A stretch of 64,000 bases of DNA, taken from the NCBI GenBank assembly GCA_964585385.1, contig CAZPDP010000011.1, positions 1,086 through 65,085 of the forward strand, written 5' to 3'. Positions within the stretch are counted from its first letter, which is position 1, and each line of letters opens with the position of its first letter. Source of the stretch: an uncultured Bacteroidales bacterium. GTDB taxonomy: Bacteria > Bacteroidota > Bacteroidia > Bacteroidales > UBA12077. The notes below the pieces were generated by a model. It ran no database searches and was not told the origin of the DNA. It saw only the letters and a list, made by a program, of their open reading frames with translations. Positions 1-64,000 of the stretch are shown piece by piece. The position numbers were made by a program, and so were the translations under genes.

Positions 1-152
1 AAGTCAAAGGTATAAGTTTGTTTTTCCGGGTATTTTTCCGTAAAATCATTGCTGTCTAAAAGTATAAAATCCTCCTTTTCCCTGGCCCACTCGAGTAATT
101 GTTTCTTATAATGGGAAGTATCTTCTATGTCAATTGTAATTTTCTTTCGCAT
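1..152 (-). CDS. pabB: Aminodeoxychorismate synthase component I / anthranilate synthase component I family protein, N-terminal part (runs off the window start)
   Basis: Not in the ORF track. Minus-strand frame from ATG at 152 reads MRKKITIDIEDTSHYKKQLLEWAREKEDFILLDSNDFTEKYPEKQTYTFD, matching the 'K.LL.WA......LDSN' N-terminus I recall for Bacteroidota PabB-type proteins. It lies 24 nt downstream of the Omp85 gene on the same strand. Confidence 0.65.
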   Translation of the reverse strand, partial: MRKKITIDIEDTSHYKKQLLEWAREKEDFILLDSNDFTEKYPEKQTYTFD

Positions 153-176
153 AATGCAAAAATAAAAAAAGCATTC

Positions 177-2186
177 CTAAAAATTTATAGTTCCGGGAGC
201 TGTTGGGGTGTATCGCTCGGGCTCCAATGTTTTTTCACCCGACATTTTAAACAACAAACTGTTACCAAAAGACAAATCAGGATAATATCCTAACCGAATC
301 TGGAAAGTCTGAAAAACAAGGTTCTCATTTCGCACCCGGAAACCCAGGCCAAAACCACTGTGGAGAGGATTTTTAAAGATTAGTTTGCTTTCCGGCCCTA
401 TAAAGCCAAAATCCATGAAACCATATACGGCAAAACGAAATCCATAGTAAAACAGGTTGGTAAATCCTACGGTCTCTAGTTTTAAAACCAGTTTCTTGTC
501 TCCAAAAAGGTTGCTTTCATCAAAACCCCTGATATCTTTTCGCCTGTCGAACCTGATGTATTCATCACTAAACCTATTGATGCCATATTTATATTGAAGG
601 TTCACGAATTGCCTCAGTTTCAAATTATCAATCTCAAACAATTTACTGATATAACTTGATCTAAAGTTCAAAACCCCTTGTTCGAAGCTGCCATCATAAA
701 TAAATCCTCCGAAATTCAGACTGTTGGATAGATACCCGAAGTTAGGGTAATAATTCCCGTGTTTCAGGTTAATACCGGAGTAGAAACGTCGAAAAAATTC
801 ATCGGCTTCCCAGCCAAAGGTGTAACCAAGCAAATCACCGACAGGGATATCCTCTGTTTGCCCAAATCCGTAAATTAAGGCAGTTTTATAAAAATTCTGC
901 CGTGAAAAACTGACATTGGCAAGAAATAGGTGGTTGTTATGATAGTGATAATTATACCTTTCACTAACCTCCGGACCCTCGAAAAACTTATTCCTGTTAT
1001 ACCTTGCAGACAGAACCAGCCTGTTCCGATCCTTAAAATCCCCTTTTTGTGAACTTATTGGAAAACCATAACCGATCCATGCATCATGTTCCACATAGTT
1101 CAGTGGCACATTGAGAAGCATAGTATCTTCCTTCCTGATGTTCTGCACCGTTTCTCTTTTATATGCTGTAACTCCTCCAACCCACCGGGTTTTGTATGAA
1201 TAAAATTCACGAGAGAAATGCATTCCGTAACTAAAATTTTCGAATGCATCAAGGTAAAAAAACCTTGCATCTATAAATGACCCCATTAAGTTATTGAGTT
1301 TATAGGATGTTTGATATCCAAAATTCTCCTGTGTTAAATAGTCAAACATCAAATCAGCCTGAAACCGGTGACCGATACCAAAAATGTTGTTATCAAACAA
1401 CCTAATCTCTCCTGAATTAATACTTTTCAAATCCACATTATATCCTTTAGACCAAACATCCTGGGTAATAACTATTACATCAACCTTTTGTGAATCCTTT
1501 TGGGTATTCACAAGAATTCTGGCATCTTTGATATACTGCAGGTTCCTTAACACCCTTTCATTATCAGCCAGCAAAAGGGGATCAAGGCTATCCCCTTTTT
1601 CGAATAGCAGATTTTCATGGATGATTTCTTTTTTGGTAAAAATATGCATCCAGTTAGCAAAATCTTTATACCACGAAACATTGAGAGAAACGGTATCATC
1701 TACAGCAGTTCCAAAAACATTCAACTGCCTGATGATAACATTGTCAATTTCCTTACCTCTGTATTGTAAAAAAGGATTTTCTATATCATTGACTTTATCG
1801 TTTTCTAATAATTTCGATTCCCTCGTAGGAACAATTAGAAAATCATGAATGGTTTGCAGCAAATAGTGTCGCCCTGCCTTATATCTGAGGGAGTCATAAA
1901 ATTGGTCCGTATGTCGGGCATCTTCAGGGTTAACCATGAATATGACTGGTTTTTGGCCTTTTCTGTCTTTTTCATCAGGAAGGGAATCGGAAACAGGAAG
2001 GGAATCAGATAAAATGTAGTAAATTTTGGAATAATCAGAGGAAGTCCCCTGGGAATAAGTCATATCTATTGACAAACAAAAAGCGCCAATCACTAATAGC
2101 AAAATTTTAATTAGCCTAAAGTTAGGAAAGAAGTGCACTGCCAAAAAACTTCTCAGGTTCGCAAGTAAATACGATCTCTTTCGCAT
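177..2186 (-). CDS. Omp85/BamA-TamA family outer-membrane protein (POTRA-like region plus beta-barrel)
   Basis: 669 aa. Signal-like N-terminus, 'LLADNERVLRNLQYIKDARI' POTRA-like segment, 'DIRGF' loop motif, 'GFGLGFRVRN' C-terminal barrel strands. Confidence 0.7.
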   Translation of the reverse strand: MRKRSYLLANLRSFLAVHFFPNFRLIKILLLVIGAFCLSIDMTYSQGTSSDYSKIYYILSDSLPVSDSLPDEKDRKGQKPVIFMVNPEDARHTDQFYDSLRYKAGRHYLLQTIHDFLIVPTRESKLLENDKVNDIENPFLQYRGKEIDNVIIRQLNVFGTAVDDTVSLNVSWYKDFANWMHIFTKKEIIHENLLFEKGDSLDPLLLADNERVLRNLQYIKDARILVNTQKDSQKVDVIVITQDVWSKGYNVDLKSINSGEIRLFDNNIFGIGHRFQADLMFDYLTQENFGYQTSYKLNNLMGSFIDARFFYLDAFENFSYGMHFSREFYSYKTRWVGGVTAYKRETVQNIRKEDTMLLNVPLNYVEHDAWIGYGFPISSQKGDFKDRNRLVLSARYNRNKFFEGPEVSERYNYHYHNNHLFLANVSFSRQNFYKTALIYGFGQTEDIPVGDLLGYTFGWEADEFFRRFYSGINLKHGNYYPNFGYLSNSLNFGGFIYDGSFEQGVLNFRSSYISKLFEIDNLKLRQFVNLQYKYGINRFSDEYIRFDRRKDIRGFDESNLFGDKKLVLKLETVGFTNLFYYGFRFAVYGFMDFGFIGPESKLIFKNPLHSGFGLGFRVRNENLVFQTFQIRLGYYPDLSFGNSLLFKMSGEKTLEPERYTPTAPGTINF

Positions 2187-2264
2187 AGGACTTTGTTCCA
2201 GCAGGATTTAATACAAAAATAAACATAATCTAATCACAATCCATTAAAATTCTAATTTACAAAT

Positions 2265-2295
2265 AAAAAAAGCCTGCCGGATACCGACAGGCTTT
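2265..2295 (-). terminator. Intrinsic terminator downstream of the DPP III gene
   Basis: A-run, GCCTG, loop, CAGGC on the + strand gives a hairpin plus U-tract on the minus strand. Confidence 0.65.
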
Positions 2296-2300
2296 ATACC

Positions 2301-2320
2301 GAATAATTCATGAATTATTC
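2301..2320. repeat. Perfect 20-bp palindrome, REP-like
   Basis: GAATAATTCATGAATTATTC is its own reverse complement and is intergenic. Confidence 0.6.
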
Positions 2321-2345
2321 CTATCTCCGATAAATAGCAAAAAAT

Positions 2346-4010
2346 CTATTCGATGCCAAGAACATCTTTTCCTTGCTTAAATCTTATGTCTCTGGGTATA
2401 CCTTCTTTTGTAAGTCTATCCAGGTCTTTTTGCAGTTGGTCTTCTATTACACTCTTTTCGTCAACCATCTTTTTAGCTGCATCATAATTTCCATCACCCT
2501 GCATTGTGAGGATTTTGTTTCCAAGAGTATTCATCGCTTCGGTCATCTTTTCAAAATCTACTTTATATGTTCCGGTTTCTGAATCTCTTGTAAACGCTCC
2601 CATTTCTTTGAAATAATTGAAACGCATCATATTGGCTTTACCATGAGAACTGGCTGCACCAAAACGAATGGAACGGAAGATGCTTGCCATAAAGGTTACA
2701 TAATTATCCTTTATTTCTTTATCTTCCAATTCATCCATGTCAGCAAGTTGCTTAACCAGAAATAAGCCCAGAATATCTGCTTTGCTTTCTTCCACCGGAC
2801 TGTAATATTCTTTTAATGCCTTTCTTACAGTACCTTTTCCGTTAATGGTTTCCTTTATTCCAAGTCCGTGAGCTACTTCATGAAACATGGTATTTTCAAA
2901 GAAAGCATCAAACTTGATGTATTTTCTTTGAGATTCATCTATAAGAACATCGCTTATAGGAACCAGGATCTTTTCAAATTTATAACGCATTGCGTTCTTT
3001 AACTGAAGTTTACGGCTTCCTTTTTCAACATGTACTCGTTCATCATTAGGCAGGTTAATAGCTATTGTTTTACTTCCTGCATTACAATCACCTGCATAAA
3101 AAACAGCTTCGTATACTCCCAGGTCTGAATCGCTACCAGGTTTTTCCTGTTTATATTTGTCTTCTACAGGCAGACTTTTCTGCAGTTCTGGCAACAATGC
3201 GCTAAATTTTGTGAGTTTTTTCGTCCATTCATGGTCTTTTACAAGTATAAAAGCCTCATGAGCAGCTTTGTACCCATAAAGATTGTCTTCATAATTTTCA
3301 ATCGGACCTACCACAAAATCGATATCATTATTTTTCACATCCATCCAGGCCATATCAGAATCCAGATACTTATCGTTAAGCAGTGCTTCTGCTCTTAAAT
3401 TGAGATATTTTTCAAAGGTTTTATTATCTGCCAGCTCAGCAGCTTTTTTCAGGAGATCTGCAGCTTTTTGTGTTTTTTCTTCGTAAGCTTCATGATAAGG
3501 TATTGTCATTAAGTTGCCTTCCTCATCTCTTCTGATTAACGTATAAAGGCTTGTTTTATCTTCTGCTTCGAATTTTTCAAACTCTTCTTTGGTCATATCT
3601 TCCGGGTAGAAGTTTGCACCGGCTGGCTTTTCTCCGTATCCTTTAACAAAAGGCTTATTCTCTTTCAACCTTTCCCAGGGCCCGTAATTGATTTTTACAA
3701 AAGCCTTCAGGCTTTCGTTCTCAATCTTATTCATCAACTCTTCTTTCTCTCCAAATGCCTGCTTCCAGAAAATATCATCCATAATACTTGCTGCATCAAA
3801 AAGATGAGATACCATCTTTTTTTGGTTTTCAGAGAGGTGGCTGATGTCTGCTTTAAGCTCAACTTCAACAAACTCATCCACTTTCTTCTGAACCTCGCTC
3901 ACTGGAATTTTTGCCATGCTATCTTCGTTTTCTTTTTTTGGCTGATTACATCCGGCCAAAATGGCAAAAACCAATAATAAATTCAGTACACTAAATAATT
4001 TGTTTCGCAT
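2346..4010 (-). CDS. Dipeptidyl-peptidase III family (M49) zinc peptidase, lipoprotein
   Basis: Lipobox ILAGC, 'AGSKTIAINLPND', HEVAH zinc motif, 'EESKAD' second motif. Confidence 0.85.
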   Translation of the reverse strand: MRNKLFSVLNLLLVFAILAGCNQPKKENEDSMAKIPVSEVQKKVDEFVEVELKADISHLSENQKKMVSHLFDAASIMDDIFWKQAFGEKEELMNKIENESLKAFVKINYGPWERLKENKPFVKGYGEKPAGANFYPEDMTKEEFEKFEAEDKTSLYTLIRRDEEGNLMTIPYHEAYEEKTQKAADLLKKAAELADNKTFEKYLNLRAEALLNDKYLDSDMAWMDVKNNDIDFVVGPIENYEDNLYGYKAAHEAFILVKDHEWTKKLTKFSALLPELQKSLPVEDKYKQEKPGSDSDLGVYEAVFYAGDCNAGSKTIAINLPNDERVHVEKGSRKLQLKNAMRYKFEKILVPISDVLIDESQRKYIKFDAFFENTMFHEVAHGLGIKETINGKGTVRKALKEYYSPVEESKADILGLFLVKQLADMDELEDKEIKDNYVTFMASIFRSIRFGAASSHGKANMMRFNYFKEMGAFTRDSETGTYKVDFEKMTEAMNTLGNKILTMQGDGNYDAAKKMVDEKSVIEDQLQKDLDRLTKEGIPRDIRFKQGKDVLGIE

Positions 4011-4225
4011 AGTTGTAATTTTTAAAGTTTTGTGGTTAAACCATATGATTTCTGTTACATCATAAAATTGCTAATTTAAACATTTTGATAAATCTTTAAA
4101 ATAGCTCAGTCAACAAACAAATATACAAGATTGAATTTATTACTGTTTAGATTTTTTTAAATAATTTTATAACCATTTTAATAATATTTCGTTAGCTCAA
4201 AAGAAAGAAGAAAGAAGAGAGAAAA

Positions 4226-5695
4226 ATGGATAAGCACAAGGAAGAACAATTATTATACAGGATATCGGAACTTATCAAAGAAAATAAGGAGTTGACAAAA
4301 CAACTTAAAGAACTTAATAATGAAAAATCAAAACTATCCAAAGAAAAAGAAAAACTTGAAAATGTAATTGCCCAGATTCCTTCCGAACACCTTCCCAAAG
4401 GCACAAAATATCCCAGCAAAACGCGTTCTCTCCGTTTTGACATGGTCACGGTACTTTATGCCGATGTTCAGGGTATAAAAAGAATAGCCCAGCAAAAGAC
4501 TTCCACCGACATAATGGATGAATTGGACAATATCTTCCTTGAGTTCAACAAAATTGTTAAAAAATACAAGATTGAAAAAATAAAAACCATAGGCGATGCT
4601 TATATGTGTGCGGGTGGTGTGCCTGAAAAAAACATCACCAATCCTGTGGATGTTGTGCTTGCTGCCCTTGAAATGAAGGATTATATGGTCAAGCTGAAAG
4701 AGGAATATGAATCTGAAAACCATGAATTCTGGGATTTCAGAATAGGTATTCACACTGGTGCTGTTACAGCCAATTTTCATGGGAGAAAAAAACTATCCTA
4801 TGACCTCAAGGGCGATACCGTTCATATAGCAACCCGTATAGCCTCTGCCAGCGAGTTTGAAGATGTAAATATGTCCATTATGACCTATGAACTGATAAAA
4901 CAATATTTCGCCTGTGATTACAATGGCAAAATCCCGGTGAAATATGTAGGGGATATGGAAATTCTAAAGCTTAAGCGAATTAAACCTGCTTATTCAGAAG
5001 ACCGGAAAATAGGTAAAATCCCGAACAACATTTTCATGAACAAATACCTGCTCCGTCAGTTCACGGATTTGCAGGAACTGATTCTGGACAAACTGGAGAA
5101 AGAACTTCCGGACTACCTTTATTACCATAACGTCAAGCACACCATTGATGTGGTTAACCAGGTTGAACTAATTGGTTATGGCGAAGGTGTTGATGATGAA
5201 GCGATACTGCTTCTTAAAACCGCAGCTCTTTTCCACGACGCAGGACATACCATTGGATATGACAACCATGAATATTACGGCAGTCAGCTAGCCAAGGAAT
5301 ATTTACCTAAGTTCAGCTACCGACAGGACCAGATAGAAAAAATTGAAGACCTGATTATGTCTACCAAAATACCCCCGGATCCACAAAATACCCTGGAAAA
5401 AATCATGTGTGATGCGGATCTTGACTACCTGGGAAGAAGCGATTTCATACCTGTTTCCAACACTTTATATAAGGAACTGAAGGCCCAGGATAAAATTGGA
5501 GATATTAACGAGTGGAACAAACTACAACTCAAATTTATTTCTAAACATCAGTATTTCACAGAGACAGCTTTAAACCTTAGGGAAGTTAACAAGCAAAAAC
5601 AGATTGAAAGAATCAAATCACTCATTGAGAATGGTAGCACTGAACCTGAAGAATTAAATAGCAAGCAAGGTTCATCCTCTGAGAGAAAATCCTGA
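4226..5695 (+). CDS. Class III nucleotide cyclase domain fused to an HD phosphohydrolase domain
   Basis: N-terminal coiled coil; cyclase motifs YADVQG, IKTIGDAYM, RIGIHTG, YDLKGDTVHIATR; HD motifs YHNVKHT, AALFHDAGH, CDADLDYLG. Confidence 0.85.
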   Translation: MDKHKEEQLLYRISELIKENKELTKQLKELNNEKSKLSKEKEKLENVIAQIPSEHLPKGTKYPSKTRSLRFDMVTVLYADVQGIKRIAQQKTSTDIMDELDNIFLEFNKIVKKYKIEKIKTIGDAYMCAGGVPEKNITNPVDVVLAALEMKDYMVKLKEEYESENHEFWDFRIGIHTGAVTANFHGRKKLSYDLKGDTVHIATRIASASEFEDVNMSIMTYELIKQYFACDYNGKIPVKYVGDMEILKLKRIKPAYSEDRKIGKIPNNIFMNKYLLRQFTDLQELILDKLEKELPDYLYYHNVKHTIDVVNQVELIGYGEGVDDEAILLLKTAALFHDAGHTIGYDNHEYYGSQLAKEYLPKFSYRQDQIEKIEDLIMSTKIPPDPQNTLEKIMCDADLDYLGRSDFIPVSNTLYKELKAQDKIGDINEWNKLQLKFISKHQYFTETALNLREVNKQKQIERIKSLIENGSTEPEELNSKQGSSSERKS

Positions 5696-5716
5696 ATTTC
5701 CAGCTAACTTCTAATC

Positions 5717-5764
5717 ATAAAAAAGTCATAAGGCAGTCGAAATGACCTTATGATTTTTATTTTT
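5717..5764. terminator. Bidirectional terminator between convergent genes
   Basis: AAAAAGTCATAAGG...CCTTATGATTTTT stem with A and T tails. Confidence 0.7.
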
Positions 5765-5781
5765 TGCACTTATACACTGTA

Positions 5782-7767
5782 TTATTTTTTTATCACCTTA
5801 ACTTCTGTCCGTCTGTTCAGGGCCCTTCCTTTCTCAGTTCTGTTAGGAGCTATAGGTTGAGTCTCTCCATATCCCTTATAAGTGAGTCTGTCTTCATCAA
5901 TACCTTTCTCTACAAGATAATTATAAACAGACTGAGCCCGGTTTTCCGAAAGTTCTATGTTGTATTCATTGGTTCCCAGGCTGTCGGTATGGCCTGAGAT
6001 TTCCAGCATAAGCGTGGGGTTTTCTTTCAACAGACCATAAAGCTTGTCAAGCTCAACTTTTGATTCGTCCTTCAGTTCGTACGAATCCAGTTCATAAAAA
6101 ACGTTTCTTAAAATTATTTTTTCACCCTCTTTAATAGGTTTCAAAGGAATATCCTTTTCAAAAGGTTCAGATGCCTCATATTTGCCTTCAAGCTGAAAAT
6201 TATCCGAATAAAACAGATAACCTTTCTTTGAAACATTCATCAAATAATCGTTGTTTGAAGGGATGCTCACAAGGAACTTACCATCGTTTTTATCTGAATA
6301 GGAATCCATCAGAAGGTTTTCATTATTCAGGGAAATTAACTCAAAATGTGCTTTGAGGGGCTCATTTGTTTCTGCATCGTATACACGTCCTCTCATGTAA
6401 GAACTGGAAACAGGCTGGGCAGCCTCAGGAAGCTTAAAAGAGTATATGTCTTTTTCCATACCTTCCTCCCTGTTGCTGGAATAGAAGGCTTCAGTACCAA
6501 GAGTATTTACGATTATTCCCACTTCGTTTTTATGTGTATTTATAGGATAGCCCAGATTTACAGGTTCAGACCACACTGAATCATTCTTTTTCCGTGATTT
6601 AAACAGGTCCAGATTGCCCATTCCCGGCCAGCCATCAGAAGCAAAATACAGGGTTTGATTATCCAGGTGTATAAACGGAGCTATATCTTCACCCGGAGTA
6701 TTTATACTATCCCCAAGATTAACAGGTTTTGTCCATGTACTGTCTGATTTCAATGTAGACATCCAGATGTCTTTCTTCCCTTTGCCTCCTTTTCTCTCGC
6801 TTGCATAATAAAGTGTTCTCCCATCAGGACTAATGGATGGCTGTGACTCCCAATTGATAGTATTTACAGGAGCACCAATATTTTTTGGTTTCGTCCACTG
6901 ATCGTCCTTCTTGTGAGTAACATAAATATCACATCCCCCTTTGCTGTCTTTCCTGTTGCAGGCGCTGAAATACATAGTCTTTCCATCGGCGGACAATGTC
7001 TGGGCTCCTTCGTTATCATCCGAATTTAAAGGATCACCTAAATTCCTTGCTTGCATCCACCCTGTATCGGATTTATAACTTACAAAAAAATCTTCCTGTT
7101 CCAGAGGATTGATGGACATCATCATTCTGCGCCTGGGTTCAGGCAACTCATCCATCTGGCGTTTCAATTCTTCCGCGTTTTCAACAGGTATCAACCTCGT
7201 AAAAACAAGTGTTTTGCCATCTGCTGAGAGGGAGGGCCAGTAATCATTGTATTGGCTGTTCACTGCATATCCAAGGTTTTCAGGCTCAAAATCCACCGGA
7301 TTCTGCTTTTGGTGAATAGCAAAATGGCAGGATTTAATTTTCATCTTAGTCTTATCTCTGAAAATAGGGCCAATACTTTCGTATTCCAGGAAAGTCCGAA
7401 AACTTTTTTTCGCTTCTTCATACCTCCCCTGATTTTGATGCAGGTATCCAATGCTGTAATAAAGCTTGGGGTAATAATCCGGATCAACTCCAATCGCTTT
7501 CCTGTAATTATCCAGGGCCTTACCAGGTTCATTCATTGCTTCATAAACCTGTCCCTTCACAATATAAGCTTCTATAAACTCATCGTCTTTATCTAAAGCT
7601 TTATTCAGAAATTCAAGAGCTTGATCATACTCTCTGATGTTGTAATTTTTCCACGCTTCGTTAAAATATTCAATGGCCTTCTTTGACTTGGTTGAATAGT
7701 CATGCTGAGCTTGAATAATGGACGCTGAGAAAGTGGATAATACCAATAAAATAATCAGTTTTTTCAT
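5782..7767 (-). CDS. PorE-like protein: TPR, PD40 beta-propeller, carboxypeptidase-regulatory-like and OmpA_C peptidoglycan-binding domains
   Basis: TPR helices; repeats 'WPSLSADGKTLVF', 'QPSISPDGRTLYY', 'APFIHLDNQTLYF'; OmpA motifs 'ISGHTDSLG...NIELSENRA' and 'NRRTE'. Confidence 0.85.
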   Translation of the reverse strand: MKKLIILLVLSTFSASIIQAQHDYSTKSKKAIEYFNEAWKNYNIREYDQALEFLNKALDKDDEFIEAYIVKGQVYEAMNEPGKALDNYRKAIGVDPDYYPKLYYSIGYLHQNQGRYEEAKKSFRTFLEYESIGPIFRDKTKMKIKSCHFAIHQKQNPVDFEPENLGYAVNSQYNDYWPSLSADGKTLVFTRLIPVENAEELKRQMDELPEPRRRMMMSINPLEQEDFFVSYKSDTGWMQARNLGDPLNSDDNEGAQTLSADGKTMYFSACNRKDSKGGCDIYVTHKKDDQWTKPKNIGAPVNTINWESQPSISPDGRTLYYASERKGGKGKKDIWMSTLKSDSTWTKPVNLGDSINTPGEDIAPFIHLDNQTLYFASDGWPGMGNLDLFKSRKKNDSVWSEPVNLGYPINTHKNEVGIIVNTLGTEAFYSSNREEGMEKDIYSFKLPEAAQPVSSSYMRGRVYDAETNEPLKAHFELISLNNENLLMDSYSDKNDGKFLVSIPSNNDYLMNVSKKGYLFYSDNFQLEGKYEASEPFEKDIPLKPIKEGEKIILRNVFYELDSYELKDESKVELDKLYGLLKENPTLMLEISGHTDSLGTNEYNIELSENRAQSVYNYLVEKGIDEDRLTYKGYGETQPIAPNRTEKGRALNRRTEVKVIKK

Positions 7768-7803
7768 GTTTTTGCAGGGTAAACTTGTTTCTAAAATCCA
7801 ATT

Positions 7804-8433
7804 CTAAGGTATGTGCATAAATTTGTGTGCCTGGAGCGATACATTCCACCTGGGGTGCATTTTTACATACTCAACAATTTTCGGGATCATCTTCTCATAT
7901 CGGCTCCATTCGGGTTGAAGATAGAGCAGGCAGTCTTTACCTACATGTTGCGATGCCTCTTCAGCCCATGCAATGTCGTCTTCTTTAAACACAATTACTT
8001 TGAGTTCATTGGCTCTCTTATAGAAAACGTTTTCCGGGGGATTATGTTTCTTGGGAGATAAACAAATCCAGTCCCAGATTCCTGTATATTCGCCAGTACC
8101 CGCTGTTTCAAGAAAAGTTTTTACCTGAAGTTGTTTAAGAGACTGACAAAGGGGGTCGAGGTTATAGGAAGAGGGCTCTCCTCCTGTTACCACAATTGAC
8201 TTAGCTGCTGTATTCCTGACAGCCTCCTGAATATCCTGTATTGGAACAAGCGGATGCAGGTCTGCTCTCCAGGAAAGTTTGGTATCACACCAGTGACAAC
8301 CAATATCACACCCCCCGATTCGGATAAAATAAGCAGGTTTTCCTGCATGAAATCCTTCTCCCTGAATGGTATAAAACTGCTCCACAAGCGGTAAATTCAG
8401 CCCGTCTTTATACTCTTCTCTTATCTTTCCCAT
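7804..8433 (-). CDS. queE: 7-carboxy-7-deazaguanine synthase (radical SAM)
   Basis: 'EQFYTIQGEG', CxxxCxxC (GCDIGCHWCDT), 'VTGGEP', C-terminal 'SLQAHK'. Confidence 0.92.
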   Translation of the reverse strand: MGKIREEYKDGLNLPLVEQFYTIQGEGFHAGKPAYFIRIGGCDIGCHWCDTKLSWRADLHPLVPIQDIQEAVRNTAAKSIVVTGGEPSSYNLDPLCQSLKQLQVKTFLETAGTGEYTGIWDWICLSPKKHNPPENVFYKRANELKVIVFKEDDIAWAEEASQHVGKDCLLYLQPEWSRYEKMIPKIVEYVKMHPRWNVSLQAHKFMHIP

Positions 8434-8476
8434 ACCCCATTAATTTAAAGGCAAAATTAGAAGAAAATTCTTCAAG

Positions 8477-8513
8477 AAAAAAAGTCCGCCCTGATGAAAA
8501 ATACAGGACGGAC
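8477..8513 (-). terminator. Intrinsic terminator after the stand-alone trpB
   Basis: A-run, GTCCGCCCTG...CAGGACGGAC imperfect stem. Confidence 0.55.
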
Positions 8514-8536
8514 CATTTTAAATCATCTAAATCATA

Positions 8537-9748
8537 CTAAACCAACTTTCTTCCTATATCTTTATCTCCTCTTCCTGATAAATTGATAATGCTTACCTTG
8601 TCTTTTTTTCCTTTAAGCTGTTTCATAGCAAGCGCAAGTGCATGAGAGGATTCTATTGCAGGGATTATACCTTCCAGTTTCGACAGCATTTGAAAAGCTT
8701 CGACTGCCTCTTTATCAGTTACACAAAAATATTCGGCCCTTCCTGTATCTTTCAGATAAGAGTGCTCCGGTCCGACCCCGGGATAATCAAGCCCGGCAGC
8801 CATAGAGTAAGTATCGACCGGATTCATCTCTTCATCAACAAGACAATAGGAATACGTACCCTGAAATACTACCGGACTACCCATTACCAATGTTGATGCG
8901 GTTTTATACAGTATTTCACCTTCACCTCCCCCTTCAGCAGCATAAATTTTAACATCGGAATCATTCAGAAAGCCTGAAAACAATCCGATAGCATTCGAAC
9001 CACCGCCCACACAGGCAAAGATTGAATCAGGCAGTTTCCCTTCCTCTTTTAGGATCTGACTTTTCGCTTCCTCTCCTATTATACTCTGAAAAAACCTGAC
9101 AATTTCAGGATAAGGATGGGGCCCGACAGCAGAACCCAGCAAATAAAACGCATCGGGATTTTCAACATAATATTCAAGAGCTGCATTGATTGCATCCTTT
9201 AAGGTAGCAGTACCCCGGTCTGTGGTCACCACCTCGGCACCAAGCACCTTCATACGGTAAACATTCATCTCTTGTCTTTTGGCATCTTTTTGCCCCATGA
9301 ACACTTTGCATTTCATGCCCATAAGAGCAGCCGCAGTTGCTGTAGCTACCCCATGCTGGCCGGCACCTGTTTCAGCTATTATTTCTTTTGCACCCATATG
9401 TCGGGCAAGAAGAATCTGACCTACTGTATTGTTAATTTTATGAGCTCCGGTGTGATTCAGGTCCTCTCTCTTTAAATATATTCTGGAGCCAACTTCCCTG
9501 GAAAACCTTTCTGAATAATACAGTGGAGAGGGTCTCCCAATATAATGCGTATTGTAATATTTAAGATCTCTCAGAAAATCTGTATTTCCCTTCAGTTCAT
9601 TAAAAGTTTCTGACAAGGAAATCAGTTTATCTTTTAAAATCTCAGGTACATGTGCTCCTCCATAAGGTCCAAAATACCCGTTTTTATAATTTTCCGGATT
9701 GTATTGTAACAATTTTTCTGATTTCGTATTTGCTATATCTGATTTCAT
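8537..9748 (-). CDS. trpB: Tryptophan synthase beta chain, stand-alone copy (TrpB1-type)
   Basis: PLP lysine motif [51 protein letters not shown]. Confidence 0.92.
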   Translation of the reverse strand: MKSDIANTKSEKLLQYNPENYKNGYFGPYGGAHVPEILKDKLISLSETFNELKGNTDFLRDLKYYNTHYIGRPSPLYYSERFSREVGSRIYLKREDLNHTGAHKINNTVGQILLARHMGAKEIIAETGAGQHGVATATAAALMGMKCKVFMGQKDAKRQEMNVYRMKVLGAEVVTTDRGTATLKDAINAALEYYVENPDAFYLLGSAVGPHPYPEIVRFFQSIIGEEAKSQILKEEGKLPDSIFACVGGGSNAIGLFSGFLNDSDVKIYAAEGGGEGEILYKTASTLVMGSPVVFQGTYSYCLVDEEMNPVDTYSMAAGLDYPGVGPEHSYLKDTGRAEYFCVTDKEAVEAFQMLSKLEGIIPAIESSHALALAMKQLKGKKDKVSIINLSGRGDKDIGRKLV

Positions 9749-9760
9749 CGTTTTCTTGTT

Positions 9761-9868
9761 TTAGTGAATTAAATAATCATGAATGTAAAATCGATTTGCC
9801 TGATAGTTAAAACACCTTTGCCAGGGAAATAAAATTTTTTCCCACCATTGTTGAAGTTGCAGATTCAT
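9761..9868 (-). CDS. Second Trp-rich leader ORF upstream of stand-alone trpB (MNLQLQQWWEKILFPWQRCFNYQANRFYIHDYLIH)
   Basis: Hand-translated. WW plus a third W; starts 22 nt after the attenuator U-tract and stops 12 nt before the trpB ATG. Confidence 0.6.
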   Translation of the reverse strand: MNLQLQQWWEKILFPWQRCFNYQANRFYIHDYLIH

Positions 9869-9890
9869 TTTTAATTATTTAGTTGTAAAT

Positions 9891-9926
9891 AAAAAAAAAG
9901 CCGCAGGCTTTCACCTGCGGCTTTTT
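9891..9926 (-). terminator. Attenuator terminator in the trpB leader
   Basis: Minus strand reads AAAAAGCCGCAGG-TGAAAG-CCTGCGGC-TTTTTTTTT. Confidence 0.85.
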
Positions 9927-9946
9927 AAAAACATAAATATTTCAGG

Positions 9947-10015
9947 TTAATTGCCTTTCATTAACTTATTATCTTTAAGCCACCACCAGTTTCTATGTAT
10001 AAATCGTATGATCAT
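9947..10015 (-). CDS. trpL: Trp leader peptide (MIIRFIHRNWWWLKDNKLMKGN)
   Basis: Hand-translated. Three consecutive TGG codons. AGGC..ACCTG at the end of the ORF can pair with CAGGT..GCCT of the terminator, forming an antiterminator. Confidence 0.85.
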   Translation of the reverse strand: MIIRFIHRNWWWLKDNKLMKGN

Positions 10016-10034
10016 ATGTATGTATTGAATGGAG

Positions 10035-10042
10035 CAAATATA
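10035..10042 (-). promoter_or_regulatory. Bacteroidota -7 promoter box for the trpB leader
   Basis: TATATTTG on the minus strand matches TAnnTTTG and lies 19 nt before the leader ATG. Confidence 0.6.
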
Positions 10043-10202
10043 AAAATTAAATTGTAAAATAAATCAGGCTGGTAATCAAAATCCATATCTTTTTGTTATA
10101 TAATATTGTCGTATAATAAAAAGGAGAATTTAAACAATTACAAAGATTTATTATATTCGAGCAATCAAAAAATCAATTTTAAATTAATAAAAGCTAAGTT
10201 TT

Positions 10203-11573
10203 ATGGAAGACATTAAAAAGTATATTGAAGACAATAAGCAGCGCTTTTTGGATGAGCTTTTTGATCTCATCAGAATTCCCTCAATCAGTTCAGAAAAAGA
10301 ACACAAGGAAGACATGACAAAAGCTGCTGAAAATCTCAAACAAAAATTACTGGATGCCGGCGCTGAGAAGGCAGAAGTTATGCCAACCGATGGCAATCCT
10401 GTCATTTATGCAGAGAAAATAATGGATCAGAACAAACCTACTGTATTAGTATACGGACACTATGACGTAATGCCTGTGGATCCTATCGAAAAATGGGAAT
10501 CTCAGCCTTTTGAACCTGAAATAAGAGACGGTAAAATTTATGCAAGAGGAGCAGACGATGACAAAGGCCAGTCATTCATGCACGTCAAAGCATTTGAATA
10601 CCTAGTAAAATCAGGCAAGCTGGATATCAATATCAAATTCATGATAGAAGGGGAAGAAGAAATTGGCTCCCCAAGCCTTGGCAAATTCTGCGAACAAAAC
10701 AAAGAAATGCTGAAAGCCGATACAATATTGGTTTCTGATACCAGCATGCTGGCAAAGGATGTACCATCCATCACCACAGGATTAAGAGGACTTGCATACA
10801 TGGAAGTAGAAGTTACAGGCCCCAATAAAGACCTTCACTCTGGTTTGTTTGGCGGTGCAGTAGCCAATCCGGCCAATGTACTTTCAGAAATGATTGCCAA
10901 ACTAACAGATGAAAACAACCACATCACTATACCCGGTTTCTATGATGACGTGCTGGAAGCTTCTGAAGAAGAAAGAAAAGAGATGAATAAGGCGCCATTT
11001 GACCTTGAAAAATATAAAAAAGCAATCGACGTCGAAGAAGTACACGGTGAAAAGGGTTATACCACTCTTGAAAGAACCGGTATCCGCCCATCATTAGATG
11101 TTAACGGAATGTGGAGCGGTTACCAGGGAGAAGGAGCTAAAACAGTTCTACCTTCCACCGCAGGTGCTAAAATTTCTATGAGACTTGTTCCCAACCAGGA
11201 ATGGAAAAAAATAAGCCAGCTTTTCGAAGATTATTTTAAATCCCTTGCACCCAAATCCGTCAAGGTAAGTGTGAAAGCTCTGCACGGCGGTCAGGGCTAC
11301 GTTTGCCCAATTGATCTCCCAGCCTATAAAGCTGCAAGCATGGCCATGGAGGAAACACTGGGGAAAAAGCCTGTTCCCTACCGAAGTGGAGGAAGTATAC
11401 CTATTATAGCAACATTTGATAAGATTCTTGATACAAAAGCAGTGCTTATAGGTTTTGGTCTTGAATCTGATGTAATCCATTCACCAAATGAAAATTATCC
11501 ACTGGAACAGTTCTATAATGGTATTGAAACCATTGCCCGTTTTTATGAAAAGTTTGCAGAAATAAACAAATAA
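10203..11573 (+). CDS. M20/M25/M40 family dipeptidase
   Basis: YGHYDVMP, ARGADDDKG, EGEEEIGS, DLHSG, HSPNE. Confidence 0.9.
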   Translation: MEDIKKYIEDNKQRFLDELFDLIRIPSISSEKEHKEDMTKAAENLKQKLLDAGAEKAEVMPTDGNPVIYAEKIMDQNKPTVLVYGHYDVMPVDPIEKWESQPFEPEIRDGKIYARGADDDKGQSFMHVKAFEYLVKSGKLDINIKFMIEGEEEIGSPSLGKFCEQNKEMLKADTILVSDTSMLAKDVPSITTGLRGLAYMEVEVTGPNKDLHSGLFGGAVANPANVLSEMIAKLTDENNHITIPGFYDDVLEASEEERKEMNKAPFDLEKYKKAIDVEEVHGEKGYTTLERTGIRPSLDVNGMWSGYQGEGAKTVLPSTAGAKISMRLVPNQEWKKISQLFEDYFKSLAPKSVKVSVKALHGGQGYVCPIDLPAYKAASMAMEETLGKKPVPYRSGGSIPIIATFDKILDTKAVLIGFGLESDVIHSPNENYPLEQFYNGIETIARFYEKFAEINK

Positions 11574-11594
11574 CAAAACCCTTATATTTTTATT

Positions 11595-11625
11595 AAAACC
11601 TGCCAGAAAATTGGCAGGTTTTTTT
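11595..11625 (+). terminator. Intrinsic terminator
   Basis: AAAACCTGCCA-GAAAAT-TGGCAGG followed by a T-run. Confidence 0.75.
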
Positions 11626-11753
11626 ATTTACCCCTTTTATTAACATGGCCTGTTGATAAAAAAATGTAATTATTTTAAATTTACCCCTGAATAATTTGGG
11701 GTATTTCAAAAAATAATCCATATTTTTGCAGAACATCATTTAAAAAAAGAGGT

Positions 11754-13946
11754 ATGTCAACAATTAGATTCAAAACCATCGAAGAGGTGCTAAAAAGAAA
11801 GCCACTAGAAGTGGAGTTGCCCTCAGTAAAAACTTCCCGTTATTTCGGGGAAAATGTTTTTGACACCAGAAAGATGCAGGAATATCTGTCAAGAGAATCG
11901 TATGAAAATGTTCTTGAAGCCATAGATAAAGGCATCAAGATTGACAGAAAATACTCCAACCAGGTTGCCTCAGGAATGAAAGCCTGGGCCATAGACAGGG
12001 GTGCAACTCATTATACGCACTGGTTCCATCCTCTCACGGGAACTACAGCAGAAAAACATGACGCTTTCTTTGAACCCGCAGATGATGGAGGAATCATAGA
12101 AAACTTTCAGGGTGACATGCTGGTGCAACAAGAATCCGACGCATCCAGTTTTCCTAGCGGGGGGTTAAGAAATACTTTTGAAGCCCGTGGGTATACTGCG
12201 TGGGATCCTTCATCACCGGCATTTGTTTACGGAAGAACTTTATGCATACCAACTATTTTTGTTTCCTACAATGGAGAAGCTCTTGACTATAAAACTCCCC
12301 TTATAAAATCACTGAATTTAATAGACCAGGCGGCATCCGAGGTATGCAGTTATTTCGATAAAAGCGTGGAAAAAGTGAATGTTACTCTTGGCTGGGAACA
12401 GGAGTATTTCCTCATAGATGATGCCTTCTTTAATGCAAGACCTGACCTCTACCTTACCGGAAGGACACTTTTGGGACATGCCTCTGCGAAAGACCAGCAG
12501 TTAAACGATCATTATTTTGGTTCTCTTACTGATCGGGTGAAAAACTTTATGCACGAATTTGAAATTGAAGCATACAGGCTGGGAATTCCTATCAAAACAA
12601 GGCACAATGAAGTAGCTCCCAATCAGTTTGAATGTGCCCCCCGGTTTGAAGAGGCAAACCTGGCAGCTGACCACAATCAAATGCTGATGACAATCATGGA
12701 TAAAGTAGCTAAAAAACACAAATTCAGAGTGCTATTCCATGAAAAACCTTTCAAAGGAATTAACGGCTCCGGCAAACACTGCAACTGGTCTTTAGCTACC
12801 AATACAGGAAAAAACCTTTTGGCACCCGGAAAAACGCCAAAAAATAATTTTCAGTTCATCACCTATCTAATCAATATCATAAAAGCGGTTTGGCAGAATG
12901 CAGATTTGCTCAGGGCAAGCATCGCATTCGCAGGGAATGAATACAGACTTGGTGCCAATGAGGCTCCACCGGCCATCATGTCTGTTTTCATCGGAAGCAG
13001 GCTAACCCATATGCTTGATGAACTGGAACAAAGGGTTGACAATACAAAAATGAGCCCCGAGGAAAAAGGTGAGTTAAAGCTTGATATTGGTAAAATCCCC
13101 GAAATATTGTTAGACAACACCGATCGCAACAGGACTTCCCCATTCGCATTTACTGGGAACAGATTTGAATTCAGGGCGGTGGGAAGTTCAGCCAATGTTG
13201 CCTCTCCCATCACTGCTTTAAACACAGTAGTAGCAGACCAACTCAAACAATTCAAAGAAGATGTGGATAACCTAATCGAAAATGATAAAATCAAAAAAGA
13301 TGAAGCCATATTCAGAGTGCTGAAACTTTATATCCAGGAGTCCAAAGACATCAGATTTGAAGGGGATGGTTACAGCGAAGACTGGATAAAAGAGGCAGAA
13401 AGAAGAGGTTTAACAAATATCTCCGCTATCCCGGAAGCACTCGAAGCTTTCCTTTCACCCAAAACAGTTGACATTTACAACAAAAATAACATACTGTCAT
13501 CGAGAGAATTAAAAGCAAGAAAAGAAATCAGACTCGAACAGTATACAAAAAAACAGCAGATTGAAGCACGTGTTTTAGGTGACCTTGCCATGAATCATAT
13601 AATCCCAACAGCTGTTAAATACCAGAATACACTGCTGGAAAATATCAAATATATAAAGGACATATACCCTGATAATGAGTTCAAAAAAATGACGTTGCAC
13701 CAGACAAATACGGTGGAAAGGATTGCCACTCATATATCTAACATAAGAGAAAAGGTGGTTAATATGGTTAATGAAAGAAAGAAAGCTAATGAGATTGAAG
13801 AGATCAGAACTAAGGCTGTAGCCTATCATCAGAATGTGGTCCCCTATCTTGAGGAAATAAGGTACCACGTGGATAAGCTTGAACTGATAGTGGACGACGA
13901 AATCTGGCCTTTCCCAAAATACAGGGAAATGTTATTTACACGTTAA
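11754..13946 (+). CDS. glnA: Glutamine synthetase type III
   Basis: 730 aa; 'THYTHWFHPLTG', 'HNEVAPNQFE', 'NGSGKHCNWS', 'RNRTSPFAFTGNRFEFRA'. Confidence 0.93.
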   Translation: MSTIRFKTIEEVLKRKPLEVELPSVKTSRYFGENVFDTRKMQEYLSRESYENVLEAIDKGIKIDRKYSNQVASGMKAWAIDRGATHYTHWFHPLTGTTAEKHDAFFEPADDGGIIENFQGDMLVQQESDASSFPSGGLRNTFEARGYTAWDPSSPAFVYGRTLCIPTIFVSYNGEALDYKTPLIKSLNLIDQAASEVCSYFDKSVEKVNVTLGWEQEYFLIDDAFFNARPDLYLTGRTLLGHASAKDQQLNDHYFGSLTDRVKNFMHEFEIEAYRLGIPIKTRHNEVAPNQFECAPRFEEANLAADHNQMLMTIMDKVAKKHKFRVLFHEKPFKGINGSGKHCNWSLATNTGKNLLAPGKTPKNNFQFITYLINIIKAVWQNADLLRASIAFAGNEYRLGANEAPPAIMSVFIGSRLTHMLDELEQRVDNTKMSPEEKGELKLDIGKIPEILLDNTDRNRTSPFAFTGNRFEFRAVGSSANVASPITALNTVVADQLKQFKEDVDNLIENDKIKKDEAIFRVLKLYIQESKDIRFEGDGYSEDWIKEAERRGLTNISAIPEALEAFLSPKTVDIYNKNNILSSRELKARKEIRLEQYTKKQQIEARVLGDLAMNHIIPTAVKYQNTLLENIKYIKDIYPDNEFKKMTLHQTNTVERIATHISNIREKVVNMVNERKKANEIEEIRTKAVAYHQNVVPYLEEIRYHVDKLELIVDDEIWPFPKYREMLFTR

Positions 13947-14090
13947 TTAGTTTTATATACGCAGCTTTTAAATTCAAGTAAATTTATTTACATTTACAGA
14001 GGTATAATGGGTATGATTTTCTTGTATTTCAAATACAACATCATGTCAATTATACGTTATTGATTATATTCTATTCAAAACTCAGAAGTA

Positions 14091-16064
14091 ATGAATATTC
14101 GGAAGATATTATTAATTCATGTTTTATTTTTTATTCTCCTGCCCGTTTCTAAAGCTCAGATGAAATATTTCAATGAAGCTGAAAAGGTCTATAATGCAGG
14201 ACAGTACTACAAAGCTGTAGACATGTATCGGGAAGCCTACAACAACATTCAGGGTAAAGAAATCAAGGCTGAAATAGTATTCAAAATTGCTGAATGTTAC
14301 AGAATAACAGGCCAGCACAGAAAAGCAGAGCTTTGGTATAACAATGCCATTAAAAAGGAATATGATAATCCAAAGATATATCTCTATTATGCCGATGCAC
14401 TTAAAGCCGGGGAGAAATTTGACAAAGCTATAGATAATTACAAGGAATATGCAAAACTGGCGCCCGATGATCCGAGAGGAGAGATGGGTGTGGAGTCCAG
14501 CAAACTGGCTCAGAAATGGAAAGAAAACCCCAATGGATACAAAGTATCCGAAATGAAGTATGTAAACTCTGTAGATCGCGATTACTGTCCTTCATTTTCA
14601 AAAGCTGAATACAACGAAATCTATTTCACTTCAACTAGAGATGATGCCATGGGTGAGGAAACACACGGAGGTACAGGTGGTTATTTCTCTGATATTTTCT
14701 TTTCTCAAAAAGATATGTCTGGCAGATGGAGCCGGCCGGAACCGATACCAGGCGAAGTTAATACAGAAGTGGAAGAAGGCGCAACTTCATTCACAGGGGA
14801 TTATATGACTATGTATTTCACAAGGTGTGAAGTAGATAAAAAAGAAAAACTAGGCTGCCGGATTTTTTCTTCTCAAAAAAGCGATGAGGGGGAATGGGCA
14901 AAACCAAAAGCTATTAACCTGGGCCGTGACAGCCTGGTAGTAGCTCATCCTTCAATCACCGATGACGGCAACACTCTCTACTTTGTTTCTAATTTGCCCG
15001 GCAGCATTGGAAAAATGGATATATGGAAATCAACCAAAGGAAGCAACAATGAATGGAGCGAACCCCAAAACCTGGGAAGCGCCATTAATACCCCGGGAAA
15101 TGAGATGTTCCCTTTTATTCACCCCGACGGAACCCTTTATTTTTCATCCGACTATCACCTCGGAATGGGAGGCCTGGACATATTTAAAGCATCTATCCAA
15201 AACGATGGCACCTGGAAGGTTGAAAACATGAGATACCCAATAAATTCAACGAAAGACGACTTTGGATTTGCTATTCAGGATGAAAAAGAAAAAGGATTTT
15301 TTAGTTCTGCAAGGGATGGTAACGATAAAATTTACTCCTTCGTTCTTCCACCTTTAAAATTCAGCGTTGAAGGTTTAGTGAAAAACAAAAAAACTGAAGA
15401 ACCGATTCAGGATGCTACTGTCAAACTGGTAGGAAGCGATGGAATGACCATGAGCTCAGAAACAAACTCAGACGGAAACTTTAAATTTATGCTCAGACCG
15501 GAAACAGATTATGTCTTTGTTGCATCGAAAAAGAACTTTTTAACGAACAAAGACAAAGCTTCAACAAAAGGACTGGAAGAAAGCAAAGTGTTTGAACCCG
15601 AGATATTGCTATCCTCTATAAAAGAGCCTATTGAACTACCCAACATTTTCTACGATTTTGCAAAATGGAGTCTGAGACCGGAATCTAAAAAGGCACTTGA
15701 CAAGTTGGTTGGAACCCTTAACGACAACCCAAGGGTAATAATAGAGCTTAGAGCTCACACCGACTTCAGAGGTGAACACTGGACCAACATAGAGCTTTCA
15801 ACGAAACGTGCCGAATCGGTTGTTAACTACCTCATTGAGAACGGAATTGATCCGGAAAGACTTAGGGCTAAAGGTTATGCCGCTACCAAACCAAAAGAAA
15901 TCGGGCCCAAACTGGCTAACGAACATGACTTCCTGAATGAAGGCGATGTGCTCTCAGAAGAATTTATTAAAAACCTTGATACAGAAGAAAAGAAAGAAAC
16001 AGCGCATCAGATAAACCGCAGAACCGAATTTAAAGTTATTTCAACAGATTATACTCCTCAATAA
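14091..16064 (+). CDS. PorE-like protein (TPR, PD40, CRD, OmpA_C), second paralogue
   Basis: TPRs; PD40 repeats 'HPSITDDGNTLYF' and 'PFIHPDGTLYFSS'; 'AHTDFRG...NIELSTKRA' and 'NRRTEF'. Confidence 0.85.
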   Translation: MNIRKILLIHVLFFILLPVSKAQMKYFNEAEKVYNAGQYYKAVDMYREAYNNIQGKEIKAEIVFKIAECYRITGQHRKAELWYNNAIKKEYDNPKIYLYYADALKAGEKFDKAIDNYKEYAKLAPDDPRGEMGVESSKLAQKWKENPNGYKVSEMKYVNSVDRDYCPSFSKAEYNEIYFTSTRDDAMGEETHGGTGGYFSDIFFSQKDMSGRWSRPEPIPGEVNTEVEEGATSFTGDYMTMYFTRCEVDKKEKLGCRIFSSQKSDEGEWAKPKAINLGRDSLVVAHPSITDDGNTLYFVSNLPGSIGKMDIWKSTKGSNNEWSEPQNLGSAINTPGNEMFPFIHPDGTLYFSSDYHLGMGGLDIFKASIQNDGTWKVENMRYPINSTKDDFGFAIQDEKEKGFFSSARDGNDKIYSFVLPPLKFSVEGLVKNKKTEEPIQDATVKLVGSDGMTMSSETNSDGNFKFMLRPETDYVFVASKKNFLTNKDKASTKGLEESKVFEPEILLSSIKEPIELPNIFYDFAKWSLRPESKKALDKLVGTLNDNPRVIIELRAHTDFRGEHWTNIELSTKRAESVVNYLIENGIDPERLRAKGYAATKPKEIGPKLANEHDFLNEGDVLSEEFIKNLDTEEKKETAHQINRRTEFKVISTDYTPQ

Positions 16065-16074
16065 AAACAATTCA

Positions 16075-16091
16075 AAGAGGCTGTCTCAAAA
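16075..16091. repeat. Solo copy of the terminal repeat of the 34096-34226 element
   Basis: AAGAGGCTGTCTCAAAA matches the two arms of that element at 15/17 and 16/17 positions and runs into the terminator hairpin. Confidence 0.5.
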
Positions 16092-16120
16092 AAGACCGGT
16101 TTAAAAGCCGGTCTTTTTTT
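16088..16120 (+). terminator. Intrinsic terminator
   Basis: AAAAAAGACCGGT...GCCGGTC-TTTTTTT. Confidence 0.75.
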
Positions 16121-16221
16121 CTCATCAAAAGCTATTTCAATCAATAAATCAAAAAGATATATTTTTTCACCTTTTATCAATTTCTAATTCTTAATTTTGT
16201 ACAGAATTATAAGAAATTGTT

Positions 16222-17394
16222 ATGTCAAAAGACTCAAGATATAATCAGCGGGGAGTTTCAGCTTCAAAAGAAGATGTTCACAATTCTATCCAGCATCTTT
16301 ATAAAGGATTGTATCCCAATGCTTTCTGCAAAATTGTACCCGATTACATTTCAGGAAGTAATGACCATTGCATTGTCATGCATGCAGATGGAGCCGGAAC
16401 AAAATCATCTCTGGCCTATATGTATTGGAAAGAAACAGGAGATTTAAGTGTCTGGAAAGGAATCGCCCAGGATGCCATTGTCATGAACCTGGACGACCTT
16501 CTGTGCGTTGGAGCTTATGACAATATTATGTTATCCTCCACAATTGGCAGAAATAAAAACAAAATACCTGGTGAAGTTATTTCAGCGATAATTAATGGTA
16601 CGGAAGAAATCCTTGAAGATCTGAGAAATCTGGGCATTAATATTTATACCACAGGTGGTGAAACTGCGGATGTAGGGGATTTGGTCAGAACTATTATAGT
16701 TGACTCCACAGTAACTGCTCGTTTGAAAAGAAAACAGGTTGTTGACAACAGCAAAATAGAGGATGGAGATGTAATTATTGGCCTTTCTTCTTCGGGCCAG
16801 GCTACCTATGAAAAAGAATACAACAGCGGAATAGGAAGCAATGGACTAACTTCCGCCCGTCATGATGTTTTCACAAAAAGCCTGGCAAAAAAATACCCGG
16901 AAAGTTATGATAATGAAATCCCTGAAAATCTTGTTTATTCAGGAAAATACAACCTGACAGACAGTATTGAGAAACTGGGAATGGATGTGGGAAAATTAGT
17001 ACTCTCTCCAACCCGTACTTATGCTCCAGTGATTAAAGAAGTACTCAAAAGTCAACGTTCCAATATACACGGTATAGTGCATTGCTCTGGAGGAGCCCAG
17101 ACTAAAATACTCAATTTCATTGATGATTTACACGTGTTTAAAAATAACCTGTTCGAAGTACCCGAAATTTTCAGAATTATTAAGCAGGAATCGGGTACTA
17201 AGTGGAAAGAAATGTATCAGGTTTTCAATATGGGGCATCGCTTTGAAATCTATACCAAACCTAAATACGCAGATGATATTATAAAGATTTCCAAAAATTT
17301 TAATATTGATGCAAAAGTTATTGGACACTGCTATAAATCAGCAAAGAAAGGATTAACCATTAAAAGTCCTTTTGGAGTGTTTGATTATTCTTAA
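16222..17394 (+). CDS. purM: Phosphoribosylformylglycinamidine cyclo-ligase (AIR synthase, Bacteroidota type)
   Basis: 'RGVSASKEDVH', 'HADGAGTKS', 'GGETAD', 'HCSGGAQTK'. Confidence 0.92.
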   Translation: MSKDSRYNQRGVSASKEDVHNSIQHLYKGLYPNAFCKIVPDYISGSNDHCIVMHADGAGTKSSLAYMYWKETGDLSVWKGIAQDAIVMNLDDLLCVGAYDNIMLSSTIGRNKNKIPGEVISAIINGTEEILEDLRNLGINIYTTGGETADVGDLVRTIIVDSTVTARLKRKQVVDNSKIEDGDVIIGLSSSGQATYEKEYNSGIGSNGLTSARHDVFTKSLAKKYPESYDNEIPENLVYSGKYNLTDSIEKLGMDVGKLVLSPTRTYAPVIKEVLKSQRSNIHGIVHCSGGAQTKILNFIDDLHVFKNNLFEVPEIFRIIKQESGTKWKEMYQVFNMGHRFEIYTKPKYADDIIKISKNFNIDAKVIGHCYKSAKKGLTIKSPFGVFDYS

Positions 17395-17460
17395 TAAATT
17401 TTACAATAGCTTTTTCATTAAAAAGTTATAATAAAAACAGAAACAGATAAAAGATAGATC

Positions 17461-18555
17461 ATGAGCGAAAACAATACAATACTTGAAAAACTGGAAGGGA
17501 TAAAATTACGATATGATGAGGTTAGCGAATTAATTGCCGACCCTGAAATTATGGAAGACATGGATCGGTATATCAAACTGAATAAAGAATACAAAGATCT
17601 TCAGCCCATAATTGAGGCATACAAGGAATATAAAAATCTTCTGGAAAACATTGAGACCTCGAAACACATGCTGGAAAATGAGGATGATGAGGAAATGAAG
17701 GAGATGGCAAAAAACGAGCTCGAGGTACTCAATAAAAGAAAGGAGCCCCTGGAACAAAAGATCAAAATGCTTCTCATTCCAAAAGATCCGGAAGATGAAA
17801 AAAATGCAATACTGGAAATCAGGGCAGGTACAGGAGGAGACGAAGCCAGCATTTTTGCAGGCGATTTGTATCGAATGTACCTTAAATACTGCGAAAACAA
17901 AAAATGGAAGGTCGAAGTAACTCATGCATCGGAGGGAACTGTGGGTGGTTTTAAAGAAGTAGTTATGAAAGTAAGCGGTGATAATGTTTATGGAATTTTA
18001 AAATATGAATCCGGGGTTCACCGCGTTCAAAGGGTTCCCCAGACAGAAACCCAGGGAAGGGTTCACACTTCAGCCGCAACCGTAGCAGTTCTCCCCGAAG
18101 CTGAAGAAGTGGATGTGGAGCTGAAAGATGACGAAATACGAAAAGACACATTCATGTCTTCCGGTCCCGGCGGTCAGTCTGTGAATACAACCTACTCCGC
18201 TATTCGTCTCACGCACATACCCACGGGCATTGTGGTAACCTGCCAGGATGAAAAATCACAGCTTAAAAACCTGACAAAAGCAAAAAACGAATTGCGCTCC
18301 AGGCTTTATCACATGGAATTGCAGAAGCATATGGATGATATTGCTTCCAAAAGAAAAACCATGGTGTCAAGTGGTGACCGGTCTGCAAAAATAAGAACCT
18401 ACAATTTTCCGCAGGGAAGAGTAACCGACCACAGAATCAACCTGACACTCTATAACCTGGACTCAATAATGGATGGTAACATCCAGGAAATTATCGATAA
18501 GCTGCAGATGGAAGAAAATGCAGAAAAACTCAAAGAAACCGGCTTAGACCAATAA
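17461..18555 (+). CDS. prfA: Peptide chain release factor 1
   Basis: [21 protein letters not shown] (PxT), [23 protein letters not shown]. Confidence 0.97.
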
Positions 18556-18558
18556 CCC

Positions 18559-19395
18559 ATGGATGCTAAAAAACTATTTGCCCAAATCCGGGAAAAAAAG
18601 AGCTATCTCTGTGTAGGACTTGATTCTGACCCGGATAAAATCCCTGGGCATCTCAGGAATCATGAAGAAGCACAATTTTTGTTTAATAAAGCCATCATTG
18701 ACTGCACTCATGAATTTTGTGTTGCATATAAAATTAACACTGCATTTTACGAAGTAAAAGGCAGCCAGGGATGGAAGATGTTAGAAAAAACAGCCGGTTA
18801 CATTAAGTCCAATTATCCCGGGATATTCCTGATTGCAGATGCAAAAAGAGGTGATATAGGAAATACAGCCCGAATGTATGCCAAAACTTTTTTTGACAGG
18901 ATGCATTTTGATGCGATAACAGTATCGCCTTACATGGGGAGAGATTCAGTTGAGCCTTTCCTTAAATTCCCGGATAAATGGGTTATCATCCTCGGACTTA
19001 CCTCCAACAAAGGAGCCGAAGATTTCCAGTTTTTCTATTCTGAAAAAGAAGAAAAACAATTGTTCGAGAAAGTGATAAGCCAGGCTGAAAGCTGGGGGAA
19101 GCAAGATAATACCATGTTTGTCTTTGGAGCTACAAAAGCTTTACACCTTAAAAAGATAAGAAATCTCATCCCAAATCATTTTCTACTCGTTCCGGGTATT
19201 GGAGCGCAGGGAGGCAGTCTGGAAGATGTATCGGAACACGGATTTAATGAACAATGCGGTTTGCTGGTAAATTCTTCCCGTTCCATTATATTCGCCGACA
19301 CCTCTGAAAATTTTTCCTCAGAAGCCGGGAAAAAAGCTAAAGCCATACAAAACTCAATGGAAAAACTACTTAAAAAATATCAAATTTTATCATGA
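18559..19395 (+). CDS. pyrF: Orotidine-5'-phosphate decarboxylase
   Basis: LCVGLD, DAKRGDIGNT, LVPGIGAQGG, NSSR. Confidence 0.95.
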   Translation: MDAKKLFAQIREKKSYLCVGLDSDPDKIPGHLRNHEEAQFLFNKAIIDCTHEFCVAYKINTAFYEVKGSQGWKMLEKTAGYIKSNYPGIFLIADAKRGDIGNTARMYAKTFFDRMHFDAITVSPYMGRDSVEPFLKFPDKWVIILGLTSNKGAEDFQFFYSEKEEKQLFEKVISQAESWGKQDNTMFVFGATKALHLKKIRNLIPNHFLLVPGIGAQGGSLEDVSEHGFNEQCGLLVNSSRSIIFADTSENFSSEAGKKAKAIQNSMEKLLKKYQILS

Positions 19396-19629
19396 ATCTG
19401 CCCCCACTATTCCATCTTTGTTAACCTCTTCAAGAATGAAAATCTTTCCCGCACTTGTACCCCTTTGCCCATTCAAATTAGGTGGCAACTATTTTTACAA
19501 TTAGCCTCGCCTTGAGAAGTAATACGTAAAATTGAAAATAAGATTTGCTACATCTGCTTATCACACTTCAAGTTTTTTTCAAAGTTTTTATATCTTTGAA
19601 TAACGAAACTGTAAATCCAAACTTTTTTC

Positions 19630-20913
19630 ATGAGACATGTTCCTGAAGACTTCCTTCAATATCTTTGGAAGTATAAATTATTCAATAAAGAAAATCTGAT
19701 AACCGATAAAGGAGAAAAAATTGAAATCTTTGAAAATGGTTGGCATAACCAGCATTCAGGACCTGATTTTTTAAACGCGAAAATAAAAATAGACAGCACA
19801 TTATGGGCCGGCAATGTCGAAATACATCTTAATTCTTCCGATTGGTATGCCCACAACCATCATACTGACAAGGCCTATGACAATGTTATCCTGCATATCG
19901 TCCTGAATCACAACCAGGAAATTAAAAGAACCAATGGAACAGAAATACCAACCCTGGAAATAGAATTCGATGATAATCTGTACGACAATTACAGTAAATT
20001 GTTAACGAATGAAAGCTGGATACCCTGTGAGCAAGAAATTGCTTATGTTGACCATTTCACGGTAAGTTTCTGGCTGGATAAGTTAACCATAGAACGGCTT
20101 AAGTTCAAGCATGATGACATTAAGACATCGCTTATTAAAAACAAAAACAACTGGGAAGTTACATTCTATCATAAACTAGCCAGGAATTTCGGTTTCAAAA
20201 TTAACGCAGAGCCTTTTGAAATACTGGCCCAATCCCTTCCTTTAGATTATCTCGCTAAACACAAAGACAGCAGATTTCAGCTTGAAGCTTTATTTTTCGG
20301 ACAGGCAGGTTTTTTAGAGAATAATTTGAGCCATGATAAATATTATCTCGAACTTAGCCGGGAATACGAATACTTAAGAAAAAAATTCGGTCTGCGCCCC
20401 ATTCAAAATCATGCCTGGAAATTTGCCCGGCTCAGACCTACCAATTTCCCAACCATCAGGATCTCTCAATTTGCCGGTATCATTTACCATTCACGAAAAT
20501 TGTTCTCCAGGATACTTGAAAGTGAGGACATATCGGAAATTCATGAATTACTCAAAACAGAAGTCAGTGAATTCTGGCATGAACATTACACCTTTCAAAA
20601 GCGAGCTCCTGCCAACCGAAGAAAAAAACTGGGAAAGACAGCCATCAATACCATTATAATTAATACTGTGGTTCCTTTTCTTTTTATATATGGCGAAAGA
20701 AAAAACAAACCACAATACAAAGACAAAGCGCTGAATTTTTTGAATCAACTGCCACCTGAGAGAAATTCGGTTATTAAAAAATGGAAAGAATTGAATATAC
20801 ATGCTGAAAATGCATATCAAAGTCAGGCATTAATTCAGTTAAAAAATTTATATTGCAGTCAGAAAAGATGTCTGGAATGTCAAATAGGCAATAAAATTAT
20901 CAACTTAACCTGA
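19630..20913 (+). CDS. DUF2851 family protein
   Basis: 'EDFLQYLWKYKLF', 'GPDFLNAKIKI', 'WAGNVEIH', 'RLRPTNFPTIR', C-terminal 'CSQKRCLECQIG'. Confidence 0.88.
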   Translation: MRHVPEDFLQYLWKYKLFNKENLITDKGEKIEIFENGWHNQHSGPDFLNAKIKIDSTLWAGNVEIHLNSSDWYAHNHHTDKAYDNVILHIVLNHNQEIKRTNGTEIPTLEIEFDDNLYDNYSKLLTNESWIPCEQEIAYVDHFTVSFWLDKLTIERLKFKHDDIKTSLIKNKNNWEVTFYHKLARNFGFKINAEPFEILAQSLPLDYLAKHKDSRFQLEALFFGQAGFLENNLSHDKYYLELSREYEYLRKKFGLRPIQNHAWKFARLRPTNFPTIRISQFAGIIYHSRKLFSRILESEDISEIHELLKTEVSEFWHEHYTFQKRAPANRRKKLGKTAINTIIINTVVPFLFIYGERKNKPQYKDKALNFLNQLPPERNSVIKKWKELNIHAENAYQSQALIQLKNLYCSQKRCLECQIGNKIINLT

Positions 20914-21096
20914 ACATGAAGGAAAAACAGTTAAAGATCAAAAAAACCAGTTCAAACTGTTCAAATCCTCAAAAGAATTAAATTTCTCTCTTCAATCTTT
21001 ACGGAAGGTCTGAATTTAATTGAGCAACAATTGAATGACACAAATCTTGATATATAACTTTTTTACAAAACTCCTTGCAAAGAGAAAAAAAATAAA

Positions 21097-21104
21097 TAAT
21101 TTTG
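21097..21104 (+). promoter_or_regulatory. -7 promoter box for rpsO
   Basis: TAATTTTG matches TAnnTTTG, about 45 nt upstream of the ATG. Confidence 0.5.
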
Positions 21105-21148
21105 CAGTTCTAATTAACTGGGTATAATTTATTCAAACGGAAAATAAT

Positions 21149-21415
21149 ATGATTAATTCAGAGAAAAAGAAAGAGATATTTAAAGAGTACGGAGGATCAG
21201 AGAGCAATACCGGTTCACCCGAAAGCCAAATCGCATTGTTTACGCAAAGAATTACTGATCTCACTAAACATTTAAAAAATCACAAGAAAGATTTCAGTAC
21301 ACGAAGAGCATTATTAAAACTGGTTGGAAAAAGAAGAAGATTGCTTGATTACCTGAAGAAAAATGATATTGAAAGGTATCGTGCCGTCATTAAGCAGCTT
21401 AAATTACGTAAATAG
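21149..21415 (+). CDS. rpsO: 30S ribosomal protein S15
   Basis: '[13 protein letters not shown]', '[25 protein letters not shown]'. Confidence 0.97.
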
Positions 21416-21418
21416 TAG

Positions 21419-21447
21419 AAAAGGCAATCAAAAGCATTGCCTTTTTT
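21419..21447 (+). terminator. Terminator or processing hairpin between rpsO and pnp
   Basis: AAAAGGCAAT...ATTGCC-TTTTTT. Confidence 0.7.
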
Positions 21448-21500
21448 CATATCTTTCCGGCTGATTAAACCTTAATCTTACCCGAAAAAAATTATTACAT

Positions 21501-23636
21501 ATGACTAAAGTTATTCAAAAATCTATTGACCTGGGTGAAGGTAGGACTATTACCCTAGAAACAGGCAAACTCGCAAAACAGGCAGATGGTTCTGTTGTTG
21601 TGAAGCAAGGAAGAACTATGCTATTGGCAACAGTTGTTTCAGCAAAAGAAGGAAAAGAAGATCTTGATTTCATGCCTCTCACTGTTGAATATAGAGAAAA
21701 ATTTGCTTCATTCGGACGTTTCCCGGGTGGTTTCCTTAAACGTGAATCAAGACCTTCCGATTACGAAATATTAATTTCCAGACTAGTAGACAGGGTATTA
21801 AGACCCCTTTTCCCTGAGGATTACCACGCAGAAACTTTTGTAACTATCCATCTGATTTCTGCAGATAAAGATATTACACCTGATTCTTTAGCAGGGTTGG
21901 CTGCTTCAGCGGCTCTGGCCGCGTCGGATATACCGTTTAACGGACCCATTTCCGAAGTAAGGGTAGCCAGGATTGATGGTCATTACAAGATCAACCCTAC
22001 CTTTTCAGAACTCGAAAAAGCTGATATGGATATCATGGTGGGTGCTAATCTTGAGCATGTTATGATGGTTGAAGGCGAAATGGACGAAGTTTCAGAAAAA
22101 GAGATGCTGGAAGCCATAAAATTTGCTCATGAGGTCATTAAAATGCATTGTATCACCCAGCAGGAAATTACTGATGAGCTGGGGATTCAAAAACGAGAAT
22201 ATGACCATGAGACCAATGATGACGATCTGAAAAAACTTCTGCATGAAAAGACTTATGACAGCATTTATAAGGCTGCTAAGGAAAATAAAGGAAAGCACGA
22301 GCGATCAGATGCTCTTAAAGAAATAAAGGAAAACTTTATCAATGAACAGATCGAAGAAAAAGGAGAAGAAGAAGTTGACACTGGTCTAATTGACAGATAC
22401 TTTCACGATGTAGAAAAAGAAGCCATCAGAAATCTTGTTCTAAGTGAAAGCATTCGTGTGGATGGCCGTAAATATGATGAAATCAGATCTATTTCCTGCG
22501 AAATAGACTATCTACCTGCAGCCCACGGATCCGCTCTTTTCACAAGAGGAGAAACACAGTCACTTACCACAGTCACCCTGGGGACAAAACTGGATGAGCA
22601 GGTTATTGATGAAGTGTTGGTTCAGGGTACAGAAAAATTTGTTTTACACTACAATTTCCCACCCTTTTCTACCGGTGATGCCAGACCAGTAAGAGGTGTC
22701 AGCCGCAGGGAGGTTGGGCACGGTAACCTGGCACACAGAGCTCTGAAAAGAATGTTACCGCCTGAATCTGAAAATCCTTACGCGATAAGAGTTGTTTCAG
22801 ATATCCTCGAATCCAATGGTTCCTCATCAATGGCAACCGTCTGCGCAGGTACATTAGCGCTTATGGACTCAGGTGTTCAACTTAAAAAACCGGTATCCGG
22901 AATTGCTATGGGACTTATTACGGATGAATCCGGAAAATATGCAGTTCTTTCGGACATACTGGGAGATGAAGACCATTTAGGTGATATGGACTTTAAAGTG
23001 ACCGGTACTATAGATGGAATAACCGCATGCCAGATGGATATTAAAATCTCAGGTTTGTCTTATGATATTCTTGGAAAGGCACTGGATCAATCCAAAGAGG
23101 GCAGGCTATTCATACTAAATAAAATGAATGAAACCATCTCAGAACCCCGGCCAGACTTAAAACCCCATTCACCAAGAATCCAGCAGATTAAAATTCCAAG
23201 AGATATGATTGGGGCGCTGATTGGTCCGGGTGGTAAGATTGTTCAGGAAATACAAAATGAAACCGAAACAACAATAACTATCGACCAGGAAGACAACTAC
23301 GGTATAGTTGATGTATTTGCTGAAAATAAAGAGCAAATAGACAAAGCAATGGAAAGAATTAAAGCCATTATACAGGTACCTGAAATTGGTGAAATATATG
23401 AAGGAGTGGTTAAATCTGTTGTGAACTTCGGTGCTTTCATTGAAATCTTACCCGGTAAAGAAGGTCTGCTTCATATATCTGAGATTGACTGGAAGCGAAT
23501 CAACAAAGTGGATGATGTACTAAAAGAAGGAGACACGGTAAAAGTCAAACTGCTGGATATCGATAAAAAAACAGGAAACCTGAAACTTTCAAGGAAAGCA
23601 CTTCTTCCAAAACCTGAAAGGGATAAAAAAGAATAA
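21501..23636 (+). CDS. pnp: Polyribonucleotide nucleotidyltransferase
   Basis: '[11 protein letters not shown]', two RNase PH domains ('RVDGR', 'SNGSSSMA', '[10 protein letters not shown]'), KH and S1 domains. Confidence 0.97.
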
Positions 23637-23659
23637 AGAGAAAATCAATGAAAACAATG

Positions 23660-23691
23660 AAAAGCTGCCAAAAAATAAGGCAGCTTTTTTT
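23660..23691 (+). terminator. Intrinsic terminator after pnp
   Basis: AAAAGCTGCC...GGCAGC-TTTTTTT. Confidence 0.75.
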
Positions 23692-23798
23692 ATTCCTTAA
23701 AATGCCCATGCAGACAGTGATTTTTTGATATTCTAGTATTTCTTTTTTATATTTACTCTTCGATAAAAATGCATTATTAACTTCATAAATAATTGATT

Positions 23799-25910
23799 AT
23801 GAAAAATAAACTATGGCTCTCCCTCGCAGTATTAATTGTATTTGTGTATTCGTGCCAGAATGCAAATTACAATTATCCGGAAACTAAAAAAGTTGATACT
23901 GTAGACACATACTTTGGAACTGAAGTAGCAGACCCTTACCGGTGGCTTGAAAATGACACTGCTAAAGAAGTTAAGCAATGGGTTAAAGCACAAAACAAAG
24001 TTACCTTCGACTACCTGGAGCAAATTCCTTACCGACCCAAACTAAAATCAAGACTTAAAGAGATATGGAATTATAAAAAAATGGGATCGCCTAAACAAAT
24101 AGGTGATAAGTATTTCTTCTTTAAAAATGACGGATTACAAGATCAGTCAGTATTGTACATGACGGATGATTTGAAGAAAGAACCCCAGGTTGTTCTTGAT
24201 CCCAATAAACTCTCAAAAGATGGTTCAATATCTTTATCTAATTACGAAGTTTCCAAAAACGGAAAATATATAGCTTATTCAATTTCAAGAGGTGGTTCAG
24301 ACTGGCAGGAAATTTATATCAAAAACCTTGAAAACGGGGAAAAGCTGGATGATCACATCAAATGGGTTAAATTTTCAGGTATTGCCTGGTATAAAGACGG
24401 TTTCTTCTACAGCAAGTATGAAGAACCCCAGGAAGGAGAAGAGCTATCTCAGATGAATAAAAACCAGAAAGTATATTATCACAAACTGGGAGATAATGTA
24501 AGCCATGACGAACTGATTTTTAAAAACCAAAAATATCCGCAGAGAATGTACTATCCGGATATTTCTGAAGATGAAAAATACCTTTACATATACGAATCCA
24601 GGTCCACACATGGCAACAATGTATACATCAAGAATCTACGGACCAATAAAAACTTTGTAAAATTAACCACAGGATTCAAATATGAATATGATATCCTTGG
24701 CCACAGGGGAGATAAATTGATTGTACGAACCAATTACAATGCACCCAAATTTAAGGTTGTAAAAATTGATGTTCACAAAAGAGATGTGGGCAACTGGATT
24801 GAAGTCATACCGGAAAAAAAAGATGTACTAAGACAATGTGAGCTTGTAGGCGATAAAATAGTAACCTCTTATTTAAAAGATGCACATAGCCAGCTTGGGG
24901 TATATTCAAATAATGGAGATCACCTGTATGATATTGAATTGCCTGAACTAGGCAGTGTAGGTTCCATTAATGGAAATCAACAAAGCAATACTTTTTTCTA
25001 TTCATTTACCTCTTACACTACCCCATCGCAGGTATGGAAGTTCAATGTAGAAAACAAAGATTCTGAGGTCATTTTCAAACCCGATTTAAATATCAACACC
25101 GATGAATATGTGACTGAACAGGTATTTTACAAAGCGAAAGATGACACAAAAATACCCATGTTTATAGTGCATAAAAAAGGTATTGAAGCAGACGGGACCA
25201 ACCCTGTCATGCTTTATGGCTACGGTGGATTCAATGCAAGCCTGACACCTCGTTTCAGTACAAGCAATATGGTCTGGCTTGAGAGCGGAGGAATTTATGC
25301 GGTAGCTAATTTAAGAGGAGGTGGAGAATATGGAGAAAAATGGCACCGTCAGGGTATTCGACTGAATAAAAAGAATGTCTTTAACGACTTTATTGCAGCC
25401 GCTGAATATTTAATTGACAAAAAGTACACCAATCCGAATAAACTAGCTATACACGGAGCTTCTAACGGGGGATTATTAATTGGTGCGGTTGTAAACAAGC
25501 GCCCTGAGCTTTTTGAAGTAGCAATTCCTTCTGTTGGAGTTATGGATATGCTGAGGTTCCATAAATTTACTATTGGTTGGGCCTGGGTTGACGAATATGG
25601 TTCAAGCGAAGATTCTCTGGATTTTGAAAACCTTTACAGTTACTCACCGCTCCATAACATTCAGGGAAATTTGAACTACCCAGCTATACTGGCCATGACT
25701 GCTGACCATGATGACCGTGTGGTTCCGGCTCATTCTTTCAAATATATTGCCACTCTGCAGGAAAAATACGGCGGTAAAAACCCAACCATGATTCGTATTC
25801 AGACTAAAGCAGGCCATGGTGCCGGAAAAGCTACCAGCGTTAAAATACAGGAAGAAGCAGATATGTGGTCGTTTATTTTTTACAATATGGATATTAAACC
25901 AAATTTTTAA
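23799..25910 (+). CDS. Prolyl oligopeptidase (S9A), lipoprotein
   Basis: Lipobox VYSC, 'ADPYRWLE', GASNGG nucleophile, 'DHDDRV', 'AGHGAG'. The ATG at 23799 is preferred over the TTG at 23793. Confidence 0.93.
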   Translation: MKNKLWLSLAVLIVFVYSCQNANYNYPETKKVDTVDTYFGTEVADPYRWLENDTAKEVKQWVKAQNKVTFDYLEQIPYRPKLKSRLKEIWNYKKMGSPKQIGDKYFFFKNDGLQDQSVLYMTDDLKKEPQVVLDPNKLSKDGSISLSNYEVSKNGKYIAYSISRGGSDWQEIYIKNLENGEKLDDHIKWVKFSGIAWYKDGFFYSKYEEPQEGEELSQMNKNQKVYYHKLGDNVSHDELIFKNQKYPQRMYYPDISEDEKYLYIYESRSTHGNNVYIKNLRTNKNFVKLTTGFKYEYDILGHRGDKLIVRTNYNAPKFKVVKIDVHKRDVGNWIEVIPEKKDVLRQCELVGDKIVTSYLKDAHSQLGVYSNNGDHLYDIELPELGSVGSINGNQQSNTFFYSFTSYTTPSQVWKFNVENKDSEVIFKPDLNINTDEYVTEQVFYKAKDDTKIPMFIVHKKGIEADGTNPVMLYGYGGFNASLTPRFSTSNMVWLESGGIYAVANLRGGGEYGEKWHRQGIRLNKKNVFNDFIAAAEYLIDKKYTNPNKLAIHGASNGGLLIGAVVNKRPELFEVAIPSVGVMDMLRFHKFTIGWAWVDEYGSSEDSLDFENLYSYSPLHNIQGNLNYPAILAMTADHDDRVVPAHSFKYIATLQEKYGGKNPTMIRIQTKAGHGAGKATSVKIQEEADMWSFIFYNMDIKPNF

Positions 25911-25984
25911 AATATTATTCTATACCTTTGTAAGAAGCTGCTTTTATTCTGAAAGCAGCTTTTTTACTAATAAATTATATATCT

Positions 25985-26620
25985 GTGGATTATAAATACA
26001 TTGTGATTGAAGGTAACATAGGAGCAGGGAAAACAAGCCTGGCAAAAAAAATAGCATCTGAATACAATGCAAACCTGGTACTTGAAGAATTTGAGGACAA
26101 TCCTTTTCTTCCTAAATTTTATAAAAATCCAGACAAGTACTCATTTCATGTTGAGCTCTCATTCCTTGCCAGCAGATACCAGCAGCTTATTAATGAAATC
26201 CCTTATAAAAACCTTTTCAAAACATTTACCCTGGCTGATTTTTATTTTGCCAAGTCTCTGATTTTTGCCAGCGTTACTCTTTCCCAGTCAGAATATAATC
26301 TATACCGAAAAATATTTAACATAATTTACAAATCCTTACCCAAGCCTGATATTTATATTTACCTTCATGTGAATACCAAACGACTGATTGAAAATATAAG
26401 AAAAAGGGGAAGAGAGTATGAAAAAGAGTTGGATGAGGACTACTTAAACAAATTACAAAATGCTTATTTTCAATTTATGAGAGAACAAAAAGAGATGCGA
26501 ATTGTAATACTAGATGTAACAAACATGGACTTTATGAGACATGACTCTGATTATGAAACAATTAAACATCAAATCTTCAACAAAAAATATAATAAAGGAT
26601 TAAATCAGATTGCTTTTTAA
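25985..26620 (+). CDS. Deoxynucleoside kinase (dCK/dGK family)
   Basis: P-loop IEGNIGAGKT, 'ELSFLASRYQQ', 'RIRKRGREYE'-like lid (ENIRKRGREYE). Confidence 0.88.
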   Translation: MDYKYIVIEGNIGAGKTSLAKKIASEYNANLVLEEFEDNPFLPKFYKNPDKYSFHVELSFLASRYQQLINEIPYKNLFKTFTLADFYFAKSLIFASVTLSQSEYNLYRKIFNIIYKSLPKPDIYIYLHVNTKRLIENIRKRGREYEKELDEDYLNKLQNAYFQFMREQKEMRIVILDVTNMDFMRHDSDYETIKHQIFNKKYNKGLNQIAF

Positions 26621-26737
26621 TGTACTATTAATGATAATTTTCGTATATTTATTTTTATTTTACCCAAAACATTATTAAGTTTGTACTTTAAGAGTCACAT
26701 TTAGAAACTAATTCAAAACAAATAATTAGAGGCAATT

Positions 26738-28462
26738 ATGAAAAAACTAAATTTCTTAACATCTTTCTTAATAGCAGCTTTAATCTTGAGTAGCTGCGGC
26801 GGCCTAGATAAAATGGCAGAAGAATACGGAACTCTCCAGTTTCAAACAGAACCAAAAATTTTAGAAATGCATGGTGGAACAGTAGAATATTCCATCGATG
26901 GAGATATCCCCCCTGAATGGTTCAACAAAGATGCAGTGGTGGAATTTACCCCTGTACTTACCTATGAAGGAGGTGAAGTAGCAGGTGAATCCAAAACATT
27001 CCAGGGCGAAGACGTTGAAGCCAATAATACAGTAATACCTTACGAAGGAGGTAAGTCGATTTCTTTCGAAGGTAATTTTGACTATAAAAAAGATATGAGG
27101 GTATCAACCCTTGAAATGAGAGGTACAGCATCTGTTGACGATGAGTCAATTCAGTTACCTGTAATCAATCTGTCAAAAGGTGTTGTAGCTACACCAAATC
27201 TGGTTCAGATTGACCCCAAGCCTGTTCTTGCTTCTGATAAGTTTATCAGGGTAACCGAACACCAGGAAAAAGCTGATATTCATTATCTCATTGAAAGAGA
27301 CAACTTAAGAAGATCAGAGCTTACCCAGGATGATATTAAAAATCTTGAAAATTTTGTAAAAGATGTTGAAGAAGCTGAAAATAAAAAGTATAAAGGTATA
27401 AAAATTTCTTCCTATGCTTCTCCTGATGGACCCACTGACCTTAACGAAAGACTTTCTAAAGGAAGAAAGGGTTCAGCCAATAGTTACCTGGACAAAGTGA
27501 TAGACAAGAAGAAACTCAGTGAAGAAGATGCAAAGAAATTATACGAAGTAAAAACTACTACTGAAGACTGGGAAGGTTTCAAAAAATTAGTGCAGGAATC
27601 AAACATTGAGGATAAAGACCTTATCCTAAGGGTTCTCTCAATGTACTCAGACCCTGAAGTAAGAGAAAAAGAACTTGAAAACATGGCTAAAACCTGGGAA
27701 GTATTAGCTGATGAGATTCTTCCCAAACTGAGAAGATCTGAGTTCTATGTTACTATCGAACAAATAGGTTTCTCCGATGAGGAAATCGAAAAGTTTGTTG
27801 ATGAAAATCCGGATACCTTAAATGTAGAAGAATTGCTTTACGCAGGTTACAACCTTTTCAAAGATGATCTTGACAAACAACTGAAAGCTTTTGAATTAGC
27901 TACAGAGAAAGATCCTGAATGCCTGAGAGCATATAACAACATTGGTTATGTTAAAATCAAACAAGGTAAGCTTGGTGACGCTACAGAAGCCCTTGAAAAA
28001 GCCAATGAAATAAAAGAGGGACATCCGATGGTTTTAAACAATCTTGGTGTTATTGCTCTTGAACAAGGCAATATTGAAGAAGCTAAGCAATACTTCAAAG
28101 ATGGTATGGATGCCGGAAAACAGGCTAAGTACAATCTTGGAATTATCTCTGTTAAAGAAGGCGAATACGAGCAAGCTATCAATCACCTTCAGGAATACAA
28201 TTCCTTCAATACAGCGCTTGCCATGTTGCTGGGTGGAAAGAAAACTGAAGCTGGTAAAATGTTAGCTGGTCTTGATGAAACGAATGCAATGGTAAATTAC
28301 CTGCAGGCAGTTATTGCAGCAAGAAATAATGCGGAAAATGAAGTATTCGAAAACCTGAGAACAGCAGTTGAAGAAGATAATTCACTGAAAGATCTGGCAA
28401 AAACAGATATGGAATTTGCCAGCTACTTCGAAAATGAAACATTCAAATCAATCGTTGAATAA
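26738..28462 (+). CDS. Lipoprotein with an OmpA-like central motif and C-terminal TPRs
   Basis: Lipobox LSSC; 'SSYASPDGPTDLNERLSKGR' resembles OmpA_C; TPRs 'RAYNNIGYV' and 'MVLNNLGVI'. Confidence 0.7.
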   Translation: MKKLNFLTSFLIAALILSSCGGLDKMAEEYGTLQFQTEPKILEMHGGTVEYSIDGDIPPEWFNKDAVVEFTPVLTYEGGEVAGESKTFQGEDVEANNTVIPYEGGKSISFEGNFDYKKDMRVSTLEMRGTASVDDESIQLPVINLSKGVVATPNLVQIDPKPVLASDKFIRVTEHQEKADIHYLIERDNLRRSELTQDDIKNLENFVKDVEEAENKKYKGIKISSYASPDGPTDLNERLSKGRKGSANSYLDKVIDKKKLSEEDAKKLYEVKTTTEDWEGFKKLVQESNIEDKDLILRVLSMYSDPEVREKELENMAKTWEVLADEILPKLRRSEFYVTIEQIGFSDEEIEKFVDENPDTLNVEELLYAGYNLFKDDLDKQLKAFELATEKDPECLRAYNNIGYVKIKQGKLGDATEALEKANEIKEGHPMVLNNLGVIALEQGNIEEAKQYFKDGMDAGKQAKYNLGIISVKEGEYEQAINHLQEYNSFNTALAMLLGGKKTEAGKMLAGLDETNAMVNYLQAVIAARNNAENEVFENLRTAVEEDNSLKDLAKTDMEFASYFENETFKSIVE

Positions 28463-28485
28463 AGCAAGCGATTATTAAAATAAAG

Positions 28486-28518
28486 AAAAACGCACTTCAT
28501 TTGGAGTGCGTTTTTTTT
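28486..28518. terminator. Bidirectional terminator
   Basis: AAAAACGCACT...AGTGCG-TTTTTTTT between convergent genes. Confidence 0.75.
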
Positions 28519-28547
28519 ATCCATTAGAGGAGTGCAATAACTAAAAT

Positions 28548-29078
28548 TTAACTTTTTAAGTGAAAATAAAAGTGATACAATACGATTCCCACGCTTACTG
28601 AAATATTGAAAGAATGCTTTGTTCCATGTTGTGGTATTTCCAAACAAATATCGCTTTTTTCAACAATAGATTGCTGCACACCTTTAACTTCATGCCCAAA
28701 TACTAACGCGTATTTTTCATCCATGACAGGATTAAAATCTGTAAGAATTTTGCTATTGTCTGCCTGTTCAACAGAACAAACTGTATATCCCTTCTCTTGC
28801 AAATCGGCAATTGCCTCTTCTGTTGTTTTGAAATATTTCCAGGATACGGAATCGGTTGCTCCCAGAGCTGTTTTATGTATATCCCTGTGGGGTGGCTTGG
28901 CTGTTATACCACACAAATAAATTCCTTTAATAAGAAAACCATCGGCGGTCCTGAACACCGAGCCAACATTGTTCAGGCTTCTCACATTATCCAGTACAAC
29001 TACTACCGGATATTTATCAGCCCCTCTGAATTCCTCAACCGATTTTCTCTGAAGCTCACTATTTTTTAATTTTCTCAT
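28548..29078 (-). CDS. SpoU/TrmH family RNA methyltransferase
   Basis: 'VVLDNVRSLNNVGSVFRTAD', 'LVFGHEVKG', 'IPQHGTKHSFNISVS'. Confidence 0.9.
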   Translation of the reverse strand: MRKLKNSELQRKSVEEFRGADKYPVVVVLDNVRSLNNVGSVFRTADGFLIKGIYLCGITAKPPHRDIHKTALGATDSVSWKYFKTTEEAIADLQEKGYTVCSVEQADNSKILTDFNPVMDEKYALVFGHEVKGVQQSIVEKSDICLEIPQHGTKHSFNISVSVGIVLYHFYFHLKS

Positions 29079-29127
29079 AGTCTGTCAACTATTTGCAAAT
29101 GCCAAAATTAATACAATTCAAACCAAT

Positions 29128-29157
29128 AAAAAAAGCCTGAAGGGAAACTTCAGGCTT
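29128..29157 (-). terminator. Intrinsic terminator after the AGCS symporter gene
   Basis: A-run, GCCTGAAG...CTTCAGGC. Confidence 0.7.
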
Positions 29158-29182
29158 AATAAGATTATTATATGCAGAAAAA

Positions 29183-30580
29183 TCAAGGCTTATACTTTAC
29201 TTTTTCCATTTCGGAAAAGTACTTCCTGGTTTCCTGAACAACGACAGGTCCGAGCAATAACAGAGCAATCAGGTTTGGTATGGTCATAAATGTAATTACC
29301 ATATCAACAAAATGCCAAACAAGGTCAATACCCCATATTGAACCAAAAAATACAAATAAACCAAAGAGATAAAAATAAGGTTTGATGTATTTTTCACCAA
29401 GAAGGTAATTTGCTGCTCGTGAACCATAGTAAGACCAGCTAATCATAGTTGAGAAAGCAAATAAGAGTAGTCCGATAATAACGATATGTCGGCCTGTATG
29501 CTCAATACCCAGTTTTGTCAAACCTTTTGACAGGCCTATAATAGTCATATCAACACCTTTAGCACCAGACTCCCAGGCTCCGGTAACAATAATAAGCAAG
29601 GCTGTGAGTGTACAAATAACAATGGTATCAATAAAAGGACCTACGGAAGCAACGAGCCCTTCGCGAGCAGGATGTTCTGTTTTGGCGGCGGCATGGGCAA
29701 TAGCAGCAGAACCTTGTCCGGCTTCATTCGAGAACAGACCTCTCCGAACCCCCCAGATAAGTGTCATCATAAATGTAGAACCAACAAAACCACCGGCTGC
29801 AGCTGTTCCAGTGAATGCATCATGGAAAATCAAATGAAAAGCCTGGGGTACATCTTCGTAATTAAATATTATCACAGTTAAAGAGCTGATGAAATATAAA
29901 ACGGCCATAAAAGGAACTAATTTTGAAGTAACGCTGGCAATACGTTTGATGCCACCCACGGTTACCAGCAAAACCAAGAAAGTAAGTATAGCTCCTGTAA
30001 GCCACGTAGGAATGCTGTAGTTATTTAAAGCATCTGATATTGAATTGGATTGAGCCATATTACCTGTTCCTAATGAACAAATCACGGTTGCTGCTGCAAA
30101 AATAACGGCCAGTATTTTAGCAAACTTACCCAGTTTATCTTTTAACCCAATCTCCATATAATACATCGGCCCACCGGAAACGGTTCCATCTGAATTAAAT
30201 TTTCTGTACTTATTTGACAGGGTACATTCAACGTATTTTAACATCATTCCTAAAAACCCGGTGATCCACATCCAGAAAACAGCTCCCGGACCACCAAAAT
30301 ATATTGCCAAAGCCACTCCGACAATATTTCCAGTTCCAACTGTTGCTGAAAGAGCAGTAGTCAGTGCCCTGAAGTGATTAATATCCCCTTTATCCTCTTT
30401 TCTGTCATATCTTCCGGCAATAACTTTTAGAGCATGACCAAATTTGGTGATATTTAAAAATTTGAGCTTGAAAGCAAAATACAAACCTGTGGGTATCAAT
30501 AAAATAAGAAGTGCATAGCCACCCACGTAGTCATTGTATGTAACAATCGCTTTGTCAATAGCTTGTAAAATTTCATTCAT
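29183..30580 (-). CDS. Alanine/glycine:cation symporter (AGCS family)
   Basis: 'ATVGTGNIVGVA', 'GGPGAVFWMW', 'GGPMYY', 'RGLFSNEAGQGS'. Start placed at MNEIL (30580); the ORF track extends to 30622. Confidence 0.92.
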   Translation of the reverse strand: MNEILQAIDKAIVTYNDYVGGYALLILLIPTGLYFAFKLKFLNITKFGHALKVIAGRYDRKEDKGDINHFRALTTALSATVGTGNIVGVALAIYFGGPGAVFWMWITGFLGMMLKYVECTLSNKYRKFNSDGTVSGGPMYYMEIGLKDKLGKFAKILAVIFAAATVICSLGTGNMAQSNSISDALNNYSIPTWLTGAILTFLVLLVTVGGIKRIASVTSKLVPFMAVLYFISSLTVIIFNYEDVPQAFHLIFHDAFTGTAAAGGFVGSTFMMTLIWGVRRGLFSNEAGQGSAAIAHAAAKTEHPAREGLVASVGPFIDTIVICTLTALLIIVTGAWESGAKGVDMTIIGLSKGLTKLGIEHTGRHIVIIGLLLFAFSTMISWSYYGSRAANYLLGEKYIKPYFYLFGLFVFFGSIWGIDLVWHFVDMVITFMTIPNLIALLLLGPVVVQETRKYFSEMEKVKYKP

Positions 30581-30845
30581 AGCAAATTTATTTTGGTTAG
30601 ACAGGTAAAAAACGTGGTTCAATATAGTATTTTTTGTCAGAATAAAAAAAACCGTTATGTAAAACCATCATGATTAATTATCAACATATACAAGCGTTAC
30701 ACGACATAATAGGCGATCTGTAAAGAACTTATAAATTTAAATTATAATAAAAACCTCTTAACTAAAAAGTTGAATTCTTATATATAAAAGAGAGTTAGAA
30801 ATAGCATGCATGAAGAAAACTTTCTTTATTATGTGCAACAAATAT

Positions 30846-32549
30846 TTAATGCATTCTGTTTATAATCTCATTACGGGAAATCTGCCCGAGTACTTTTGAA
30901 TTGTTGGAGCTGTGAATTACAGGAAGTCTCTCAAGATTATTTTTTGCCATCTTGTACAAGGCATTGCTTAACGTTTCATCAGGATAAGCAACTTCAATAG
31001 GTTTGCTCATAAAATCTTTGACTTTGGCATCTCGTTCGGCAATAGGTATTTTATTTATATCTTTCAGAGATATAATTCCCAGCAGTTTTCTTTGATTATC
31101 AATAATACATGTTGTATTGTAATTTCCTTCAATCAGTTTGGAGTGTACCTCAATGATATTCTGGTCTTCAGGGATCCCATAGGTTAATGTCATAGCCTCT
31201 CCTACCTTCAATGTATCCAGGAGATTGGCCTCCATATCCTGAGATATCCTTAAACCTCTGATGCTTAACTTTTTTGTATATATCGTGTCTTTGCTATACA
31301 TCCAGGCTACCAAATCAGCAATTACACAGGAAAACATAAGGGGTAATATAATGTTATAATCAAGAGTAAGCTCAAATATTATGATAATTGCAGTAAAAGT
31401 AGCCCTTGAGGTAGCAGCGAAAACAGCAGCCATACCCACGAGTGCATAGGCTCCAAATGGAGCTGTGATATCAGGGTAAGGGGTATTAAGCATCCAGCCG
31501 TAAGCCGCTCCCAGGGCAGCCCCGATAAATAACGAAGGCGAAAATATGCCTCCGGAAGCGCCAGAACCTATTGTAACTACAAATGCCAGAATTTTAAATA
31601 TAAAAAGTAAAAGGATAGTGGTTAAAATAAGCTCCTGGTTCAACAGCGCACTTATCGTATCATAACCATATCCAAATATTTGTGGAAGGAAAAAACCGAT
31701 AATTCCAACGATTAATCCTCCCAATGCAGGTTTAAGAAATTCCGGTATATTTATCTTATGTTCAAACAAGTGTTCGGTCCCATAGACAAGCTTTATAAGT
31801 ATGATCGCGGTAATACCTGCTAAAATGCCCAGTCCGAGATAAAATACGATTTCATACAAACTCACAAAAGAATAAGCCGGTACTTCAAAAGCCGGATGAG
31901 AACCAAGGATCACCCTGGATACAGTTGTGGCAAAAAAAGCAGAGATTACAAGAGAAATAAAAGAACGGGATTTAAGTTCAAGCAAAATAATCTCGAGAGC
32001 GAATATAATTCCAGCAACAGGAGTGTTGAAAGTTGCGGCAATACCTCCTGCAGCTCCACACCCTACAAGTATCTTTACCTGATCACTATCAAGTTTAAGC
32101 AATTGTCCAATTGTTGATCCTGCTCCAGCGCCAACCTGAATTATAGGACCTTCCCTCCCTACTGCACCACCTGAGCCGATTGAAAAAGCAGATGCAAGGG
32201 CTTTGAACAACACAATTCTTGGCCTCATCCTGCCGCCATGCAAGGCAATTGATTCCATAACTTCAGGTACACCATGGCCCTTAGCTTCTCCTGCAATATA
32301 TTTTGTAATAAGACCAACAAGCACTCCACCTATAACTGGTACAATTATTACCCAATACCCCAGCTCATGATTCACAGGACTGATCTCCCGACCTGAAAGG
32401 TTTTGATAGAAAAATAAATTTTGAATAGAAAACAATAAATACCGGAATCCAATAGCAATAAATGCGGAGATAACACCTACAAGAGCAGCTAAGAACACCA
32501 GCTTTATAGTATCTCTATGCTGAAGGTTGGTTCTTATCTTTTCTATCAT
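30846..32549 (-). CDS. ClC chloride channel / Cl-/H+ antiporter with CBS domains
   Basis: GHGVPE, GREGP (gating Glu present), GGIFSP, C-terminal CBS pair. Confidence 0.9.
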   Translation of the reverse strand: MIEKIRTNLQHRDTIKLVFLAALVGVISAFIAIGFRYLLFSIQNLFFYQNLSGREISPVNHELGYWVIIVPVIGGVLVGLITKYIAGEAKGHGVPEVMESIALHGGRMRPRIVLFKALASAFSIGSGGAVGREGPIIQVGAGAGSTIGQLLKLDSDQVKILVGCGAAGGIAATFNTPVAGIIFALEIILLELKSRSFISLVISAFFATTVSRVILGSHPAFEVPAYSFVSLYEIVFYLGLGILAGITAIILIKLVYGTEHLFEHKINIPEFLKPALGGLIVGIIGFFLPQIFGYGYDTISALLNQELILTTILLLFIFKILAFVVTIGSGASGGIFSPSLFIGAALGAAYGWMLNTPYPDITAPFGAYALVGMAAVFAATSRATFTAIIIIFELTLDYNIILPLMFSCVIADLVAWMYSKDTIYTKKLSIRGLRISQDMEANLLDTLKVGEAMTLTYGIPEDQNIIEVHSKLIEGNYNTTCIIDNQRKLLGIISLKDINKIPIAERDAKVKDFMSKPIEVAYPDETLSNALYKMAKNNLERLPVIHSSNNSKVLGQISRNEIINRMH

Positions 32550-32781
32550 TTAAATCCAGTTATTATCTAACACATCGTTTCGAATCATTAAAAATATAAG
32601 TATTGTAAAAGAAAAGCAAAAATATAGGGGGTTTTATGGCAAGTCTAACTGATTTTAGAATAATAAAATATTGCAAATCTTTTCTAAATAAATACAACTT
32701 ATTTATACCGAAAAAGGTAAACAATGATGCATTTGATTTCGTTATTAAACTAGAATTTAACTATTAAAAGGAGGATAAACG

Positions 32782-32997
32782 ATGTCTGCTTTACATATAA
32801 TACTGATTTCAACTATTCTTGTAATTTTTGCAATGTTAGCCCTTTCAATAAGACTGCTTGTTTCCAAAAAGGGTGAATTCAGAGGGGGTTCATGCACAAA
32901 TATTACTCCCGAACTCAAGGAAAAAGGTATAAGTTGTGCATGCGGTAATGAGGAAAGTTGTGATTATGAGAGTGAACCGAGAAAAGCCAATTCGTAA
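32782..32997 (+). CDS. Small single-pass membrane protein with four Cys, NqrM-like candidate
   Basis: 71 aa. N-terminal TM helix, then GGSC...SCAC...SC. Convergent with apbE beside the nqr operon. AGGAGG upstream. Confidence 0.6.
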   Translation: MSALHIILISTILVIFAMLALSIRLLVSKKGEFRGGSCTNITPELKEKGISCACGNEESCDYESEPRKANS

Positions 32998-33012
32998 TTA
33001 ACCTAATTATTC

Positions 33013-33052
33013 AAAAAAACCTGATCATTCCACAAGGGTGATCAGGTTTTTT
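33013..33052. terminator. Bidirectional terminator overlapping the apbE stop codon
   Basis: AAAAAAACCTGATCA...TGATCAGGTTTTTT. Confidence 0.7.
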
Positions 33053-34047
33053 ATATTATCTGAATATTCAAGGGCATAATCTCCATTTTTACCGGAATAG
33101 ATAAAATAAGCTTCAAGATTTTCCAATCTGTTGACCATTCTCAGACTTTTCTCCAGTCCCATCACCATAAATGCAGTAGCATAAGCATCTGCTTTAATGC
33201 ATTCATCAGAAACAACAGTAACACTTAATAAGTTATGTCTTACCGGATACCCTGTGGCTGGATTAATTGTATGAGAATATTTGACTCCGTCCTTCACATA
33301 ATACTTTCTGTAATTCCCTGAGGTTGCCAGTGTTTTATTATGAAGCTCGATAATTGCCTGCAGATTTCTTCCGGGGACATCATTGCTGTCAACTGGTTTA
33401 TCAATACCAATGCGCCAGGTTTTATTATTGGGATTTTTTCCCTTAGTAGATACCTCTCCGCCTACTTCAACCAGATAGTCTTCTATATCTTTGTTTTCAA
33501 GAAAACGGGACAGCACGTCAACTGTATAACCTTGAGCTATTGCATTCATATCCAGCATAATTCTTTTATCATCCTTATAAATTCTTCCTTCCTTTAGTTT
33601 CACTTTTTGATAACCAACAAATTCAAGGATGCTATCTATTTTTGCACTATCCACATCCGGTATTTTTTCAAAACCAAAACCCCAGGCATTAACCAATGGA
33701 GCCACAGTAATATCAAAGGCCCCGCCGGTTTCTTCAGAAATCTCCATAGCATCTCTGTAAACCTCTTTAAAATATTTATCAGGATTTACTTCCGGCTCAT
33801 TTCTATTGATTCTGGAAATTACGGATTCATCATTATACGTTGAAAGAGAAGAATCAATATCAGCAAGAATGTTTTCGAATTGAGGTCTTAGATTAACCGT
33901 ATCTTTTGTACTGTATTTGATCATATAAGTTGTACCCTGCGTAAAACCGTTAATCTCCATATAGGCTTTTGAATCTCTTTTATCCAGAGGGGTACATGCT
34001 GCAAAAAAAATCGTAAAAATGAATGAGAGTATTATTGGGGCTTTCAT
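33025..34047 (-). CDS. apbE: FAD:protein FMN transferase (flavinylates NqrB/NqrC)
   Basis: Lipobox FAAC, 'GAFDITVAPLVNAWGFG', 'LDMNAIAQGY', 'ATSGNYR', 'ADAYATA'. Confidence 0.93.
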   Translation of the reverse strand: MKAPIILSFIFTIFFAACTPLDKRDSKAYMEINGFTQGTTYMIKYSTKDTVNLRPQFENILADIDSSLSTYNDESVISRINRNEPEVNPDKYFKEVYRDAMEISEETGGAFDITVAPLVNAWGFGFEKIPDVDSAKIDSILEFVGYQKVKLKEGRIYKDDKRIMLDMNAIAQGYTVDVLSRFLENKDIEDYLVEVGGEVSTKGKNPNNKTWRIGIDKPVDSNDVPGRNLQAIIELHNKTLATSGNYRKYYVKDGVKYSHTINPATGYPVRHNLLSVTVVSDECIKADAYATAFMVMGLEKSLRMVNRLENLEAYFIYSGKNGDYALEYSDNIKNLITLVE

Positions 34048-34095
34048 TGTTGGTTCGATTTAATTAGTAGTAAAAGATCTTTTTGTGTAAAAATA

Positions 34096-34226
34096 ATAAG
34101 AGGTTGTCTCGAAAGATGCTTTAATGTATTCCACGCAAAGTTTAATTTGACGAACCATAATACCTTAGTGTTTCGTCAGCATTCTTTGCGTGAACACATT
34201 TTTCTACTTTTGAGACAGTCTCTTAT
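34096..34226. repeat. 131-bp nested inverted-repeat element (MITE/REP-like)
   Basis: Arms ATAAGAGGTTGTCTCGAAAG and CTTTTGAGACAGTCTCTTAT; inner stems CACGCAAAG/CTTTGCGTG and TGACGAA/TTCGTCA. Confidence 0.7.
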
Positions 34227-34244
34227 AGACCTTGTTGCTATTGT

Positions 34245-35501
34245 TTATCCTCCGAAGTCATCGAAGGCAATCATCTCCTGAGGCACCCCAAGATTATAGA
34301 GCATATCCTGCACAGCATCGTTCATAACAGGAGGACCGCAGAGATAGTATTCAATCTCTTCTGGTTCTTCCATTTTACTAAGGAATTCATCATAAGCGAC
34401 CTGGTGGATGAAACCAACCGGGCCGTCCCATTTGTCTTCTTCTTTTGGTTCGGAAAGTGCTATATGGAATGAAAAATTTGGGAATTGTCTCTCTATCTCT
34501 CTGAAATCTTCCTCATAGAATATTTCCTGCATTGACCTGGCTCCATACCAGTAGGAAACTTTTCTGTCTGTTTTCAGGGTATGGAAAAGATGGAAAATGT
34601 GTGAACGAAGGGGTGCCATTCCAGCACCACCACCAATATAAACCATTTCCCTGTCCGAATCTTTTATAAAGAAGTCGCCGTAAGGACCGGATATCGACAC
34701 CTTGTCTCCTGGTTTTCGGGAGAATACATAAGAAGAACATAATCCGGGATTTACATTTTTAAATCGTCCTTTTGCTCTATCCCACGGAGGGGTTGCAATA
34801 CGTATATTTAACTTAATAATATTACCTTCGGCAGGATGGTTGGCCATTGAATAAGCACGGAAAGTTTCTTCTGAATTTTTCATTTTCAAATCCCAGAGAC
34901 CGAATTTGTCCCATTCGGGTTTAAACTCATCTTCAACTTCAATATCTTTAGAAAAATCCACTTCAATTTTTGGAACATCCAACTGAATATAACCTCCTGG
35001 TTTAAAATCAAGAGTCTCCCCTTCAGGTAATTTCACCACAAATTCTTTAATAAAAGTTGCCACATTCTTATTTGAGATAACTTCACATTCCCATTTTTTA
35101 ATATCCATTACCTCCGGTGGTACCTTAATGGTCATTTCATCACGGATTTTCACCTGGCAGCCCAATCTCCAATTCTCCATCTCTTCTTTTCTTGTAAAGA
35201 ATCCTTTCTCAGTTGGGAGCATATCTCCGCCGCCTTCGATAATCTGACAGGTACACAACCCACATGTACCCTGCCCTCCACATGCTGACGGAAGGTATAT
35301 ACTTTGATTGGAAAGAGCAGATAGAATAGTTTGCCCGGGTTCTACCTCATAATCTTTGTCATTAACTTTTAGCTTTACTTTTCCCTGTGGGATAAGTTTT
35401 TTCCTTGCATAAAGCAATATAACAACAAGCGTAAGGATGATAAATAAAAATACAGCAATGCTGAGTAATATTACAGTTGTGTTCGATGATAAAATTATCA
35501 T
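34245..35501 (-). CDS. nqrF: Na+-translocating NADH:quinone reductase subunit F
   Basis: [2Fe-2S] motif 'SACGGQGTCGLC', 'RLGCQ', FAD motif 'RAYSMAN', 'GGGAGMAP', 'YLCGPP'. Confidence 0.97.
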   Translation of the reverse strand: MIILSSNTTVILLSIAVFLFIILTLVVILLYARKKLIPQGKVKLKVNDKDYEVEPGQTILSALSNQSIYLPSACGGQGTCGLCTCQIIEGGGDMLPTEKGFFTRKEEMENWRLGCQVKIRDEMTIKVPPEVMDIKKWECEVISNKNVATFIKEFVVKLPEGETLDFKPGGYIQLDVPKIEVDFSKDIEVEDEFKPEWDKFGLWDLKMKNSEETFRAYSMANHPAEGNIIKLNIRIATPPWDRAKGRFKNVNPGLCSSYVFSRKPGDKVSISGPYGDFFIKDSDREMVYIGGGAGMAPLRSHIFHLFHTLKTDRKVSYWYGARSMQEIFYEEDFREIERQFPNFSFHIALSEPKEEDKWDGPVGFIHQVAYDEFLSKMEEPEEIEYYLCGPPVMNDAVQDMLYNLGVPQEMIAFDDFGG

Positions 35502-35521
35502 TTCTTCAATATTTTAACAAT

Positions 35522-36139
35522 TTATAGTTTTATTCCCATAAAGCCCATGAAGGCGATTCCCATAAGACCTGTGATAATAAAAGTTATCCCAAGACCACGC
35601 AATGGTGCAGGAACATTTGAATAACGTATTTTCTCACGTATTGCAGCTATACCGACAATTGCCAGAAACCATCCTACTCCTGAGCCAAGACCGAAGGAAG
35701 TAGCTTCTGCAAGACTGGCATAATCACGTTCCTGCATAAACAGTGAACCACCTAAAATTGAACAGTTCACAGCTATCAGGGGAAGGAAAATACCCAGATT
35801 ACTGTACAACGTAGGTGAAAATTTTTCAATGATCATTTCCACAAGCTGAACCATAGAAGCAATAACAGCTATAAAGAGTATAAAACTCAGAAAGCTTAAA
35901 TCTACATCGGCAAATTGAGGGCTAATCCAGGTAAGTGCACCTTCTTTTAGCACATAATTATGTATCAGATAATCAATTGGAACTGTAATACCGAGAACAA
36001 AGATAACAGCCATTCCCAACCCGGTAGATGTTTTCACTGTTTTAGAGACAGCAAGATAAGAACACATGCCAAGGAAATAGGCAAATATCATGTTATCAAT
36101 AAAAATAGACTTGACGAATATATTGATTAAATTTTCCAT
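35522..36139 (-). CDS. nqrE: Na+-NQR subunit E
   Basis: '[12 protein letters not shown]', '[12 protein letters not shown]'. Confidence 0.96.
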
Positions 36140-36158
36140 ACAGCAAAATTATTTTGTA

Positions 36159-36806
36159 CTAGTTTTCTTCAATTAATTTTCTGTTTCTGTATCGCTGAAC
36201 CCAAATAATGATTCCAACTGTAATCAGGGCCATTGGTGGAAGGATGAACAATCCGTTATTCTCATACCCAACAGTATAGGCACCTTCGGGTATTACCTGT
36301 TTTCCCCAGATAGTACCTGAACCAAAAAGTTCTCTTACAAATCCTACTATTACCAGGATCACACCATAACCTGCTGCGTTTCCAATACCATCCAGGAAAG
36401 CTGGCCATGGCTTGTTACCCAGAGCGAAGGCTTCCAGTCTACCCATGATGATACAATTTGTAATAATCAAACCCACAAATACCGATAACTGCTTGCTAAC
36501 GTCGTAAGCAAAAGCAGCCAGAAACTCATCCACAAGAATCACCAATGATGCAATAACTGTCAACTGCACGATAATCCTGATTCGTGGAGGGATCATATTT
36601 CGCAGTACCGAAATGACCACATTCGAAACAGCCATTACAAATACAACTGAAAGAGCCATAACTACGGAAGGTTCCAACTTGACCGTAATCGCGAGGGCTG
36701 AACAAATACCCAGGACCTGCACTGTGATAGGATTGGAATCATCCAGTGGCTCTTTTAATAATTTCATATTTTTAGCCGACAATAAAGGCTCTCTATCTTG
36801 ACTCAT
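36159..36806 (-). CDS. nqrD: Na+-NQR subunit D
   Basis: 'QVLGICSALA', 'GLIITNCIIMGR'. Confidence 0.96.
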   Translation of the reverse strand: MSQDREPLLSAKNMKLLKEPLDDSNPITVQVLGICSALAITVKLEPSVVMALSVVFVMAVSNVVISVLRNMIPPRIRIIVQLTVIASLVILVDEFLAAFAYDVSKQLSVFVGLIITNCIIMGRLEAFALGNKPWPAFLDGIGNAAGYGVILVIVGFVRELFGSGTIWGKQVIPEGAYTVGYENNGLFILPPMALITVGIIIWVQRYRNRKLIEEN

Positions 36807-36811
36807 AATAA

Positions 36812-37516
36812 TTAATTTTTTCGCATTTTCTTAATATAAGGCAAATAATCGCCTATAACACCTCTAAGCATTTTATCCACCCCATTGCTGGTGATTGTAC
36901 CACCGGAAATACCATCCACCTGGTGTTTGGCATCGGGTGGAATATCTTTTTTTACAACACTTACTGAAACAAAATTCCCGGATTCATCAAATATTTTTTT
37001 GCCAATGAATTGTTTCTGGAAAGGTCTGTTGGCAATTTCTGCTCCCAATCCGGGTGTTTCACTTTGATGACTGAAATTTGTTCCATATATTGTGTTAAAA
37101 TCGTCTTCAATTGCTACATAGCCCCAAATAGGCCCCCAAAGACCTTTTCCTCTTACAGGGAGCACATAAATTTTTTGTCCTTCTTTGGTTCCTATAAACA
37201 CCGGTAAATTCCTTTCTTCCAGTGATTTTTCCAATTCTTTCTCAAGCTCCACAGGAAAGGCCTCTACATCTTCTTTTACCTCTCCTTCATGATCTACCAC
37301 ATAGCTATCGGTTATATACTCATCATATTTTTCAATGGCATTATCCTTTGTACTTTCAATATTGAGCGAAAGCAGGATATTTTGCTTTTTATTCCTTTCA
37401 ATGTTCTTTTTCTGCATGGGCTGTAACTGCATAGCCACGATTGAAAGAATGGCAGCAACAGAAATAACCATTATGAACGAGAATGTAAATATGTATGTAT
37501 TGCTATAATGCTTCAT
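36812..37516 (-). CDS. nqrC: Na+-NQR subunit C
   Basis: 'GKGLWGPIWG', 'ETPGLGAEI', FMN attachment site 'VDGISGGTITS'. Confidence 0.96.
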   Translation of the reverse strand: MKHYSNTYIFTFSFIMVISVAAILSIVAMQLQPMQKKNIERNKKQNILLSLNIESTKDNAIEKYDEYITDSYVVDHEGEVKEDVEAFPVELEKELEKSLEERNLPVFIGTKEGQKIYVLPVRGKGLWGPIWGYVAIEDDFNTIYGTNFSHQSETPGLGAEIANRPFQKQFIGKKIFDESGNFVSVSVVKKDIPPDAKHQVDGISGGTITSNGVDKMLRGVIGDYLPYIKKMRKN

Positions 37517-37530
37517 ATCTGTATATTTTA

Positions 37531-38694
37531 TTAACTTGCTTTTACTTTAGCTCTTTTCAGGCGTTTCTTAATATTACTTTCCACCACATAGTGATCGATA
37601 AGTGGAGCAAACACGTTCATCAGAAGAATAGCCAGCATAACTCCCTCGGGATAGGCAGGATTTACAACACGGATAAGAATAGCAAGGAAGCCGATTAGAA
37701 ATCCGTAAATGTATTTCCCTCTTCTTGTTTGAGCTGCAGATACAGGGTCTGTAGCCATAAATACTGCCCCAAATGCAAATCCACCCATTATAAGATGCTC
37801 CCATGCAGGAATTTCCATAAAGGGATTAACAGCAAATGCATTTAAAATCAACCCCATAACTAGTCCCCCGATAAAAGTAGAAAGCATAATTCTCCAGCTA
37901 CCCACGCCGGTCAGGAGTAATATTACTGCACCTATCAGAACTGCCAGAGCAGATGTCTCACCAATGGACCCCGGTATAAATCCGAAAAACATATCCGAAG
38001 CAGAGGGGATACTCTCAACACTTCCTTCTGCTGCCAGACCTAGTGGTGTTGCCCCTGAAAAACCATCAACAATTCCTTCTCCATTCATTAATCCGTGGGT
38101 CCAGACCTGGTTCCCTGACATATAAGCCGGGTAAGCAAAAAACAGGAATGCCCTTGCTGTAAGTGCGGGATTCAAAATGTTCATCCCTGTTCCACCAAAT
38201 ACCTCTTTACCAAAAATCACAGCAAAAGCAGTAGCTGTAGCCACCATCCAAAGGGGCACATCTACGGGAAGAACCAGGGGAATTAACATGCCGGACACAA
38301 GAAATCCTTCATTTACCTCATGTCCTCTTATTTCTGCAAATAGAAACTCGATGGCCAGACCTGTAACATAAGAAACTATTATTATCGGCAGTACAAGTTT
38401 AAACCCTTCCCAGAAAGTCTGCAACAACGCCCCTTCCTGCCCGGTAGCCAGAAAATGCTGATGTCCTGTATTCCACATTCCAAAAAGAAGGGCAGGAATC
38501 AAAGAAATGACTACCAGACTCATAGTCCTTTTCATATCAATGGCATCTCTTATGTGAGCCCCTTGTGTTGTGGTCTTATTGGGTACAAAAAGAAAGGTTT
38601 CAAATGCCTCAAAAGATCTTGAGAACTTCTCGTACTTTCCCCCTTTCTCAAAATGGGGCTTAATATTATCGACTATTTTACGTAAAGACTTCAT
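37531..38694 (-). CDS. nqrB: Na+-NQR subunit B
   Basis: 'KEVFGGTG', FMN site 'SGATPL', 'GSIGETS', 'FMATDPVS'. Confidence 0.96.
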   Translation of the reverse strand: MKSLRKIVDNIKPHFEKGGKYEKFSRSFEAFETFLFVPNKTTTQGAHIRDAIDMKRTMSLVVISLIPALLFGMWNTGHQHFLATGQEGALLQTFWEGFKLVLPIIIVSYVTGLAIEFLFAEIRGHEVNEGFLVSGMLIPLVLPVDVPLWMVATATAFAVIFGKEVFGGTGMNILNPALTARAFLFFAYPAYMSGNQVWTHGLMNGEGIVDGFSGATPLGLAAEGSVESIPSASDMFFGFIPGSIGETSALAVLIGAVILLLTGVGSWRIMLSTFIGGLVMGLILNAFAVNPFMEIPAWEHLIMGGFAFGAVFMATDPVSAAQTRRGKYIYGFLIGFLAILIRVVNPAYPEGVMLAILLMNVFAPLIDHYVVESNIKKRLKRAKVKAS

Positions 38695-38714
38695 TCGTAA
38701 TATTTTTTATTTGA

Positions 38715-40067
38715 TTAACTCATTTCCTCCATCATCAGATTCAGTCCTTTTCGGATATATGACTGAACAGGAATTTTGGAGGTACAAACAAATTCGGGTA
38801 AAGCAAAATCCTCCTCATCCACTTCATAAATACCCAACTTCTCCATAAGCTCTATATCTTCAATCATAATTGCTTTTATCAACTGTACCGGATAAATATC
38901 CATAGGCAGCACATTTTCATATTCTCCACTCATAACATAAGCTCTTTCTCCACCTTTAAGGTTTGTATCTATCCTGTACTTCCTGTTTGGCTGTAGCCAG
39001 GAGAAAAATGTTCTTGATGTGCTGAATTTATGAAATCCCGGCTTTGCCCATCCCAGCATTTCGTAGTAGTTCCCTTCAGGAATAACGGTAACCTGGTTAT
39101 CGAAGAAACCTGTATACCCTTCGCTTGATATCTTTTTGCCAGTTAAAACATTACCACTTATATATCGTAAATTTCCCTCTGCAACATTGTCTTTGATGAG
39201 GTTTTCTATACTTGCTCCCCGAAGGATACGGTAATATTGGGGGCGTTTGACTTCAGAGCCGGTTAAAGCAATGATTTTTGAAGCGTCGTACTTCCCATGA
39301 TCAAATAATCTTCCAATCGTTAAAATATCCTGTGGATATATATACCAAACTTTTTCCCCTGCATTTATCGGATCAATTTTATTAATTTGAATCCCTATAT
39401 TACCTGCCGGATGAGGTCCAACAAAGTGGTTGAGCTGTACTCCTCTTGCATTGCTAAAAACTTTTGAAATAGGATATTTAGCATTCACATTCAAATGAAT
39501 AGTCCCCGAGGTAAGTTTTTTAAGTGCATCCAGGCCTTTTTGGAAATTCTGCTCTTCTCCTTTAACAATCATATCGTTATCAGGAGCCAAAGGAGATGAA
39601 TCGAACGCAGAAATAAAAATAGCCTTCGGATCATCTTCAGGATTAGCTACTACGGAATAGGGCCTTTGTCTGATGAATGACCATAACCCGGATTTAACGA
39701 GTTTATCTGCAATTTCTTCTCTTGATAAGTCATTCGGATCAGCCTTTCCAAAGTCTTCGTATTCGATATTGGAGTCTGCTTCGATGACGACTTCCAATAT
39801 TTTTCTTCTTTCCCCTCTCGTTACTTCAATAATTTTACCGCTCACAGGCGACGGGATCTGCGAATGCGGAATAAGTTTATTATAGAACAGAGGAGTTCCT
39901 GATTTTACTCTATCTCCTTCCTTTTTCAGAAGCTTGGTTCTCATCCATTTGAAATCAATGGGCTTAACACCATAAAATCTCGCCGGTTCGGCTTTGCTAA
40001 TGACCTTTTCAGCCTCACCTTTCAGAGGAATATCCAGCCCTTTTTTTATCTTAATAACCTTAGACAT
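38715..40067 (-). CDS. nqrA: Na+-NQR subunit A
   Basis: 'IKIKKGLDIPLKG', 'PSPVSG', 'GPHPAGN', 'EEDFALPEFVCTSKI'. Confidence 0.96.
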   Translation of the reverse strand: MSKVIKIKKGLDIPLKGEAEKVISKAEPARFYGVKPIDFKWMRTKLLKKEGDRVKSGTPLFYNKLIPHSQIPSPVSGKIIEVTRGERRKILEVVIEADSNIEYEDFGKADPNDLSREEIADKLVKSGLWSFIRQRPYSVVANPEDDPKAIFISAFDSSPLAPDNDMIVKGEEQNFQKGLDALKKLTSGTIHLNVNAKYPISKVFSNARGVQLNHFVGPHPAGNIGIQINKIDPINAGEKVWYIYPQDILTIGRLFDHGKYDASKIIALTGSEVKRPQYYRILRGASIENLIKDNVAEGNLRYISGNVLTGKKISSEGYTGFFDNQVTVIPEGNYYEMLGWAKPGFHKFSTSRTFFSWLQPNRKYRIDTNLKGGERAYVMSGEYENVLPMDIYPVQLIKAIMIEDIELMEKLGIYEVDEEDFALPEFVCTSKIPVQSYIRKGLNLMMEEMS

Positions 40068-40091
40068 GATTGGTTTTTTGAAGATTTAAAA

Positions 40092-40122
40092 CAAAAATAT
40101 ATATTATTTAATTATTACCAAA
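40092..40122 (-). promoter_or_regulatory. Putative nqr promoter (-7 and -33 boxes)
   Basis: Minus-strand TATTTTTG at 40099-40092 with a TTTG about 20 nt upstream. Confidence 0.45.
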
Positions 40123-40204
40123 AAGTTTGACAAATGATACAAATAACAAAATTGAAATGTTTACTGATTTTCATTGTATTTAATTATCTAAATAGTTCAC
40201 TTTG

Positions 40205-40894
40205 TTATTTCAATAACGTCATTTCTTTCAGAGCCGATTTATCTTTAATAATTAACACACCCTTTTTTTCCTCTATTATATCATTTTTAATGAAGTGCTG
40301 CAATGTTCTTACCACACTCATGGTCGACATTCCGCTAAATTCAGCCAGGTCTTTTCGTGAAAGATTAAGATTGAAACGAATATTCTGATAGACGTTATCA
40401 GACAGATGCAAAAGGCTATCGGCCAACCTGCCATGTGTTTGTTTCAGATTCAGGCTAATCAGTTTATTTCTAATCTGATCCATTTCTTCATTAAGGGTTT
40501 GGATGACCGAAACAGCAAAATTGTTGTTATCTCTGATTATCTGTTGAATAACTTTCTTATCAATGGCACAAACTCTTGAATCTGAAACAGCTGCCACTGA
40601 AAAATGAAACTTCTCTGTATAAAAAAGGGAGGATAGCCCGATTAATAAACCCTTAGGATATATACTGTATATTGTGGTACTGTTGTCTTCATTTTCCCTG
40701 TAGACCTTTACAATACCTTCTTTAACATAAAGGATATGAGTAAGAAATGTACCCTGCTTTTCAATGGTTTCGCCTTTCTTGTAGCTTACCTGAACCTTAC
40801 TTTCACTTGTCATAATCAATTCATTCTGATTAAGCTCATGAAAGCAAGAGGATTTAAAGTCGCAATCTGTACAGGTAGTTCGAATTTCTGCCAT
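40205..40894 (-). CDS. Crp/Fnr family regulator with an FNR-like N-terminal Cys cluster
   Basis: CTDCDFKSSC (C-x2-C-x5-C), cNMP-binding-fold region, C-terminal HTH 'LSRKDLAEFSGMSTMSVVRTL'. ATG start at 40894; the ORF track starts at 40906. Confidence 0.88.
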   Translation of the reverse strand: MAEIRTTCTDCDFKSSCFHELNQNELIMTSESKVQVSYKKGETIEKQGTFLTHILYVKEGIVKVYRENEDNSTTIYSIYPKGLLIGLSSLFYTEKFHFSVAAVSDSRVCAIDKKVIQQIIRDNNNFAVSVIQTLNEEMDQIRNKLISLNLKQTHGRLADSLLHLSDNVYQNIRFNLNLSRKDLAEFSGMSTMSVVRTLQHFIKNDIIEEKKGVLIIKDKSALKEMTLLK

Positions 40895-41053
40895 TTCATT
40901 CAACAACTTTGGGTGTACAAATATAAATAAATCTATTTTTTTATCGACTTATTTATATATTTATTTTTCCATATTCATATATTTTTATAGCTCCCCGCGG
41001 CCCATTTTTATTTTTTAGAATATATCTATTTTTTATGGTTGGAATTCAATTAG

Positions 41054-41079
41054 TGTTATTTTTGTAACATCTAAGTTTG
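41054..41079 (+). promoter_or_regulatory. TGTTA-N6-TAACA palindrome adjacent to the -7 box of the mbx operon
   Basis: TGTTA (41054-41058), TTTTTG, TAACA (41065-41069); TAAGTTTG at 41072-41079. Confidence 0.5.
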
Positions 41080-41108
41080 TAAATATATAGAATTCTAAAT
41101 TTATCAAA

Positions 41109-41603
41109 ATGAAATTTAAAAATATATTCGTTTCCTTCTTAATCGGTTTGGGGTTCTGGATTTTACTTAATAATACTTTTGACCCGCTGATTCTTGCAAT
41201 TGGAGCAGGTTTATCCCTTTTACTTTCGCTAATATTTTGCGCAAGATGTGATGTATTTTCTGAGTTAAAACTCACTCCAATAGCATTATTATACACGATT
41301 ATCTATATTCTGATTTTTCTTTTTGAACTTGTTAAGTCCAACCTGGATGTTGCACGTCGTGTTCTAACCCCTTCACTACCTATCAACCCAGGCATTGTAG
41401 AAGTAAAGACCAAGCTGAAATCAAAAATGGGCAGACTGATTCTGGCTAATTCCATAACACTTACCCCTGGTACATTAACAATAGATATAAAAGAAGACAC
41501 CCTATACATTCACTGGATTGACGTTCAGACAGAAGATATTAAGGGTGCTACCGAGCAGATTGTAAGAAAATTTGAAAAATATTTAGAAAAAATATATGGT
41601 TAA
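41109..41603 (+). CDS. mbxA: Mrp-type subunit MnhE / MbxA
   Basis: 'PINPGIVEVKTKL', 'LANSITLTPGTLT', 'LYIHWID'. Confidence 0.85.
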   Translation: MKFKNIFVSFLIGLGFWILLNNTFDPLILAIGAGLSLLLSLIFCARCDVFSELKLTPIALLYTIIYILIFLFELVKSNLDVARRVLTPSLPINPGIVEVKTKLKSKMGRLILANSITLTPGTLTIDIKEDTLYIHWIDVQTEDIKGATEQIVRKFEKYLEKIYG

Positions 41604-41856
41604 CACAATACTATCGATAGCTCTGGGAATAATGCTTTTATCCATTATTCTCTCTTTGATAAGGTTCATAAAAGGACCTTGTTATACCGACCGGGTCATT
41701 GCTTTTGATGTAATGACTATCTCCTCCCTGGCCATCATTGCAGGCATTGCTTATCTGAGCGGAAGAATTATTTACCTGGATATTGCTATGGTTTACGGAA
41801 TTTTAAGTTTCCTGGGAGTATTAATTGTTGCACGATATCTGGAAAAAGGACTATAA
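41596..41856 (+). CDS. mbxB: MnhF / MbxB
   Basis: 'RFIKGPCYTDRVIAFD', three TM helices, 'ARYLE'. Confidence 0.85.
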   Translation: MVNTILSIALGIMLLSIILSLIRFIKGPCYTDRVIAFDVMTISSLAIIAGIAYLSGRIIYLDIAMVYGILSFLGVLIVARYLEKGL

Positions 41857-41859
41857 ATT

Positions 41860-42222
41860 ATGAATACATTAGCTGTTATCGGATCTTTTATTACCCTGGC
41901 CGGTTCAATATTCCTCCTGCTGGGTTCTATTGGACTTCTGAGGATGCCGGATTGTTTCAACCGAATCCAGGCTGGTACAAAAGCATCTACTCTCGGAACC
42001 ATTTTATCTTTTACCGGTATTTTACTTATCGTTCCCGGTTGGTGGGGAAAATTACTGATATTGATTATTTCAGTAATGATAACCAACCCGGTTTCTTCTC
42101 ATGTTTTGGCAAGGGCGTCGCATTATATAAGGGTACCCCTCACAAAAGCACTGTTAGTGGATAAATACCAGGAGGACGAGCAGTATATTTCTGTTGATGA
42201 TCAAAAAAATAAAAAAGAATGA
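41860..42222 (+). CDS. mbxC: MnhG / MbxC
   Basis: 'GLLRMPDCFNRIQAGTKASTLG', 'TNPVSSHVLARA'. Confidence 0.85.
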   Translation: MNTLAVIGSFITLAGSIFLLLGSIGLLRMPDCFNRIQAGTKASTLGTILSFTGILLIVPGWWGKLLILIISVMITNPVSSHVLARASHYIRVPLTKALLVDKYQEDEQYISVDDQKNKKE

Positions 42223-42473
42223 TACTAAAAATTATTGCCTTAGTCATTGCTTTAGCCATCATTCTAATGGCCATTATAGCAGTTCAGAACAAAAAACTTA
42301 TCGTCGCCATCATCGCAGCTGGTGTGGTGAGTTTGTTTGCCTCGGTCTTCTATCTTCTCATGTCAGCACCTGACGTAGCCATGACAGAGGCAGCCATTGG
42401 CAGTGGATTATCCACAATAATCTTTTTCTATGTATTGAATAAAATCAAAAAAGACAGACTGGACAATGTTTAA
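42219..42473 (+). CDS. mbxD: DUF4040 / MbxD (MrpA C-terminal fragment equivalent)
   Basis: 'APDVAMTEAAIGSG'. Confidence 0.8.
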   Translation: MILKIIALVIALAIILMAIIAVQNKKLIVAIIAAGVVSLFASVFYLLMSAPDVAMTEAAIGSGLSTIIFFYVLNKIKKDRLDNV

Positions 42474-43170
42474 GAATATATTTGTATTTGTTGTACTCAT
42501 TGGGCTGGCTTTCATTCTTTCTAAATCATACGTGATTTTGCAGCCTGAAGAAGGTTTAAATGAAGTCGCCACCCGCTATGCTGAAAAAGGACCTGAAGAA
42601 GTCGGGGCAGCTAACCTGGTAACAGCAGTAATTGTTACATATCGGGGTTTAGATACCCTGGGTGAAGTAACCATATTGTTCATTACAGCAGCTATTATCG
42701 GTTTTTTCCTCAAGGTAAAGCTTGAAGATGAGATAGAATCAAGAAGTTTAAGAAAGACAAGTGAAATTCTTGAGACCGCTGCAAAAGTAATTACACCTGT
42801 AATTTTTCTTTTTGGTATTTATGTATTTATTAATGGTCATCTTACCCCGGGAGGCGGTTTTCAGGGAGGCGCCATCATTGCATCCGGACTGGTATTGATG
42901 TTGCTTGCCAATCCTAAAAAAGAAGTCAATCATAAGATCATATCCTTTATTGAATCCATATCCGGTTTTTCATTCATCATACTTGGAATCCTGGGAATCT
43001 TCCTGGCAGGCGGATTCCTGGATAATAATTTCATCAGCCTCGGTAAATTTGGGACGCTCCTTAGCGCAGGCGCAATTCCGGTAATTTACATTTTTGTCGG
43101 ATTAAAGGTTGGATCCGAATTGTCAGGCATTGTAAGTAACCTACAGGAAACACAGAAAGAAAAAATATAA
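42466..43170 (+). CDS. MnhB / MbxE-F type subunit
   Basis: 'ANLVTAVIVTYRGLDTLGEV', 'GHLTPGGGFQGG'. Confidence 0.85.
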   Translation: MFKNIFVFVVLIGLAFILSKSYVILQPEEGLNEVATRYAEKGPEEVGAANLVTAVIVTYRGLDTLGEVTILFITAAIIGFFLKVKLEDEIESRSLRKTSEILETAAKVITPVIFLFGIYVFINGHLTPGGGFQGGAIIASGLVLMLLANPKKEVNHKIISFIESISGFSFIILGILGIFLAGGFLDNNFISLGKFGTLLSAGAIPVIYIFVGLKVGSELSGIVSNLQETQKEKI

Positions 43171-43541
43171 TGGAACAAATCAGTTTAGCACATATTGGCT
43201 TTGTTTTAGGGATTGCAATTATACTAATCGGCCTTTGGGCCATTCTGACAAAGAAAAACATTATCAAAATCATTGTAGGTTTTTCTTTGTTCGACACAGG
43301 AACACATATAGTAATGGTATCCATTGGTTATGTTCAGGGTAAAACAGCTCCGATACTGGATAAAGCCGTTAACCTTAAAAACGCCGCACAGGAAATTGTC
43401 GATCCTGTTCCCCAGGCGCTGGTACTCACAGCAATTGTCATCGGACTGGGTATTACTGCACTTATGCTTGCTTATGCTTTAAGACTTTATCAAAGAAGAA
43501 AAACATTGGAAATTAAAAAATACAGCGATCTAAAATGGTAG
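43170..43541 (+). CDS. mbxG: MnhC / MbxG (NuoK-like)
   Basis: 'KNIIKIIVG', 'DPVPQALVLTAIVIG'. Confidence 0.85.
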   Translation: MEQISLAHIGFVLGIAIILIGLWAILTKKNIIKIIVGFSLFDTGTHIVMVSIGYVQGKTAPILDKAVNLKNAAQEIVDPVPQALVLTAIVIGLGITALMLAYALRLYQRRKTLEIKKYSDLKW

Positions 43542-46500
43542 AACCTATTTATATTGTCGGATCAGGCCTTGGTATTGCTTTTCTGCTTGGTATCATAAAA
43601 AAAGCAGGTAAAAATACTTCAGGTATCCTAATGCTTTTGACCATTGCTTTTATGACCTTTGTATCGGTTCAGTGGCTCTGGTCTGTCATATTTGCGGGTA
43701 ATGCTCCCCATTACACTTTCACAGCAGGATTCAAACCTCCTTTCTCGATTAACCTATTAATGGGAAGGCATGAAGCTATTCTTACCACTATGATTAATTT
43801 TTTGGGACTCCTTGGGGGATTATACCTCTGGGATAAATTCAAAAAAGAAGGAGTCAATTCCATGATTGTTTTCCTGGTGATAATTATGGGACTGAATGTT
43901 ATCATAATGACCCGTGATATTTTCAACCTGTTTGTATTTCTTGAAGTAGCGAGTATAGGTGTTGCAGGGTTGGTGGTTCTGGAAAGAAATACCAAATCGC
44001 TCTCAGCAGGATTTAAATATATGATTGCAACCAGTATAATTGCTGGTATCCTGCTTCTGGGAATCATTTTCTCATATAAACTAGCCGGTTCACTTAATAT
44101 AGATGATTTGGTAAAATCCAACCTCTGGTTCGCTAAAGGAGGCACAACCACTGTCTTTCTGATTCTCATAGCCGTTATATTTGAATTAAAACCCTTTCCT
44201 GCTAATGGCTGGGGACTCGACCTTTATGAAGGAGCAAATCCCGGTTTAGCTGCCCTGATCTCGGGTGGAATTGCAACAGCTTCTTTATTCATACTTTATA
44301 AATTAATGCATCTTGGAGGAGAAAACTGGTATATTCCTATTGCAACCACAGGCATGATAACTTTTATTGGCTCCAACCTGCTGGGTATTAATCAAAAAAA
44401 CAGCACCCGTTTGCTTGGTTATTCATCAGTGGGGCAGATTGGTCTTATCATGATGATTCTTGGCTTTTCCAGCATGCTGGGCAACAAATTTGAATTCATA
44501 GCCTTTGGAATTCTCATAAGTCACTTTCTTGCTAAAGCAGGCTTATTCTGGATTGCCGGCTTACTCAAAAACACAAAAATTCAAAACTGGGGTGTAATAA
44601 GAAACAGGCCATTCATGCTTTTCCTGATGGGCACCTTTATCCTGGCCCTTATCGGAATGCCACCTTTCCCATCATTCTTTGGCAAATGGGAATTCATTAT
44701 GAAACTGGCTGATAATAACATGCTCGTTTGGGTTATTGGAATATTAACAGGCTCGGTACTTGAAGCAGTTTACCTGTTTCGCTGGTTTGGATATGCAGCA
44801 AAACTCGAACCAGAAGAAGAAAACAAAATTTCGTTTCCCATACACAAAGTTATACCCATACTTTTTGCAGGCCTTGGGCTTTATATTTTCAGTTATTTCA
44901 GTGCAGAATGGATTGGCTTAAGTTTTTCCGCTGCTTTTTACATTCCGTTAATTTTGATAATTATTCTCTTTGTACTGGATTTTCTGCCTGTTTATATCAA
45001 AAATACCATTGGTATAGCAGGACTGGGATACTATACCTACACCCTGTTTTTTAATGATTTGATACCCGGAGGCGATATTCTGCGTATCGTGTTTGCCATC
45101 CTATTCCTGGCCGGTGGACTTATCATGCTTATTCCCGGGTATACCCAAAAAGGCAAACGAAAAGGGTTTTATCCTTTGGTAATTCTTATGTTTGCAGGAT
45201 TAGGCGGTTTAATTCAGGCAGAAAATACCTTGCAGTTTTTCTTTGCCTGGGAAATTATGACCATCGCCTCCTACTTCCTAATAATGCGCGGAAAACAGGC
45301 CATGAAAGCCTCTCTGAATTACATCCTTTTCTCAATTAGCGGGGCTTATTTCATGCTTATGGGCTTTGCTATGGCCTTTCAGGCACATGAAAGTTTCACA
45401 CTCGAAATCCTCAACAATACAACAGGCCTCACATCCTGGATATTTCTGCTGGTAGCCATTGGTTTTATGTTTAAAATTGCCACCATTGGAATTCACATCT
45501 GGCTTCCCGGCTCTTATACTGAAGCCGAAGATGATGTGACACCCATGATATCTGCAATACTCATCAAATCAGGAGTTTTTGGTTTTCTGATATTTATGAT
45601 TTCGGGCGGGAATTTTGAACTGGCAAATATTAACATCCCCTATGTTTTAGGGTGGTTAGGCGCAATAAGTGCCGTAATCGGAAATATGCTGGCTATTTAC
45701 CAGGAAGATGCGAAAAAACTGATAGCCTATTCCAGTATCGGTGTTATGGGATATATACTCTTTGCCATTTCCATGATGACCGGTTTGGGATGGCTTACAG
45801 CCGTGACCTACGGAATGCTTCATTTCTTGTATAAAGGCTTGTTGTTCCTGGCTGTTGCCGGTGTCATATACCGAACCAGAACCCGTAAATTCTATGAGAT
45901 GGGTGGTCTGATAAAGAAAATGCCGATTTCGTTTATTGCGGTATTAATCGGTATCATTACACTTGCGGGTATGCCCCCACTAGCAGGTTTTGCAGGAAAA
46001 TGGCTGTTCTACAACGCAGTGATTTTAAAAGGCTGGTATATACAGGGAACACTGGTATTCTTTGCAGGAATTGTCGCATTTTTATATTGTTTCAAACTCA
46101 TTCACAACATATTTCTTGGCCCCATTAAAGATGAACACCGCAGAATAAAAGAAACATCAGTATGGTGGCTTATCCCCCAGGTTTTGCTTATCATCGTGAT
46201 TATGGCATTTTCGGTACAACCCAGAATCTTTATGGAACCGGTCGGAGCCTACCTGGCCAACTATTTCCCGGGTGAAACGCTGCAATGGCAAGGAACCAAA
46301 GCCTCCACAAGTCTCGGATACTGGAATGCAACTCAAATCATGTATATAGTCGGCGGTCTGTTTGCAGTCCTTTTTGGAGCCTTGTTCTTTTTAAGCAGAA
46401 AAGCACAAAAAGTGAAACAATTCAATATGGTCTACCAGGCTGAAAGACCTTTCAGGCCAGAAACCACGCATGTGGCTTACAATATGTTTGCACATTACAA

Positions 46501-46681
46501 TAAAGCGCTTGGAATATTCAGTGCGCCTCGTGTAACAAATTTCTGGAACGGGTTTTCAAACTTAATCCATGATACCGGAAATCATATTCGTCAGCTATAT
46601 TCGGGTAATGGGCAAGCTTATGCACTGCATATCGTCCTGTATTTTATTGTATTTTATGTATTACTAAACGGAGGATTCTAA
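43535..46681 (+). CDS. Fused double antiporter-like subunit (MnhD/NuoN-like twice; MbxH-MbxH')
   Basis: 1048 aa with two proton-translocating modules: 'DIFNLFVFLEVAS...KPFPANGW' and 'TLQFFFAWEIMT...KIATIGIHIWLP'. Confidence 0.85.
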   Translation: MVEPIYIVGSGLGIAFLLGIIKKAGKNTSGILMLLTIAFMTFVSVQWLWSVIFAGNAPHYTFTAGFKPPFSINLLMGRHEAILTTMINFLGLLGGLYLWDKFKKEGVNSMIVFLVIIMGLNVIIMTRDIFNLFVFLEVASIGVAGLVVLERNTKSLSAGFKYMIATSIIAGILLLGIIFSYKLAGSLNIDDLVKSNLWFAKGGTTTVFLILIAVIFELKPFPANGWGLDLYEGANPGLAALISGGIATASLFILYKLMHLGGENWYIPIATTGMITFIGSNLLGINQKNSTRLLGYSSVGQIGLIMMILGFSSMLGNKFEFIAFGILISHFLAKAGLFWIAGLLKNTKIQNWGVIRNRPFMLFLMGTFILALIGMPPFPSFFGKWEFIMKLADNNMLVWVIGILTGSVLEAVYLFRWFGYAAKLEPEEENKISFPIHKVIPILFAGLGLYIFSYFSAEWIGLSFSAAFYIPLILIIILFVLDFLPVYIKNTIGIAGLGYYTYTLFFNDLIPGGDILRIVFAILFLAGGLIMLIPGYTQKGKRKGFYPLVILMFAGLGGLIQAENTLQFFFAWEIMTIASYFLIMRGKQAMKASLNYILFSISGAYFMLMGFAMAFQAHESFTLEILNNTTGLTSWIFLLVAIGFMFKIATIGIHIWLPGSYTEAEDDVTPMISAILIKSGVFGFLIFMISGGNFELANINIPYVLGWLGAISAVIGNMLAIYQEDAKKLIAYSSIGVMGYILFAISMMTGLGWLTAVTYGMLHFLYKGLLFLAVAGVIYRTRTRKFYEMGGLIKKMPISFIAVLIGIITLAGMPPLAGFAGKWLFYNAVILKGWYIQGTLVFFAGIVAFLYCFKLIHNIFLGPIKDEHRRIKETSVWWLIPQVLLIIVIMAFSVQPRIFMEPVGAYLANYFPGETLQWQGTKASTSLGYWNATQIMYIVGGLFAVLFGALFFLSRKAQKVKQFNMVYQAERPFRPETTHVAYNMFAHYNKALGIFSAPRVTNFWNGFSNLIHDTGNHIRQLYSGNGQAYALHIVLYFIVFYVLLNGGF

Positions 46682-46691
46682 ATATCGAACT

Positions 46692-47585
46692 ATGAAGATA
46701 CTGTACGTTTTATTAGGATTATTCATCATCATCAATTACGGATTGCTTAAAACAGGACTAATCCGGAGAATTACAGCGCGTGTAGGAAAACGTATAGGCG
46801 TACCCATATATCAGCCTTATATTGACCTTATCAAGACTTATGGCATTCGATCCCAGGTAACGCATGGCGTGATGTTCTACCTGGGTCCTGTTTTCAGACT
46901 GGCGGGCGGGATCGGAATATTCCTGTTCATGCCATTGATATATGGCTCTGATATGTTTAGTAATTTTTCATTCGCCGGTGACCTGATACTCATCCTGTAC
47001 TTCATCTTTTTTGGTATGCTGGGTATGGCGCTTGGCGCTGGTGAAGGCGGGCACCCCTACTCTATTGTCGGTATCAGCAGAGGATTGTCTCAATTCACAA
47101 CAGTTGAGATTCCCCTCACCCTGGCTATCATTGCCATAGCAGTTCAGTATCAAAGCTTATCAATAACCGAGATTGTAGCGGCCCAGCAGGGAGGTATAGA
47201 AAACTGGACCCTCGTAACCAATCCACTTGCTACTATTGCAGCCTTCTTTTCTTTCCTGGGAATGATGATGTATTCTCCCTTTAATGTGGTGAATGCTCCA
47301 CAGGAAAATCCTATTGGCCCCCCAACTGAATATCAGTCTACATTCCTCGGAATGCTCCAAACCAACAGGGCCATCCTTAGTGTTATGGAATCAATATTAT
47401 TTGTAAATCTTTTTTATGGTGGCGCAACAAACTGGATTGAACTTGTTGTAAAAGCCTTTATAGTCTATTTCCCTGCAATATTCATCGGTACAGTTTTCCC
47501 CAGATTCAGGGTTGATCAGTCTATTAAATGGTTTATTCTTATACCTACATTGCTGGGATTATTAGCTATTTTGTTTGCAGCTTAA
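46692..47585 (+). CDS. mbxM: NuoH-like membrane anchor / MbxM
   Basis: 'RRITARVGKRIGVPIYQPYIDLIK', 'PFNVVNAPQE', 'FPRFRVDQ'. Confidence 0.82.
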   Translation: MKILYVLLGLFIIINYGLLKTGLIRRITARVGKRIGVPIYQPYIDLIKTYGIRSQVTHGVMFYLGPVFRLAGGIGIFLFMPLIYGSDMFSNFSFAGDLILILYFIFFGMLGMALGAGEGGHPYSIVGISRGLSQFTTVEIPLTLAIIAIAVQYQSLSITEIVAAQQGGIENWTLVTNPLATIAAFFSFLGMMMYSPFNVVNAPQENPIGPPTEYQSTFLGMLQTNRAILSVMESILFVNLFYGGATNWIELVVKAFIVYFPAIFIGTVFPRFRVDQSIKWFILIPTLLGLLAILFAA

Positions 47586-47598
47586 AGTTAAATGAATT

Positions 47599-48270
47599 AT
47601 GAGTGATAACAACAAAAAAGACAAATTCTTAAAGCCTGAAAATGAGAAAAGATGGGTAACCAGCCCGGATGGAGAGAGATTTGAAGTGGATCCCATGCAG
47701 GATTATTTCTGTGATGCCCGGCCTAAAGAACACCGGCCGGCATACAGCAAAGTCGTTGAGAAATTCCTGAACTGGGCAAGAGCGGAATCCTTATGGGTAT
47801 TAGGATTTGGAACCGGTTGCGGTAGCATTGAAATTTATCCGCTTATGACACCCCGGTTTGATGCTTACCGCTTTGGCGTTCAGCAGAGACCCACTCCAAG
47901 ACAATCCAACGTACTCATTATTTCAGGATACCTGAGTGTAAAAACATTGAAAAGGGCAATCAGAACGTATGAACAGATGCAAAACCCCAAATTCGTTATG
48001 GGTTTGGGAAGTTGCACCATCAACGGCGGAATGTACTGGGACAGCTACAACACAATCAACCGGCTGGATTACTACATGCCTGTCGATGTTTACGTTGCAG
48101 GTTGTATGCCCAGGCCAGAAGCCTTACTCGCTGGTTTTGAACAGTTAAAAAAACGCATAAAAGAAGGAAGAGGCGAAGGAGCCAATGACTACGCAAGGAA
48201 CTTCGACTGGTACAAAGGCAACCAGAAAAAAATTATTAAAGACTGGAATATGCCGGATTACAACTGGTAA
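47599..48270 (+). CDS. mbxJ: NuoB-like Fe-S subunit / MbxJ
   Basis: 'FGTGCGSIE', 'GSCTINGGMYWDSYN', 'AGCMPRPEA'; three cluster Cys, no tandem CC. Confidence 0.85.
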   Translation: MSDNNKKDKFLKPENEKRWVTSPDGERFEVDPMQDYFCDARPKEHRPAYSKVVEKFLNWARAESLWVLGFGTGCGSIEIYPLMTPRFDAYRFGVQQRPTPRQSNVLIISGYLSVKTLKRAIRTYEQMQNPKFVMGLGSCTINGGMYWDSYNTINRLDYYMPVDVYVAGCMPRPEALLAGFEQLKKRIKEGRGEGANDYARNFDWYKGNQKKIIKDWNMPDYNW

Positions 48271-48328
48271 TTATAGAATTTAGAATTATGATTGAAAGCC
48301 AAAAGTTCGTAATTAAAAAAGAAGTAGT

Positions 48329-48865
48329 ATGGACAACGAAATAATTAAAAACATAAAAAATCACTTCGAAATCATAGATATAACAGAACAAAGAGATAAC
48401 CTGACTTTTGTGAGTGTTAAAAAAGATCAGACTGTGCCTTTGGTAACTTATTTGCGGGATTACGAAGGTTTTTCGCATTTTGTTCTGCTCACTGCTGTTG
48501 ACTGGATTGAAGAGGATAAATTTCAGCTAACGTATATTCTCAACCACCCTGAGAAAAAATTAGATATTGGAGTCAGAACAGGAATACCCCGTGAAAATTC
48601 AGTAATGGAATCAGCTCACCATTTATGGGCAGATATCGCCACGCATCAGCGCGAACTGAAGGAAAACTTCGGAATTGATTTTCCGGGTAGCCCGAGAGTT
48701 GATGAGGAGTTTCTCCTGGAGGGATGGGATAACACACCCCCCATGCGAAGAGAATTTGATACAAAAAAGTATTCAGAAGAAACATATTTTCCCCGACCGG
48801 GACGTGAAACGAACGATCCGGCTGAACATATGAAAAAAAAGCTATATCCTGATGAAGAAAAATAA
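48329..48865 (+). CDS. mbxK: NuoC-like subunit / MbxK
   Basis: 'LLTAVDW', 'HQRELKENFGIDFPGSP', 'LEGWDNTPPMRR'. Confidence 0.85.
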   Translation: MDNEIIKNIKNHFEIIDITEQRDNLTFVSVKKDQTVPLVTYLRDYEGFSHFVLLTAVDWIEEDKFQLTYILNHPEKKLDIGVRTGIPRENSVMESAHHLWADIATHQRELKENFGIDFPGSPRVDEEFLLEGWDNTPPMRREFDTKKYSEETYFPRPGRETNDPAEHMKKKLYPDEEK

Positions 48866-50045
48866 ACTGTTCCACTGGAATTCGGACAGAAGCGCTTTCC
48901 CGGATGTTGGAGAAGACGGCAAACTTAATATTGACCTGGATTCACAAAAATATGTCAAGGTCTGGCACGGCCCCAATCACCCCGGTGTAACCGGTAATAT
49001 GTCGCTTGAACTCACCATAAGCGGCGATGAAGTACTTGAGGCCAAAACACACGTGGGATATCTTCACCGGGGATTCGAAAAGCTCTATGAAAGAAGAAGC
49101 TACATTCAGTGTTTTCCAACTGTTGTTCGAATGTGTGTTCCCGAACCCGATTCCAACGAATACAACCTGGCTGCAGGCATTGAAGAACTGGCCGGGCTGG
49201 AAATTCCTGAAGCAGCCAAATGGCACAGAACCCTGGCGCTTGAAATGTCCCGGTTGCAGTCGTTGTTGCGAATAATGCCCGCTCAGGCCGGTACTACAGG
49301 ACTCGGACTTGGTGTACAATGGGGTGTTTACCTTCGAGATCTCATCCTCGACAGATTTGAAGAATTAACAGGTGGCAGAATATATCATATGTACATGATT
49401 CCCGGTGGTGTCAGGGGATTAATACCGGAAGGTTTTAAAGATCGGCTTGAAGAAAATCTCAAAGAAATAGATGAGTTTATTATCAATATCAAAAAATTGG
49501 TCCTTGATAATTCTGTGTTCAAAAAGCGTACGGTAGGAAGAGGAGTTATTCCTGGAGACTGGATTGACAAATATAGTGTGGTAGGACCCAATGCACGGGC
49601 TGCAGGAGTAAACAGGGATATCCGTATCGACTATCCTTATCTGAAGTACGATGAACTGGACATTGAACCATTCACAGCAGAGGATTCCGATATTTATACC
49701 CGCACCTACACCCGCTGGATGGATATTCAGACCACTGTGGACCTGTTGAGACAAATTATGGACAAGCTTCCGGAAAAGGGAGAAATAAGAACAAAAACAC
49801 CTAACGTTCTGCACTGGGAGATTCCCAAGGGTGAAACTTACATCCGGTCCGAATCCTCAAGAGGAGAATATGGATTCTACATGGTTTCAGACGGCAGCAA
49901 GTACCCCAGACGTATTAACCTGAAAGGTCCGAGCTATTCTCATGCAGTAGCCCTGCTTGAAAAAATACTGATAAATGCCAATATAGCCGACATAGGGGCG
50001 ATTATGGTTTCATTGGCAACGTGCCCGCCGGAGATTGAGCGGTGA
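48852..50045 (+). CDS. mbxL: NuoD-like large subunit / MbxL; lacks complete NiFe-binding CxxC motifs
   Basis: 'HGPNHPGVTG', 'GYLHRGFEK'. The hydrogenase L1 and L2 motifs are reduced to RMCVPE and TCPPE. Confidence 0.85.
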   Translation: MKKNKLFHWNSDRSAFPDVGEDGKLNIDLDSQKYVKVWHGPNHPGVTGNMSLELTISGDEVLEAKTHVGYLHRGFEKLYERRSYIQCFPTVVRMCVPEPDSNEYNLAAGIEELAGLEIPEAAKWHRTLALEMSRLQSLLRIMPAQAGTTGLGLGVQWGVYLRDLILDRFEELTGGRIYHMYMIPGGVRGLIPEGFKDRLEENLKEIDEFIINIKKLVLDNSVFKKRTVGRGVIPGDWIDKYSVVGPNARAAGVNRDIRIDYPYLKYDELDIEPFTAEDSDIYTRTYTRWMDIQTTVDLLRQIMDKLPEKGEIRTKTPNVLHWEIPKGETYIRSESSRGEYGFYMVSDGSKYPRRINLKGPSYSHAVALLEKILINANIADIGAIMVSLATCPPEIER

Positions 50046-50050
50046 TATGT

Positions 50051-50139
50051 GTTTAAGGTTTAAGATTAAAAAAAGAGAATGTAAGTTGTCAGATAACAGA
50101 CACAAGATACCGGATACAAGATACATGATGCCTGATAAC
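50051..50139. repeat. Upstream heptamer arrays: (GTTTAAG)2 and about 7 x NGATACN
   Basis: AGATAAC AGACACA AGATACC GGATACA AGATACA TGATGCC TGATAAC at 50091-50139. Confidence 0.8.
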
Positions 50140-50215
50140 AGGATATCGAAGCATCGAAATGTTAGAATAGGATAATAAAAAGATAAAGCTTTCATTACAA
50201 TACTAAACTAATCAT

Positions 50216-50593
50216 ATGAGCTATAAGAAACTGGAAATTTGGAGTCTTGCCAGAGAACTGGTTGTAGACATACATAAAATGACTTTAAATGAACTTCCGA
50301 AATTTGAAATGTATGAAACAGCTTCCCAGATAAGAAGGTCTATTAAATCTGTTAAAGCCAATATAGTCGAAGGTTATGGAAGAAGAGAATACAAACAGGA
50401 ATTCATCAGATTTTTGACATTTGCAATAGCATCAAATGATGAAACGATTGATCATTTAGAAACTTTATATGAAACTGAATCTTTAAAAAATAAAAAGCTA
50501 TATGATGAAATACACCAGAAGTTAAATCTACTGAGTAAAAAATTGTTAAAGTTTCATGAAGTAGTAAATATCAATCACAAAACCCATAGATAA
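50216..50593 (+). CDS. Four-helix-bundle protein (23S rRNA IVS protein / TIGR02436-like family)
   Basis: '[21 protein letters not shown]', '[30 protein letters not shown]', '[15 protein letters not shown]'. Confidence 0.88.
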
Positions 50594-50668
50594 AATCCGA
50601 TATCCGGTATCTGGTATCCCGTATCTGGTATCCGAAATCAATATTCGAAATTAAACTTCAAACTTTTA
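50592..50668. repeat. Downstream heptamer arrays, reverse complement of the upstream arrays
   Basis: GATATCC GGTATCT GGTATCC CGTATCT GGTATCC at 50599-50633; TAAACTTCAAAC at 50652-50663. Confidence 0.8.
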
Positions 50669-50679
50669 ACGAAAATACT

Positions 50680-52455
50680 ATGAACCTAAAAGACATACTA
50701 TCCCCCTTCTCAGCCTGGAAAAACTTATTGAAGGAACCGGTTACTGTTAAGGATCCAATCAATGAGAGACCTGGTGCACCAAGATACAGGGGATTTCACA
50801 AGAACGACATTGAAAAATGCATTGGTTGCGGAACCTGTGAAGAAATCTGTGAGAATGAGGCTATTGACCTTGTTGAAGTAGCCAGCATAGAAACTACCGA
50901 TGGTGACAGTGGACTCAGACCAAGAGTTGATTATGGACGATGCTGCTGGTGTGCTCTTTGCGTGGATGTTTGCCCCACCGGCTCACTCACCATGTCCAAT
51001 GAATATATATGGATTGATGAAAATCCTGATGTATTTCGTTATACTCCAGGCATCGAAAGCAAAGAATGGGACAACAACCAACTGGGATGGACCAAACCGG
51101 AGTACCCGTTGTATGAACCTGAGCGTGTTGATATGGTAGAGATGGACGCCGATGAACGCAAAAGTTCATTCCTTGAAATAGTCAGAGGTTATTCACGGGA
51201 ACAGGCTGAAAAAGAAGCTGACCGGTGCATTCAGTGCGGTATATGTGTTGCTACATGTCCTGCTCACATGGATATTCCGGGATATATAAAATCCGTTCGT
51301 GAAGGGGATATGGAAAAAGGACTTCATCTGCTTTATGATACCAACCCGCTTCCGGAAATCTGCGGGAGAGTTTGTACGCACAGATGTGAAACGGTTTGTG
51401 CTGTCGGACATGAAGGCGATCCGCTGGCTATTCGCTGGCTCAAGAGGTACATTGCGGATGCTGTACCTTTCGAGCAATACAAGGAAATTCTCGGCGTAAC
51501 AGATATTGAAGAAAACGGCAAAAAAGTGGGCATCATCGGAGCTGGTCCGGCAGGACTGGCAACTGCATATTACCTGAGAATAAAAGGCTTTGACGTCACT
51601 ATTTACGAAGCCAAATCCAAAGGCGGAGGCATGACCATGTATGGTATTCCCAAATACAGGCTCCCGCAAAATATGCTTGATTCTGAAATCGGTTTCATCG
51701 AAGATATTGGAGTGAACATTCATTACGAAACAAGAGTTGGTGAAGACATCAGTTTTGAAGAAATCTACGATAAGTTCGATGCAGTATTCGTAGGTATTGG
51801 ATTCCAACACCCCTATACACTTGCCATTGAAGGTGAAGACCTGAAAGGTTCTCTGCAGGCGATTGATTTCCTGGACAAGATTAATAAGAGCGAAAAGGTA
51901 GACATTGGAAAGAAAACAGCCATTATCGGCGGGGGCAATGTGGCCATGGATGCCGCCAGGGTGGCAAGAAGACTTGATACGGATGTAACAGTCCTGTACC
52001 GGCGAAGGGTACAAGATATGCCGGCAGACGAAGAAGAAATCGAAGGAGCTTACGATGAAGGAGTTAAAATTGAACCTCAAACAATACCGGTTAAGATTAT
52101 TCCGGATGAAAAAGGAAACGTGAAGGCCATTCAATACCTCCGGGCAGAACTGGTACAACAGGAGGAGGGAAAAAGACCCAGGCCTGTACCCATTGAAGGA
52201 AGCGAAGAAACACTGGAAGTGGACAGTGTGATCGGTGCCATCGGACAGGAAGCCAAATACACCTTCCTGCCGGAAAAATTCGAGAAACAACTTGAACTAA
52301 AACGCGGAAGAATGGTTGTAGATAAAAACAACAAAACTACAATCCATAAAATATATGCAGGTGGAGACGCTGTCAACAGAACGGCAGATGCTATCAGTGC
52401 AATTGCAGATGGACACCGGGCAGCAAATGGAATTGAAAAAATGCTATTAAAATAA
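50680..52455 (+). CDS. NuoI-like 2x[4Fe-4S] subunit (MbxN) fused to a GltD/SudA-like FAD-NAD(P)H oxidoreductase
   Basis: [11 protein letters not shown] and [12 protein letters not shown]; then [50 protein letters not shown]. Confidence 0.88.
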
Positions 52456-52461
52456 AAGCTT

Positions 52462-52923
52462 ATGAATGAAAATTTTAGCAATCCAAGGGAAGTTATTGAC
52501 TTCGCCATTGAGCGCGAACAAGAAGCACACGATTTCTATCTGAACCTTAAAGAACATGTTAAATCCAAGGAACTACAGGATACATTAAACCAATTCGCCA
52601 TGGAAGAATTGGGTCATAAAAAGAAACTCCAGAGCATTATAGAGAAAACGGAAGAATATGGCTTTACCAAAGATGAGGTTACACATCTAAAAATCGGTGA
52701 TTATCTTGTTGACAAGACACCTACTGCTGACATGTCTTACCAGGATGTACTGATCATATCCATGAAAAAAGAAAAGAAATCCTATCTTCTTTACACCGAT
52801 CTGGCTCAAAGAGTAAACAATCCTGAGCTGAAAAAGATATTCAGTAACCTGGCCCAGGAAGAAGCGAGCCATAAATTAAGGTTTGAATTGGAATATGACG
52901 AACATATTCTTTCCGACAATTAA
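52462..52923 (+). CDS. Ferritin-like / rubrerythrin-family di-iron protein
   Basis: 'AIEREQEAHDFY', 'EELGH', 'EKKSYLLY', 'EEASH'; no rubredoxin domain. Confidence 0.82.
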   Translation: MNENFSNPREVIDFAIEREQEAHDFYLNLKEHVKSKELQDTLNQFAMEELGHKKKLQSIIEKTEEYGFTKDEVTHLKIGDYLVDKTPTADMSYQDVLIISMKKEKKSYLLYTDLAQRVNNPELKKIFSNLAQEEASHKLRFELEYDEHILSDN

Positions 52924-52978
52924 AAAAAAAGCCTGTTGTTGAAAGTCAATGTTCAATCAGGAACTTCCGGCAACAGGC
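52922..52978. terminator. Hairpin between convergent genes; U-tract on the minus strand
   Basis: A-run, GCCTGTTG...CAACAGGC. Confidence 0.55.
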
Positions 52979-52999
52979 AAATTCATATTTTCGATCAAC

Positions 53000-54097
53000 T
53001 TATTTTACTTCGTACTTCTTGTCAGCCACCAGGTTTACCAATCTGAAGGCCCTTTTTCTGAGTCCGAATACTGCCCGTTGATTGGACAGAACGATCACAT
53101 CTATATTTTCGGCGGGAAGTTTTAAAACAATATGGGTATTGCCATATCCAATACCTCCCTGGTAAAGAAATTTTCTTCCTTTGTTAAAAGCCTTTCTCCA
53201 ACCATAACCATAAAATTCCTTTGCTCCCCTTATGAAATTTAAGCGTTTAGCATGACTTAATGTGTTACTTTTCAGTATTTTTCCTGTATCCCAGCTTGCC
53301 ATCCATTTTTTCATATCTTCAAGGGTAGAATAAATACCTGTTACACCCCGCAGATATTCCTTACTCATTTCCTCTTCTACTTTTTCATAATCAGACTCTT
53401 CAGCAGACCCGACATTTTGGTATCCCCGGGCCTTATTTTTTATCTTATAAAACCAACCTCCTTTGTAGACTTCTGAATCCTGCATATTTAAGGGTTCAAA
53501 GATTTGGGATGTAATAAAATTCCTGTAATTCTCTCCGGATACTTTTTCAATGATTAAAGTAAGTAATGCATAATTGGCCGGGTTGTTAGCAGCCCGTGCA
53601 CCTGTCTTAAAAGCCAGTTTTTCATGCCGGTTCAGAAAATCTATAACATCTTCAGTTACAGAAATATCTTTTTTTCCTTCAGCCATATTAAGATAAGGCA
53701 AACCTGAAACATCCCGGAGAAGTTCATCAATCGTTATCTCTTTGGCATAGTCAGGCATTCCTTTTATATGACTGCTAACTTTTTCCTTATAATTCAGCTT
53801 ACCCTGATCTTTCAAAATTAAAATACCGGTAGCTGTAAACTGCTGGGTCAGAGAACCCAGGTTAAATTTTGTTGAAGAACTTACAGGTGTTTTCTCTTCC
53901 AGGTTGGCATAACCATAATTTTCCTGGATAACGGTTTCTTTTCCTTTCACCAGTACAATACTGAAGCCGGGAGATTGTTCTTCAAGATAATTCCTGAAAA
54001 TCTTTCGTGCTTTAATGCTTAAACTATCCTGAGAATAAGATAAAGTAACAGAAATAAAAAAGATTAGCAGACCGGCCAGTATATTTTTCAAACGCAT
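53000..54097 (-). CDS. Beta-lactamase/AmpC-fold serine-hydrolase family protein, secreted, with degenerate catalytic motifs
   Basis: Signal peptide, 'YGYANLE', 'FNLGSLTQQFTA', 'IIEKVSG', 'IFEPLNM', 'YGYGW'. Confidence 0.8.
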   Translation of the reverse strand: MRLKNILAGLLIFFISVTLSYSQDSLSIKARKIFRNYLEEQSPGFSIVLVKGKETVIQENYGYANLEEKTPVSSSTKFNLGSLTQQFTATGILILKDQGKLNYKEKVSSHIKGMPDYAKEITIDELLRDVSGLPYLNMAEGKKDISVTEDVIDFLNRHEKLAFKTGARAANNPANYALLTLIIEKVSGENYRNFITSQIFEPLNMQDSEVYKGGWFYKIKNKARGYQNVGSAEESDYEKVEEEMSKEYLRGVTGIYSTLEDMKKWMASWDTGKILKSNTLSHAKRLNFIRGAKEFYGYGWRKAFNKGRKFLYQGGIGYGNTHIVLKLPAENIDVIVLSNQRAVFGLRKRAFRLVNLVADKKYEVK

Positions 54098-54130
54098 AAA
54101 AAAATCTTTAATGGTATGAATTAAAAAATC

Positions 54131-55471
54131 CTATTTATGTCTTCCACAGTAAGTTTCAATCATTTCTTGTGCAGGCTCATAGCCATACTCGAGTGCTTTT
54201 TTAAAGTCAGCACAACCTTCAGGAAATTTATTCAGGTTGATTTTTGAAATGCCTCTGTTATAGAATGCCTGGGCATAAGTGCTGTCTAACTGAATAGCCT
54301 GGTTATAATCCTCAATAGCCTCTTCATGATTATTGAGAACTCCCTTTGAAACACCGCGGTAATAAAATGCCTGCTTGTAAGCGGAATCCAGTCCGATAGC
54401 TTTTGAGAACATATCAATGGATTGCTGAATATCATTCAGATTCGCCTTAGTCAGTCCTAACAAATAATATGCTCTTTCGTGTTTCGGAACCAGCTCAATC
54501 GTCTTTTGAAGGTATCTTTCAGCTTCATCAAAAGCACCCAGATGCATTTTTGCAAGTCCCAGATTGAACAATACTTTCTCATTTTCAGGTTCTTTTTTAA
54601 GCACTTTAGAAAAGTCGGTTACCGATTTTCGATATTGCCTGGTTTGAGCATAAGAATGGCCCCTGTAATACAGAGCATCACGGTGCTCCTGTTCGGATTT
54701 GAGAACATTGGAAAAATCCGGTATAGCTTTCTCATACTGCTGAAGTAAAAAATAAAGGTATCCTCTCTGATAATAGAGTTGCTTACTACCTCCTGTCATT
54801 TCAATCAGTTTGGTATAATCATCGATTGCACCTTTATAATCGTTAATTGCTGAACGGGCGTTCACCCTTTGCTGATATACACTCTGGTTATCCATACCCA
54901 GTTGTAATGCCTTCGAATAATCATCTACAGCTTTTTGTTGCTGATCTAATGCTTTATAAGCTGCTCCCCGTTTAAAATAAGCATCTGCAAACGAACTGTC
55001 AATGCGGATAACTTCTGAAAAGTCGTGTATAGCAGACTCATATTCTTTTTGGGAAAGATTAATAAGTCCCTTATGGTAATGAGCGGGTTTAAAGTCTTTA
55101 TTCAGATTCAATGCCTTAACAAAATCTTCTTTCGCTTTTTTTGTATCCCCTAATTCCCTGTATGACAAACCCCTGTAAAAATAAATATGATGTGATGCAG
55201 TATCCAGGGTGATGGCTTTTGAATAATTATCAATTGCTTCCTGGTATTTCCCAAGGGAATCATAGGAAAGACCTCTCCCGACATAGTATGCGGCCTGATC
55301 TTCATCAAACCAAATAGCCCTGTCATATTTTTCAACAGCCAGCGTAAATTGTGAAGAATCGTAATACATTTGTGCTTTCTCATAAGCCATTTCACCAAAT
55401 TTTGGCTTTAACAGAAAAAAAGCTATAATTAATACAATAAGAAAGGCAATAGGATAAATCCACTTTTTCAT
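54131..55471 (-). CDS. Tetratricopeptide repeat protein with an N-terminal membrane anchor
   Basis: More than 10 TPR units such as 'AYYVGRGLSY' and 'AFYNRGISK'. Confidence 0.88.
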   Translation of the reverse strand: MKKWIYPIAFLIVLIIAFFLLKPKFGEMAYEKAQMYYDSSQFTLAVEKYDRAIWFDEDQAAYYVGRGLSYDSLGKYQEAIDNYSKAITLDTASHHIYFYRGLSYRELGDTKKAKEDFVKALNLNKDFKPAHYHKGLINLSQKEYESAIHDFSEVIRIDSSFADAYFKRGAAYKALDQQQKAVDDYSKALQLGMDNQSVYQQRVNARSAINDYKGAIDDYTKLIEMTGGSKQLYYQRGYLYFLLQQYEKAIPDFSNVLKSEQEHRDALYYRGHSYAQTRQYRKSVTDFSKVLKKEPENEKVLFNLGLAKMHLGAFDEAERYLQKTIELVPKHERAYYLLGLTKANLNDIQQSIDMFSKAIGLDSAYKQAFYYRGVSKGVLNNHEEAIEDYNQAIQLDSTYAQAFYNRGISKINLNKFPEGCADFKKALEYGYEPAQEMIETYCGRHK

Positions 55472-55753
55472 AGCATAAAATTTTATGAATAATGCAGGTT
55501 AGTTATACCAACCATGCCAAAGATAAAGAATTAATAAACAAATTGAAACCTGCCTTATACATTTTATCAAGTATTGAGAAACACTAATCAAAATGTACTA
55601 TACAAAAAAAGATCTACAGAGAAAGGACATCCGCAGAATAATGGGTATTGAAAAAAAAAAATAAACAAGTAACCTTATAATTTTAAACTTTTTTTAATCT
55701 TTACTGTTATTCAATAAATTTGATAAAATAGGATGAATTATTCAAATAATTTT

Positions 55754-55761
55754 TATATTTG
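55754..55761 (+). promoter_or_regulatory. -7 promoter box of the trp operon
   Basis: TATATTTG, 19 nt before the first leader ATG. Confidence 0.6.
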
Positions 55762-55780
55762 TACCCATTAAAGAAACCAA

Positions 55781-55837
55781 ATGAAACCCGATACAATTAA
55801 AATATGGTGGCAGCTATTTTTCACGCAAACATCGTGA
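55781..55837 (+). CDS. trpL: trp leader peptide 1 (MKPDTIKIWWQLFFTQTS)
   Basis: Hand-translated. TGG TGG followed by the hairpin CAGCTAT..TCACG/CGTGA..ATAGCTG. Confidence 0.85.
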   Translation: MKPDTIKIWWQLFFTQTS

Positions 55838-55862
55838 GGAAAGATAGCTGTGTAAGAAATTA

Positions 55863-55893
55863 AAAGCTCATCGTACTCACGATGGGCTTTTTT
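55863..55893 (+). terminator. Attenuator terminator 1
   Basis: AAAGCTCATCGT-ACTC-ACGATGGGC-TTTTTT. Its CTCACGATG (55876-55884) is complementary to CATCGTGAG (55830-55838). Confidence 0.85.
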
Positions 55894-55915
55894 CATTTTA
55901 TAAAAACTTTAAACT

Positions 55916-55975
55916 ATGAATGCATTAAGAAACAACTATTGGTGGTGGTCCAAATTCTGCACAAAAACATTGTGA
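55916..55975 (+). CDS. trpL: trp leader peptide 2 (MNALRNNYWWWSKFCTKTL)
   Basis: Hand-translated. TGG TGG TGG. Confidence 0.85.
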   Translation: MNALRNNYWWWSKFCTKTL

Positions 55976-56003
55976 GATAAAAGGCCCATAGTATCTAAAA
56001 TCC

Positions 56004-56035
56004 AAAGCCCATCGCTCTCACGATGGGCTTTTTTT
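56004..56035 (+). terminator. Attenuator terminator 2
   Basis: AAAGCCCATCG-CTCTCA-CGATGGGC-TTTTTTT. Its CTCACGATG (56017-56025) pairs with CATTGTGAG (55968-55976), with one G-U. Confidence 0.85.
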
Positions 56036-56056
56036 GTACCAAAAAATTTTTAAACC

Positions 56057-57451
56057 ATGACAAAAATCCAAACACACACAAAAACAATGCTGGCCGATAT
56101 AACCACTCCTGTCAGCATCTACCTGAAGCTCAGGGATGAATTTCCAAACTCTGTTTTGCTTGAAAGTTCGGACATACATCACCTGGAGAACCGAAACTCT
56201 TACATATGCCTGGAGCCAAGGGCTGATTTTATTGTGAAAGACAACCAGATAATTCAGAAAACTCCTGAAGAAAAGGAGGAAGTTACATCAATAAATGAAC
56301 GGGAACAGGTGGAACAATCTCTTCAATCCTTTATCCAGTCATTTCAATTCTCCGGTAATGGCAATAACCTCAACGGTTTTTTTGGTTATATGGGATTTGA
56401 AGCCGTTCAATTCTTTGATAAAATCTCCTTCAATCCTGAAAAACCCAAGAATGATTTGCCCGTTATTCGTTACCACCTCTACAAATACATTATCTCCATC
56501 AATCACTTTAAAGACCAGCTAACCATAACCGAAAACCTCCTTCCGGGTGAAGATAGTGAGCTAGACAGGCTGAGCTTTCTTATTAAAAACAAACCCCTTT
56601 CGCATTACCCGTTTCAGCAGAACGGAGCAGAAAAAGCCAGCTTATCGGGTAATGAATTCAAATCGATGGTTTCAAAGGCAAAAGACCATTGCCGACGAGG
56701 AGATGTCTATCAACTGGTTCTATCGCGTAGGTTTTCAAAACCATTTAAAGGGGACGAACTCAACGTTTACCGGGCGCTCAGAAGCGTGAACCCCTCTCCT
56801 TACCTCTTCTATTTTGATTACGGGGACTACAAAATATTTGGATCCTCACCCGAAATGCAGCTCAGAACCCAGGAAGACAAAGCTACAATCAACCCTATTG
56901 CAGGTACATTCAGGAGAACAGGCAACGATGCAGAGGATGAAAAACTGGCTTCAAAGCTGTTACAGGACAGAAAAGAAAACGCTGAACACGTCATGCTGGT
57001 AGATCTGGCCCGGAACGACCTGAGCAAAAACGCTACCAATGTAAAGATCACAAAAATGAAAGAAATCCAGTTCTATTCTCATGTTATTCATATCGTCTCA
57101 AGGGTTGAAGGCAAACTGCAAAATGGCGTTTCACCCCTTAAAATCCTGGGCGATACTTTCCCTGCCGGAACACTGACAGGGGCTCCTAAAAATAAAGCGC
57201 TCCAGTTAATTGACCAGTATGAACCCACTCAACGTGGTTTTTATGGCGGTTGCATTGGATTTATTGGTATCCATGGAGAAACCAACCACGCCATCACTAT
57301 ACGGTCATTCCTAAGTATGAAAAACACACTTTATTACCAGGCTGGAGCTGGTATTACCAATGAATCCGAGGAAGAGAAGGAGTTGGAAGAAGTTGACAAT
57401 AAACTGGAAGCCCTCCGGAATGCCATCGAAATTGCAAGTAAAAACCTATAA
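56057..57451 (+). CDS. trpE: Anthranilate synthase component I
   Basis: 'ADITTPVSIYLKLR', 'LLESS', 'GDVYQLVLS', 'NPSPYLF', 'AEHVMLVDLARND', 'FPAGTLTGAPK'. Confidence 0.95.
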   Translation: MTKIQTHTKTMLADITTPVSIYLKLRDEFPNSVLLESSDIHHLENRNSYICLEPRADFIVKDNQIIQKTPEEKEEVTSINEREQVEQSLQSFIQSFQFSGNGNNLNGFFGYMGFEAVQFFDKISFNPEKPKNDLPVIRYHLYKYIISINHFKDQLTITENLLPGEDSELDRLSFLIKNKPLSHYPFQQNGAEKASLSGNEFKSMVSKAKDHCRRGDVYQLVLSRRFSKPFKGDELNVYRALRSVNPSPYLFYFDYGDYKIFGSSPEMQLRTQEDKATINPIAGTFRRTGNDAEDEKLASKLLQDRKENAEHVMLVDLARNDLSKNATNVKITKMKEIQFYSHVIHIVSRVEGKLQNGVSPLKILGDTFPAGTLTGAPKNKALQLIDQYEPTQRGFYGGCIGFIGIHGETNHAITIRSFLSMKNTLYYQAGAGITNESEEEKELEEVDNKLEALRNAIEIASKNL

Positions 57452-57461
57452 ATAAACAACT

Positions 57462-58112
57462 ATGAAAATACTGGTATTAGATAATTATGATTCATTCACT
57501 TATAACCTGGTTCACATACTCCGTCAAATCACAGGGAATACGGTTCAGGTTGCAAGGAACGATGAGATAAGCCTTGAAGAAATTTCTGTGTATGATAAGA
57601 TTCTTCTTTCTCCGGGACCAGGAATACCGGATGAAGCAGGAATTATGAAAACGCTGATTAAAAAATATGCTTCAAGCAAAAGTATCTTAGGCGTATGCCT
57701 TGGTATGCAGGGAATTGCTGAAGTATTCAACAGCAAAATCTATAACATGCATAAGGTTTATCATGGCATTGAATCTGAGATTTCGATAGTAAAACCGGAT
57801 GATACGCTTTTTATGAATCTTCCAGACACCCTGCCGGTCGGCAGATACCATTCCTGGGCAGTGGAGCCTGATTCCCTTTTAGATGAGCTGGAAGTCACAG
57901 CGGTAGACAAGTACGGCATACCTATGGCTATCAGACATCATGATTTTGATGTAAAAGGAGTCCAGTTTCATCCGGAATCTGTAATGACGCCCCATGGAAA
58001 AAAAATGCTTATGAATTGGATGCAGGCTGAGGACCAGGAAATAGTTCTGCCCCAGACCGACAATTCAAAATACAGCATTAAGAATTTGATCAAGGGCCAT
58101 CTATTTTGTTGA
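57462..58112 (+). CDS. trpG: Anthranilate synthase component II (glutamine amidotransferase)
   Basis: 'DNYDSFTYNL', 'SPGPG', 'GVCLG', 'QFHPES'. Confidence 0.95.
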   Translation: MKILVLDNYDSFTYNLVHILRQITGNTVQVARNDEISLEEISVYDKILLSPGPGIPDEAGIMKTLIKKYASSKSILGVCLGMQGIAEVFNSKIYNMHKVYHGIESEISIVKPDDTLFMNLPDTLPVGRYHSWAVEPDSLLDELEVTAVDKYGIPMAIRHHDFDVKGVQFHPESVMTPHGKKMLMNWMQAEDQEIVLPQTDNSKYSIKNLIKGHLFC

Positions 58113-58130
58113 ATCTAAAGTGCTCAAAAA

Positions 58131-59126
58131 ATGAAACAAGTATTAGAAGATTTATACAGGCAACGATATCTAACCAAAGAAGAATCCAAAGATATTCTAA
58201 AAAACTTTGCCAGCGGGTTATACAACCTGTCTCAAATGGCTTCTTTTCTTACGGTATTCCAGATGAGAAATATCACGGTTGAAGAAATGAACGGTTTCAG
58301 GGAAGCCATGCTGGAATTGTGTATTCCTGTTGATTTTGACGGACACAACACCGTCGATATGGCAGGAACGGGCGGGGACGGAAAGGATACTTTTAATATC
58401 TCCACACTGGCCTCATTCATAGTGGCAGGAGCAGGCGCCAAAGTTATCAAGCATGGCAATTACGGGGTCTCTTCATCATGTGGATCATCCAATGTTCTGG
58501 AATACCTGGGTTATACATTTTCAAATAACCCGGATAAACTCAGGAAAGAACTGGATAAAACAGGATTCTGCTTTTTGCACGCCCCGCTTTTTCATCCTGC
58601 TATGAAGAATGTGGCTCCTGTAAGAAAAGACCTGGGAGTAAAAACCTTTTTCAATATGCTGGGACCCCTGGTTAATCCGGGAAATCCTAAAAACCAGCTA
58701 ATTGGCGTATTCAGTCATGAAGTTGCCCGTTTGTACAATTACATCTATCAGAACCTGGATAAAAATTATTCAATCATCCACAGCATGGATGGATACGATG
58801 AGATTTCACTCACTGGAGATACCAGGCTGGAATCTATGGAAGGGAGCTATATGTTGAAACCCGAAGATTTGGGCTTTGAAAAGCAAGAACCAGAAGGAAT
58901 AAGGGGCGGCAACGATGTTCCTTCCTCTGCTAAAATATTCATCAATATTCTTGAAGGTAAAGGTACTGAAGCTCAAAACCAGGTAGCGCTTGCAAATGCT
59001 GCTGTTGCACTGAAAACGGTTTTCCCGGAAAAAAACCTGGAAGAAACCCTGGAAATGGCGAAAAACTCTCTTCACGGAAAAAAAGCCCTGAAAGTTCTAA
59101 ACCAGTTAATGGAGATGCAGGTATGA
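58131..59126 (+). CDS. trpD: Anthranilate phosphoribosyltransferase
   Basis: 'GTGGDGKDTFNIST', 'KHGN', 'FHPAMK', 'DGYDE'. Confidence 0.96.
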   Translation: MKQVLEDLYRQRYLTKEESKDILKNFASGLYNLSQMASFLTVFQMRNITVEEMNGFREAMLELCIPVDFDGHNTVDMAGTGGDGKDTFNISTLASFIVAGAGAKVIKHGNYGVSSSCGSSNVLEYLGYTFSNNPDKLRKELDKTGFCFLHAPLFHPAMKNVAPVRKDLGVKTFFNMLGPLVNPGNPKNQLIGVFSHEVARLYNYIYQNLDKNYSIIHSMDGYDEISLTGDTRLESMEGSYMLKPEDLGFEKQEPEGIRGGNDVPSSAKIFINILEGKGTEAQNQVALANAAVALKTVFPEKNLEETLEMAKNSLHGKKALKVLNQLMEMQV

Positions 59127-59929
59127 GCAATATTCTGGAAAAAATTAGTCAGAAAAAAAGACAAGAAGTATCATTAAGAAAAAAGCATCAGCTAGTGAGC
59201 ATGCTTGAGAACAGCGCCTATTATTCCCGGCCTGCATTTTCTCTGTCAAATCATATCAAAAATAGCAAGCATGGAATTATAGCTGAATTCAAACGCAAAT
59301 CTCCTTCCAGGGGAATAATCAATCCAAATGCAGATATCCGAAAAACTACAAAAGGGTATATTGAATCAGGAGCTACCGCATTATCTGTGCTTACAGATGA
59401 GTATTTTTTTGGAAGTTCTTTGGAAAATTTAAGCATTGCAAGGGAGGAAAATGCCATCCCCATTCTACAAAAGGACTTTATACTGGATACATTCCAAATT
59501 ATGGAAGCCAAAGCTTACGGGGCTGACGCCATTCTATTAATTGCCAGCATTTTGTCTAAAGAGGAAATTCATAATTTAACCGAATTCGCTGTTTCTCTGG
59601 GAATGGAAACCCTACTTGAAATTCACAACCGGGAGGAAGTCGAAAAAATTCCGAAACAGGTGCATCTCATAGGAATAAACAACAGGAATCTTCAAAATTT
59701 TAATGTGAATCAAGAAAATGCTCCGGAACTTCTCAAACATATTCCGGGCCATTATCTCAAAATAGCCGAAAGCGGAATAAGCCATCCGGAACAAGCATTT
59801 AAATTATTGAATAATGGATTTGACGGACTGCTTATCGGGGAAGCTTTTATGAAACATACAAAACCTGATGAAGCATGCAAAAATTTTATAAAGGAATTAG
59901 GATCTTTTGAGAAACAGAAAAATATATAA
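59123..59929 (+). CDS. trpC: Indole-3-glycerol phosphate synthase
   Basis: 'IAEFKRKSPSRG', 'SVLTDEYFFG', 'GINNRNL', 'AESGI'. Confidence 0.95.
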   Translation: MSNILEKISQKKRQEVSLRKKHQLVSMLENSAYYSRPAFSLSNHIKNSKHGIIAEFKRKSPSRGIINPNADIRKTTKGYIESGATALSVLTDEYFFGSSLENLSIAREENAIPILQKDFILDTFQIMEAKAYGADAILLIASILSKEEIHNLTEFAVSLGMETLLEIHNREEVEKIPKQVHLIGINNRNLQNFNVNQENAPELLKHIPGHYLKIAESGISHPEQAFKLLNNGFDGLLIGEAFMKHTKPDEACKNFIKELGSFEKQKNI

Positions 59930-59951
59930 CGAACCAATCAAAAAAAGGAAA

Positions 59952-60611
59952 ATGAAACTAAAAGTATGTGGACTTACCAATGAAAAAAATATACAGGAGA
60001 TTATTAAAAATGCTCATCCGGATTACCTGGGTTTTCTCTTTTATCCAAACTCTTCCCGTTATGTAATCGGACGCCTGGAGCCGGATGATATATCGAATAT
60101 CTCTGGAAACATACAGAAAACGGGAATATTTGTCAACAGCCCGACTAATTGGGTCATGAAACAGGCCGAAAAATATAATCTTTCAGCTCTTCAGTTGCAC
60201 GGAGAAGAAAGTCCGGCCTATTGTGAAAAATTGAAATCTGAAGGCTTTGAAATCATCAAAGTGTTCAAAATAAAAGATGAAATGGATTTTTTAAGGATGT
60301 CATCCTATCTTTCGGTTGCTGATTCTTTTCTTTTTGATACAGCCGGGAAATTCAGGGGAGGAAATGGTATAAAATTCAACTGGAATATTCTGAAAAGCTA
60401 TAAGCATGATATGCCCTACTTTTTGAGCGGCGGTATCCGGCCCGAAGATGCAAATCCCATAAATACTATTCAGGATCCAAGACTTATCGGGATTGATATA
60501 AACAGCGGTTTCGAAATTCAGCCGGGAATAAAAGATCCGGCAAAAGTTCAATCATTTAAAAACAAGATAAACAATGAACAGCATGGAAAAGCAGCAATAC
60601 ACCGCAGATAA
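59952..60611 (+). CDS. trpF: Phosphoribosylanthranilate isomerase
   Basis: 'MKLKVCGLT', 'QLHGEE', 'FLFDT', 'LSGGI', 'IDINSGFE'. Start placed at the ATG at 59952. Confidence 0.93.
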
Positions 60612-61779
60612 AAACGGGTATTACGGAGCATACGGCGGGGCTTTTATTCCCGAGTTGTTATATCCGAATATTGAGGAATTGAAAAACAGTTATCTTGAAA
60701 TTCTTGCAAGCCCTGATTTTCAAAAAGAATTTCAAAATCTGCTTAAAGATTATGTGGGCAGACCCAGTCCTTTATATTATGCTAAAAATCTTTCCAGGTA
60801 TTATAAAAAGCAAGTTTATCTCAAACGGGAAGATTTAAATCATACCGGCGCTCATAAGATCAACAATACAATAGGACAAATTCTGCTGGCGGACAAACTG
60901 GGCAAAGAGCGAATCATTGCAGAGACCGGTGCAGGCCAGCATGGAGTAGCCACGGCAACAGTCTGCGCCCTGATGAAAAAAGAGTGCGTCGTTTACATGG
61001 GCGAGACCGATATGAAGAGGCAGGAAAGCAATGTAGTTCAAATGCAGCTGTTGGGTGCAAAGGTCATACCCGTAAAATCAGGGAATATGACCCTAAAGGA
61101 TGCTACCAATGAAGCCATAAGAGACTGGATCAACAATCCGGAAAGCCATTACATCATCGGGTCTGTAGTCGGGCCCCACCCTTACCCCGATCTTGTAACC
61201 AGATTGCAGTCGGTTATTGGAAAAGAGCTACCTGCGCAATTGATGGAGAAAACAGGCCAATCCTACCCGGATCACATTGTAGCCTGCGTTGGTGGAGGCA
61301 GTAATGCAGCCGGTATTTTTTACCCGTTCTATGATAATCCTGATGTCCGTTTACATGCCGTGGAAGCCTCCGGCAAAGGAATCAACAGCGGTATGACGGC
61401 TTCCACTATTAAAAAAGGAACAGCCGGCATTCTTCATGGAAGCAGAACGCTTGTTATGCAAAACGAAGACGGACAAATTACCGAGCCTTACTCTATTTCA
61501 GCCGGCCTGGACTACCCGGGTATCGGACCTGCTTATCCGCATCTTTTTGAAACCAGCAGGGTATCCTTTTCAGAAGCAACCGATGATGAAGCCCTGGAAG
61601 CAGCTAAAATCTGCATGCGGGAAGAAGGTATCTTTCCGGCCCTGGAATCAGCTCATGCCCTGGCTGCGCTCAAAAAGATCGAAACAAAGCCTAATGAGAT
61701 TCTTGTGCTGAATCTTTCAGGCAGAGGCAATAAAGATTTGGAAACCTATAAAAAGCATCTTCACAATGAACAGAATTGA
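60574..61779 (+). CDS. trpB: Tryptophan synthase beta chain (operon copy)
   Basis: [42 protein letters not shown]. Confidence 0.96.
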
Positions 61780-62539
61780 TCAACTCTTTCAAACCAAAAA
61801 GCACAATATCTTATCGGTCTTCTTTACGGCAGGGTACCCGACAATAGAAGACAATCCAAAAATTATAAAATCCCTGGCTGAATCCGGGGTCGATATGATT
61901 GAGATAGGTATGCCGTTTTCCGACCCAATGGCTGATGGTCCGGTTATACAGGAAAGCAATAAAAGGGCGCTGGAGAATGGAATGAATCTTTCCCTGCTCT
62001 TTCAGCAATTGCAGGAATTACGAGAAATAACGGACATACCCGTTTTGCTCATGGGTTACCTCAATCCCGTTATTCATTATGGGATAGAAAAATTTTGCAA
62101 CAAATGCAGGGAAGCCGGAATCGATGGAGTTATTCTACCTGACTTACCTGTAGAGGTTTACCAGCAAAGCTATAAAAAGCATTTTGCTGAAAACAACCTG
62201 CACAACATCTTCCTTGTGGCTCCTACCACTAGTAAAGAAAGACTGAATAAAATCCTCCCGGAAGCCGGTGGATTTGTTTACATGGTTTCTTCGAGCTCCA
62301 CCACAGGTACCCAAAAAAATTCCGGCAGTCAGCTTGACTATGTGCACACATTAAAAGAAATCCGCGAGGACATCCCGGTAATGGTAGGGTTCGGGATTAA
62401 CAGCCGGGAAAAATTTCAACAGGTTTGCGAAAAAGCGGAAGGAGGAATTATTGGTTCAGCCTTTGTTAGAGCCCTGGAAAATGAAAACGGAGCTATTGAG
62501 AGCCGGATTCGCTCGTTTATCGAATCGATTAAAACCTGA
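61766..62539 (+). CDS. trpA: Tryptophan synthase alpha chain
   Basis: 'FTAGYP', '[17 protein letters not shown]', 'LMGYLNP', 'VGFGI'. Confidence 0.96.
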
Positions 62540-62556
62540 GTTGAGCGGCTTGAACA

Positions 62557-62637
62557 GCCTGTCCCGTACACGGAGTGTCGGGAAGGTGATAACCTTATAA
62601 TTTCTTTGTCCCCGGCACTTCGTGTACGGGGGCAGGC
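62557..62637. repeat. REP-like inverted doublet
   Basis: GCCTGTCCCGTACACGGAGTGTCGGGA (62557-62583) and its near reverse complement TCCCCGGCACTTCGTGTACGGGGGCAGGC (62609-62637). Each arm can also form its own hairpin. Confidence 0.7.
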
Positions 62638-62857
62638 AGTAAGAGAAAATCGCTCAATTTGGGTTATAGTAACATGAAATTTCAGAATCATTAGTCAGGT
62701 ATCTTTAGCTTGCAGAATATTATCAATCAGGAAACATATCAATAATATTTATCATTTTTTAAGTATAGCTTAAATTTACTAAAAAATATACAAAAGTTTT
62801 AATTATACTTTAAACTTATTGTATATTTGCACAAAATTTAAATTATACTTTAATTAT

Positions 62858-64000
62858 ATGAGTTATCTAAGACAATATTACATAAAACGTCCTCTTTATC
62901 TTGAAAAAATCAAGCCTTATATTGATAAGGACATTATCAAAGTGTTAACGGGTCAGAGAAGAGTGGGGAAGAGCTATATGCTTTACCAGATTATGGATGA
63001 GATTGCTAAAATGCATGACAATCCTGCAATGATATACATCAACAAGGAAATGTATGAATTTGATTTTATTCATAATCATAAAGATTTAATAGAATACATT
63101 ATTCAAAAAGAACAGAAAGGCGTAACTAACTTCATCTTTATTGATGAGGTGCAGGATATAGAAAACTTTGAAAAAGCACTCCGAAGTCTTCAGGCTAAAC
63201 CTCATTTCAACATATTTTGTACAGGCAGCAATGCGAAACTTCTTTCCGGGGAACTGGCAACCTTTTTAAGCGGCCGGTATATTGAGATAAAGATATACAG
63301 CCTTTCGTATAATGAATTCGTAAGGTTTCATGAACTTGAAGACAACAACCAGACTTTCATTCAATATCTCAAATATGGAGGGCTTCCTTATTTAATCAAC
63401 CTGGAACTCAAAAAAACCATTGTTTATGATTATTTAAAAAATATCTATGCAGCCATCCTGTTTAAAGATGTGGTAAAAAGACATAGTATACGAAATATCA
63501 ATTTTCTGGAAAATCTCATAAAGTATCTTGCGGATAACACAGGTAGCTTGGTTTCCTCCAAGAAAATCAGCGACTTTCTAAAATCTCAGCAAATCAATAT
63601 TTCTCCACAAGTCGTTATGAACTATCTCTCCTATCTGGAGCAGGCATTTTTTATATTTAAAGTAGTCAGATCTGACTTGAAAGGAAAAAAAATTTTTGAA
63701 ATTGGTGAAAAATACTACTTTGAGGACCTGGGTTTAAGGCATTCAATCCTTGGTTACAGAACCGAAGATATCAATAAAATTCTGGAAAACACGATTTATC
63801 AGCATCTCGCTATTGCAGGATATCAAATAACAGTTGGAAAACTGGCAGATAAGGAGGTTGACTTTGTATGTGAGAAACCAGGTGGAAACAAAATGTATGT
63901 GCAAGTAGCTTACCAATTGCCTGATGAGAAGGCTCTGAAAAGAGAATTTGGCAACCTGGCAGAAATTAAAGACAATTATTCAAAATATGTCGTTTCCATG
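62858..64000 (+). CDS. AAA_14 ATPase with C-terminal DUF4143 domain (runs off the window end)
   Basis: Not in the ORF track. Read by hand from the ATG at 62858: Walker A GQRRVGKS, Walker B FIFIDEVQD, 'TGSNAKLLSGELATFLSGR', 'EVDFV...YVQVAY'. The C-terminal motifs are in the same frame at the window end. TATATTTG promoter box at 62822-62829. Confidence 0.88.
   Translation, partial: MSYLRQYYIKRPLYLEKIKPYIDKDIIKVLTGQRRVGKSYMLYQIMDEIAKMHDNPAMIYINKEMYEFDFIHNHKDLIEYIIQKEQKGVTNFIFIDEVQDIENFEKALRSLQAKPHFNIFCTGSNAKLLSGELATFLSGRYIEIKIYSLSYNEFVRFHELEDNNQTFIQYLKYGGLPYLINLELKKTIVYDYLKNIYAAILFKDVVKRHSIRNINFLENLIKYLADNTGSLVSSKKISDFLKSQQINISPQVVMNYLSYLEQAFFIFKVVRSDLKGKKIFEIGEKYYFEDLGLRHSILGYRTEDINKILENTIYQHLAIAGYQITVGKLADKEVDFVCEKPGGNKMYVQVAYQLPDEKALKREFGNLAEIKDNYSKYVVSM

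Follow-up and report, generated by a model that had tools for sequence, protein, structure and literature searches.

The window analysed here is a stretch of 64,000 nucleotides, in which a stand-alone trpB gene (8537..9748, with the ATG at 9748) lies on the minus strand and encodes a TrpB of the TrpB1 type with 403 aa (TIGR00263, 534.6 bits versus a cut-off of 392). The protein is 49% identical to the operon TrpB, and neither it nor any of its 39 best homologs contains a single Trp residue. The gene is monocistronic, because a terminator (GGTCCGTCCTG..CAGGGCGGAC followed by T7, 8477..8514, minus strand; read directly, with a loop of 10 nt) and then the promoter box of queE (TAATTTTG, 8452..8459, minus strand) are located directly downstream. 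The stand-alone TrpB is probably used for indole salvage, and its lack of Trp suits an emergency enzyme whose synthesis can go on once Trp is exhausted.

On the minus strand, the region upstream of trpB is arranged in the order promoter box, leader 1, terminator, 22 nt, leader 2, 12 nt and trpB, and three Trp codons within 17 codons of leader 2 thus precede a gene of 403 codons that has none. The box TATATTTG (10035..10042, minus strand) is a -7 promoter element of the Bacteroidota consensus TAHHTTTG, for which a distance of 4-5 nt between box and start site has been described (PMC6847099); from the position of the box, transcription is predicted to start at about 10029-10030, and 19 nt separate the box from the ATG of leader 1. 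Most orthologs also have a TAnnTTTG box, 8-56 nt (mostly 17-22 nt) 5' of leader 1. A preliminary description of this region had listed the box, both leaders, the terminator, the spacings and the letters of a hairpin, all of which are present on the minus strand at the positions reported here, and its account of leader 2 as an ORF of 35 codons that lacks a terminator and ends 12 nt 5' of the trpB ATG is correct. The sequence of the locus is identical across contigs from four independent DNA runs. The 64-kb window contains 25 TGGTGG hexamers, six of them inside the two leader regions that occupy less than 1% of its length, and three terminator-like sites were found in 9500..10300 versus 0.2 expected. 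Another TGGTGG, at 42040, was considered as a third leader and rejected, as it is located inside a membrane-protein ORF.

Leader 1 and the tandem leaders of trpE

Leader 1 (MIIRFIHRNWWWLKDNKLMKGN, 9947..10015, minus strand, from the ATG at 10015 to the stop at 9947) comprises 22 codons plus TAA, with three consecutive Trp codons (WWW) read at 9980..9988, and is followed by an intrinsic terminator, AAAAAGCCGCAGG-TGAA-AGCCTGCGGC (minus strand, hairpin 9926..9895, T9 9899..9891; 14 pairs, seven of them G-C), with 22 nt between its T-tract and the ATG of leader 2. The stem GCCGCAGG/CCTGCGGC with its T-run also occurs in Bacteroidales and Flavobacteriia orthologs, and compensatory stem variants were found among them (CCGTAGG/CCTACGG and GCCATCGG/CCGGTGGC). 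Stage 1, i.e., leader 1 plus terminator, is conserved across orthologs from Bacteroidales, Marinilabiliales and Flavobacteriia: in 11 relatives the WWW is kept, together with its distance of 12-16 codons from the stop and a gap of 25-32 nt between stop and terminator, and outside the WWW, which is all that is retained of the peptide, identity is 14%. Five orthologous loci (L005, L024, L009, L034 and L038) have stage 1 only, without leader 2, and in a close relative (L001) the terminator and leader 2 have both been lost.

In trpL of E. coli, tandem Trp codons in a short ORF precede an intrinsic terminator, and the position of the ribosome picks between terminator and antiterminator. An intrinsic terminator and conservation of the regulatory codons only, two marks of this type, are both found at leader 1, which together with its terminator is an ordinary Trp leader-peptide attenuator. 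Stage 1 resembles trpL in its tandem Trp codons, its intrinsic terminator and, as predicted here, the choice by ribosome position, but it appears to be a three-element version in which the 5' strand of the antiterminator is located at the leader stop codon. The candidate for this strand is CCUG (9943..9946, minus strand), directly after the stop of leader 1, a weak candidate that is predicted to pair with CAGG (9914..9917) in the 5' arm of the terminator at -6.1 kcal/mol, compared with -23.0 kcal/mol for the terminator itself. A YCUG at or beside the leader-1 stop recurs in most WIN-clade relatives, and the predicted antiterminator is weak (-2 to -13 kcal/mol versus -17 to -24 kcal/mol for the terminator). 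A ribosome at the leader-1 stop would cover CCUG and the terminator would form; if the ribosome stalls 12-16 codons earlier, at WWW, CCUG would stay available for pairing with CAGG.

Two complete attenuators stand in tandem upstream of trpE on the plus strand. The promoter box (55754..55761) is followed after 19 nt by leader A (MKPDTIKIWWQLFFTQTS, WW, 55781..55837; stage 1, within the unit 55754..55893) and terminator A (55862..55891 plus T-run), and after a further 22 nt by leader B (MNALRNNYWWWSKFCTKTL, WWW, 55916..55975; stage 2, within the unit 55916..56038), terminator B (56004..56031 plus T-run) and the ATG of trpE at 56057. This arrangement is conserved in four relatives (L059-L062), leader B being kept in L059, L060 and L062 and having a GTG start in L061. 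At trpE, a sequence that overlaps the leader stop, CRUCGUGAGG, can pair as a complement with the 3' arm of the terminator, and the logic of a stop-adjacent antiterminator is much clearer here than at trpB.

The equal spacings of 19 and 22 nt at trpB and trpE had led the preliminary description to propose a cassette of the same geometry, which does not hold up. The spacings are not kept in relatives, where the distance from box to ATG is about 8-56 nt (mostly 17-22 nt) at trpB and 22-35 nt at trpE, and 12 to about 110 nt separate the T-tract from the second ATG; in ordinary genes of the window, too, the box stands 18-31 nt before the ATG, and the equal spacings are a coincidence. A recent duplication of one cassette was likewise rejected, the part common to the trpB and trpE leaders in an alignment being merely a promoter stretch of 15 nt (TAATTTTTATATTTG). 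What remains of the proposed two-stage Trp cassette is the succession of two leaders, found at trpE in four relatives and at trpB, in the form of a second ORF, in 13 lineages; the accompanying readings of the second trpB stage as a decayed attenuator or as control of initiation by RNA structure were not borne out.

Conservation and RNA context of leader 2

Leader 2 (MNLQLQQWWEKILFPWQRCF..., minus strand) extends over 35 codons from the ATG at 9868 to the TAA at 9763..9761. Its codons 1-17 (MNLQLQQWWEKILFPWQ, 9818..9868) form a core conserved in 13 lineages, with Trp codons at 9842..9847 (codons 8-9) and 9821..9823 (codon 16), and are followed by a non-conserved tail (codons 18-35 plus TAA, 9761..9817) that ends 12 nt before the trpB ATG. 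The core motif, M-N-x-Q-h-x-x-W-W-[RKE]-[RKN]-[IM]-x-[FL]-[PL]-W-[RQH], occurs after the terminator in at least 13 lineages, the window included, so the check proposed in the preliminary description, for conservation of the WW codons 5' of orthologous trpB genes, has a positive outcome. Pairwise diversity among the 13 lineages is 0.25, 0.34 and 0.60 at codon positions 1, 2 and 3 of the core and 0.67-0.70 in the flanks; frame 0 of the core is open in 13/13, the other two frames having stops in 11/13 and 7/13, and synonymous codons are exchanged at Arg (CGT/CGC/CGA/AGG) and Ile (ATT/ATC/ATA). Given its variable third positions, its randomised flanks and a frame without stops in every lineage, leader 2 is under coding-type purifying selection as a peptide and hence, on this comparative evidence, probably translated. 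The peptide, not the RNA, thus appears to be under selection, as expected of an arrest peptide.

Outside the Trp residues, leader 2 reaches an identity of 0.45, whereas leader 1 of these genomes is at 0.14. Its start codon is located seven codons 5' of WW in eight of the 13 lineages, and the base after UGG16 is C in all of them. The motif pattern had no match in 100 shuffles, occurs once in the 64-kb window and, among the 62 loci examined, is restricted to trpB upstream regions. In relatives, the ORF stops 2-33 codons past Trp16, which places the stop between 129 nt 5' and 29 nt 3' of the trpB ATG. Two other possibilities were set aside: UGA read-through at leader 2 was marginal (open length to the first non-TGA stop, mean of 22 codons versus about 14.5 expected), and +1 slippage at CCC-UGG was dropped because 6/13 lineages have CTA, CTG or CTC at that codon. 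The conservation of residues 10-15 is not needed by a plain hunger-codon sensor and fits an arrest peptide equally well.

The hairpin GGGAAA(8 nt)TTTCCC (9824..9843, minus strand) is formed by the codons GG-GAA-A and TTT-CCC. Its 5' arm GGGAAA (9843..9838) covers the final two bases of the second Trp codon of leader 2, and TTTCCC (9829..9824) is the Phe-Pro pair just 5' of the third Trp codon. Its presence and its overlap with the Trp codons had been described correctly, but a role for it finds no support: the hairpin (-7.0 kcal/mol, z = -0.74) is equalled by 43 of 200 shuffles and is not conserved, the z-scores of 13 orthologous segments ranging from -2.4 to +1.5 with a mean of about 0, and RNAalifold on the 13 orthologs returned no consensus pair from leader 2 to the trpB start. 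It is probably a by-product of the codons. Consensus folding also gave no alternative (antiterminator-type) structure for leader 2. The interval from 9868 to 9749 contains no terminator-like site, and none of 13 Bacteroidales-type loci has a terminator 3' of leader 2, the only later hairpin with a T-run belonging to a locus from Flavobacteriia (L031).

The trpB start region is predicted to be open, with an opening energy of 1.8-5.4 kcal/mol on which the masking of ribosome footprints in leader 2 has no consistent effect, and no hairpin was found that would sequester the start in the manner of erm/cat-type translational attenuation. Bacteroidota ribosomes disregard Shine-Dalgarno sequences, and trpB has a strong, A-rich start context of its own (A at -3/-6/-12/-13 in 10-12 of the 13 orthologs). 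The earlier suggestion that the second stage acts on translation initiation through RNA structure is therefore not supported, and control of trpB initiation by leader 2 is generally disfavoured, because the start opens at 2-5 kcal/mol, its A-rich context is strong and the position of the leader-2 stop is not conserved. As regards Rho, A and T predominate in the spacer 3' of leader 2 (14% C and 13% G in 13 loci; C/G 0.5-1.6, about 1.06 overall), and it shows no rut-like skew of C over G, a rut site being taken as C-rich, G-poor and unstructured, which may not match the preference of Rho in Bacteroidota. The missing skew makes Rho-dependent termination less likely, and the untranslated RNA between leader 2 and trpB in the window is only 12 nt, a gap that, before a well-translated trpB, would offer almost no naked RNA for Rho loading.

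Comparison with known systems

Tandem T-box leaders (in trp operons of Firmicutes) and tandem riboswitches are serial sensors of the same signal and are thought to sharpen the response and to lower leak. In these systems the RNA itself binds tRNA or a ligand directly and each sensor has a terminator, whereas the proposed sensors here are translated ORFs, the second of which lacks a terminator at trpB. Compared with the trpL type, leader 2 possesses neither a terminator nor an alternative structure, and its peptide is conserved, which is not required of trpL.

Trp attenuators 5' of trpB and trpE in Bacteroidetes are already known as Bacteroid-trp (RF01692), a short ORF with at least two UGG followed by a terminator, for which attenuation has been presumed (Weinberg et al. 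2010, PMC2864571). Leader 1 and both trpE leaders are of the same kind by anatomy: the leader is located 5' of trpB (TIGR00263) in a Bacteroidota context (PorE, T9SS neighbours, TAnnTTTG promoters; Bacteroidales MAG relatives), and consecutive UGG codons are present (WWW in leader 1, WW...W in leader 2, WW in A and WWW in B of trpE). However, at a gathering score of 49 bits, the RF01692 covariance model scored the trpE leaders below threshold (A 24.1, B 28.9), gave no match at the trpB leader with E up to 10 and passed in none of 20 related loci, and no Rfam family at all passes its gathering threshold in the window or in these loci. Permissive Rfam matches at 9850-10030, including the Firmicute/Fusobacteria 'trpB motif' RF04312 (21.7 bits versus 59), were rejected as terminator-driven noise. 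The trpB and trpE leaders are therefore of the RF01692 kind by anatomy, but not members by model. A single leader is present in the five seed sequences compared versus two in series here, and the description of Bacteroid-trp mentions neither tandem leaders nor a second ORF without terminator; the Trp leader peptides of Bacteroidetes were predicted in 2010 as single hairpin-plus-terminator elements, whereas this lineage has two sensors one behind the other. What is new here is leader 2.

In the mgtCBR leader of Salmonella, the ORFs mgtM and mgtP sense ATP and Pro-tRNA via alternative stem-loops (PMC3641672), likewise two short ORFs in one long leader, each read out separately, upstream of one operon. 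Tandem ORFs are conserved at trpE, where each has its own terminator, and at trpB; in contrast to mgtCBR, both trpB ORFs have Trp codons, and the second is without a detectable stem-loop partner. TnaC senses free Trp, and PepNL arrests at a UGA and is relieved by Trp-tRNA read-through (PMC11890864). Like leader 2, they are short, tryptophan-linked upstream ORFs with a conserved amino-acid sequence, and TnaC, which acts through Rho, also has no intrinsic terminator. However, TnaC and PepNL stall at a fixed stop codon, whereas the stop of leader 2 varies in place and identity, and they regulate catabolic or peptidase genes, not Trp biosynthesis as in the case of trpB. By inspection, leader 2 shows no resemblance to TnaC (W-x3-D-x7-P) and no fixed terminal Pro or stop.

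A model for the second stage and its alternatives

Leader 2 is probably a second Trp sensor that works without a terminator, as its conserved core suggests. We tentatively prefer, with a confidence that falls slightly short of even, a model in which the trpB leader comprises two Trp sensors in series and the second stage is a peptide-dependent pause of the ribosome. The leader would be transcribed from the Bacteroidota -7 promoter and pass through stage 1 and then stage 2, where leader 2 would act via its own translation: when charged tRNA-Trp is scarce, the ribosome would slow down or stall at the UGG-C of codon 16 and at UGG 8-9, while the conserved part of the nascent chain, N2...F14-P/L15, occupies the exit tunnel. 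Leader 2 would in this way provide a second, terminator-independent check on Trp that lowers the leak from stage 1, and our preferred guess regarding the output is that the parked ribosome shields read-through transcripts from factor-dependent termination or decay. We infer the stalling, like the translation of leader 2, from conservation; its dependence on Trp-tRNA and this output are proposals.

It is unlikely, though in keeping with several features of the ORF, that leader 2 is an arrest peptide of the TnaC/PepNL kind that senses free Trp, indole or stop-codon competition instead of UGG hunger, in which case its Trp residues may be structural and not sensed. W8/W9 would then lie near the constriction of the tunnel when residue 17-19 is at the peptidyl-transferase centre, and with indole as the inducer the leader would form an AND gate (low Trp-tRNA AND indole) for an indole-salvage enzyme. 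Conservation at the peptide level over about 16-18 residues that ends abruptly after residue 17-19 is expected if nothing but the chain in the tunnel at the stall site matters, and such conservation is absent from leader 1, which is a plain hunger-codon leader; furthermore, the first leader-2 stop is TGA in 8/13 lineages versus 10/46 window genes, a TG[A/C/T] codon follows two to three codons after W16 in 12/13, and PepNL and TnaC offer precedents (PMC11890864). However, there is no sequence likeness to TnaC or other arrest peptides known to us, the stop is fixed neither in place nor in identity (TAA or TAG in 5/13, window included), no TGA stop has a C after it, as in the leaky context, and induction by free Trp would have the wrong sign for a biosynthetic gene.

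Control of trpB by ribosome traffic, either re-initiation (coupling) or occlusion of the start, altered by stalling at the Trp codons, is decidedly unlikely. The 12 nt between leader 2 and the trpB ATG in the window would suit it, as would a locus in which the leader-2 ORF overlaps the trpB start by 32 nt (L053), two Marinilabiliales loci (L006, L028) with a different second ORF whose end coincides with the trpB start in an ATGA, and the peak of Bacteroidetes leader genes 11-14 bp upstream of structural genes, which has been read as re-initiation (PMC4833913). In 9/13 lineages, however, 53-129 nt lie between the stop and trpB, and the geometry is thus not conserved; the trpB start is strong and unstructured, and coupling would cut TrpB synthesis just when Trp is short, the wrong sign for a Trp-free rescue enzyme. 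We regard it as highly improbable that leader 2 encodes a small Trp/Arg-rich peptide (17-48 aa) that acts in trans, e.g., as a feedback signal when Trp is available: the coding-type conservation of its N-terminal segment of 17 residues, often followed by Cys, would agree with this, but the C-terminal extension (0 to 31 residues) is not conserved, the ORF always lies within the trpB leader on the same transcript, whichever gene is the upstream neighbour (M20 peptidase or BrkB-like gene), and gene callers called it in none of the loci. That leader 2 represents a second attenuator in decay or a chance ORF, in either case without present function, as its missing terminator, the two complete attenuators at trpE of the same genome and the orthologs without leader 2 might suggest, is very improbable and, given the codon-position diversity, appears close to refuted: a core of 51 nt is kept in 13 lineages between flanks of random-level divergence, its third positions vary in a frame that is always open, and the chance expectation of the motif is about zero. 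A functional RNA element, be it the 6-bp GGGAAA/TTTCCC hairpin or another structure in leader 2, is scarcely tenable: comparable weak hairpins (codons 9-11 with 14-15) can be drawn in several relatives, but the mean z-score near 0, the missing consensus pairs and variation at third codon positions instead of in compensatory pairs stand against it.

Returning to the peptide-dependent pause that we prefer, its second stage differs from a classical leader in that the peptide is conserved and in that a terminator, an alternative RNA fold and a grip on the trpB start site are all missing. Regulatory nascent peptides are, to our knowledge, almost unexplored in Bacteroidota, and a conserved upstream ORF of 17 residues with an obvious tryptophan input and a single downstream gene would provide a clean entry point; the locus also allows one to ask why sensors of the same amino acid stand in series, e.g., for leak suppression or a sharper threshold. 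It is possible, if rather doubtful, that leader 2 is the founder of a novel Bacteroidota family of nascent regulatory peptides (core N-x-Q-h-x-x-W-W-+-+-I-x-F-P/L-W) that stall in a sequence-specific manner and control an indole-salvaging, Trp-free TrpB without a terminator or RNA switch. If so, leader 2 might integrate indole or free Trp with the Trp-tRNA signal of the upstream attenuator. In Flavobacteriia, a second ORF of different spelling keeps the W9...W16 spacing and would then represent a sister family.

The stand-alone trpB gene and the two leader regions

The source organism is a member of the Bacteroidota sampled in a microbial-mat metagenome, and its stand-alone trpB (8537-9748, minus strand, ATG at 9748) encodes a genuine beta subunit of tryptophan synthase, of the TrpB1 type (TIGR00263, 534.6 bits vs a cut-off of 392) that shares 49% identity with the product of the second trpB, located in the trpEGDCFBA operon (56057..62539). 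A terminator downstream of the gene (8514..8477, minus strand) and a new TAATTTTG box between trpB and queE (8459..8452, minus strand) set it apart from queE, so it is monocistronic. Trp residues are absent from the stand-alone TrpB and from its 39 best homologs (P0001-P0040), suggesting that the enzyme could still be synthesized once Trp-tRNA is exhausted; we infer that it serves as an emergency indole-salvage enzyme, for which a Trp-free composition is as expected. TrpE, TrpD, TrpC and TrpA of the operon are likewise Trp-free, and the operon TrpB has one Trp. The gene order trpB-queE-porE is kept across relatives (window 5782-11573; L053-L057, L063-L065), and the gene upstream of trpB is a divergent M20 dipeptidase in some and a co-directional BrkB-like gene in others; in both settings trpB is accompanied by leader 2, the second Trp-containing ORF.

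All features listed in the preliminary description were present on the minus strand exactly as described. The promoter octamer TATATTTG (10042..10035) lies 19 nt ahead of leader 1 (MIIRFIHRNWWWLKDNKLMKGN, 10015 to 9947), after which come the stage-1 terminator of 14 pairs and nine T (9926..9895) and, 22 nt further, leader 2 (MNLQLQQWWEKILFPWQRCF..., 35 codons, 9868 to 9761), whose TAA stop (9761-9763) ends 12 nt before the trpB ATG (9748). At trpE, on the plus strand, the same octamer (55754..55761) precedes leader A (MKPDTIKIWWQLFFTQTS) by 19 nt, and terminator A is followed after 22 nt by leader B (MNALRNNYWWWSKFCTKTL), terminator B and trpE itself at 56057. The octamer represents the Bacteroidota -7 promoter element (consensus TAHHTTTG), with transcription starting 4-5 nt downstream (PMC6847099). 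Contigs from four independent metagenome runs carry the identical sequence, and 6 of the 25 TGGTGG hexamers of the window fall within the trpB and trpE leaders, <1% of the sequence, which argues that the leader Trp codons are not there by chance.

Stage 1 and the tandem attenuators of trpE

Orthologous trpB loci were collected by genome and metagenome scans and contig look-ups. Nearly all had three parts in common, namely a promoter box, a short ORF containing WW or WWW, and a hairpin plus T-run whose stem, GCCGCAGG...CCTGCGGC, shows compensatory variants (CCGTAGG/CCTACGG and GCCATCGG/CCGGTGGC); some had stage 1 alone, with no stage 2. Among 11 close relatives, WWW lay 12-16 codons before the stop and the stop 25-32 nt before the hairpin, and the leader-1 peptide outside WWW showed 14% identity, a pattern that marks a classical attenuator leader. 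YCUG at the leader-1 stop codon is predicted to pair weakly with CAGG in the terminator 5' arm, pointing to a weak stop-adjacent antiterminator, by which termination would be favoured when the ribosome has reached the stop but not when it is stalled at WWW. The terminator stem GCCGCAGG/CCTGCGGC is near-identical from Bacteroidales to Flavobacteriia and its loop variable (window 9900-9921, minus strand; L002-L011, L023-L038, L053-L065); kept beyond the needs of a hairpin, it may be constrained by the CAGG:CCUG antiterminator or by some sequence-specific partner. The closest relatives (L001, L022, L054) are strongly divergent upstream of trpB: in L022 and L054, leader 1 is another one (..IIWFYWWCWHKL..) and the hairpin is long and G+C-rich, its T tract counting just four, and L001 (2830-2961) kept this other leader (..IWVYGWCWHKL..) 28 nt before trpB and lost both terminator and leader 2. 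Rfam matches obtained at a permissive threshold in window 9853-9972, on both strands (STnc40, 32 bits; L20_leader; His_leader; 'trpB motif' RF04312, 21.7 bits), were all sub-threshold and all centred on the terminator hairpin, and are thus regarded as terminator-driven noise.

The stop-dependent antiterminator logic proposed for leader 1 is explicit at trpE, where CRUCGUGAGG, overlapping the TGA stop in both leaders, has its complement, CUCACGAUG, in the terminator 3' arm (window 55754-56056, plus strand; L059-L062). The trpE relatives (L059-L062; 62-73% TrpE identity) have two leader ORFs in 4/4 cases; every one of these ORFs contains WW or WWW and is paired with a separate terminator, and one second leader begins with GTG. 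Tandem Trp attenuators are therefore a lineage trait. Together with the conserved trpB leader 2, this upholds the two-stage Trp cassette that had been suggested earlier, but not its shared 19/22-nt geometry. In relatives, the gap between box and ATG is about 8-56 nt (mostly 17-22) for trpB and 22-35 nt for trpE, 12 to about 110 nt separate the T-tract from the second ATG, and 18-31 nt between a TAHHTTTG box and the start codon is usual for ordinary window genes. The trpB and trpE leaders align solely over a shared promoter stretch, TAATTTTTATATTTG (10035-10049 minus and 55747-55761 plus), 15 identical bases and thus longer than the 8-nt box. The conserved property is the order of parts, i.e., a promoter near leader 1 and a second leader soon past the terminator.

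A Bacteroid-trp leader has been described as controlling trpB and trpE in Bacteroidetes (Weinberg et al. 2010, PMC2864571). Stage 1 is a divergent element of this kind. The leaders studied here fall below the threshold of the Rfam model; the five seed sequences examined have a single leader, whereas those described here are in tandem. In Salmonella, mgtCBR offers a known case of leader-ORF attenuators arranged in tandem (PMC3641672).

Conservation of leader 2 as a peptide

In 13 lineages (window included; TrpB identity 70-80%), the post-terminator ORF starts M-N-x-Q-h-x-x-W-W-[RKE]-[RKN]-[IM]-x-[FL]-[PL]-W-[RQH], so the Trp codons of leader 2 are conserved upstream of orthologous trpB genes. 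Its core is spelled synonymously (Arg CGT/CGC/CGA/AGG; Ile ATT/ATC/ATA), the mean pairwise difference in the non-Trp codons 10-15 and 17 being 0.25, 0.34 and 0.60 at positions 1, 2 and 3, and the 39-nt flanks on either side are effectively random (0.67-0.70). Frame 0 is open in 13/13 lineages, stops occur in the other two frames in 11/13 and 7/13, and identity outside Trp is 45% for leader 2, compared with 14% for the leader 1 peptides of these genomes. The start codon lies seven codons ahead of WW in 8/13, and the base directly after the third UGG is C in 13/13. A single match to the DNA motif occurs in the window and none across 100 shuffles, and the motif was found upstream of trpB only (62 loci searched). 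Conservation ends past residue 17-19 and the ORF continues for another 2-33 codons, with a stop anywhere between 129 nt before and 29 nt after the trpB ATG. By these comparative criteria, leader 2 is real and under selection at the peptide level. A terminator-less, peptide-conserved second Trp leader after a classical attenuator was not found in the literature searched, and there is a fair chance that leader 2 represents a new regulatory nascent-peptide family.

Possible outputs of leader 2 translation

We propose that stage 1 at trpB is ordinary attenuation and that stage 2 would work by way of leader-2 translation. From the pattern of conservation, the nascent chain would be important as far as about residue 17, and under Trp-tRNA shortage the ribosome would most likely pause at codon 16, an invariant UGG-C with Pro or Leu before it. 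The main rival is that leader 2 is a true arrest peptide sensing something other than codon hunger, for which TnaC and PepNL (PMC11890864) are Trp-tied precedents. TGA is the first leader-2 stop in 8/13 lineages (L035, L056, L002, L058, L003, L065, L054, L053; the window has TAA) vs 10/46 window genes, and a TG[A/C/T] codon lies 2-3 places past W16 in 12/13, both suggestive but weak. None of the 8 TGA lineages has C after this stop; in L035 and L056 the frame beyond the TGA is open nearly to, or past, the trpB ATG.

The Trp-dependent pause may act on what becomes of read-through transcripts (factor-dependent termination or decay) more likely than on initiation, given the free stop position, the strong, open trpB start and the lack of shared structure. 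Rho-dependent termination at stage 2, one of the options raised earlier, is neither supported nor excluded; a classical Rho site is argued against by composition, no rut-like skew being seen in the leader-2-to-trpB spacer (73% A+T, C/G about 1.06), and by the 12-nt gap in the window. An action on translation initiation is unsupported in its structure-based version. The GGGAAA/TTTCCC hairpin is at -7.0 kcal/mol (z = -0.74), z-scores across the 13 orthologous segments span -2.4 to +1.5 with a mean of about zero, and RNAalifold predicted no consensus pairs from leader 2 through the trpB start. The predicted energy needed to open the trpB start region is 1.8-5.4 kcal/mol, with no consistent change when ribosome footprints on leader 2 were masked, and A occurs at -3, -6, -12 and -13, positive determinants reported for Flavobacterium johnsoniae, in 10-12/13 orthologs at trpB and in 5-8/13 at leader 2. 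A decayed attenuator is rejected by the conservation of the peptide between effectively random flanks in 13 lineages.

Terminator-like sites after leader 2 are absent from the window and from all 13 Bacteroidales-type loci, and a later hairpin with a T-run was seen only in one Flavobacteriia locus, L031. The second ORF of Flavobacteriia orthologs is spelled differently (e.g., MKTKRLFRWKITALCWCW), its Trp residues likewise occupying positions 9 and 16; it reads ..[FY]RWKIxxLxW[CQ].. (L011/L048, L029, L031/L032, L033), the Trp spacing being that of the Bacteroidales motif. Two Marinilabiliales loci (L006/L028) have a distinct 35-codon second ORF (MNLQRWP...), whose TGA overlaps the trpB ATG (ATGA). 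Some loci have insertions between stage 1 and trpB: a run of CCCCTTAGCGG-like repeats in L002 (about 2640-2740), and in L010 and L030 a 112-139-nt ATG-free spacer with CATTTCC repeats between terminator and trpB. This spacer is strongly enriched in C and depleted of G (C/G about 6), the only rut-like composition in the set.

Follow-up and report, generated by a model that had tools for sequence, protein, structure and literature searches.

A predicted ion-translocating oxidoreductase of the MBS/Mbx branch, with an NfnB/GltD-type fusion subunit, in an uncultured Bacteroidales bacterium

Complex I, the group 4 [NiFe] hydrogenases and the sulfane-sulfur reductase MBS of Pyrococcus furiosus (formerly MBX, PDB 6U8Y) are built from related modules, and an operon of this type raises the question of which complex it encodes and what chemistry that complex performs. 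An earlier note on the stretch of DNA analysed here (64,000 nucleotides, hereafter the window) assigned such an operon to the Mbx/MBS type rather than to complex I or a hydrogenase. This assignment is upheld by a tree of the L subunit and by structure searches, in which 6U8Y was the closest solved structure for each of the six subunits examined (L, J, M, E, H' and N). The predicted product of the operon is an oxidoreductase that resides in the membrane, translocates ions and belongs to the MBS/Mbx branch of the complex I superfamily.

Operon layout, membrane arm and flanks

The open reading frames and their Pfam matches delineate one tightly packed operon on the forward strand (41109-52455; Table 1), and the overlap of several adjacent genes by 1-14 nt argues for a single unit. 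The order MbsA-B-C-D-E-G-(H+H' fused)-M-J-K-L-N is the MBS/Mbx order, as the earlier note had claimed. The sequence contains a full Mrp-type membrane arm (A, B, C, D, E, G and the fused H-H'). The top solved relative of MbsE is 6U8Y_E (159 bits, compared with 65 bits for MBH chain F). In the H-H' fusion, residues 12-445 match the NCBIfam model PRK08377 and residues 514-1042 match PRK08668, while the sole PDB match of the H' half (residues 518-1040) below 1e-40 is 6U8Y_X (207 bits). Similarly, 6U8Y_M (150 bits) is the sole PDB match of MbsM below 1e-25.

Table 1. Genes and other features of the operon and its flanks, in window coordinates
Feature	Position	Strand	Basis
Crp/Fnr-family regulator, divergent	40205..40906	-	Pfam cNMP_binding + HTH_Crp_2
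MbsA / MnhE-type, distal Mrp module	41109..41603	+	PF01899 MNHE, E 1e-41
MbsB / MrpF-type	41596..41856	+	PF04066, E 4e-15
MbsC / MnhG-type	41860..42222	+	PF03334, E 5e-24
MbsD (MbhD/DUF4040-type)	42219..42473	+	PF13244 MbhD, E 4e-20
MbsE (MbhE + MnhB domains)	42466..43170	+	PF20501 + PF04039
MbsG (NuoK/MnhC-type)	43170..43541	+	PF00420, E 4e-23
Fused MbsH-MbsH', 1048 aa, antiporter-like x2	43535..46681	+	two Proton_antipo_M stretches
MbsM, NuoH-like anchor of peripheral arm	46692..47585	+	PF00146
MbsJ (NuoB-like), proximal [4Fe-4S] carrier	47599..48270	+	6U8Y_J, 208 bits
MbsK (NuoC-like)	48329..48865	+	PF00329, E 9e-23
MbsL (NuoD / NiFe-large-subunit-like)	48852..50045	+	6U8Y_L, 260 bits
Cassette: IVP gene + flanking imperfect inverted repeats	50090..50639	+	
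125-aa four-helix-bundle (23S rRNA IVP family) gene	50216-50593	+	PF05635 / TIGR02436
MbsN-like 2x[4Fe-4S] + NfnB/GltD-type fusion, 591 aa	50680..52455	+	Pfam Fer4 families + Fer4_20 + Pyr_redox_2
Rubrerythrin-like di-iron four-helix-bundle, without rubredoxin domain	52462..52923	+	PF02915, E 4e-15

The junction between L and N is interrupted by the IVP-type gene, enclosed in the predicted RNA fold of its cassette by a stem (z = -4.4). The cassette is missing in relatives at 65-71% identity and present in two copies in a 90%-identity relative, and it is probably not a subunit of the complex. The operon closes with the rubrerythrin-like gene, which starts 7 nt after N and is followed by a convergent gene; a tblastn search located a homologue after N in 17 of 80 genome loci. 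The earlier note had missed this gene, the cassette and the fusion in N.

Upstream, the translation of the divergent regulator has FNR-like Cys spacing (C12-x2-C15-x5-C21 ... C112), and Fnr and FnrL are its top NCBIfam models, both under cut-off. Bacteroidales relatives also have a Crp-type gene upstream, in the opposite orientation, and a search for FNR boxes gave nothing above chance. The regulator is a candidate for O2-responsive control of the operon, and its FNR-like character suggests anaerobic expression.

The peripheral arm and the fused N subunit

The L subunit scores 260 bits against 6U8Y_L, compared with 185 for Nqo4, 122 for MbhL and 86 for HycE. In a neighbour-joining tree, 97.5% of bootstraps place it with MbsL of P. 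furiosus and separate it from Nqo4, NuoCD and HycE. Its identity to MbsL is only 36%, and the L family of the window forms a separate cluster at 50% identity. One Cys is present in each former NiFe motif, as the earlier note had described: RMCVPEPD (RMCVPE at residues 93-98) and TCPPEIER (TCPPE at residues 390-394), which MBS shares as R-x-C-V-P-E-P-D and C-P-P-[DE]-I-[DE]-R. The resulting pattern is C-E-C-E, compared with CCCC in HycE and 18 other sequences. The positions of the quinone head-group ligands H38 and Y87 of Nqo4 are aligned with Thr and Val, likewise in MbsL. By these motifs, L has neither a NiFe site nor the quinone-binding His/Tyr pair.

The best match of the J subunit is likewise MBS (6U8Y_J 208 bits, compared with about 130 for PSST of complex I and 96 for MbhJ). 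The three cluster Cys noted earlier in this small subunit are exactly three, located in GCGSIE, GSCTINGG and GCMPRPE, and are equivalent to MbsJ C28, C93 and C123. GSCTINGG and GCMPRPE are conserved in MbsJ, whereas the first motif reads FGTGCGSIE in the window and FCTGCGGIE in MbsJ, so that the non-ligand C25 is absent. Across the 80 loci, the three J motifs hardly vary, whereas the two L Cys do. In MBS, catalysis is proposed to occur at the three-Cys cluster, and MbsL C85/C385 and MbsJ C25 are dispensable (PMC7684303).

The last subunit, listed in the earlier note as NuoI, does contain a NuoI/MbsN-like 2x[4Fe-4S] domain (residues ~1-125; MbsN, 90 bits over residues 6-123 in the PDB search), but this is fused to an NfnB/GltD-like FAD/NADPH domain (residues ~147-589). 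Over residues 147-589, the PDB search matched NfnB from both T. maritima and P. furiosus at ~327 bits. The AF2 model of the fusion (pLDDT 82.6) superimposes by Foldseek in its NfnB-type domain on NADP(H)-bound NfnI (5JCA_L) with a TM-score of 0.90 and an rmsd of 2.1 A. The cluster Cys, GxGPxG, GGGxxA and YRRR motifs are invariant in 50 homologues. This C-terminal stretch of 450 aa has the fold of the NfnB/NfnI large subunit (4YLF_B, 5JCA_L; 41% identity) and of GltD, and shares with NfnB the ligands of both [4Fe-4S] clusters, the Cys-Glu motif among them, as well as the motifs for FAD and NADPH. The domain is thus predicted to carry 2x[4Fe-4S], FAD and an NADPH site, and the fusion as a whole to act as the electron input/output module of the complex. 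Unlike NfnB, it is attached to a di-cluster subunit of the complex I type, and the window encodes no NfnA partner; this attachment neither implies nor excludes flavin-based bifurcation.

Predicted activity and competing readings

Complex I subunits provide the top Pfam and NCBIfam names, and the fold family is common to this complex and to the group 4 hydrogenases, but a canonical complex I or an energy-converting [NiFe] hydrogenase of the Mbh/Ech/Hyc type is very improbable. Complex I and the group 4 hydrogenases (MBH, Hyc/FHL, Ech) share with the window a homologous Q-module (B, C, D, I, H), antiporter-like subunits and presumably the three-loop coupling architecture. They differ in NuoEFG, the tandem CC in B, the His/Tyr quinone ligands and the CxxC NiFe motifs, all lacking here, and in the full Mrp E/F/G/B set, present here. 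Only two of the four NiFe Cys remain in L, and the bit scores and tree placement of L argue against both. As the earlier note had stated, NCBIfam or Pfam scans detected no hyp or nuoEFG among window ORFs of at least 110 aa, and profile scans detected no nuoA, nuoJ, nuoL set in the window. Less remote, but still improbable, is an NAD(P)H:menaquinone oxidoreductase, in which the NfnB-type flavoprotein would replace NuoEFG and the L/J/M chamber would host quinone reduction. In its favour, the chamber of MBS opens as widely as that of complex I (PMC7684303), members of the family are found in bacteria that respire and contain quinones, and the bigger driving force would account for a two-pump membrane arm. 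Against this stand the Thr and Val at the quinone ligand positions, the GCG of J in place of the tandem CC of NuoB/PSST, the clustering of L with MbsL and not NuoD, and the Na+-NQR already encoded next door in the same genome.

The original 'Mbx' model, an ion-coupled ferredoxin:NADP+ oxidoreductase that is Rnf-like in function, deserves more weight, although we consider it unlikely. Ferredoxin would be oxidized, NADP+ reduced at the GltD/NfnB domain and ions exported; in autotrophs, an ion gradient and NADPH would in reverse yield reduced ferredoxin. PMC4758237 assigns this role, as does the Mesotoga preprint (10.1101/322537). In Nfn, with which the domain shares homology, the two [4Fe-4S] clusters of NfnB form the ferredoxin-reducing branch; in the Riftia symbiont, Mrp-Mbx is expressed together with the rTCA cycle, which depends on ferredoxin (PMC11636981); and a wide host range including non-sulfur organisms fits general redox balancing. 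However, the distal end of the cluster chain would be the reaction site of ferredoxin and NADPH alike, so that the J/L/M coupling site could be bypassed and, judging from the architecture of MBS, MBH and complex I (PMC7684303), the membrane arm would have no obvious drive. Conservation within the family is highest at the three-Cys cluster and at the VPEPD and PPEIER motifs of the pocket, which points to chemistry there, and P. furiosus MBX, formerly given the ferredoxin:NADP+ role, proved to be a polysulfide reductase (PMC7684303).

The reading that we prefer, to which we assign an even chance, is NADPH-driven, possibly reversible reduction of a putative sulfane-sulfur substrate; this would take place at the three-Cys cluster and be coupled to Na+/H+ translocation. 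Because N is joined to an NfnB-type NADPH flavoprotein, NADP(H) rather than free ferredoxin is the likely redox partner. NADPH would donate hydride to the FAD of the NfnB/GltD-type domain, and single electrons would pass via its two [4Fe-4S] clusters and the two N clusters to the proximal J cluster. As has been proposed for P. furiosus MBS, the open iron of that cluster would then reduce a sulfane-sulfur compound of hydrophobic character, either polysulfide or persulfide, inside the L/J/M chamber. This redox step would power H+/Na+ movement via H-H' and the Mrp-like distal module, while the rubrerythrin-like protein would probably shield the exposed, oxidation-sensitive cluster. From standard potentials we estimate only ~50-100 mV between NADPH and polysulfide, which is marginal for ion pumping; the complex may therefore work near equilibrium, and in some hosts could run in reverse, with the ion gradient driving NADP+ reduction. 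Profile scans detected no sulfur-metabolism genes (psr, rhodanese, nsr, sqr) in the window, and of the five residues that form the charged axis of MbsM only two are retained; both observations count against this reading.

Known relatives and distribution

The closest characterized system, P. furiosus MBS, has the same 13-module composition and gene order, shares the three proximal-cluster Cys ligands, and also lacks quinone and NiFe ligands. In MBS, free ferredoxin feeds MbsN, whereas in the window N is fused to the ~450-aa NfnB-type NADPH flavoprotein. The window further differs from MBS in having H and H' as one polypeptide, in the missing C25 of J, in the other three charged-axis residues of MbsM, in the added rubrerythrin-like gene and in its mesophilic bacterial host.

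The fused architecture, often with a terminal rubrerythrin, was termed "mbx-like" in 2015 (Degli Esposti 2015, PMC4758237). In such operons of Thermotoga and proteobacteria, a gltD-related flavoprotein is joined to the NuoI-type subunit or takes its place (the T. maritima operon has a gltD-type subunit; PMC4758237), and the NuoD homologue has vestigial NiFe Cys. Expression of T. maritima mbxA increased 4.4-fold with S0 (PMC9431562), and for the related Riftia-symbiont MBX both function and direction are listed as unknown (PMC11636981). The window operon differs from these in its uncultured Bacteroidales-like host, the IVP cassette inside it and the FNR-like regulator upstream.

The earlier note implied that such an operon is rare in Bacteroidota, and this does not hold. 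The same gene order recurs across the 80 genome loci, which span many bacterial phyla, and the operon is common among FCB-group bacteria, Spirochaetes, Proteobacteria and others; the N fusion is present across phyla in 59 of the 66 loci where it could be resolved. The mislabelling that the note foresaw is evident in the complex I names of the top NCBIfam models and in the public names of homologues ('NADH-quinone oxidoreductase subunit D', 'glutamate synthase small chain', 'FAD-dependent oxidoreductase'). Carriers include aerobic Rhodobacteraceae, iron oxidizers and sulfur oxidizers, a host range that is a poor fit with dedicated sulfur respiration. The window operon is thus a further case of a known and widespread bacterial variant, with functions that are here predicted.

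Operon layout, neighbourhood and inserted cassettes

The genes at 41109-52455 on the forward strand form one compact operon, with overlaps of 1-14 nt between several adjacent genes, and both a Mrp-type arm and a NuoH/B/C/D/I-like arm are complete within it. Its thirteen modules follow the order A-B-C-D-E-G-H-H'-M-J-K-L-N of the P. furiosus mbs operon, with H and H' in a single ORF. The Mbx/MBS gene order that an earlier note had read from the sequence was thus borne out by the ORFs and Pfam, and the Pfam/NCBIfam scans agreed with its statement that the window holds neither hyp genes nor nuoEFG; recognisable sulfur-metabolism genes were likewise not found in these scans of the window. A stand-alone Mrp antiporter was considered and rejected, because the Mrp genes are packed against or overlap with a complete, conserved redox arm in 80 loci. 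Scanning 3' of the rubrerythrin-like gene gave no sigma-70 promoter and no intrinsic terminator; the operon end was placed by the next gene, which is convergent.

Genes of the mbs-like operon and its immediate neighbours
Feature	Coordinates	Strand	Basis and remarks
Na+-NQR operon nqrA-F + apbE	33025-40067	-	NCBIfam/Pfam scans of window
FNR-like regulator, divergent, upstream of operon	40205-40906	-	NCBIfam best models Fnr and FnrL, both below cut-off
MnhE	41109-41603	+	ORF listing, Pfam
MrpF	41596-41856	+	ORF listing, Pfam
MnhG	41860-42222	+	ORF listing, Pfam
MbhD/DUF4040	42219-42473	+	ORF listing, Pfam
MbhE+MnhB	42466-43170	+	ORF listing, Pfam
NuoK/MnhC	43170-43541	+	ORF listing, Pfam
H-H' fusion, 1048 aa, two antiporter-like Proton_antipo_M domains	43535-46681	+	ORF listing, Pfam
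NuoH-like	46692-47585	+	ORF listing, Pfam
NuoB-like	47599-48270	+	ORF listing, Pfam
NuoC-like	48329-48865	+	ORF listing, Pfam
NuoD-like	48852-50045	+	ORF listing, Pfam
Four-helix-bundle gene, 125 aa, between L and N	50216-50593	+	PF05635/TIGR02436, 23S-rRNA-IVP family
Iron-sulfur flavoprotein (N fusion), 591 aa	50680-52455	+	ORF listing, Pfam
Rubrerythrin-like	52462-52923	+	PF02915; start 7 nt past N

The mbs-like and Na+-NQR operons are parted solely by the FNR-like gene, and the proximity of Na+-NQR suggests a neighbourhood of sodium-based membrane energetics. The regulator carries a Cx2Cx5C motif and a central Cys, spaced as in E. coli FNR, and Bacteroidales relatives likewise have an oppositely oriented Crp-type gene upstream. 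A search for the FNR box TTGAT-N4-ATCAA with at most two mismatches returned 84 matches versus 82.6 expected, none above chance; the 200-bp spacer contains no FNR-box consensus, and the lone match near the operon overlaps the operon start codon. The other genes of the window are typical of a Bacteroidota chromosome, including a trp operon, pnp, prfA, a type III glutamine synthetase and two PorE-type T9SS genes. There are two full-length trpB genes, at 8537-9748 (-) and 60574-61779 (+), one within a trpEGDCFBA operon and one alone. The PorE-family (T9SS, OmpA-like) paralogues at 5782-7767 (-) and 14091-16064 (+) lie within 8 kb, and the NCBIfam cut-off is reached by the second only. A 669-aa ORF at 177-2186 (-), without a Pfam/NCBIfam match, lies near an adenylate/guanylate cyclase fused to an HD domain (4226-5695).

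Imperfect inverted repeats of the heptamer type (50090-50137 versus 50601-50639, 78-81% complementary) flank the PF05635 gene on both sides, and the predicted RNA forms a long stem closing the whole ORF (z = -4.4), reminiscent of 23S rRNA intervening sequences. In a relative at 90% identity (homologous operon L083), two cassettes (7995-8390 and 10302-10676) occupy the J/K and L/N spacers, with different flanking repeats, and none was found in the operons of relatives at 65-71% identity. This pattern suggests that an IVS-like element has entered spacers of the operon repeatedly and recently, and the copy in the window could bring about mRNA processing between L and N.

Assignment to the MBS family

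[quoted passage not shown] L scored 260 bits with MbsL versus 185 with Nqo4, 122 with MbhL and 86 with HycE; J scored 208 bits with MBS versus about 130 with complex I and 96 with MbhJ; and M, E and H' scored 150, 159 and 207 bits with 6U8Y. The L motifs RMCVPEPD and TCPPEIER align to RICVPEPD and NCPPDIDR of MbsL, keeping two of the four NiFe-site Cys (equivalents of MbsL C85 and C385) with acidic residues at the other two positions, a C-E-C-E pattern. J has FGTGCGSIE for FCTGCGGIE of MbsJ, with the three ligand Cys (MbsJ C28, C93 and C123) conserved and the non-ligand C25 replaced by Gly. Translations and alignments thus upheld the reduced motifs RMCVPE and TCPPE of L and the three cluster Cys of J that the earlier note had pointed out. 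In MBS, the proximal [4Fe-4S] cluster is ligated by these three MbsJ Cys, and polysulfide is proposed to be reduced at its free iron; MbsJ C25 and MbsL C85/C385 are dispensable (PMC7684303). The proximal cluster of the window J is predicted to be held, like that of MBS, by three Cys only. MBS is also devoid of the quinone ligands (Nqo4 H38/Y87) and of the hydrogenase Glu (PMC7684303); the H38/Y87 positions are T47 and V96 in the window L, and Thr and Val likewise in MbsL. Two of the five acidic residues of the MbsM charged axis are kept in the NuoH-like subunit (E203 and E211), with Phe at E104, Ser at E193 and Asn at D196.

The L subunit was queried against 1.8 billion 50%-identity representatives, and the four NiFe positions were scored in 128 full-length sequences, to which MbsL, Nqo4, E. 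coli NuoCD and HycE were added. The closest matches were all C-[DE]-C-[DE], 19 sequences including HycE were CCCC, and the rest were NuoD-like. In a neighbour-joining rather than maximum-likelihood tree (128 sequences, 363 columns, 200 bootstraps), whose labelled references were MbsL, Nqo4, NuoCD and HycE but no Ehr, Fpo or Ech, L of the window and MbsL were split from Nqo4, NuoCD and HycE in 97.5% of bootstraps, and the smallest clade containing both consisted of C[DE]C[DE] sequences alone in 87.5% of replicates. This placement of L had been set beforehand as the decisive test of the Mbx/MBS reading, and it came out in its favour. The named members of the nearest 50%-identity L clusters are solely Zestosphaera and a Heimdallarchaeota MAG, the others being without names.

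Group 4 [NiFe] hydrogenases have RxCGxC (L1) and DPCxxC (L2) motifs with four Cys, together with hyp genes, features that are missing here. A hydrogenase was therefore rejected on the C-E-C-E pattern versus the CCCC of HycE and 18 representatives, the lack of hyp in the window, and the tree. Respiratory complex I, which is characterized by the NuoEFG N-module, a tandem Cys-Cys in NuoB and His/Tyr quinone ligands in NuoD, was rejected likewise, as the window has no nuoEFG, J has GCGS without the tandem Cys-Cys, H38/Y87 are replaced, and the tree separates L from Nqo4 and NuoCD. Ehr complexes combine a NuoB/C/D/H/I/L-like set with neither NiFe Cys nor a Mrp E/F/G module; by this description, the complete Mrp set and the retained Cys argue against Ehr membership.

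The flavoprotein fusion and its distribution

The last gene of the operon had been called NuoI in the earlier note, which is right for an N-like two-cluster domain at aa 6-123 (best solved relative 6U8Y_N, 90 bits versus 58 for the best NuoI), but overlooks an NfnB/GltD-type flavoprotein fused to it at aa 147-589 (328 bits with T. maritima NfnB, 326 with P. furiosus NfnI-L and 224 with GltD). An AlphaFold model of N computed from 50 homologues (pLDDT 82.6, pTM 0.78) aligns with the NADP(H)-bound structure of NfnI-L at TM 0.90 (rmsd 2.1 Å). Positions invariant across these 50 homologues comprise all eight Cys in the N domain, C183/186/189/193 and C228/232/236-E237/C240 as NfnB-type ligands, the GxGPxG motif for FAD, the GGGxxA motif and Y440-R-R-R443. 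NCBIfam PRK13984, a 'putative oxidoreductase', covers the fusion full-length at 741 bits. In the Nfn transhydrogenase, NfnB pairs with the small subunit NfnA (FAD/[2Fe-2S]); the NfnB-type fold and ligands are present here, and among the genes of the window, which is one part of the genome, none is NfnA-like. In P. furiosus MBS a free-standing MbsN is fed by ferredoxin, whereas here N is fused to an NfnB/GltD-type NADPH flavoprotein. The Mbx/MBS reading as a whole is supported, though it was incomplete in missing this fusion, the PF05635 gene, the rubrerythrin-like gene and the FNR-like regulator.

Scanning one genome per GTDB species recovered 80 loci with a constant operon gene order. L identity is 61-71% in Bacteroidales, Salinivirga, Ichthyobacteriaceae and Prolixibacteraceae, and about 52-62% in Cloacimonadota, Spirochaetes, Calditrichaceae and Thermoanaerobaculia. 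Proteobacteria at about 57-62% include Burkholderiales, Gallionellaceae, Rhodocyclales, Tepidiphilus, Thiodiazotropha, Thioalkalivibrio, Chromatiaceae and the Rhodobacteraceae isolates Aliiruegeria sabulilitoris and Tropicimonas isoalkanivorans, while Melioribacter, Sulfurovum, further Bacteroidales and Gammaproteobacteria and a few archaea lie at 44-50%. The N-NfnB fusion is present in 59 of 66 resolvable loci, N being unfused only in Sulfurovum, Nitratifractor, two archaea and one Synergistota MAG, and tblastn places a rubrerythrin-like gene after N in 17 of the 80 loci. The three Cys motifs of J are almost invariant across the 80 loci, whereas the vestigial Cys pair of L is often Ala, Ser or Tyr; in many Proteobacteria, Spirochaetes and Cloacimonadota (loci L010-L048) the L Cys are replaced (RIAVPEPD, TYPPEIER) and the J motifs are still invariant. 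The reduced-Cys motif of L is therefore an unreliable family marker and the J motif a reliable one. This variability agrees with the mutagenesis dispensability of the L Cys and suggests that what the family conserves as its functional core is the predicted three-Cys cluster. A second operon type, of greater divergence, occurs in some Bacteroidales MAGs (loci L049, L055, L057, L060, L062, L067 and L068); its L has 45-49% identity, and its H and H' seem to be encoded separately, so that at least two subfamilies exist within the order.

Related operons have been described as 'mbx-like' in Thermotoga and proteobacteria, where a gltD-related flavoprotein replaces NuoI and rubrerythrin is often the last gene (Degli Esposti 2015, PMC4758237); both the combination of NuoI-type and gltD-related parts and the rubrerythrin end are present here. 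The window operon is thus a Bacteroidota member of an already described, uncharacterised complex, neither rare nor first seen here. The cluster in PMC4053972 is a separate Hyf-like six-gene cluster and not an mbx-like operon. We found no published purification or assay of the fused-type complex, the term 'mbx-like' occurred in one paper of the searchable literature, no paper there joined 'Mbx' and 'NfnB', and the Caldithrix and Melioribacter genome papers leave the complex unmentioned. Homologues are publicly annotated as 'NADH-quinone oxidoreductase subunit D', 'FAD-dependent oxidoreductase' or 'glutamate synthase small chain', and the best NCBIfam models are named alike, so the expectation that the operon would be mislabelled as complex I proved correct.

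Proposed function and implications

The predicted cofactor sites line up from an NADPH site through FAD, two NfnB-type [4Fe-4S] clusters, two N-type clusters and the three-Cys proximal cluster to an MBS-like pocket, and the membrane arm is, by its sequence, of the full Mrp type with two antiporter-like pumps. The electron donor would be NADPH, given the conserved YRRR and Rossmann motifs in common with NADPH-specific NfnB; electrons would pass to the proximal cluster, where sulfane sulfur would be reduced as by MBS, the Ni-free polysulfide/DMTS reductase of P. furiosus coupled to Na+/H+ translocation, and this reduction would power H+/Na+ translocation, for which the adjacent Na+-NQR suggests a sodium economy. 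From standard potentials, we estimate a driving force from NADPH to polysulfide of roughly 50-100 mV, small enough that the complex may operate near equilibrium and could be reversed in sulfur oxidisers. T. maritima mbxA is induced 4.4-fold by S0 (PMC9431562). The lack of nearby sulfur genes in the window, the presence of the family in aerobes, the partly kept MbsM axis (two of five residues) and FNR-box matches no more frequent than chance are weak points of the proposed reading.

The main rival is an ion-coupled ferredoxin:NADP+ exchange, the activity given to mbx-like operons by Degli Esposti (PMC4758237) and, in agreement, by a Mesotoga preprint (10.1101/322537). It fits the broad host range and the co-expression of the 'putative Mrp-Mbx complex' of the Riftia symbiont with the rTCA cycle, hydrogenases and sulfur-globule proteins, a complex whose function and direction are given as unknown (PMC11636981). 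However, both substrates would then enter at one end of the wire, so that the coupling site is bypassed, and the strict conservation of the three-Cys pocket is left unexplained. Quinone reduction is unlikely, as the His/Tyr ligands are missing and the J motif is GCG. Returning to sulfane sulfur reduction, we tentatively propose, at somewhat under even confidence, that the fused family is a distinct and widespread reversible Na+/H+-coupled oxidoreductase of NADP(H) and sulfane sulfur (or another hydrophobic acceptor). The NfnB-type flavoprotein would then give the complex I superfamily a third electron-input module in addition to NuoEFG and free ferredoxin, one through which fermenters may dump NADPH electrons and sulfur-oxidising autotrophs may make NADPH in reverse.

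MBS is a structural 'missing link' between hydrogenases and complex I and, to our knowledge, has been studied in hyperthermophilic archaea only. A close architectural copy, predicted to have the same three-Cys cluster, is found in mesophilic Bacteroidota and many other bacterial phyla. This bacterial version would be linked to NADPH by the NfnB-type flavoprotein fused to N, and nearly all its annotations read complex I or glutamate synthase. Its function is directly testable, because there are cultured carriers among Saccharicrinis, Tropicimonas and Aliiruegeria isolates; Melioribacter roseus, here represented by a MAG, and Thermotoga maritima are also cultured species. If the predicted activity is true, metabolic reconstructions of anoxic sediment, gut-like and symbiont communities would be missing an ion-pumping link between NADPH and sulfane sulfur (or ferredoxin).

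Follow-up and report, generated by a model that had tools for sequence, protein, structure and literature searches.

In the window, by which we mean the whole 64-kb stretch of DNA that was analysed, a small gene lies between two cistrons of an mbx operon. The upstream cistron (48852–50045, + strand) encodes a NuoD-family (mbxL-like) subunit according to the ORF list and a profile search (PF00346, E = 1.7e-55), and ends with a TGA stop codon at 50043–50045. The downstream, mbxN-like cistron (50680–52455, + strand; ORF list and profile search) joins a NuoI-like 2x[4Fe-4S] domain to an NAD(P)H oxidoreductase resembling GltD/SudA. Between them, the cargo ORF (50216–50593), on the same strand as both neighbours, encodes a 125-aa four-helix-bundle protein of the S23p family, which scored above the curated cut-offs of both PF05635 23S_rRNA_IVP (E = 6.3e-26, 91.1 bits, cut-off 33.8) and TIGR02436 ‘four helix bundle protein’ (E = 2e-26, 92.3 bits, cut-off 24). 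Its PDB relatives, 2gsc (E = 2.6e-6) and 2rld, have five chains each as deposited. The closest homologue was 75% identical at the protein level, and the ORF is apparently intact and conserved, with 62–76% identity across phyla. The genes profiled in 46692–52923 were NADH-dehydrogenase-type subunits and a rubrerythrin-like protein. An A+T-rich leader (50149–50215, + strand) precedes the cargo start codon; a scan of its + strand with the sigma-70 consensus, which does not cover Bacteroidota-type promoters, found no sigma-70-like promoter. Rfam returned nothing in 49000–52000 except one chance snoRNA match, so the stem described below corresponds to no curated RNA family.

The sequence-only reading had reported that the four-helix-bundle gene between mbxL and mbxN is bracketed by inverted heptamer arrays, and this was confirmed by the ORF list, Tandem Repeats Finder (TRF), and an inverted-pair scan. 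The inner upstream array (50090–50148, + strand; delimited by TRF, a pattern scan, an array scan, and MFE pairing) comprises approximately seven units, CAGATAA, CAGACAC, AAGATAC, CGGATAC, AAGATAC, ATGATGC, and CTGATAA, followed by CAGGATATCG. The downstream array (50595–50639, + strand), the reverse complement of the upstream one, begins 2 nt past the cargo stop codon and reads GATATCC, GGTATCT, GGTATCC, CGTATCT, GGTATCC, and GAAATC. At period 7, TRF located 4.6 copies at 50098–50129 and 5.7 copies at 50595–50634, with a 14-nt super-period, and the separate array scan placed the arrays at 50090–50136 and 50595–50632. The earlier hand count of 26 complementary positions out of 35 was about right: the arms 50089–50123 and 50601–50635 were 77% complementary over 35 nt, and the arms 50092–50136 and 50595–50639 were 73% complementary over 45 nt. 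In the best ungapped register, eight of the nine mismatches fell within the final three nucleotides of the heptamer. An outer matching pair, previously counted as 10 of 12 positions, was recovered at 50051–50063 and 50651–50663 (13 nt, 85% complementary). It is also built of heptamers, with GTTTAAG twice on the left (50051–50064, + strand, beginning 5 nt past the mbxL stop codon) against TTAAACT and TCAAACT on the right, where the complementary bracket continues with TTTAACG (50651–50671, + strand). The brackets are therefore nested, the outer heptamer pair surrounding the inner arrays, and the outer left unit GTTTAAG is shared with a Riemerella cassette (L131).

The pattern GGTATCNNGTATCNNGTATC, with up to three mismatches allowed, matched nine times in the 64 kb against 0.23 expected, and all matches lay within the two arrays; the window contains no other such arrays. 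Across 266 kb picked regardless of the gene (the window and 45 mbxL loci), four period-7 arrays were detected, of which two were the window's own and one lay in the mbxL–mbxN spacer of another locus (L085). As in heptameric SSRs or STRR, at least three degenerate heptamers follow one another in this intergenic spacer. When 50040–50690 was folded as RNA, the arrays paired with each other (z = −5.98 versus shuffles). The predicted long-range duplex (5' arm 50041–50148, 3' arm 50598–50686, + strand) has 64 pairs, 60 Watson–Crick and four G·U, arranged in helices of 6–8 bp with 1x1 or 2x2 loops at the unit boundaries. Its base takes in the mbxN start codon (50680–50682), and the mbxL stop codon would lie a few nucleotides across the helix from it. 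The long, periodically interrupted duplex juxtaposing the flanking cistrons, as proposed before, was the predicted structure in both the MFE and the centroid folds.

Among orthologous operons, 34 of the 38 mbxL–mbxN junctions were empty, so that occupation of this site by the gene varies, as had been anticipated, and the same spacer was found occupied by different PF05635 subfamilies. Near-identical cassettes (85–91% nucleotide identity) occurred in unrelated contexts, with homology stopping within the arrays. These comparisons support the suggested mobility, with arrays and ORF travelling together from one unrelated context to another. No transposase or recombinase was found travelling with the window cassette, of which there was also no recent copy, and no relatives appeared among viral contigs and a phage collection. 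By eye, the window junctions showed no target-site duplication or direct repeat. Four metagenome runs, compared as assembled contigs, which lose rare variants, revealed no variation of the window locus, and there was accordingly no sign of ongoing excision. Like MITEs and REP/BIME-type elements, the cassette is a short inverted-repeat element of intercistronic spacers, with filled and empty sites and no element-encoded transposase. Unlike them, it ends in tandem heptamer arrays that vary in length and sequence, it carries a conserved protein-coding cargo, and its copies are diverged. The element lacks a transposase, a fixed terminal inverted repeat, and any target-site duplication, on which grounds a classical IS or MITE identity was rejected.

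We collected homologues at 80 loci from approximately ten phyla, 79 of them with a complete ORF. Most of these 79 carried period-7 arrays 5' of the gene and their complement 3', so that inverted heptamer arrays do accompany other family members, as predicted. The bracket also surrounded distant PF05635 paralogues of cyanobacteria, Riemerella, and Bacteroidales, with other repeat units. Array density was approximately 2.8 per kb near the PF05635 gene, compared with 0.1 per kb in the remainder of those loci. The median number of MFE pairs between the 5' and 3' flanks was 43, compared with 9.5 in shifted controls, and at least 25 flank–flank pairs were formed at 59 of 75 loci versus 22 of 124 controls (p = 4e-19). 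Cognate arms outpaired both non-cognate arms (p = 6e-5) and shuffled arms (p = 7e-13). The repeat unit varied among loci (GATACNN, CTGGATG, CTGGTTA, GCGGGAT, GGGTGTA, GGTGACA, GGTTTAA, and AGAGGAC were seen) and partly followed the protein clade, and copy number differed between loci, while the two arms at each locus remained complementary. Complementarity was kept even at orthologous sites of diverged genera, with CTGGATA/TATCCAG at L007 and L010 and CCGGATA/TATCCGG at L021. The core motif of the protein, Q-I/V-R/K-R-x-S-x-S-I/V-x-x-N-I/V-A/V-E-G, was near-constant in the family.

These cassettes fill intercistronic spacers in sense orientation, and their arrays abut the stop and start codons of the neighbours. 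Both neighbours were co-directional with the cassette gene at 49 loci and both opposite at one; the arrays began a median of 5 nt past the upstream stop codon and ended a median of 27 nt ahead of the next start codon. Host spacers among the examples included cas6–cas4, parA–parB, tdh–kbl, and those of ABC transporter operons. Cultured organisms that appear as carriers are Roseimarinus sediminis DSM 28824 (L044), Sunxiuqinia dokdonensis DH1 (L048), Fodinibius salsisoli (L068 and L077), Riemerella anatipestifer (L131), Anabaena sp. 90 (L134, with the gene between cas6 and cas4), and Nostoc punctiforme (L130). Arrays of the same unit also bracketed two toxin–antitoxin pairs (L060), and array hairpins lacking a gene were present at L024, L052, L063, and L027, as well as in the mbx spacer of L085.

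The closest known counterpart is the intervening sequence (IVS) of 23S rRNA. Within the 23S rRNA gene of Azospirillum lipoferum 4B (L133), a true IVS, the PF05635 ORF is flanked by AGAGGAC-type arrays whose pairing gives a 25-bp stem. The IVS of Coxiella burnetii has tandem GACAGAT heptamers upstream of S23p, in copy numbers that vary between strains, and a stem formed by terminal inverted repeats, within which RNase III cleavage has been mapped; the excised RNA is labile (PMC4990558). The arrays–leader–ORF–arrays layout is a property of the gene family in approximately ten phyla and in a true IVS, and the earlier comparison of the window with an IVS held, since the architecture is identical in Azospirillum and in Coxiella (PMC4990558). 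With the IVSs of Coxiella, Leptospira, and Azospirillum, the window shares an ORF of the same family in sense orientation, upstream tandem heptamers (GACAGAT in Coxiella, AGAGGAC in Azospirillum) with their complement downstream, arms that form a stem looping out the ORF (a predicted stem in the window), and a place in a highly transcribed unit without an evident promoter of its own. In contrast, the window host transcript is a protein-coding operon rather than helix 45, 25, or 9 of a 23S rRNA gene, and its stem closes on stop and start codons instead of an rRNA helix. Furthermore, the Coxiella S23p ORF is decaying and probably untranslated (PMC4990558), unlike the apparently intact and conserved window ORF.

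Regarding other heptamer repeats, the cyanobacterial STRR (Nostoc GGGGA(C/T)T), Xanthomonas GGGAATC, and Beggiatoaceae TAACTGA repeats are, like the window arrays, tandem degenerate heptamers in operon spacers. Heptameric SSRs often abut ORF ends and are conserved in position and variable in copy number, and the Xanthomonas GGGAATC repeats form convergent inverted pairs, as the window arrays do (PMC4692102, PMC4679880). The window arrays differ from them in that they go with one particular cargo gene and with a partner array; the terms ‘S23’ and ‘four helix’ do not occur in PMC4692102 and PMC4679880. The G-quadruplex proposed for G-rich heptamers (PMC4692102) is inapplicable to the GATAC unit of the window. 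Full-text searches, whose coverage excludes most subscription journals, returned no literature tying the S23p family to inverted heptamer arrays outside rRNA, and found heptamers upstream of S23p only in Coxiella.

A second comparison concerns DGRs, and a DGR identity was rejected because neither a reverse transcriptase nor a template repeat lies nearby. No reverse transcriptase was found among the genes adjoining the window ORF (46692–52923), and no template/variable repeats or long direct repeat pair in the 851-nt region 49950–50800. In DGRs, Avd binds reverse transcriptase and nucleic acid. Avd is homologous to the four-helix-bundle S23p fold (PMC10053308), and the bAvd profile (PF22296) gave sub-threshold matches to a type-B cassette (L096) and Anabaena relatives. 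Unlike Avd, the window gene has respiratory-complex subunits as neighbours and no match in the phage collection.

Whether the arms are selected as RNA was addressed by counting mismatches across 59 loci, using their best inverted alignments. There was no wobble excess: 115 mismatches were G·U in the sense RNA and 110 were A·C, alongside 288 transversions, and selection on an RNA helix is thus not demonstrated. Folding energy modestly favoured the sense over the antisense strand (49 of 74 loci), a preference that is not robust given the lack of G·U excess in the direct count. The arms could be kept complementary by processes acting on DNA. The sequence-only interpretation was partly supported, namely as regards the IVS-like nature, the predicted duplex, and mobility.

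On balance, we consider it probable, if by a modest measure, that the window contains an IVS-type hitchhiker cassette, in which a PF05635 ORF occupies the loop of a stem with arms of inverted degenerate-heptamer arrays. Apparently lacking both a promoter and a terminator, the cassette would be co-transcribed with the mbx operon. In the transcript, the arrays would pair as an interrupted duplex of approximately 60 bp, looping out the ORF and juxtaposing the mbxL stop and the mbxN start. By analogy with the IVSs of Coxiella and Leptospira, RNase III would then cut the stem, and the cassette is probably removed from its host transcript in this way; any such cleavage of the window stem, a duplex interrupted every 6–8 bp, is a prediction. 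The cut would free the cassette RNA and divide the operon mRNA in two; the insertion would thereby become tolerable to the host, and the ORF would gain a message. Heptamer periodicity may be a by-product of slippage, and tandem units would allow either arm to lengthen or shorten without losing its ability to pair, in a shifted register. The cassette would reach new sites without encoding a transposase, perhaps by recombination through the arrays.

Three other explanations bear on the same observations. The arrays may act at the DNA level: as ends or homology arms of a cassette that lacks a transposase, they would allow spacers with arrays to recombine or undergo gene conversion, or would be recognised by a host recombinase acting in trans, any RNA duplex being an unselected side effect. 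We regard this as possible though doubtful. It accounts for homology between copies in unrelated contexts starting and stopping within arrays, for gene-less hairpins (L024, L052, L063, L027, and L085), which could be landing pads or scars, and for same-unit arrays around two toxin–antitoxin pairs; the nested brackets, the different PF05635 subfamilies in one spacer, the symmetric mismatch spectrum (G·U 115 versus A·C 110), and a 5- to 8-fold over-representation of an array 32-mer in the L049 organism also fit. A purely DNA role, however, predicts neither the 49:1 sense bias nor the same bracket in rRNA, with a stem that RNase III has been proven to cut, and the RNA duplex would form regardless because the arrays are co-transcribed. 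The missing transposase or recombinase, the junctions devoid of target-site duplication, and the lack of a recent copy, with the closest relative at 75% protein identity, also count against it.

Improbable, in our estimation, is that the arrays are DNA or RNA binding sites of the encoded, putatively pentameric four-helix-bundle protein, for autoregulation or assembly of a nucleoprotein complex, an idea that goes back to the sequence-only reading, in which the protein recognises the heptamer duplex. Short tandem units would suit cooperative binding by an oligomer, the PDB relatives have five chains each, the relative Avd binds reverse transcriptase and nucleic acid, and unit type partly follows protein clade, although co-inheritance explains this correlation equally well. 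A protein partner has also been proposed for the Nostoc heptamer repeats (10.1101/2022.06.06.494920). Heptamer recognition is weakened because units vary widely while the core motif is constant; complementarity, not sequence, is conserved, and some arrays flank other cargo or none at all. That the arrays are neutral, slippage-prone SSRs that gather in spacers, their adjacency to the gene being functionless, deserves almost no credence. Among long bacterial SSRs, heptanucleotide repeats are indeed the commonest class (cited in PMC4679880 and PMC4692102), and copy number varies between loci and between Coxiella strains (PMC4990558). Nevertheless, the arm-pairing, enrichment, and fold tests already contradict this explanation: arrays are 25- to 300-fold enriched beside PF05635 genes, they always form an inverted pair of fixed polarity, their complementarity is locus-specific and kept at orthologous sites in diverged genera, and the pattern is conserved in approximately ten phyla and in rRNA.

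Because the same bracket recurs not only across approximately ten phyla but also in a true 23S rRNA IVS, this is a widespread, barely described gene cassette, and the arrays are a conserved bracket of the PF05635 family in both rRNA and mRNA. The S23p/IVS family has been known since 1993, with thousands of genes and solved crystal structures, and heptanucleotide arrays have been known as STRR in cyanobacteria since 1990; to our knowledge, no function has been assigned to the family or to bacterial heptanucleotide arrays. Here the two puzzles merge into one testable problem, and the results suggest that rRNA IVSs are the most visible members of a far larger population of cassettes inside operons. 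More speculatively, and rather unlikely as a whole, PF05635 proteins and inverted heptamer arrays might constitute an unrecognised class of transposase-less cassettes in rRNA helices and intercistronic spacers, whose protein would be the trans-acting partner of heptamer repeats such as STRR and Xanthomonas GGGAATC; by binding the duplex or hairpin that the arrays form, this protein would govern processing by RNase III or promote recombination of cassettes guided by the arrays, including cassettes with toxin–antitoxin cargo. If processing by RNase III is true, many operons in Bacteroidota, Ignavibacteriota, Desulfobacterota, and Cyanobacteria would be cut at cassettes, which would bear on operon annotation, transcript stoichiometry, and metagenome assembly, as arrays break contigs.

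In the L049 data, one low-depth contig joint skipped a paralogue (2127 to 2531), supported on one side by 24 nt, and may be an inverted-repeat assembly artefact. Runs X5 and X7 of this locus were DNA-like, and runs X8 and X9, left out as transcript evidence, showed uneven depth yet yielded contigs of 48–69 kb.

The window encodes, on the forward strand, a 125-aa four-helix-bundle ORF (50216–50593 in the ORF list) that matched PF05635 (‘23S rRNA-intervening sequence protein’, E 6.3e-26) and TIGR02436 (‘four helix bundle protein’, E 2e-26) in profile searches. Two proteins of known structure also match it, 2gsc from Xanthomonas (XCC0516) and 2rld, each entry comprising five chains. Its host genes form a co-directional Mrp/Nuo-like cluster, with a NuoD-family gene (mbxL, 48852–50045, forward strand) upstream and an mbxN-like cistron for a NuoI-like/GltD-like fusion (50680–52455, forward strand) downstream. 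Tandem Repeats Finder detected period-7 arrays at 50098–50129 and 50595–50634, which a repeat finder showed to be mutually reverse-complementary (35 nt at 77%, 45 nt at 73%), together with an outer inverted pair at 50051–50063 and 50651–50663 (85% complementary). The brackets are nested, and the outer unit, GTTTAAG, is also that of the Riemerella cassette. A degenerate three-unit pattern matched nine times in the 64-kb window (0.23 expected), all nine within the two arrays. Four period-7 arrays were found in 266 kb of sequence picked regardless of four-helix-bundle genes: the two of the window, one purine run, and one in the mbxL–mbxN spacer of another operon (L085). With these tools, the coordinates and counts of the sequence-only reading for the gene, arrays and outer pair proved essentially correct.

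Relatives of the window protein numbered 413 in a one-genome-per-GTDB-species scan, and 80 loci with 62–76% protein identity were kept, originating from Planctomycetota, KSB1, Desulfobacterota, Ignavibacteriota, Chlorobiota, Bacteroidota, Rhodothermota/Balneolales, Fibrobacterota, Neomarinimicrobiota and Verrucomicrobiota; as similarity to the window protein was the selection criterion and several orthologous sets are included, these loci are not independent samples. Nearly all flanks read share a common anatomy, with a tandem array upstream (units such as CTGGATG, CTGGTTA, GCGGGAT, TTCGTAG and TAGATGG) and its reverse complement right after the stop codon (such as CATCCAG, TAACCAG, ATCCCGC and CGAACAA). 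Other four-helix-bundle genes with inverted heptamer arrays, which were sought among these relatives, thus exist: a heuristic, deliberately strict detector called an array upstream in 52, downstream in 49 and on both sides in 37 of 79 loci, and shorter or more degenerate arrays were seen by eye in most of the remainder. Cognate arms outpaired both the arms of other loci (p 6e-5) and shuffled arms (p 7e-13), so the complementarity is locus-specific and the unit covaries between arms. At the orthologous tdh–kbl site of Ignavibacteria, for example, CTGGATA/TATCCAG in L007 and L010 is replaced by CCGGATA/TATCCGG in L021, with both sides changed. The association extends beyond close homologues: a paralogue of another subfamily in locus L049 (TIGR02436, E 4e-32) is bracketed by AATTGAC/GTCAATT, cyanobacterial plasmid copies (32–48% identical) by AGGGTGT/ACACCCT, GGGAAAA/TTTTCCC, GGTGACA/TGTCACC, GGCAGAA/TTCTGCC or GGAGATA-type units, and the Riemerella copy by GGTTTAA/AAACCTT. 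A more complex bracket was seen in L042 (3560–4700), where three tandem copies of an ~80-nt module (GCCATCTAACGCGAGGGCTCCGCGTTCACTACGTTCGAGTGATCCAGCATCCAGCAACC...) with heptamers inside flank the gene on each side. Tandem partial duplications and truncated second gene copies were present in L050 (3475–4353) and 3' of the gene in L062.

The decisive link to intervening sequences (IVSs) is L133, which in Azospirillum lipoferum 4B is a 23S rRNA gene (Rfam LSU_rRNA_bacteria, 1207 bits). It contains a PF05635 ORF (E 2e-33) between AGAGGAC/GGATGAC units and their complement, with a predicted 25-bp stem, and is therefore a canonical IVS with the same kind of bracket. [quoted passage not shown] The ORF is in sense orientation in both rRNA IVSs considered. 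The window element is built like an S23p-bearing 23S rRNA IVS and would work alike, but it lies outside any rRNA helix, the defining location of an IVS, and hence is not filed as a member; its form places it in the heptameric-repeat (STRR-like) class. Heptamer arrays of unassigned function have been described in operon spacers, namely GGGAATC in Xanthomonas (70–75 convergent pairs), GGGGA(C/T)T in Nostoc and TAACTGA in Beggiatoaceae (PMC4692102, PMC4679880), and a text search of these two papers returned zero mentions of S23 or four-helix-bundle genes. Within an incomplete literature coverage, no work was found that connects the PF05635 family with inverted heptamer arrays beyond rRNA, a negative that amounts to no more than absence of evidence. 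New here are the general rule by which PF05635 genes carry inverted heptamer arrays in rRNA and mRNA alike, and their life as sense-oriented cassettes between cistrons. A diversity-generating retroelement was ruled out for the window element, with no reverse transcriptase among the adjacent genes profiled (46692–52923) and no template repeat in 49950–50800, and a classical IS or MITE was also rejected.

Comparison of orthologous operons from metagenomes for filled and empty sites showed that the gene is not fixed: 34 of 38 mbxL–mbxN junctions have a 0–54 nt spacer and no gene. An apparent 395-nt gap in L118 was an alignment artefact. In the closest relative of the window operon (L081:3401–3577, MbxL 81% identical), the cassette is absent and the two genes are separated by 176 nt of G+C-rich non-coding sequence; this spacer holds a hairpin (AACCCGCGTCAGCGGGT), and no Rfam family reached its gathering score there. 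Another close relative (L095) has a 100-nt spacer with heptamer-like remnants, while L096 (3691–4163; MbxL 78% identical, 1.7-Mb contig) carries another, distant PF05635 gene (131 aa, E 3e-34) between A+T-rich, heptamer-like flanks (TTGATTA/AAATCAA). The 54-nt spacer of L085 (3691–3745) holds a gene-less period-7 array, TAAATAG TAAATCA TAAATAA, which may be a scar or landing pad. A gene of type A, the label setting such cassettes apart from those like L096, occupies the site in L013, whose MbxN is only 51% identical to that of the window. Since the site is empty in the nearest MbxN relatives of L013 (L082, L083, L086 and L123, 64–66%), the spacer has been filled independently or emptied repeatedly.

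Cassettes 85–91% identical in nucleotides occur in unrelated contexts (L034/L067, L041/L066, L024/L027/L045, and L068/L077, the latter two copies in Fodinibius salsisoli). Their homology starts within the upstream array and for most pairs stops within the downstream one; the mobile unit therefore comprises arrays, leader and ORF. Gene-less array hairpins were found in L024, L052, L063 and L027, and L052 (1955–2299) also retains an internally deleted pseudogene (68-aa remnant) between intact arrays. In L060 (4965–6512), CTGGATA/TATCCAG inverted arrays enclose a 1.3-kb cargo of four small ORFs (a VapC-type PIN toxin, a TIGR02574-type addiction-module gene with a sub-threshold match, and two without family match), so the bracket is not exclusive to four-helix-bundle genes. 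One 32-mer of an L049 array reached ~2–5x the neighbouring contig depth in run X5, indicating that the array is multi-copy in that genome. Three spacers in a row carry arrays there, within a single cluster of co-directional genes (850–4500): a gene-less spacer with two unit types (857–1038), the paralogous cassette (2048–2562) and a type-A cassette (about 3950–4495). One low-depth contig links 2127 to 2531, skipping the gene, which may be an assembly artefact. The window locus itself was invariant in its source population among assembled contigs of four metagenome runs.

Where neighbours were callable, by a heuristic, both were co-oriented with the cassette in 49 loci, both opposite in 1 and mixed in 11; random insertion between co-directional genes predicts a 50:50 split. 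Cyanobacterial copies are likewise co-oriented: between cas6 and cas4 of a CRISPR-Cas locus on plasmids of Anabaena sp. 90 (L134:789–1157) and Pseudanabaena galeata (L135:792–1151), between parA-like and parB genes in Geminocystis (L129), and 3' of an integrase gene. The cassette therefore needs, or is tolerated only in, the sense orientation of the host transcript. The geometry is also general: the first array begins a median of 5 nt past the upstream stop codon, and between the end of the last array and the following start codon the median distance is 27 nt.

All structures are thermodynamic predictions. The fold of 50040–50690 had an MFE of -131.1 kcal/mol (shuffles -106.6 ± 4.1, z -5.98), in agreement with the centroid. 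The predicted stem pairs 50041–50148 with 50598–50686 through 64 pairs (60 Watson-Crick, 4 G·U) in 6–8 bp helices split by 1x1 or 2x2 internal loops at unit boundaries, and its base would place the mbxL stop codon (50043–50045) a few nt across the helix from the mbxN start (50680–50682). Across loci, 5'–3' flank pairing in MFE folds had a median of 43 bp, versus 9.5 in shifted control windows, and at least 25 flank pairs were predicted in 59 of 75 loci and 22 of 124 controls (Mann-Whitney p 4e-19). On the forward strand of 49900–50800, scans for intrinsic terminators and for promoters of the sigma-70 consensus, which does not describe Bacteroidota promoters, found neither. In Balneolaceae cassettes (L040, L065, L068, L077), a conserved leader motif, TTGTAAGGAWT..., lies 3' of the array, ~60–80 nt ahead of the start codon. 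This motif may act as a promoter inside the cassette or as a regulatory element, which would bear on the assumed lack of an own promoter.

The observed architecture, family-wide spread, arm covariation, sense orientation, spacer-filling geometry, empty and filled sites and mobile unit are best explained together by an IVS-type hitchhiker cassette in mRNA, a composite account that we consider somewhat probable. The cassette would be co-transcribed with the mbx operon, the paired arrays would form a stem in vivo, and RNase III, whose generic substrate is a duplex of 20 bp or more, would cut it, releasing the cassette RNA and splitting the operon message. The heptamer periodicity would be a by-product of slippage, either arm changing length with the register kept, and the cassette may have spread via recombination between array-bearing spacers. 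That the arrays are instead neutral simple-sequence repeats is highly improbable; array density is ~2.8 per kb within ~300 nt of the gene versus 0.1 per kb in the rest of these loci. The sequence-only reading had the encoded protein recognise the heptamer duplex, and a Nostoc preprint proposes a not-yet-identified partner binding heptamer repeats (10.1101/2022.06.06.494920). That the encoded protein binds the arrays is nevertheless unlikely, because the units vary widely while the core motif of the protein is constant.

The weak point of the hitchhiker explanation is the choice between RNA and DNA level. Selection on sense RNA should make G·U mismatches exceed A·C, and this excess was absent: symmetric local alignment of the upstream arm with the reverse complement of the downstream arm gave 115 G·U-type, 110 A·C-type and 288 transversion mismatches in 59 loci. 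We regard this count as superseding an energy comparison on whole flanks, in which the sense strand came out ahead in 49 of 74 loci (p 0.008). A role in RNA is still argued for by the RNase III precedent, drawn by analogy from rRNA members of this element family, by the sense bias and by the expected pairing, as co-transcribed complementary arrays of such length will, on the predicted folds, pair. A role at the DNA level only, with the arrays as recombination arms or termini, is less likely than the hitchhiker cassette, though it is the strongest of its rivals; the DNA-level and RNA-level readings are compatible and not mutually exclusive.

Regarding the host operon, the mbxN-like cistron encodes 591 aa with a NuoI-like 2x[4Fe-4S] domain and a GltD/SudA-like NAD(P)H:flavin oxidoreductase (Fer4_20 plus Pyr_redox_2), and is followed by a rubrerythrin-like gene (52462–52923). 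The fusion and the rubrerythrin-like gene make up an electron-input module that is unusual in a complex of the Mbx/Nuo type.

Follow-up and report, generated by a model that had tools for sequence, protein, structure and literature searches.

How do electrons reach an MBS-type membrane complex whose N subunit continues, in the same polypeptide, into a flavoprotein? This question is raised by the window analysed here, a stretch of 64,000 nucleotides from an uncultured Bacteroidales bacterium. The P. furiosus MBS is, as the original prediction for this locus had stated, fed by ferredoxin and free of a flavin module; it has J, K, L and N only, with three [4Fe-4S] clusters (PMC7684303). Mbx-like operons of Thermotoga and proteobacteria, in which NuoI is replaced by a gltD-related flavoprotein interacting with NAD(P), and which often end with rubrerythrin, were described by Degli Esposti in 2015 (PMC4758237). 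The mbx operon of T. maritima is induced by S0 and thiosulfate and has been modelled with ferredoxin as the donor (PMC9431562). The fusion is thus already known in print and its family is widespread in bacteria; any novelty implied by the original prediction is not supported, the fusion being catalogued as NF010590/PRK13984, found in at least 80 verified loci and described in PMC4758237. Our full-text literature search found no biochemical study (activity, flavin content or co-purification) of any fused complex.

One reading frame joins an MbsN-type domain to an FeS-flavoprotein

The features to which we refer throughout are the following, all on the + strand.

41109-50045, +: rest of the complex, MnhE to MbxL, from domain matches
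47599-48270, +: NuoB-like MbxJ
48852-50045, +: NuoD-like MbxL
50216-50593, +: four-helix-bundle gene of the 23S rRNA IVP family (PF05635/TIGR02436)
50680-52455, +: mbxN::gltD/nfnB-like fusion gene, a single uninterrupted ORF of 591 aa, coordinates including the stop
50680-51039, +: NuoI/MbsN-type domain, residues 1 to about 120, from a PDB match to MBS subunit N
50818-50976, +: the two CxxCxxCxxxC(P) motifs of the NuoI/MbsN-type domain
51040-51159, +: conserved linker, residues 121-160, from homolog alignments
51160-51462, +: Fer4_20 domain with 2x[4Fe-4S], residues 161-261, from Pfam
51226-51399, +: Fer4_20 Cys ligands C183-C240
51442-51444, +: K255 codon, aligned with StnC Lys170 and the NfnB Glu
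51523-52413, +: FAD/NAD(P)H-binding domains, residues 282-578, from Pfam Pyr_redox_2
51538-51555, +: GAGPAG, residues 287-292
51658-51660, +: R327, equivalent of NfnB R187
51928-51951, +: GGGNVAMD, residues 417-424
51997-52008, +: YRRR, residues 440-443
52462-52923, +: rubrerythrin/ferritin-like di-iron gene (PF02915, 4e-15)

Pfam placed a Fer4 dicluster at residues 43-105 of the 591-aa protein, Fer4_20 at 161-261 and Pyr_redox_2 at 282-578, and the NuoI/FpoI models of NCBIfam matched residues 5-120. The best PDB match of residues 6-120 was subunit N of the P. furiosus MBS (6u8y_N, E 9e-26), with weaker matches to NuoI of complex I (4e-16) and to MBH N (2e-10). Residues 150-589 matched T. maritima NfnB (4ylf_B, 9e-97) and P. 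furiosus NfnI-L (5jca_L, 4e-96). These matches agree with the original prediction of a NuoI-like 2x[4Fe-4S] domain and an Fe-S/FAD/NAD(P) oxidoreductase in one ORF, and every motif that it named was found at its place. Compared with MbsN, a 208-aa ferredoxin-accepting subunit without flavin, the N subunit of the window is longer by 470 residues, which hold 2x[4Fe-4S] and the FAD and NAD(P)H sites.

The protein was modelled by AF2 from a 70-homolog alignment (pLDDT 80.6, pTM 0.76). The flavoprotein half was confident and superimposed on NfnI-L (5jca_L) with a TM of 0.90 and an rmsd of 2.1 Å, the MbxN domain was poorly modelled (pLDDT 47-72), and the linker region reached about 50-76. Foldseek gave 38-41% identity to NfnB and NfnI-L (4YLF, 5JCA), at TM 0.87-0.90 normalised to the target.

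Profile NF010590 (PRK13984, "putative oxidoreductase") aligned end to end, residues 2-589 corresponding to profile positions 7-606 of 611 (741 bits, E 8e-223), but the protein scored 741-745 bits against a curated equivalog cut-off of 946 bits. Among 14 control genomes, T. maritima alone scored above this cut-off. Together with the published operon description (PMC4758237), this score bears out, indirectly, the similar Thermotogales fusions mentioned in the original prediction.

The fusion is the last core gene of an mbx-type operon

A co-directional cluster spans positions 41109-52923. It starts with MnhE, MrpF, MnhG, MbhD, MnhB(+MbhE), a NuoK-like protein and a double MrpD fused in one 1048-aa chain, continues with NuoH-like MbxM, NuoB-like MbxJ, NuoC-like MbxK and NuoD-like MbxL, and ends with the four-helix-bundle gene, the fusion gene and the rubrerythrin-like gene. 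The order is that of mbxABCDFGHH'MJKLN, with the fusion as the last core gene; the rubrerythrin-like gene, an optional last cistron, starts 6 nt past the fusion stop. Upstream, in divergent orientation, are nqrA and a gene for a Crp/FNR-type regulator.

The P. furiosus MBS has the same gene order (A-B-C-D-F-G-H/H'-M-J-K-L-N) and provides the best PDB match for each of N, J and L, although its H and H' are separate whereas the window fuses them. The Thermotoga-type mbx-like operon likewise has a two-module architecture, with the fusion as last mbx-like gene and rubrerythrin after it (PMC4758237).

The four-helix-bundle gene sets the fusion 634 nt from mbxL in this genome, which could suggest that the fusion is a soluble FeS-flavoprotein encoded beside the mbx genes by chance. 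We regard this as scarcely credible. The complex needs an N subunit and no separate one is encoded, the N-domain is MbsN-like, and each of the 79 loci with upstream DNA has the fusion immediately after the NuoD-like gene, within a colinear operon of 12 genes. Our scan of positions 49900-53100 found no + strand terminator-like site between mbxL and the fusion; over the same interval, sigma-70 promoter sites were no more numerous than in shuffled controls, in a scan whose scope excludes Bacteroidota promoters. The four-helix-bundle gene is not part of the complex: it is missing from the mbxL/fusion junction in 80 of 80 other loci, and it occurs at the same junction in genomes G411 (70% identity) and G422 (36%).

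MbxJ and MbxL have the active-site features of MBS

We then considered the electron acceptor side of the complex, as far as it can be read from alignments. The match of MbxJ to MbsJ (6u8y_J) reached 1e-60; complex I gave 1e-36 and MBH 2e-26. It retains the equivalents of MbsJ C28, C93 and C123, with Gly at the position of C25, a difference from P. furiosus. In MbsJ, the proximal [4Fe-4S] cluster is held by three Cys, C25 being non-ligating and dispensable (PMC7684303). The tandem Cys of NuoB is absent from MbxJ, and the three-Cys pattern is nearly universal across relatives.

The best PDB match of MbxL was MbsL (6u8y_L, 3e-76). Its T47 and V96 occupy the positions of the quinone-binding H38 and Y87 of Nqo4, where relatives have Thr in 78 of 79 cases and Val in 81 of 81. 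The equivalents of C85 and C385 are retained as C95 (RMCVPEPD) and C391 (ATCPPEIER). These vestigial Cys are not kept family-wide, since the C385 equivalent is Tyr in 37 of 85 loci and the C85 equivalent is Ala in 12 of 81; their frequent loss fits the P. furiosus mutants, in which they are not catalytic. MbxJ and MbxL thus carry the MBS active-site signature, namely a predicted three-Cys proximal cluster and no quinone His/Tyr. The P. furiosus MBS shares this three-Cys cluster, the two vestigial NiFe Cys in L and the absence of a quinone His/Tyr pair (PMC7684303).

These features bear on another possibility, in which the complex passes electrons from NAD(P)H to menaquinone and is an analogue of complex I whose N-module consists of a single polypeptide. 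MBS and complex I have equally wide chamber entrances (PMC7684303), the quinone-dependent Nqr is encoded next door, and the span from NAD(P)H to quinone would power pumping well. We nevertheless think this reading quite improbable, given the Thr and Val at the Nqo4 H38 and Y87 positions here and in the relatives, the lack of the NuoB tandem Cys in MbxJ, and the far greater proximity of J and L to MBS than to complex I.

A lysine takes the place of the glutamate cluster ligand

In the MbxN domain, C47xxC50xxC53xxxC57 and C88xxC91xxC94xxxC98P align with MbsN; the Fer4_20 sets are C183/186/189/193 and C228/232/236/240. These motifs are far beyond chance, and all 89 homologs share the 16 Cys, K255 and R327 without exception. 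In the linker, G124 and R149 are invariant, and F119 just upstream is nearly so in the homolog alignments. The set of GltD/StnC-type features is complete: Fer4_20 2x[4Fe-4S], FAD GxGxxG, NADPH GxGxxA and Lys at the K170 position.

In pairwise alignments K255, within RWLKRY, falls on K170 in StnC and on a Glu in NfnB and NfnI-L (GRLERF/GKLERF). The FAD-proximal cluster of the bifurcating NfnB has a Glu ligand, whereas the non-bifurcating StnC has Lys170 there (PMC10482914). R327 corresponds to NfnB R187, an Arg hydrogen-bonded to the flavin N5 (PMC6405883); StnC keeps the equivalent Arg, yet without contact to N5 (PMC10482914). Because K255 is the StnC-type Lys and is invariant across the family, the module looks like a plain NADPH-to-FeS wire and not a bifurcating flavin site. 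On these alignments, the Lys255-for-Glu observation is a new detail from the present analysis.

Bifurcation at the NfnB-like FAD, with one electron going to the membrane arm and the other to ferredoxin or to the rubrerythrin-like protein, would be in keeping with the closest solved relatives, which are the bifurcating NfnB and NfnI-L and share with the fusion the Cys ligands, the FAD and NADPH motifs, YRR(T/R) and the R187 equivalent. The invariance of R327 (PMC6405883) and the occasional co-occurrence of a di-iron protein gene point the same way. However, NfnB and NfnI-L differ in their Glu cluster ligand, in having an NfnA partner and in lacking an N-terminal NuoI-type domain; neither the operon nor its flanks encode an NfnA-like ([2Fe-2S] and FAD) partner. 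The Lys is that of non-bifurcating StnC, in which the Arg is also kept (PMC10482914), and a rubrerythrin-like gene follows the fusion in just 12 of 80 loci. Bifurcation is in our view very improbable. The plain wire has its closest counterpart in StnC of Sporomusa StnABC (8OH5), a GltD/NfnB-like, non-bifurcating NADPH wire that leads into a longer FeS chain and has K170 (PMC10482914); StnC differs in being fused to a NuoG/FdhF-like domain and in feeding a soluble HydBC-like bifurcating core, with no membrane complex.

The dinucleotide-binding half differs from that of same-family paralogs

Beta-2 of the second Rossmann domain ends, after GxGxxA, in LYRRR (439-443), basic and not acidic; in NfnB and NfnI-L, which bind NADPH, the YRRR position is taken by YRRT. 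In a motif alignment of 93 rows (92 extracted copies and the protein of the window), 81 had YRRR, and the other 12 had (S/A)LE(T/S/D) with a six-residue insertion and a Glu ending beta-2; these 12 rows, one of them a duplicate fetch from G411, comprise the copies of the genus and family to which the window belongs, and two others. As a general rule for Rossmann folds, Glu at the end of beta-2 goes with NADH, and the SLE-type copies are predicted to be of the NADH type. The original prediction had taken YRRR to indicate a preference for NADP(H). This is plausible by motif comparison with NADPH-binding homologs, and is strengthened by the YRRT of NfnB and NfnI-L and by the SLE-type sister clade, as the natural contrast between YRRR and SLE supports the NADP(H) reading.

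Against the SLE-type copies of the same family, identity was 75-82% for the MbxN domain and 70-74% for Fer4_20, but fell to 30-37% for the NAD(P) domain and 32-34% for the C-terminal part; MbxL of the window was 63-74% identical to that of the same SLE-type loci. In a tree of residues 1-261, the window grouped with the same-family SLE-type copies (SH-aLRT 86), whereas for residues 275-591 this grouping was rejected (delta lnL 96, p-AU 0.004), with the reservations that the group was chosen once the data had been seen and that it involves long branches. The NF010590 model scored the N-half at 431 bits for the window and 427 for a same-family type-B copy, against 290 and 470 bits, respectively, for the C-half. 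These half-protein scores suggest that the Thermotoga-based model has an SLE-like C-half, and the low C-half score of the window points to a different subtype of flavoprotein half (YRRR versus SLE-type). The gene appears to be a mosaic in which, relative to same-family paralogs, the dinucleotide-binding half alone diverged, either by exchange or by fast divergence. The mosaic and the contrast between YRRR and SLE are, with Lys255, the new details of this analysis. Type-C copies carried "1 TGA" flags; a Sec codon was ruled out as their explanation, the copies having 617-aa open frames without internal stops.

The fusion is conserved across at least nine phyla

Relatives in the protein database number in the thousands. 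The best 120 rows comprised 118 full-length relatives with 53-90% identity, the query itself and a 395-aa fragment; homologs span 100% of the fusion length. When one genome per GTDB species was scanned, at least 595 relatives were confirmed among at least 600 matching stretches, and the best 80 of these relatives all span residues 1 to about 590. A survey of this kind had been suggested with the original prediction; architecture and operon position proved constant in the 80 best of at least 595 loci. The window's gene is an ordinary, intact member of the fusion family.

The best 80 loci came from at least nine phyla. They belong to Bacteroidales, Marinilabiliaceae, Rikenellaceae, Lentimicrobiaceae and Prolixibacteraceae; to Ignavibacteriales/Melioribacteraceae, "Chlorobiota" bins, Cloacimonadota and Spirochaetota; and to Calditrichaceae, Deferribacteres, Neomarinimicrobiota/Fidelibacterota and Gammaproteobacteria (Pseudomonadota). 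Carriers include sulfur oxidisers, namely Thiosymbion and Thioalkalivibrio bins. Presence across Bacteroidota is patchy (3 of 401 evenly drawn genomes); nearer to the window, the fusion was found in 10 of 16 genomes of the genus, in 7 of 9 genomes from other genera of the family and in 2 of 16 genomes from other families of the order.

A model for NADPH input into an MBS-like reductase

The domain architecture, ligand conservation, operon position and MBS-type features of J and L described above lead us to a model to which we give an even chance: the gene would encode the electron-entry subunit of an ion-pumping, Mrp-based, MBS-like reductase and provide its NADPH input. A ferredoxin-accepting N subunit would have gained, within a single chain, a GltD/StnC-like FeS-flavoprotein. 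NADPH bound at the second Rossmann domain (GGGNVAMD...YRRR) would pass a hydride to FAD, which would release single electrons one after another. These would travel through the Lys255-ligated proximal [4Fe-4S] cluster and the distal [4Fe-4S] cluster of Fer4_20, then through the two [4Fe-4S] clusters of the MbxN domain to the three-Cys proximal cluster of MbxJ. At the MbxJ/L/M chamber a hydrophobic acceptor would be reduced, the likeliest being polysulfide or sulfane sulfur by analogy with the P. furiosus MBS, and this reduction would drive Na+/H+ movement via the Mrp module.

In this scheme we infer the use of NADPH over NADH, which way the electrons flow, what the acceptor is, how far apart the clusters lie and the ion coupling. 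Of the original interpretation, the built-in flavin/pyridine-nucleotide module on the Mbx/MBS N subunit stands; the polysulfide acceptor, the electron direction and co-purification with the membrane arm keep the conditional standing given here.

The model is favoured by the response of mbx in T. maritima, where S0 and thiosulfate induce it (PMC9431562), and by the make-up of the genome, in which profile searches detected Rnf (RnfC, 598 bits), PFOR (1942 bits) and Nqr. With Rnf, PFOR and Nqr present, the links from ferredoxin to NAD+ and from NADH to quinone already exist. A reductase of MBS type that uses NADPH would give electrons one more outlet, in a role that would otherwise be unfilled. 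At standard potentials, the span from NADPH to polysulfide is about 50-60 mV. Such a small span makes ion pumping marginal unless in-vivo ratios are favourable, which is a weakness of the forward model. The low confidence of the modelled MbxN domain and the loss of the vestigial MbxL Cys in part of the family also count against the model. The complex may operate in reverse or use another acceptor, and the acceptor could differ between lineages, the carriers including sulfur oxidisers.

The module might also serve as an output port, the complex being a ferredoxin:NAD(P)+ oxidoreductase, as in the older Mbx model, or passing electrons from a donor at the chamber, such as sulfide, to NADP+ at the expense of the gradient. 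The gltD-like subunit was explicitly proposed as the site of NAD(P)+ reduction (PMC4758237), GltD/NfnB modules are reversible in Nfn (PMC6405883), the genome yields reduced ferredoxin via PFOR, and some carriers oxidise sulfur and need to drive electrons in reverse. Complex-I-type coupling, however, needs redox chemistry in the J/L/M chamber, which a route from ferredoxin through N to FAD would bypass, although conservation is strict both for the three-Cys cluster and for the subunits of the chamber. The fused domain probably sits on the ferredoxin-docking side of the N subunit, and Rnf already provides ferredoxin:NAD+ coupling in this genome. We consider an output port unlikely.

More tentatively, and at somewhat less than an even chance, complex I and Nqr may be joined by the whole family as a third kind of ion pump that oxidises NAD(P)H: a reductase of MBS type, acting on sulfane sulfur or another hydrophobic acceptor and fed directly by pyridine nucleotide, whose dinucleotide half could be swapped like a cassette. 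In a single Bacteroidales genus and family, one FeS half and one operon backbone occur with either a YRRR (predicted NADPH) or an SLE (predicted NADH) half, and the swap point would lie near the junction that repeatedly hosts the four-helix-bundle element.

If the chemistry proposed here holds, an ancient ion pump of MBS type could be driven directly by NAD(P)H oxidation in many anaerobic bacteria, among them Bacteroidales, Ignavibacteria, Cloacimonadota, Spirochaetota and some sulfur-oxidising Gammaproteobacteria. Models of fermentation and of the sulfur cycle that now assume ferredoxin as the donor, for example that of T. maritima (PMC9431562), would gain a further means of conserving energy. 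The complex would then be a natural experiment in which a complex-I-like machine gained an NAD(P)H input module unlike NuoEFG.

Variation of the fusion gene within one genus

A single GTDB genus was found to hold three subtypes of the fusion gene, distinguished by the motif in the NAD(P) site: YRRR (the window's copy), SLE(T/S) and SLED, the last in a protein of 617 aa. The comparison was made between window positions 51500-52455 and the relatives' loci L097-L105, L090 and L094, and two subtypes occurred together in each of two genomes (G411 and G412). Between the window's copy and the SLE(T/S) copies of the same family, divergence was limited to the FAD/NAD(P) half. Trees of the two half-genes (residues 1-261 versus 275-591) conflict (p-AU 0.004), for a group that was defined post hoc and has long branches.

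The window's own genome carries two additional GltD/NfnB-like modules (C13:71205-74048 and C37:7345-10308), located in very long open frames of 1495 and 1840 aa, and one of them adjoins a NuoF/RnfC-like SLBB match. These modules probably belong to a glutamate synthase and a Hnd/Stn-like enzyme.

Genes flanking the fusion

An insert separates mbxL from the fusion gene, and a further gene follows the fusion.

50216-50593 (within 50046-50679), four-helix-bundle gene (23S rRNA IVP family)
52462-52923, rubrerythrin/ferritin-like di-iron gene, starting 6 nt past the fusion stop
L097 221-595 and L101 3455-3688, four-helix-bundle copies in relatives' loci

Inverted GATAC/GTATC heptamer arrays lie on both sides of the four-helix-bundle gene. 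In G411, a genome of the same genus, a copy with 70% identity occupies the same junction, next to a fusion gene with only 51% identity to that of the window; G422 has a copy there with 36% identity. None was detected at this junction in 80/80 loci of other lineages, the best 80 of at least 595 relatives. In L041 (7790-10001), from a Candidatus Thiosymbion bin, the fusion lies some 1 kb farther from the NuoD-like gene than it does in other loci, which may reflect a further insertion at this junction.

The di-iron gene has no rubredoxin domain. A rubrerythrin-like gene trailing the fusion has already been described (PMC4758237), and was observed in 12 of the same best 80 loci, from Bacteroidales, Spirochaetota, Gammaproteobacteria and Neomarinimicrobiota.

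Other subunits and upstream neighbours of the mbx operon

Family members do not consistently retain the vestigial NiFe cysteines of MbxL (48852-50045): at the position of C385 (P. furiosus MbsL numbering) 37/85 loci have Tyr, and at that of C85 12/81 have Ala. All three cluster cysteines of MbxJ are essentially invariant.

H and H', both MrpD/NuoN-like antiporter subunits, are fused here into a single chain of 1048 aa (43535-46681). Because the best tblastn match to this query begins at the first module in some relatives and at the second in others, the alignments suggest that the two subunits occur as one chain in some genomes and as separate proteins in others.

Upstream (37531-40906, - strand), two genes diverge from the operon.

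38715-40067, -, nqrA
40205-40906, -, Crp/FNR-family regulator

This arrangement therefore places one regulator between two ion-pumping complexes.
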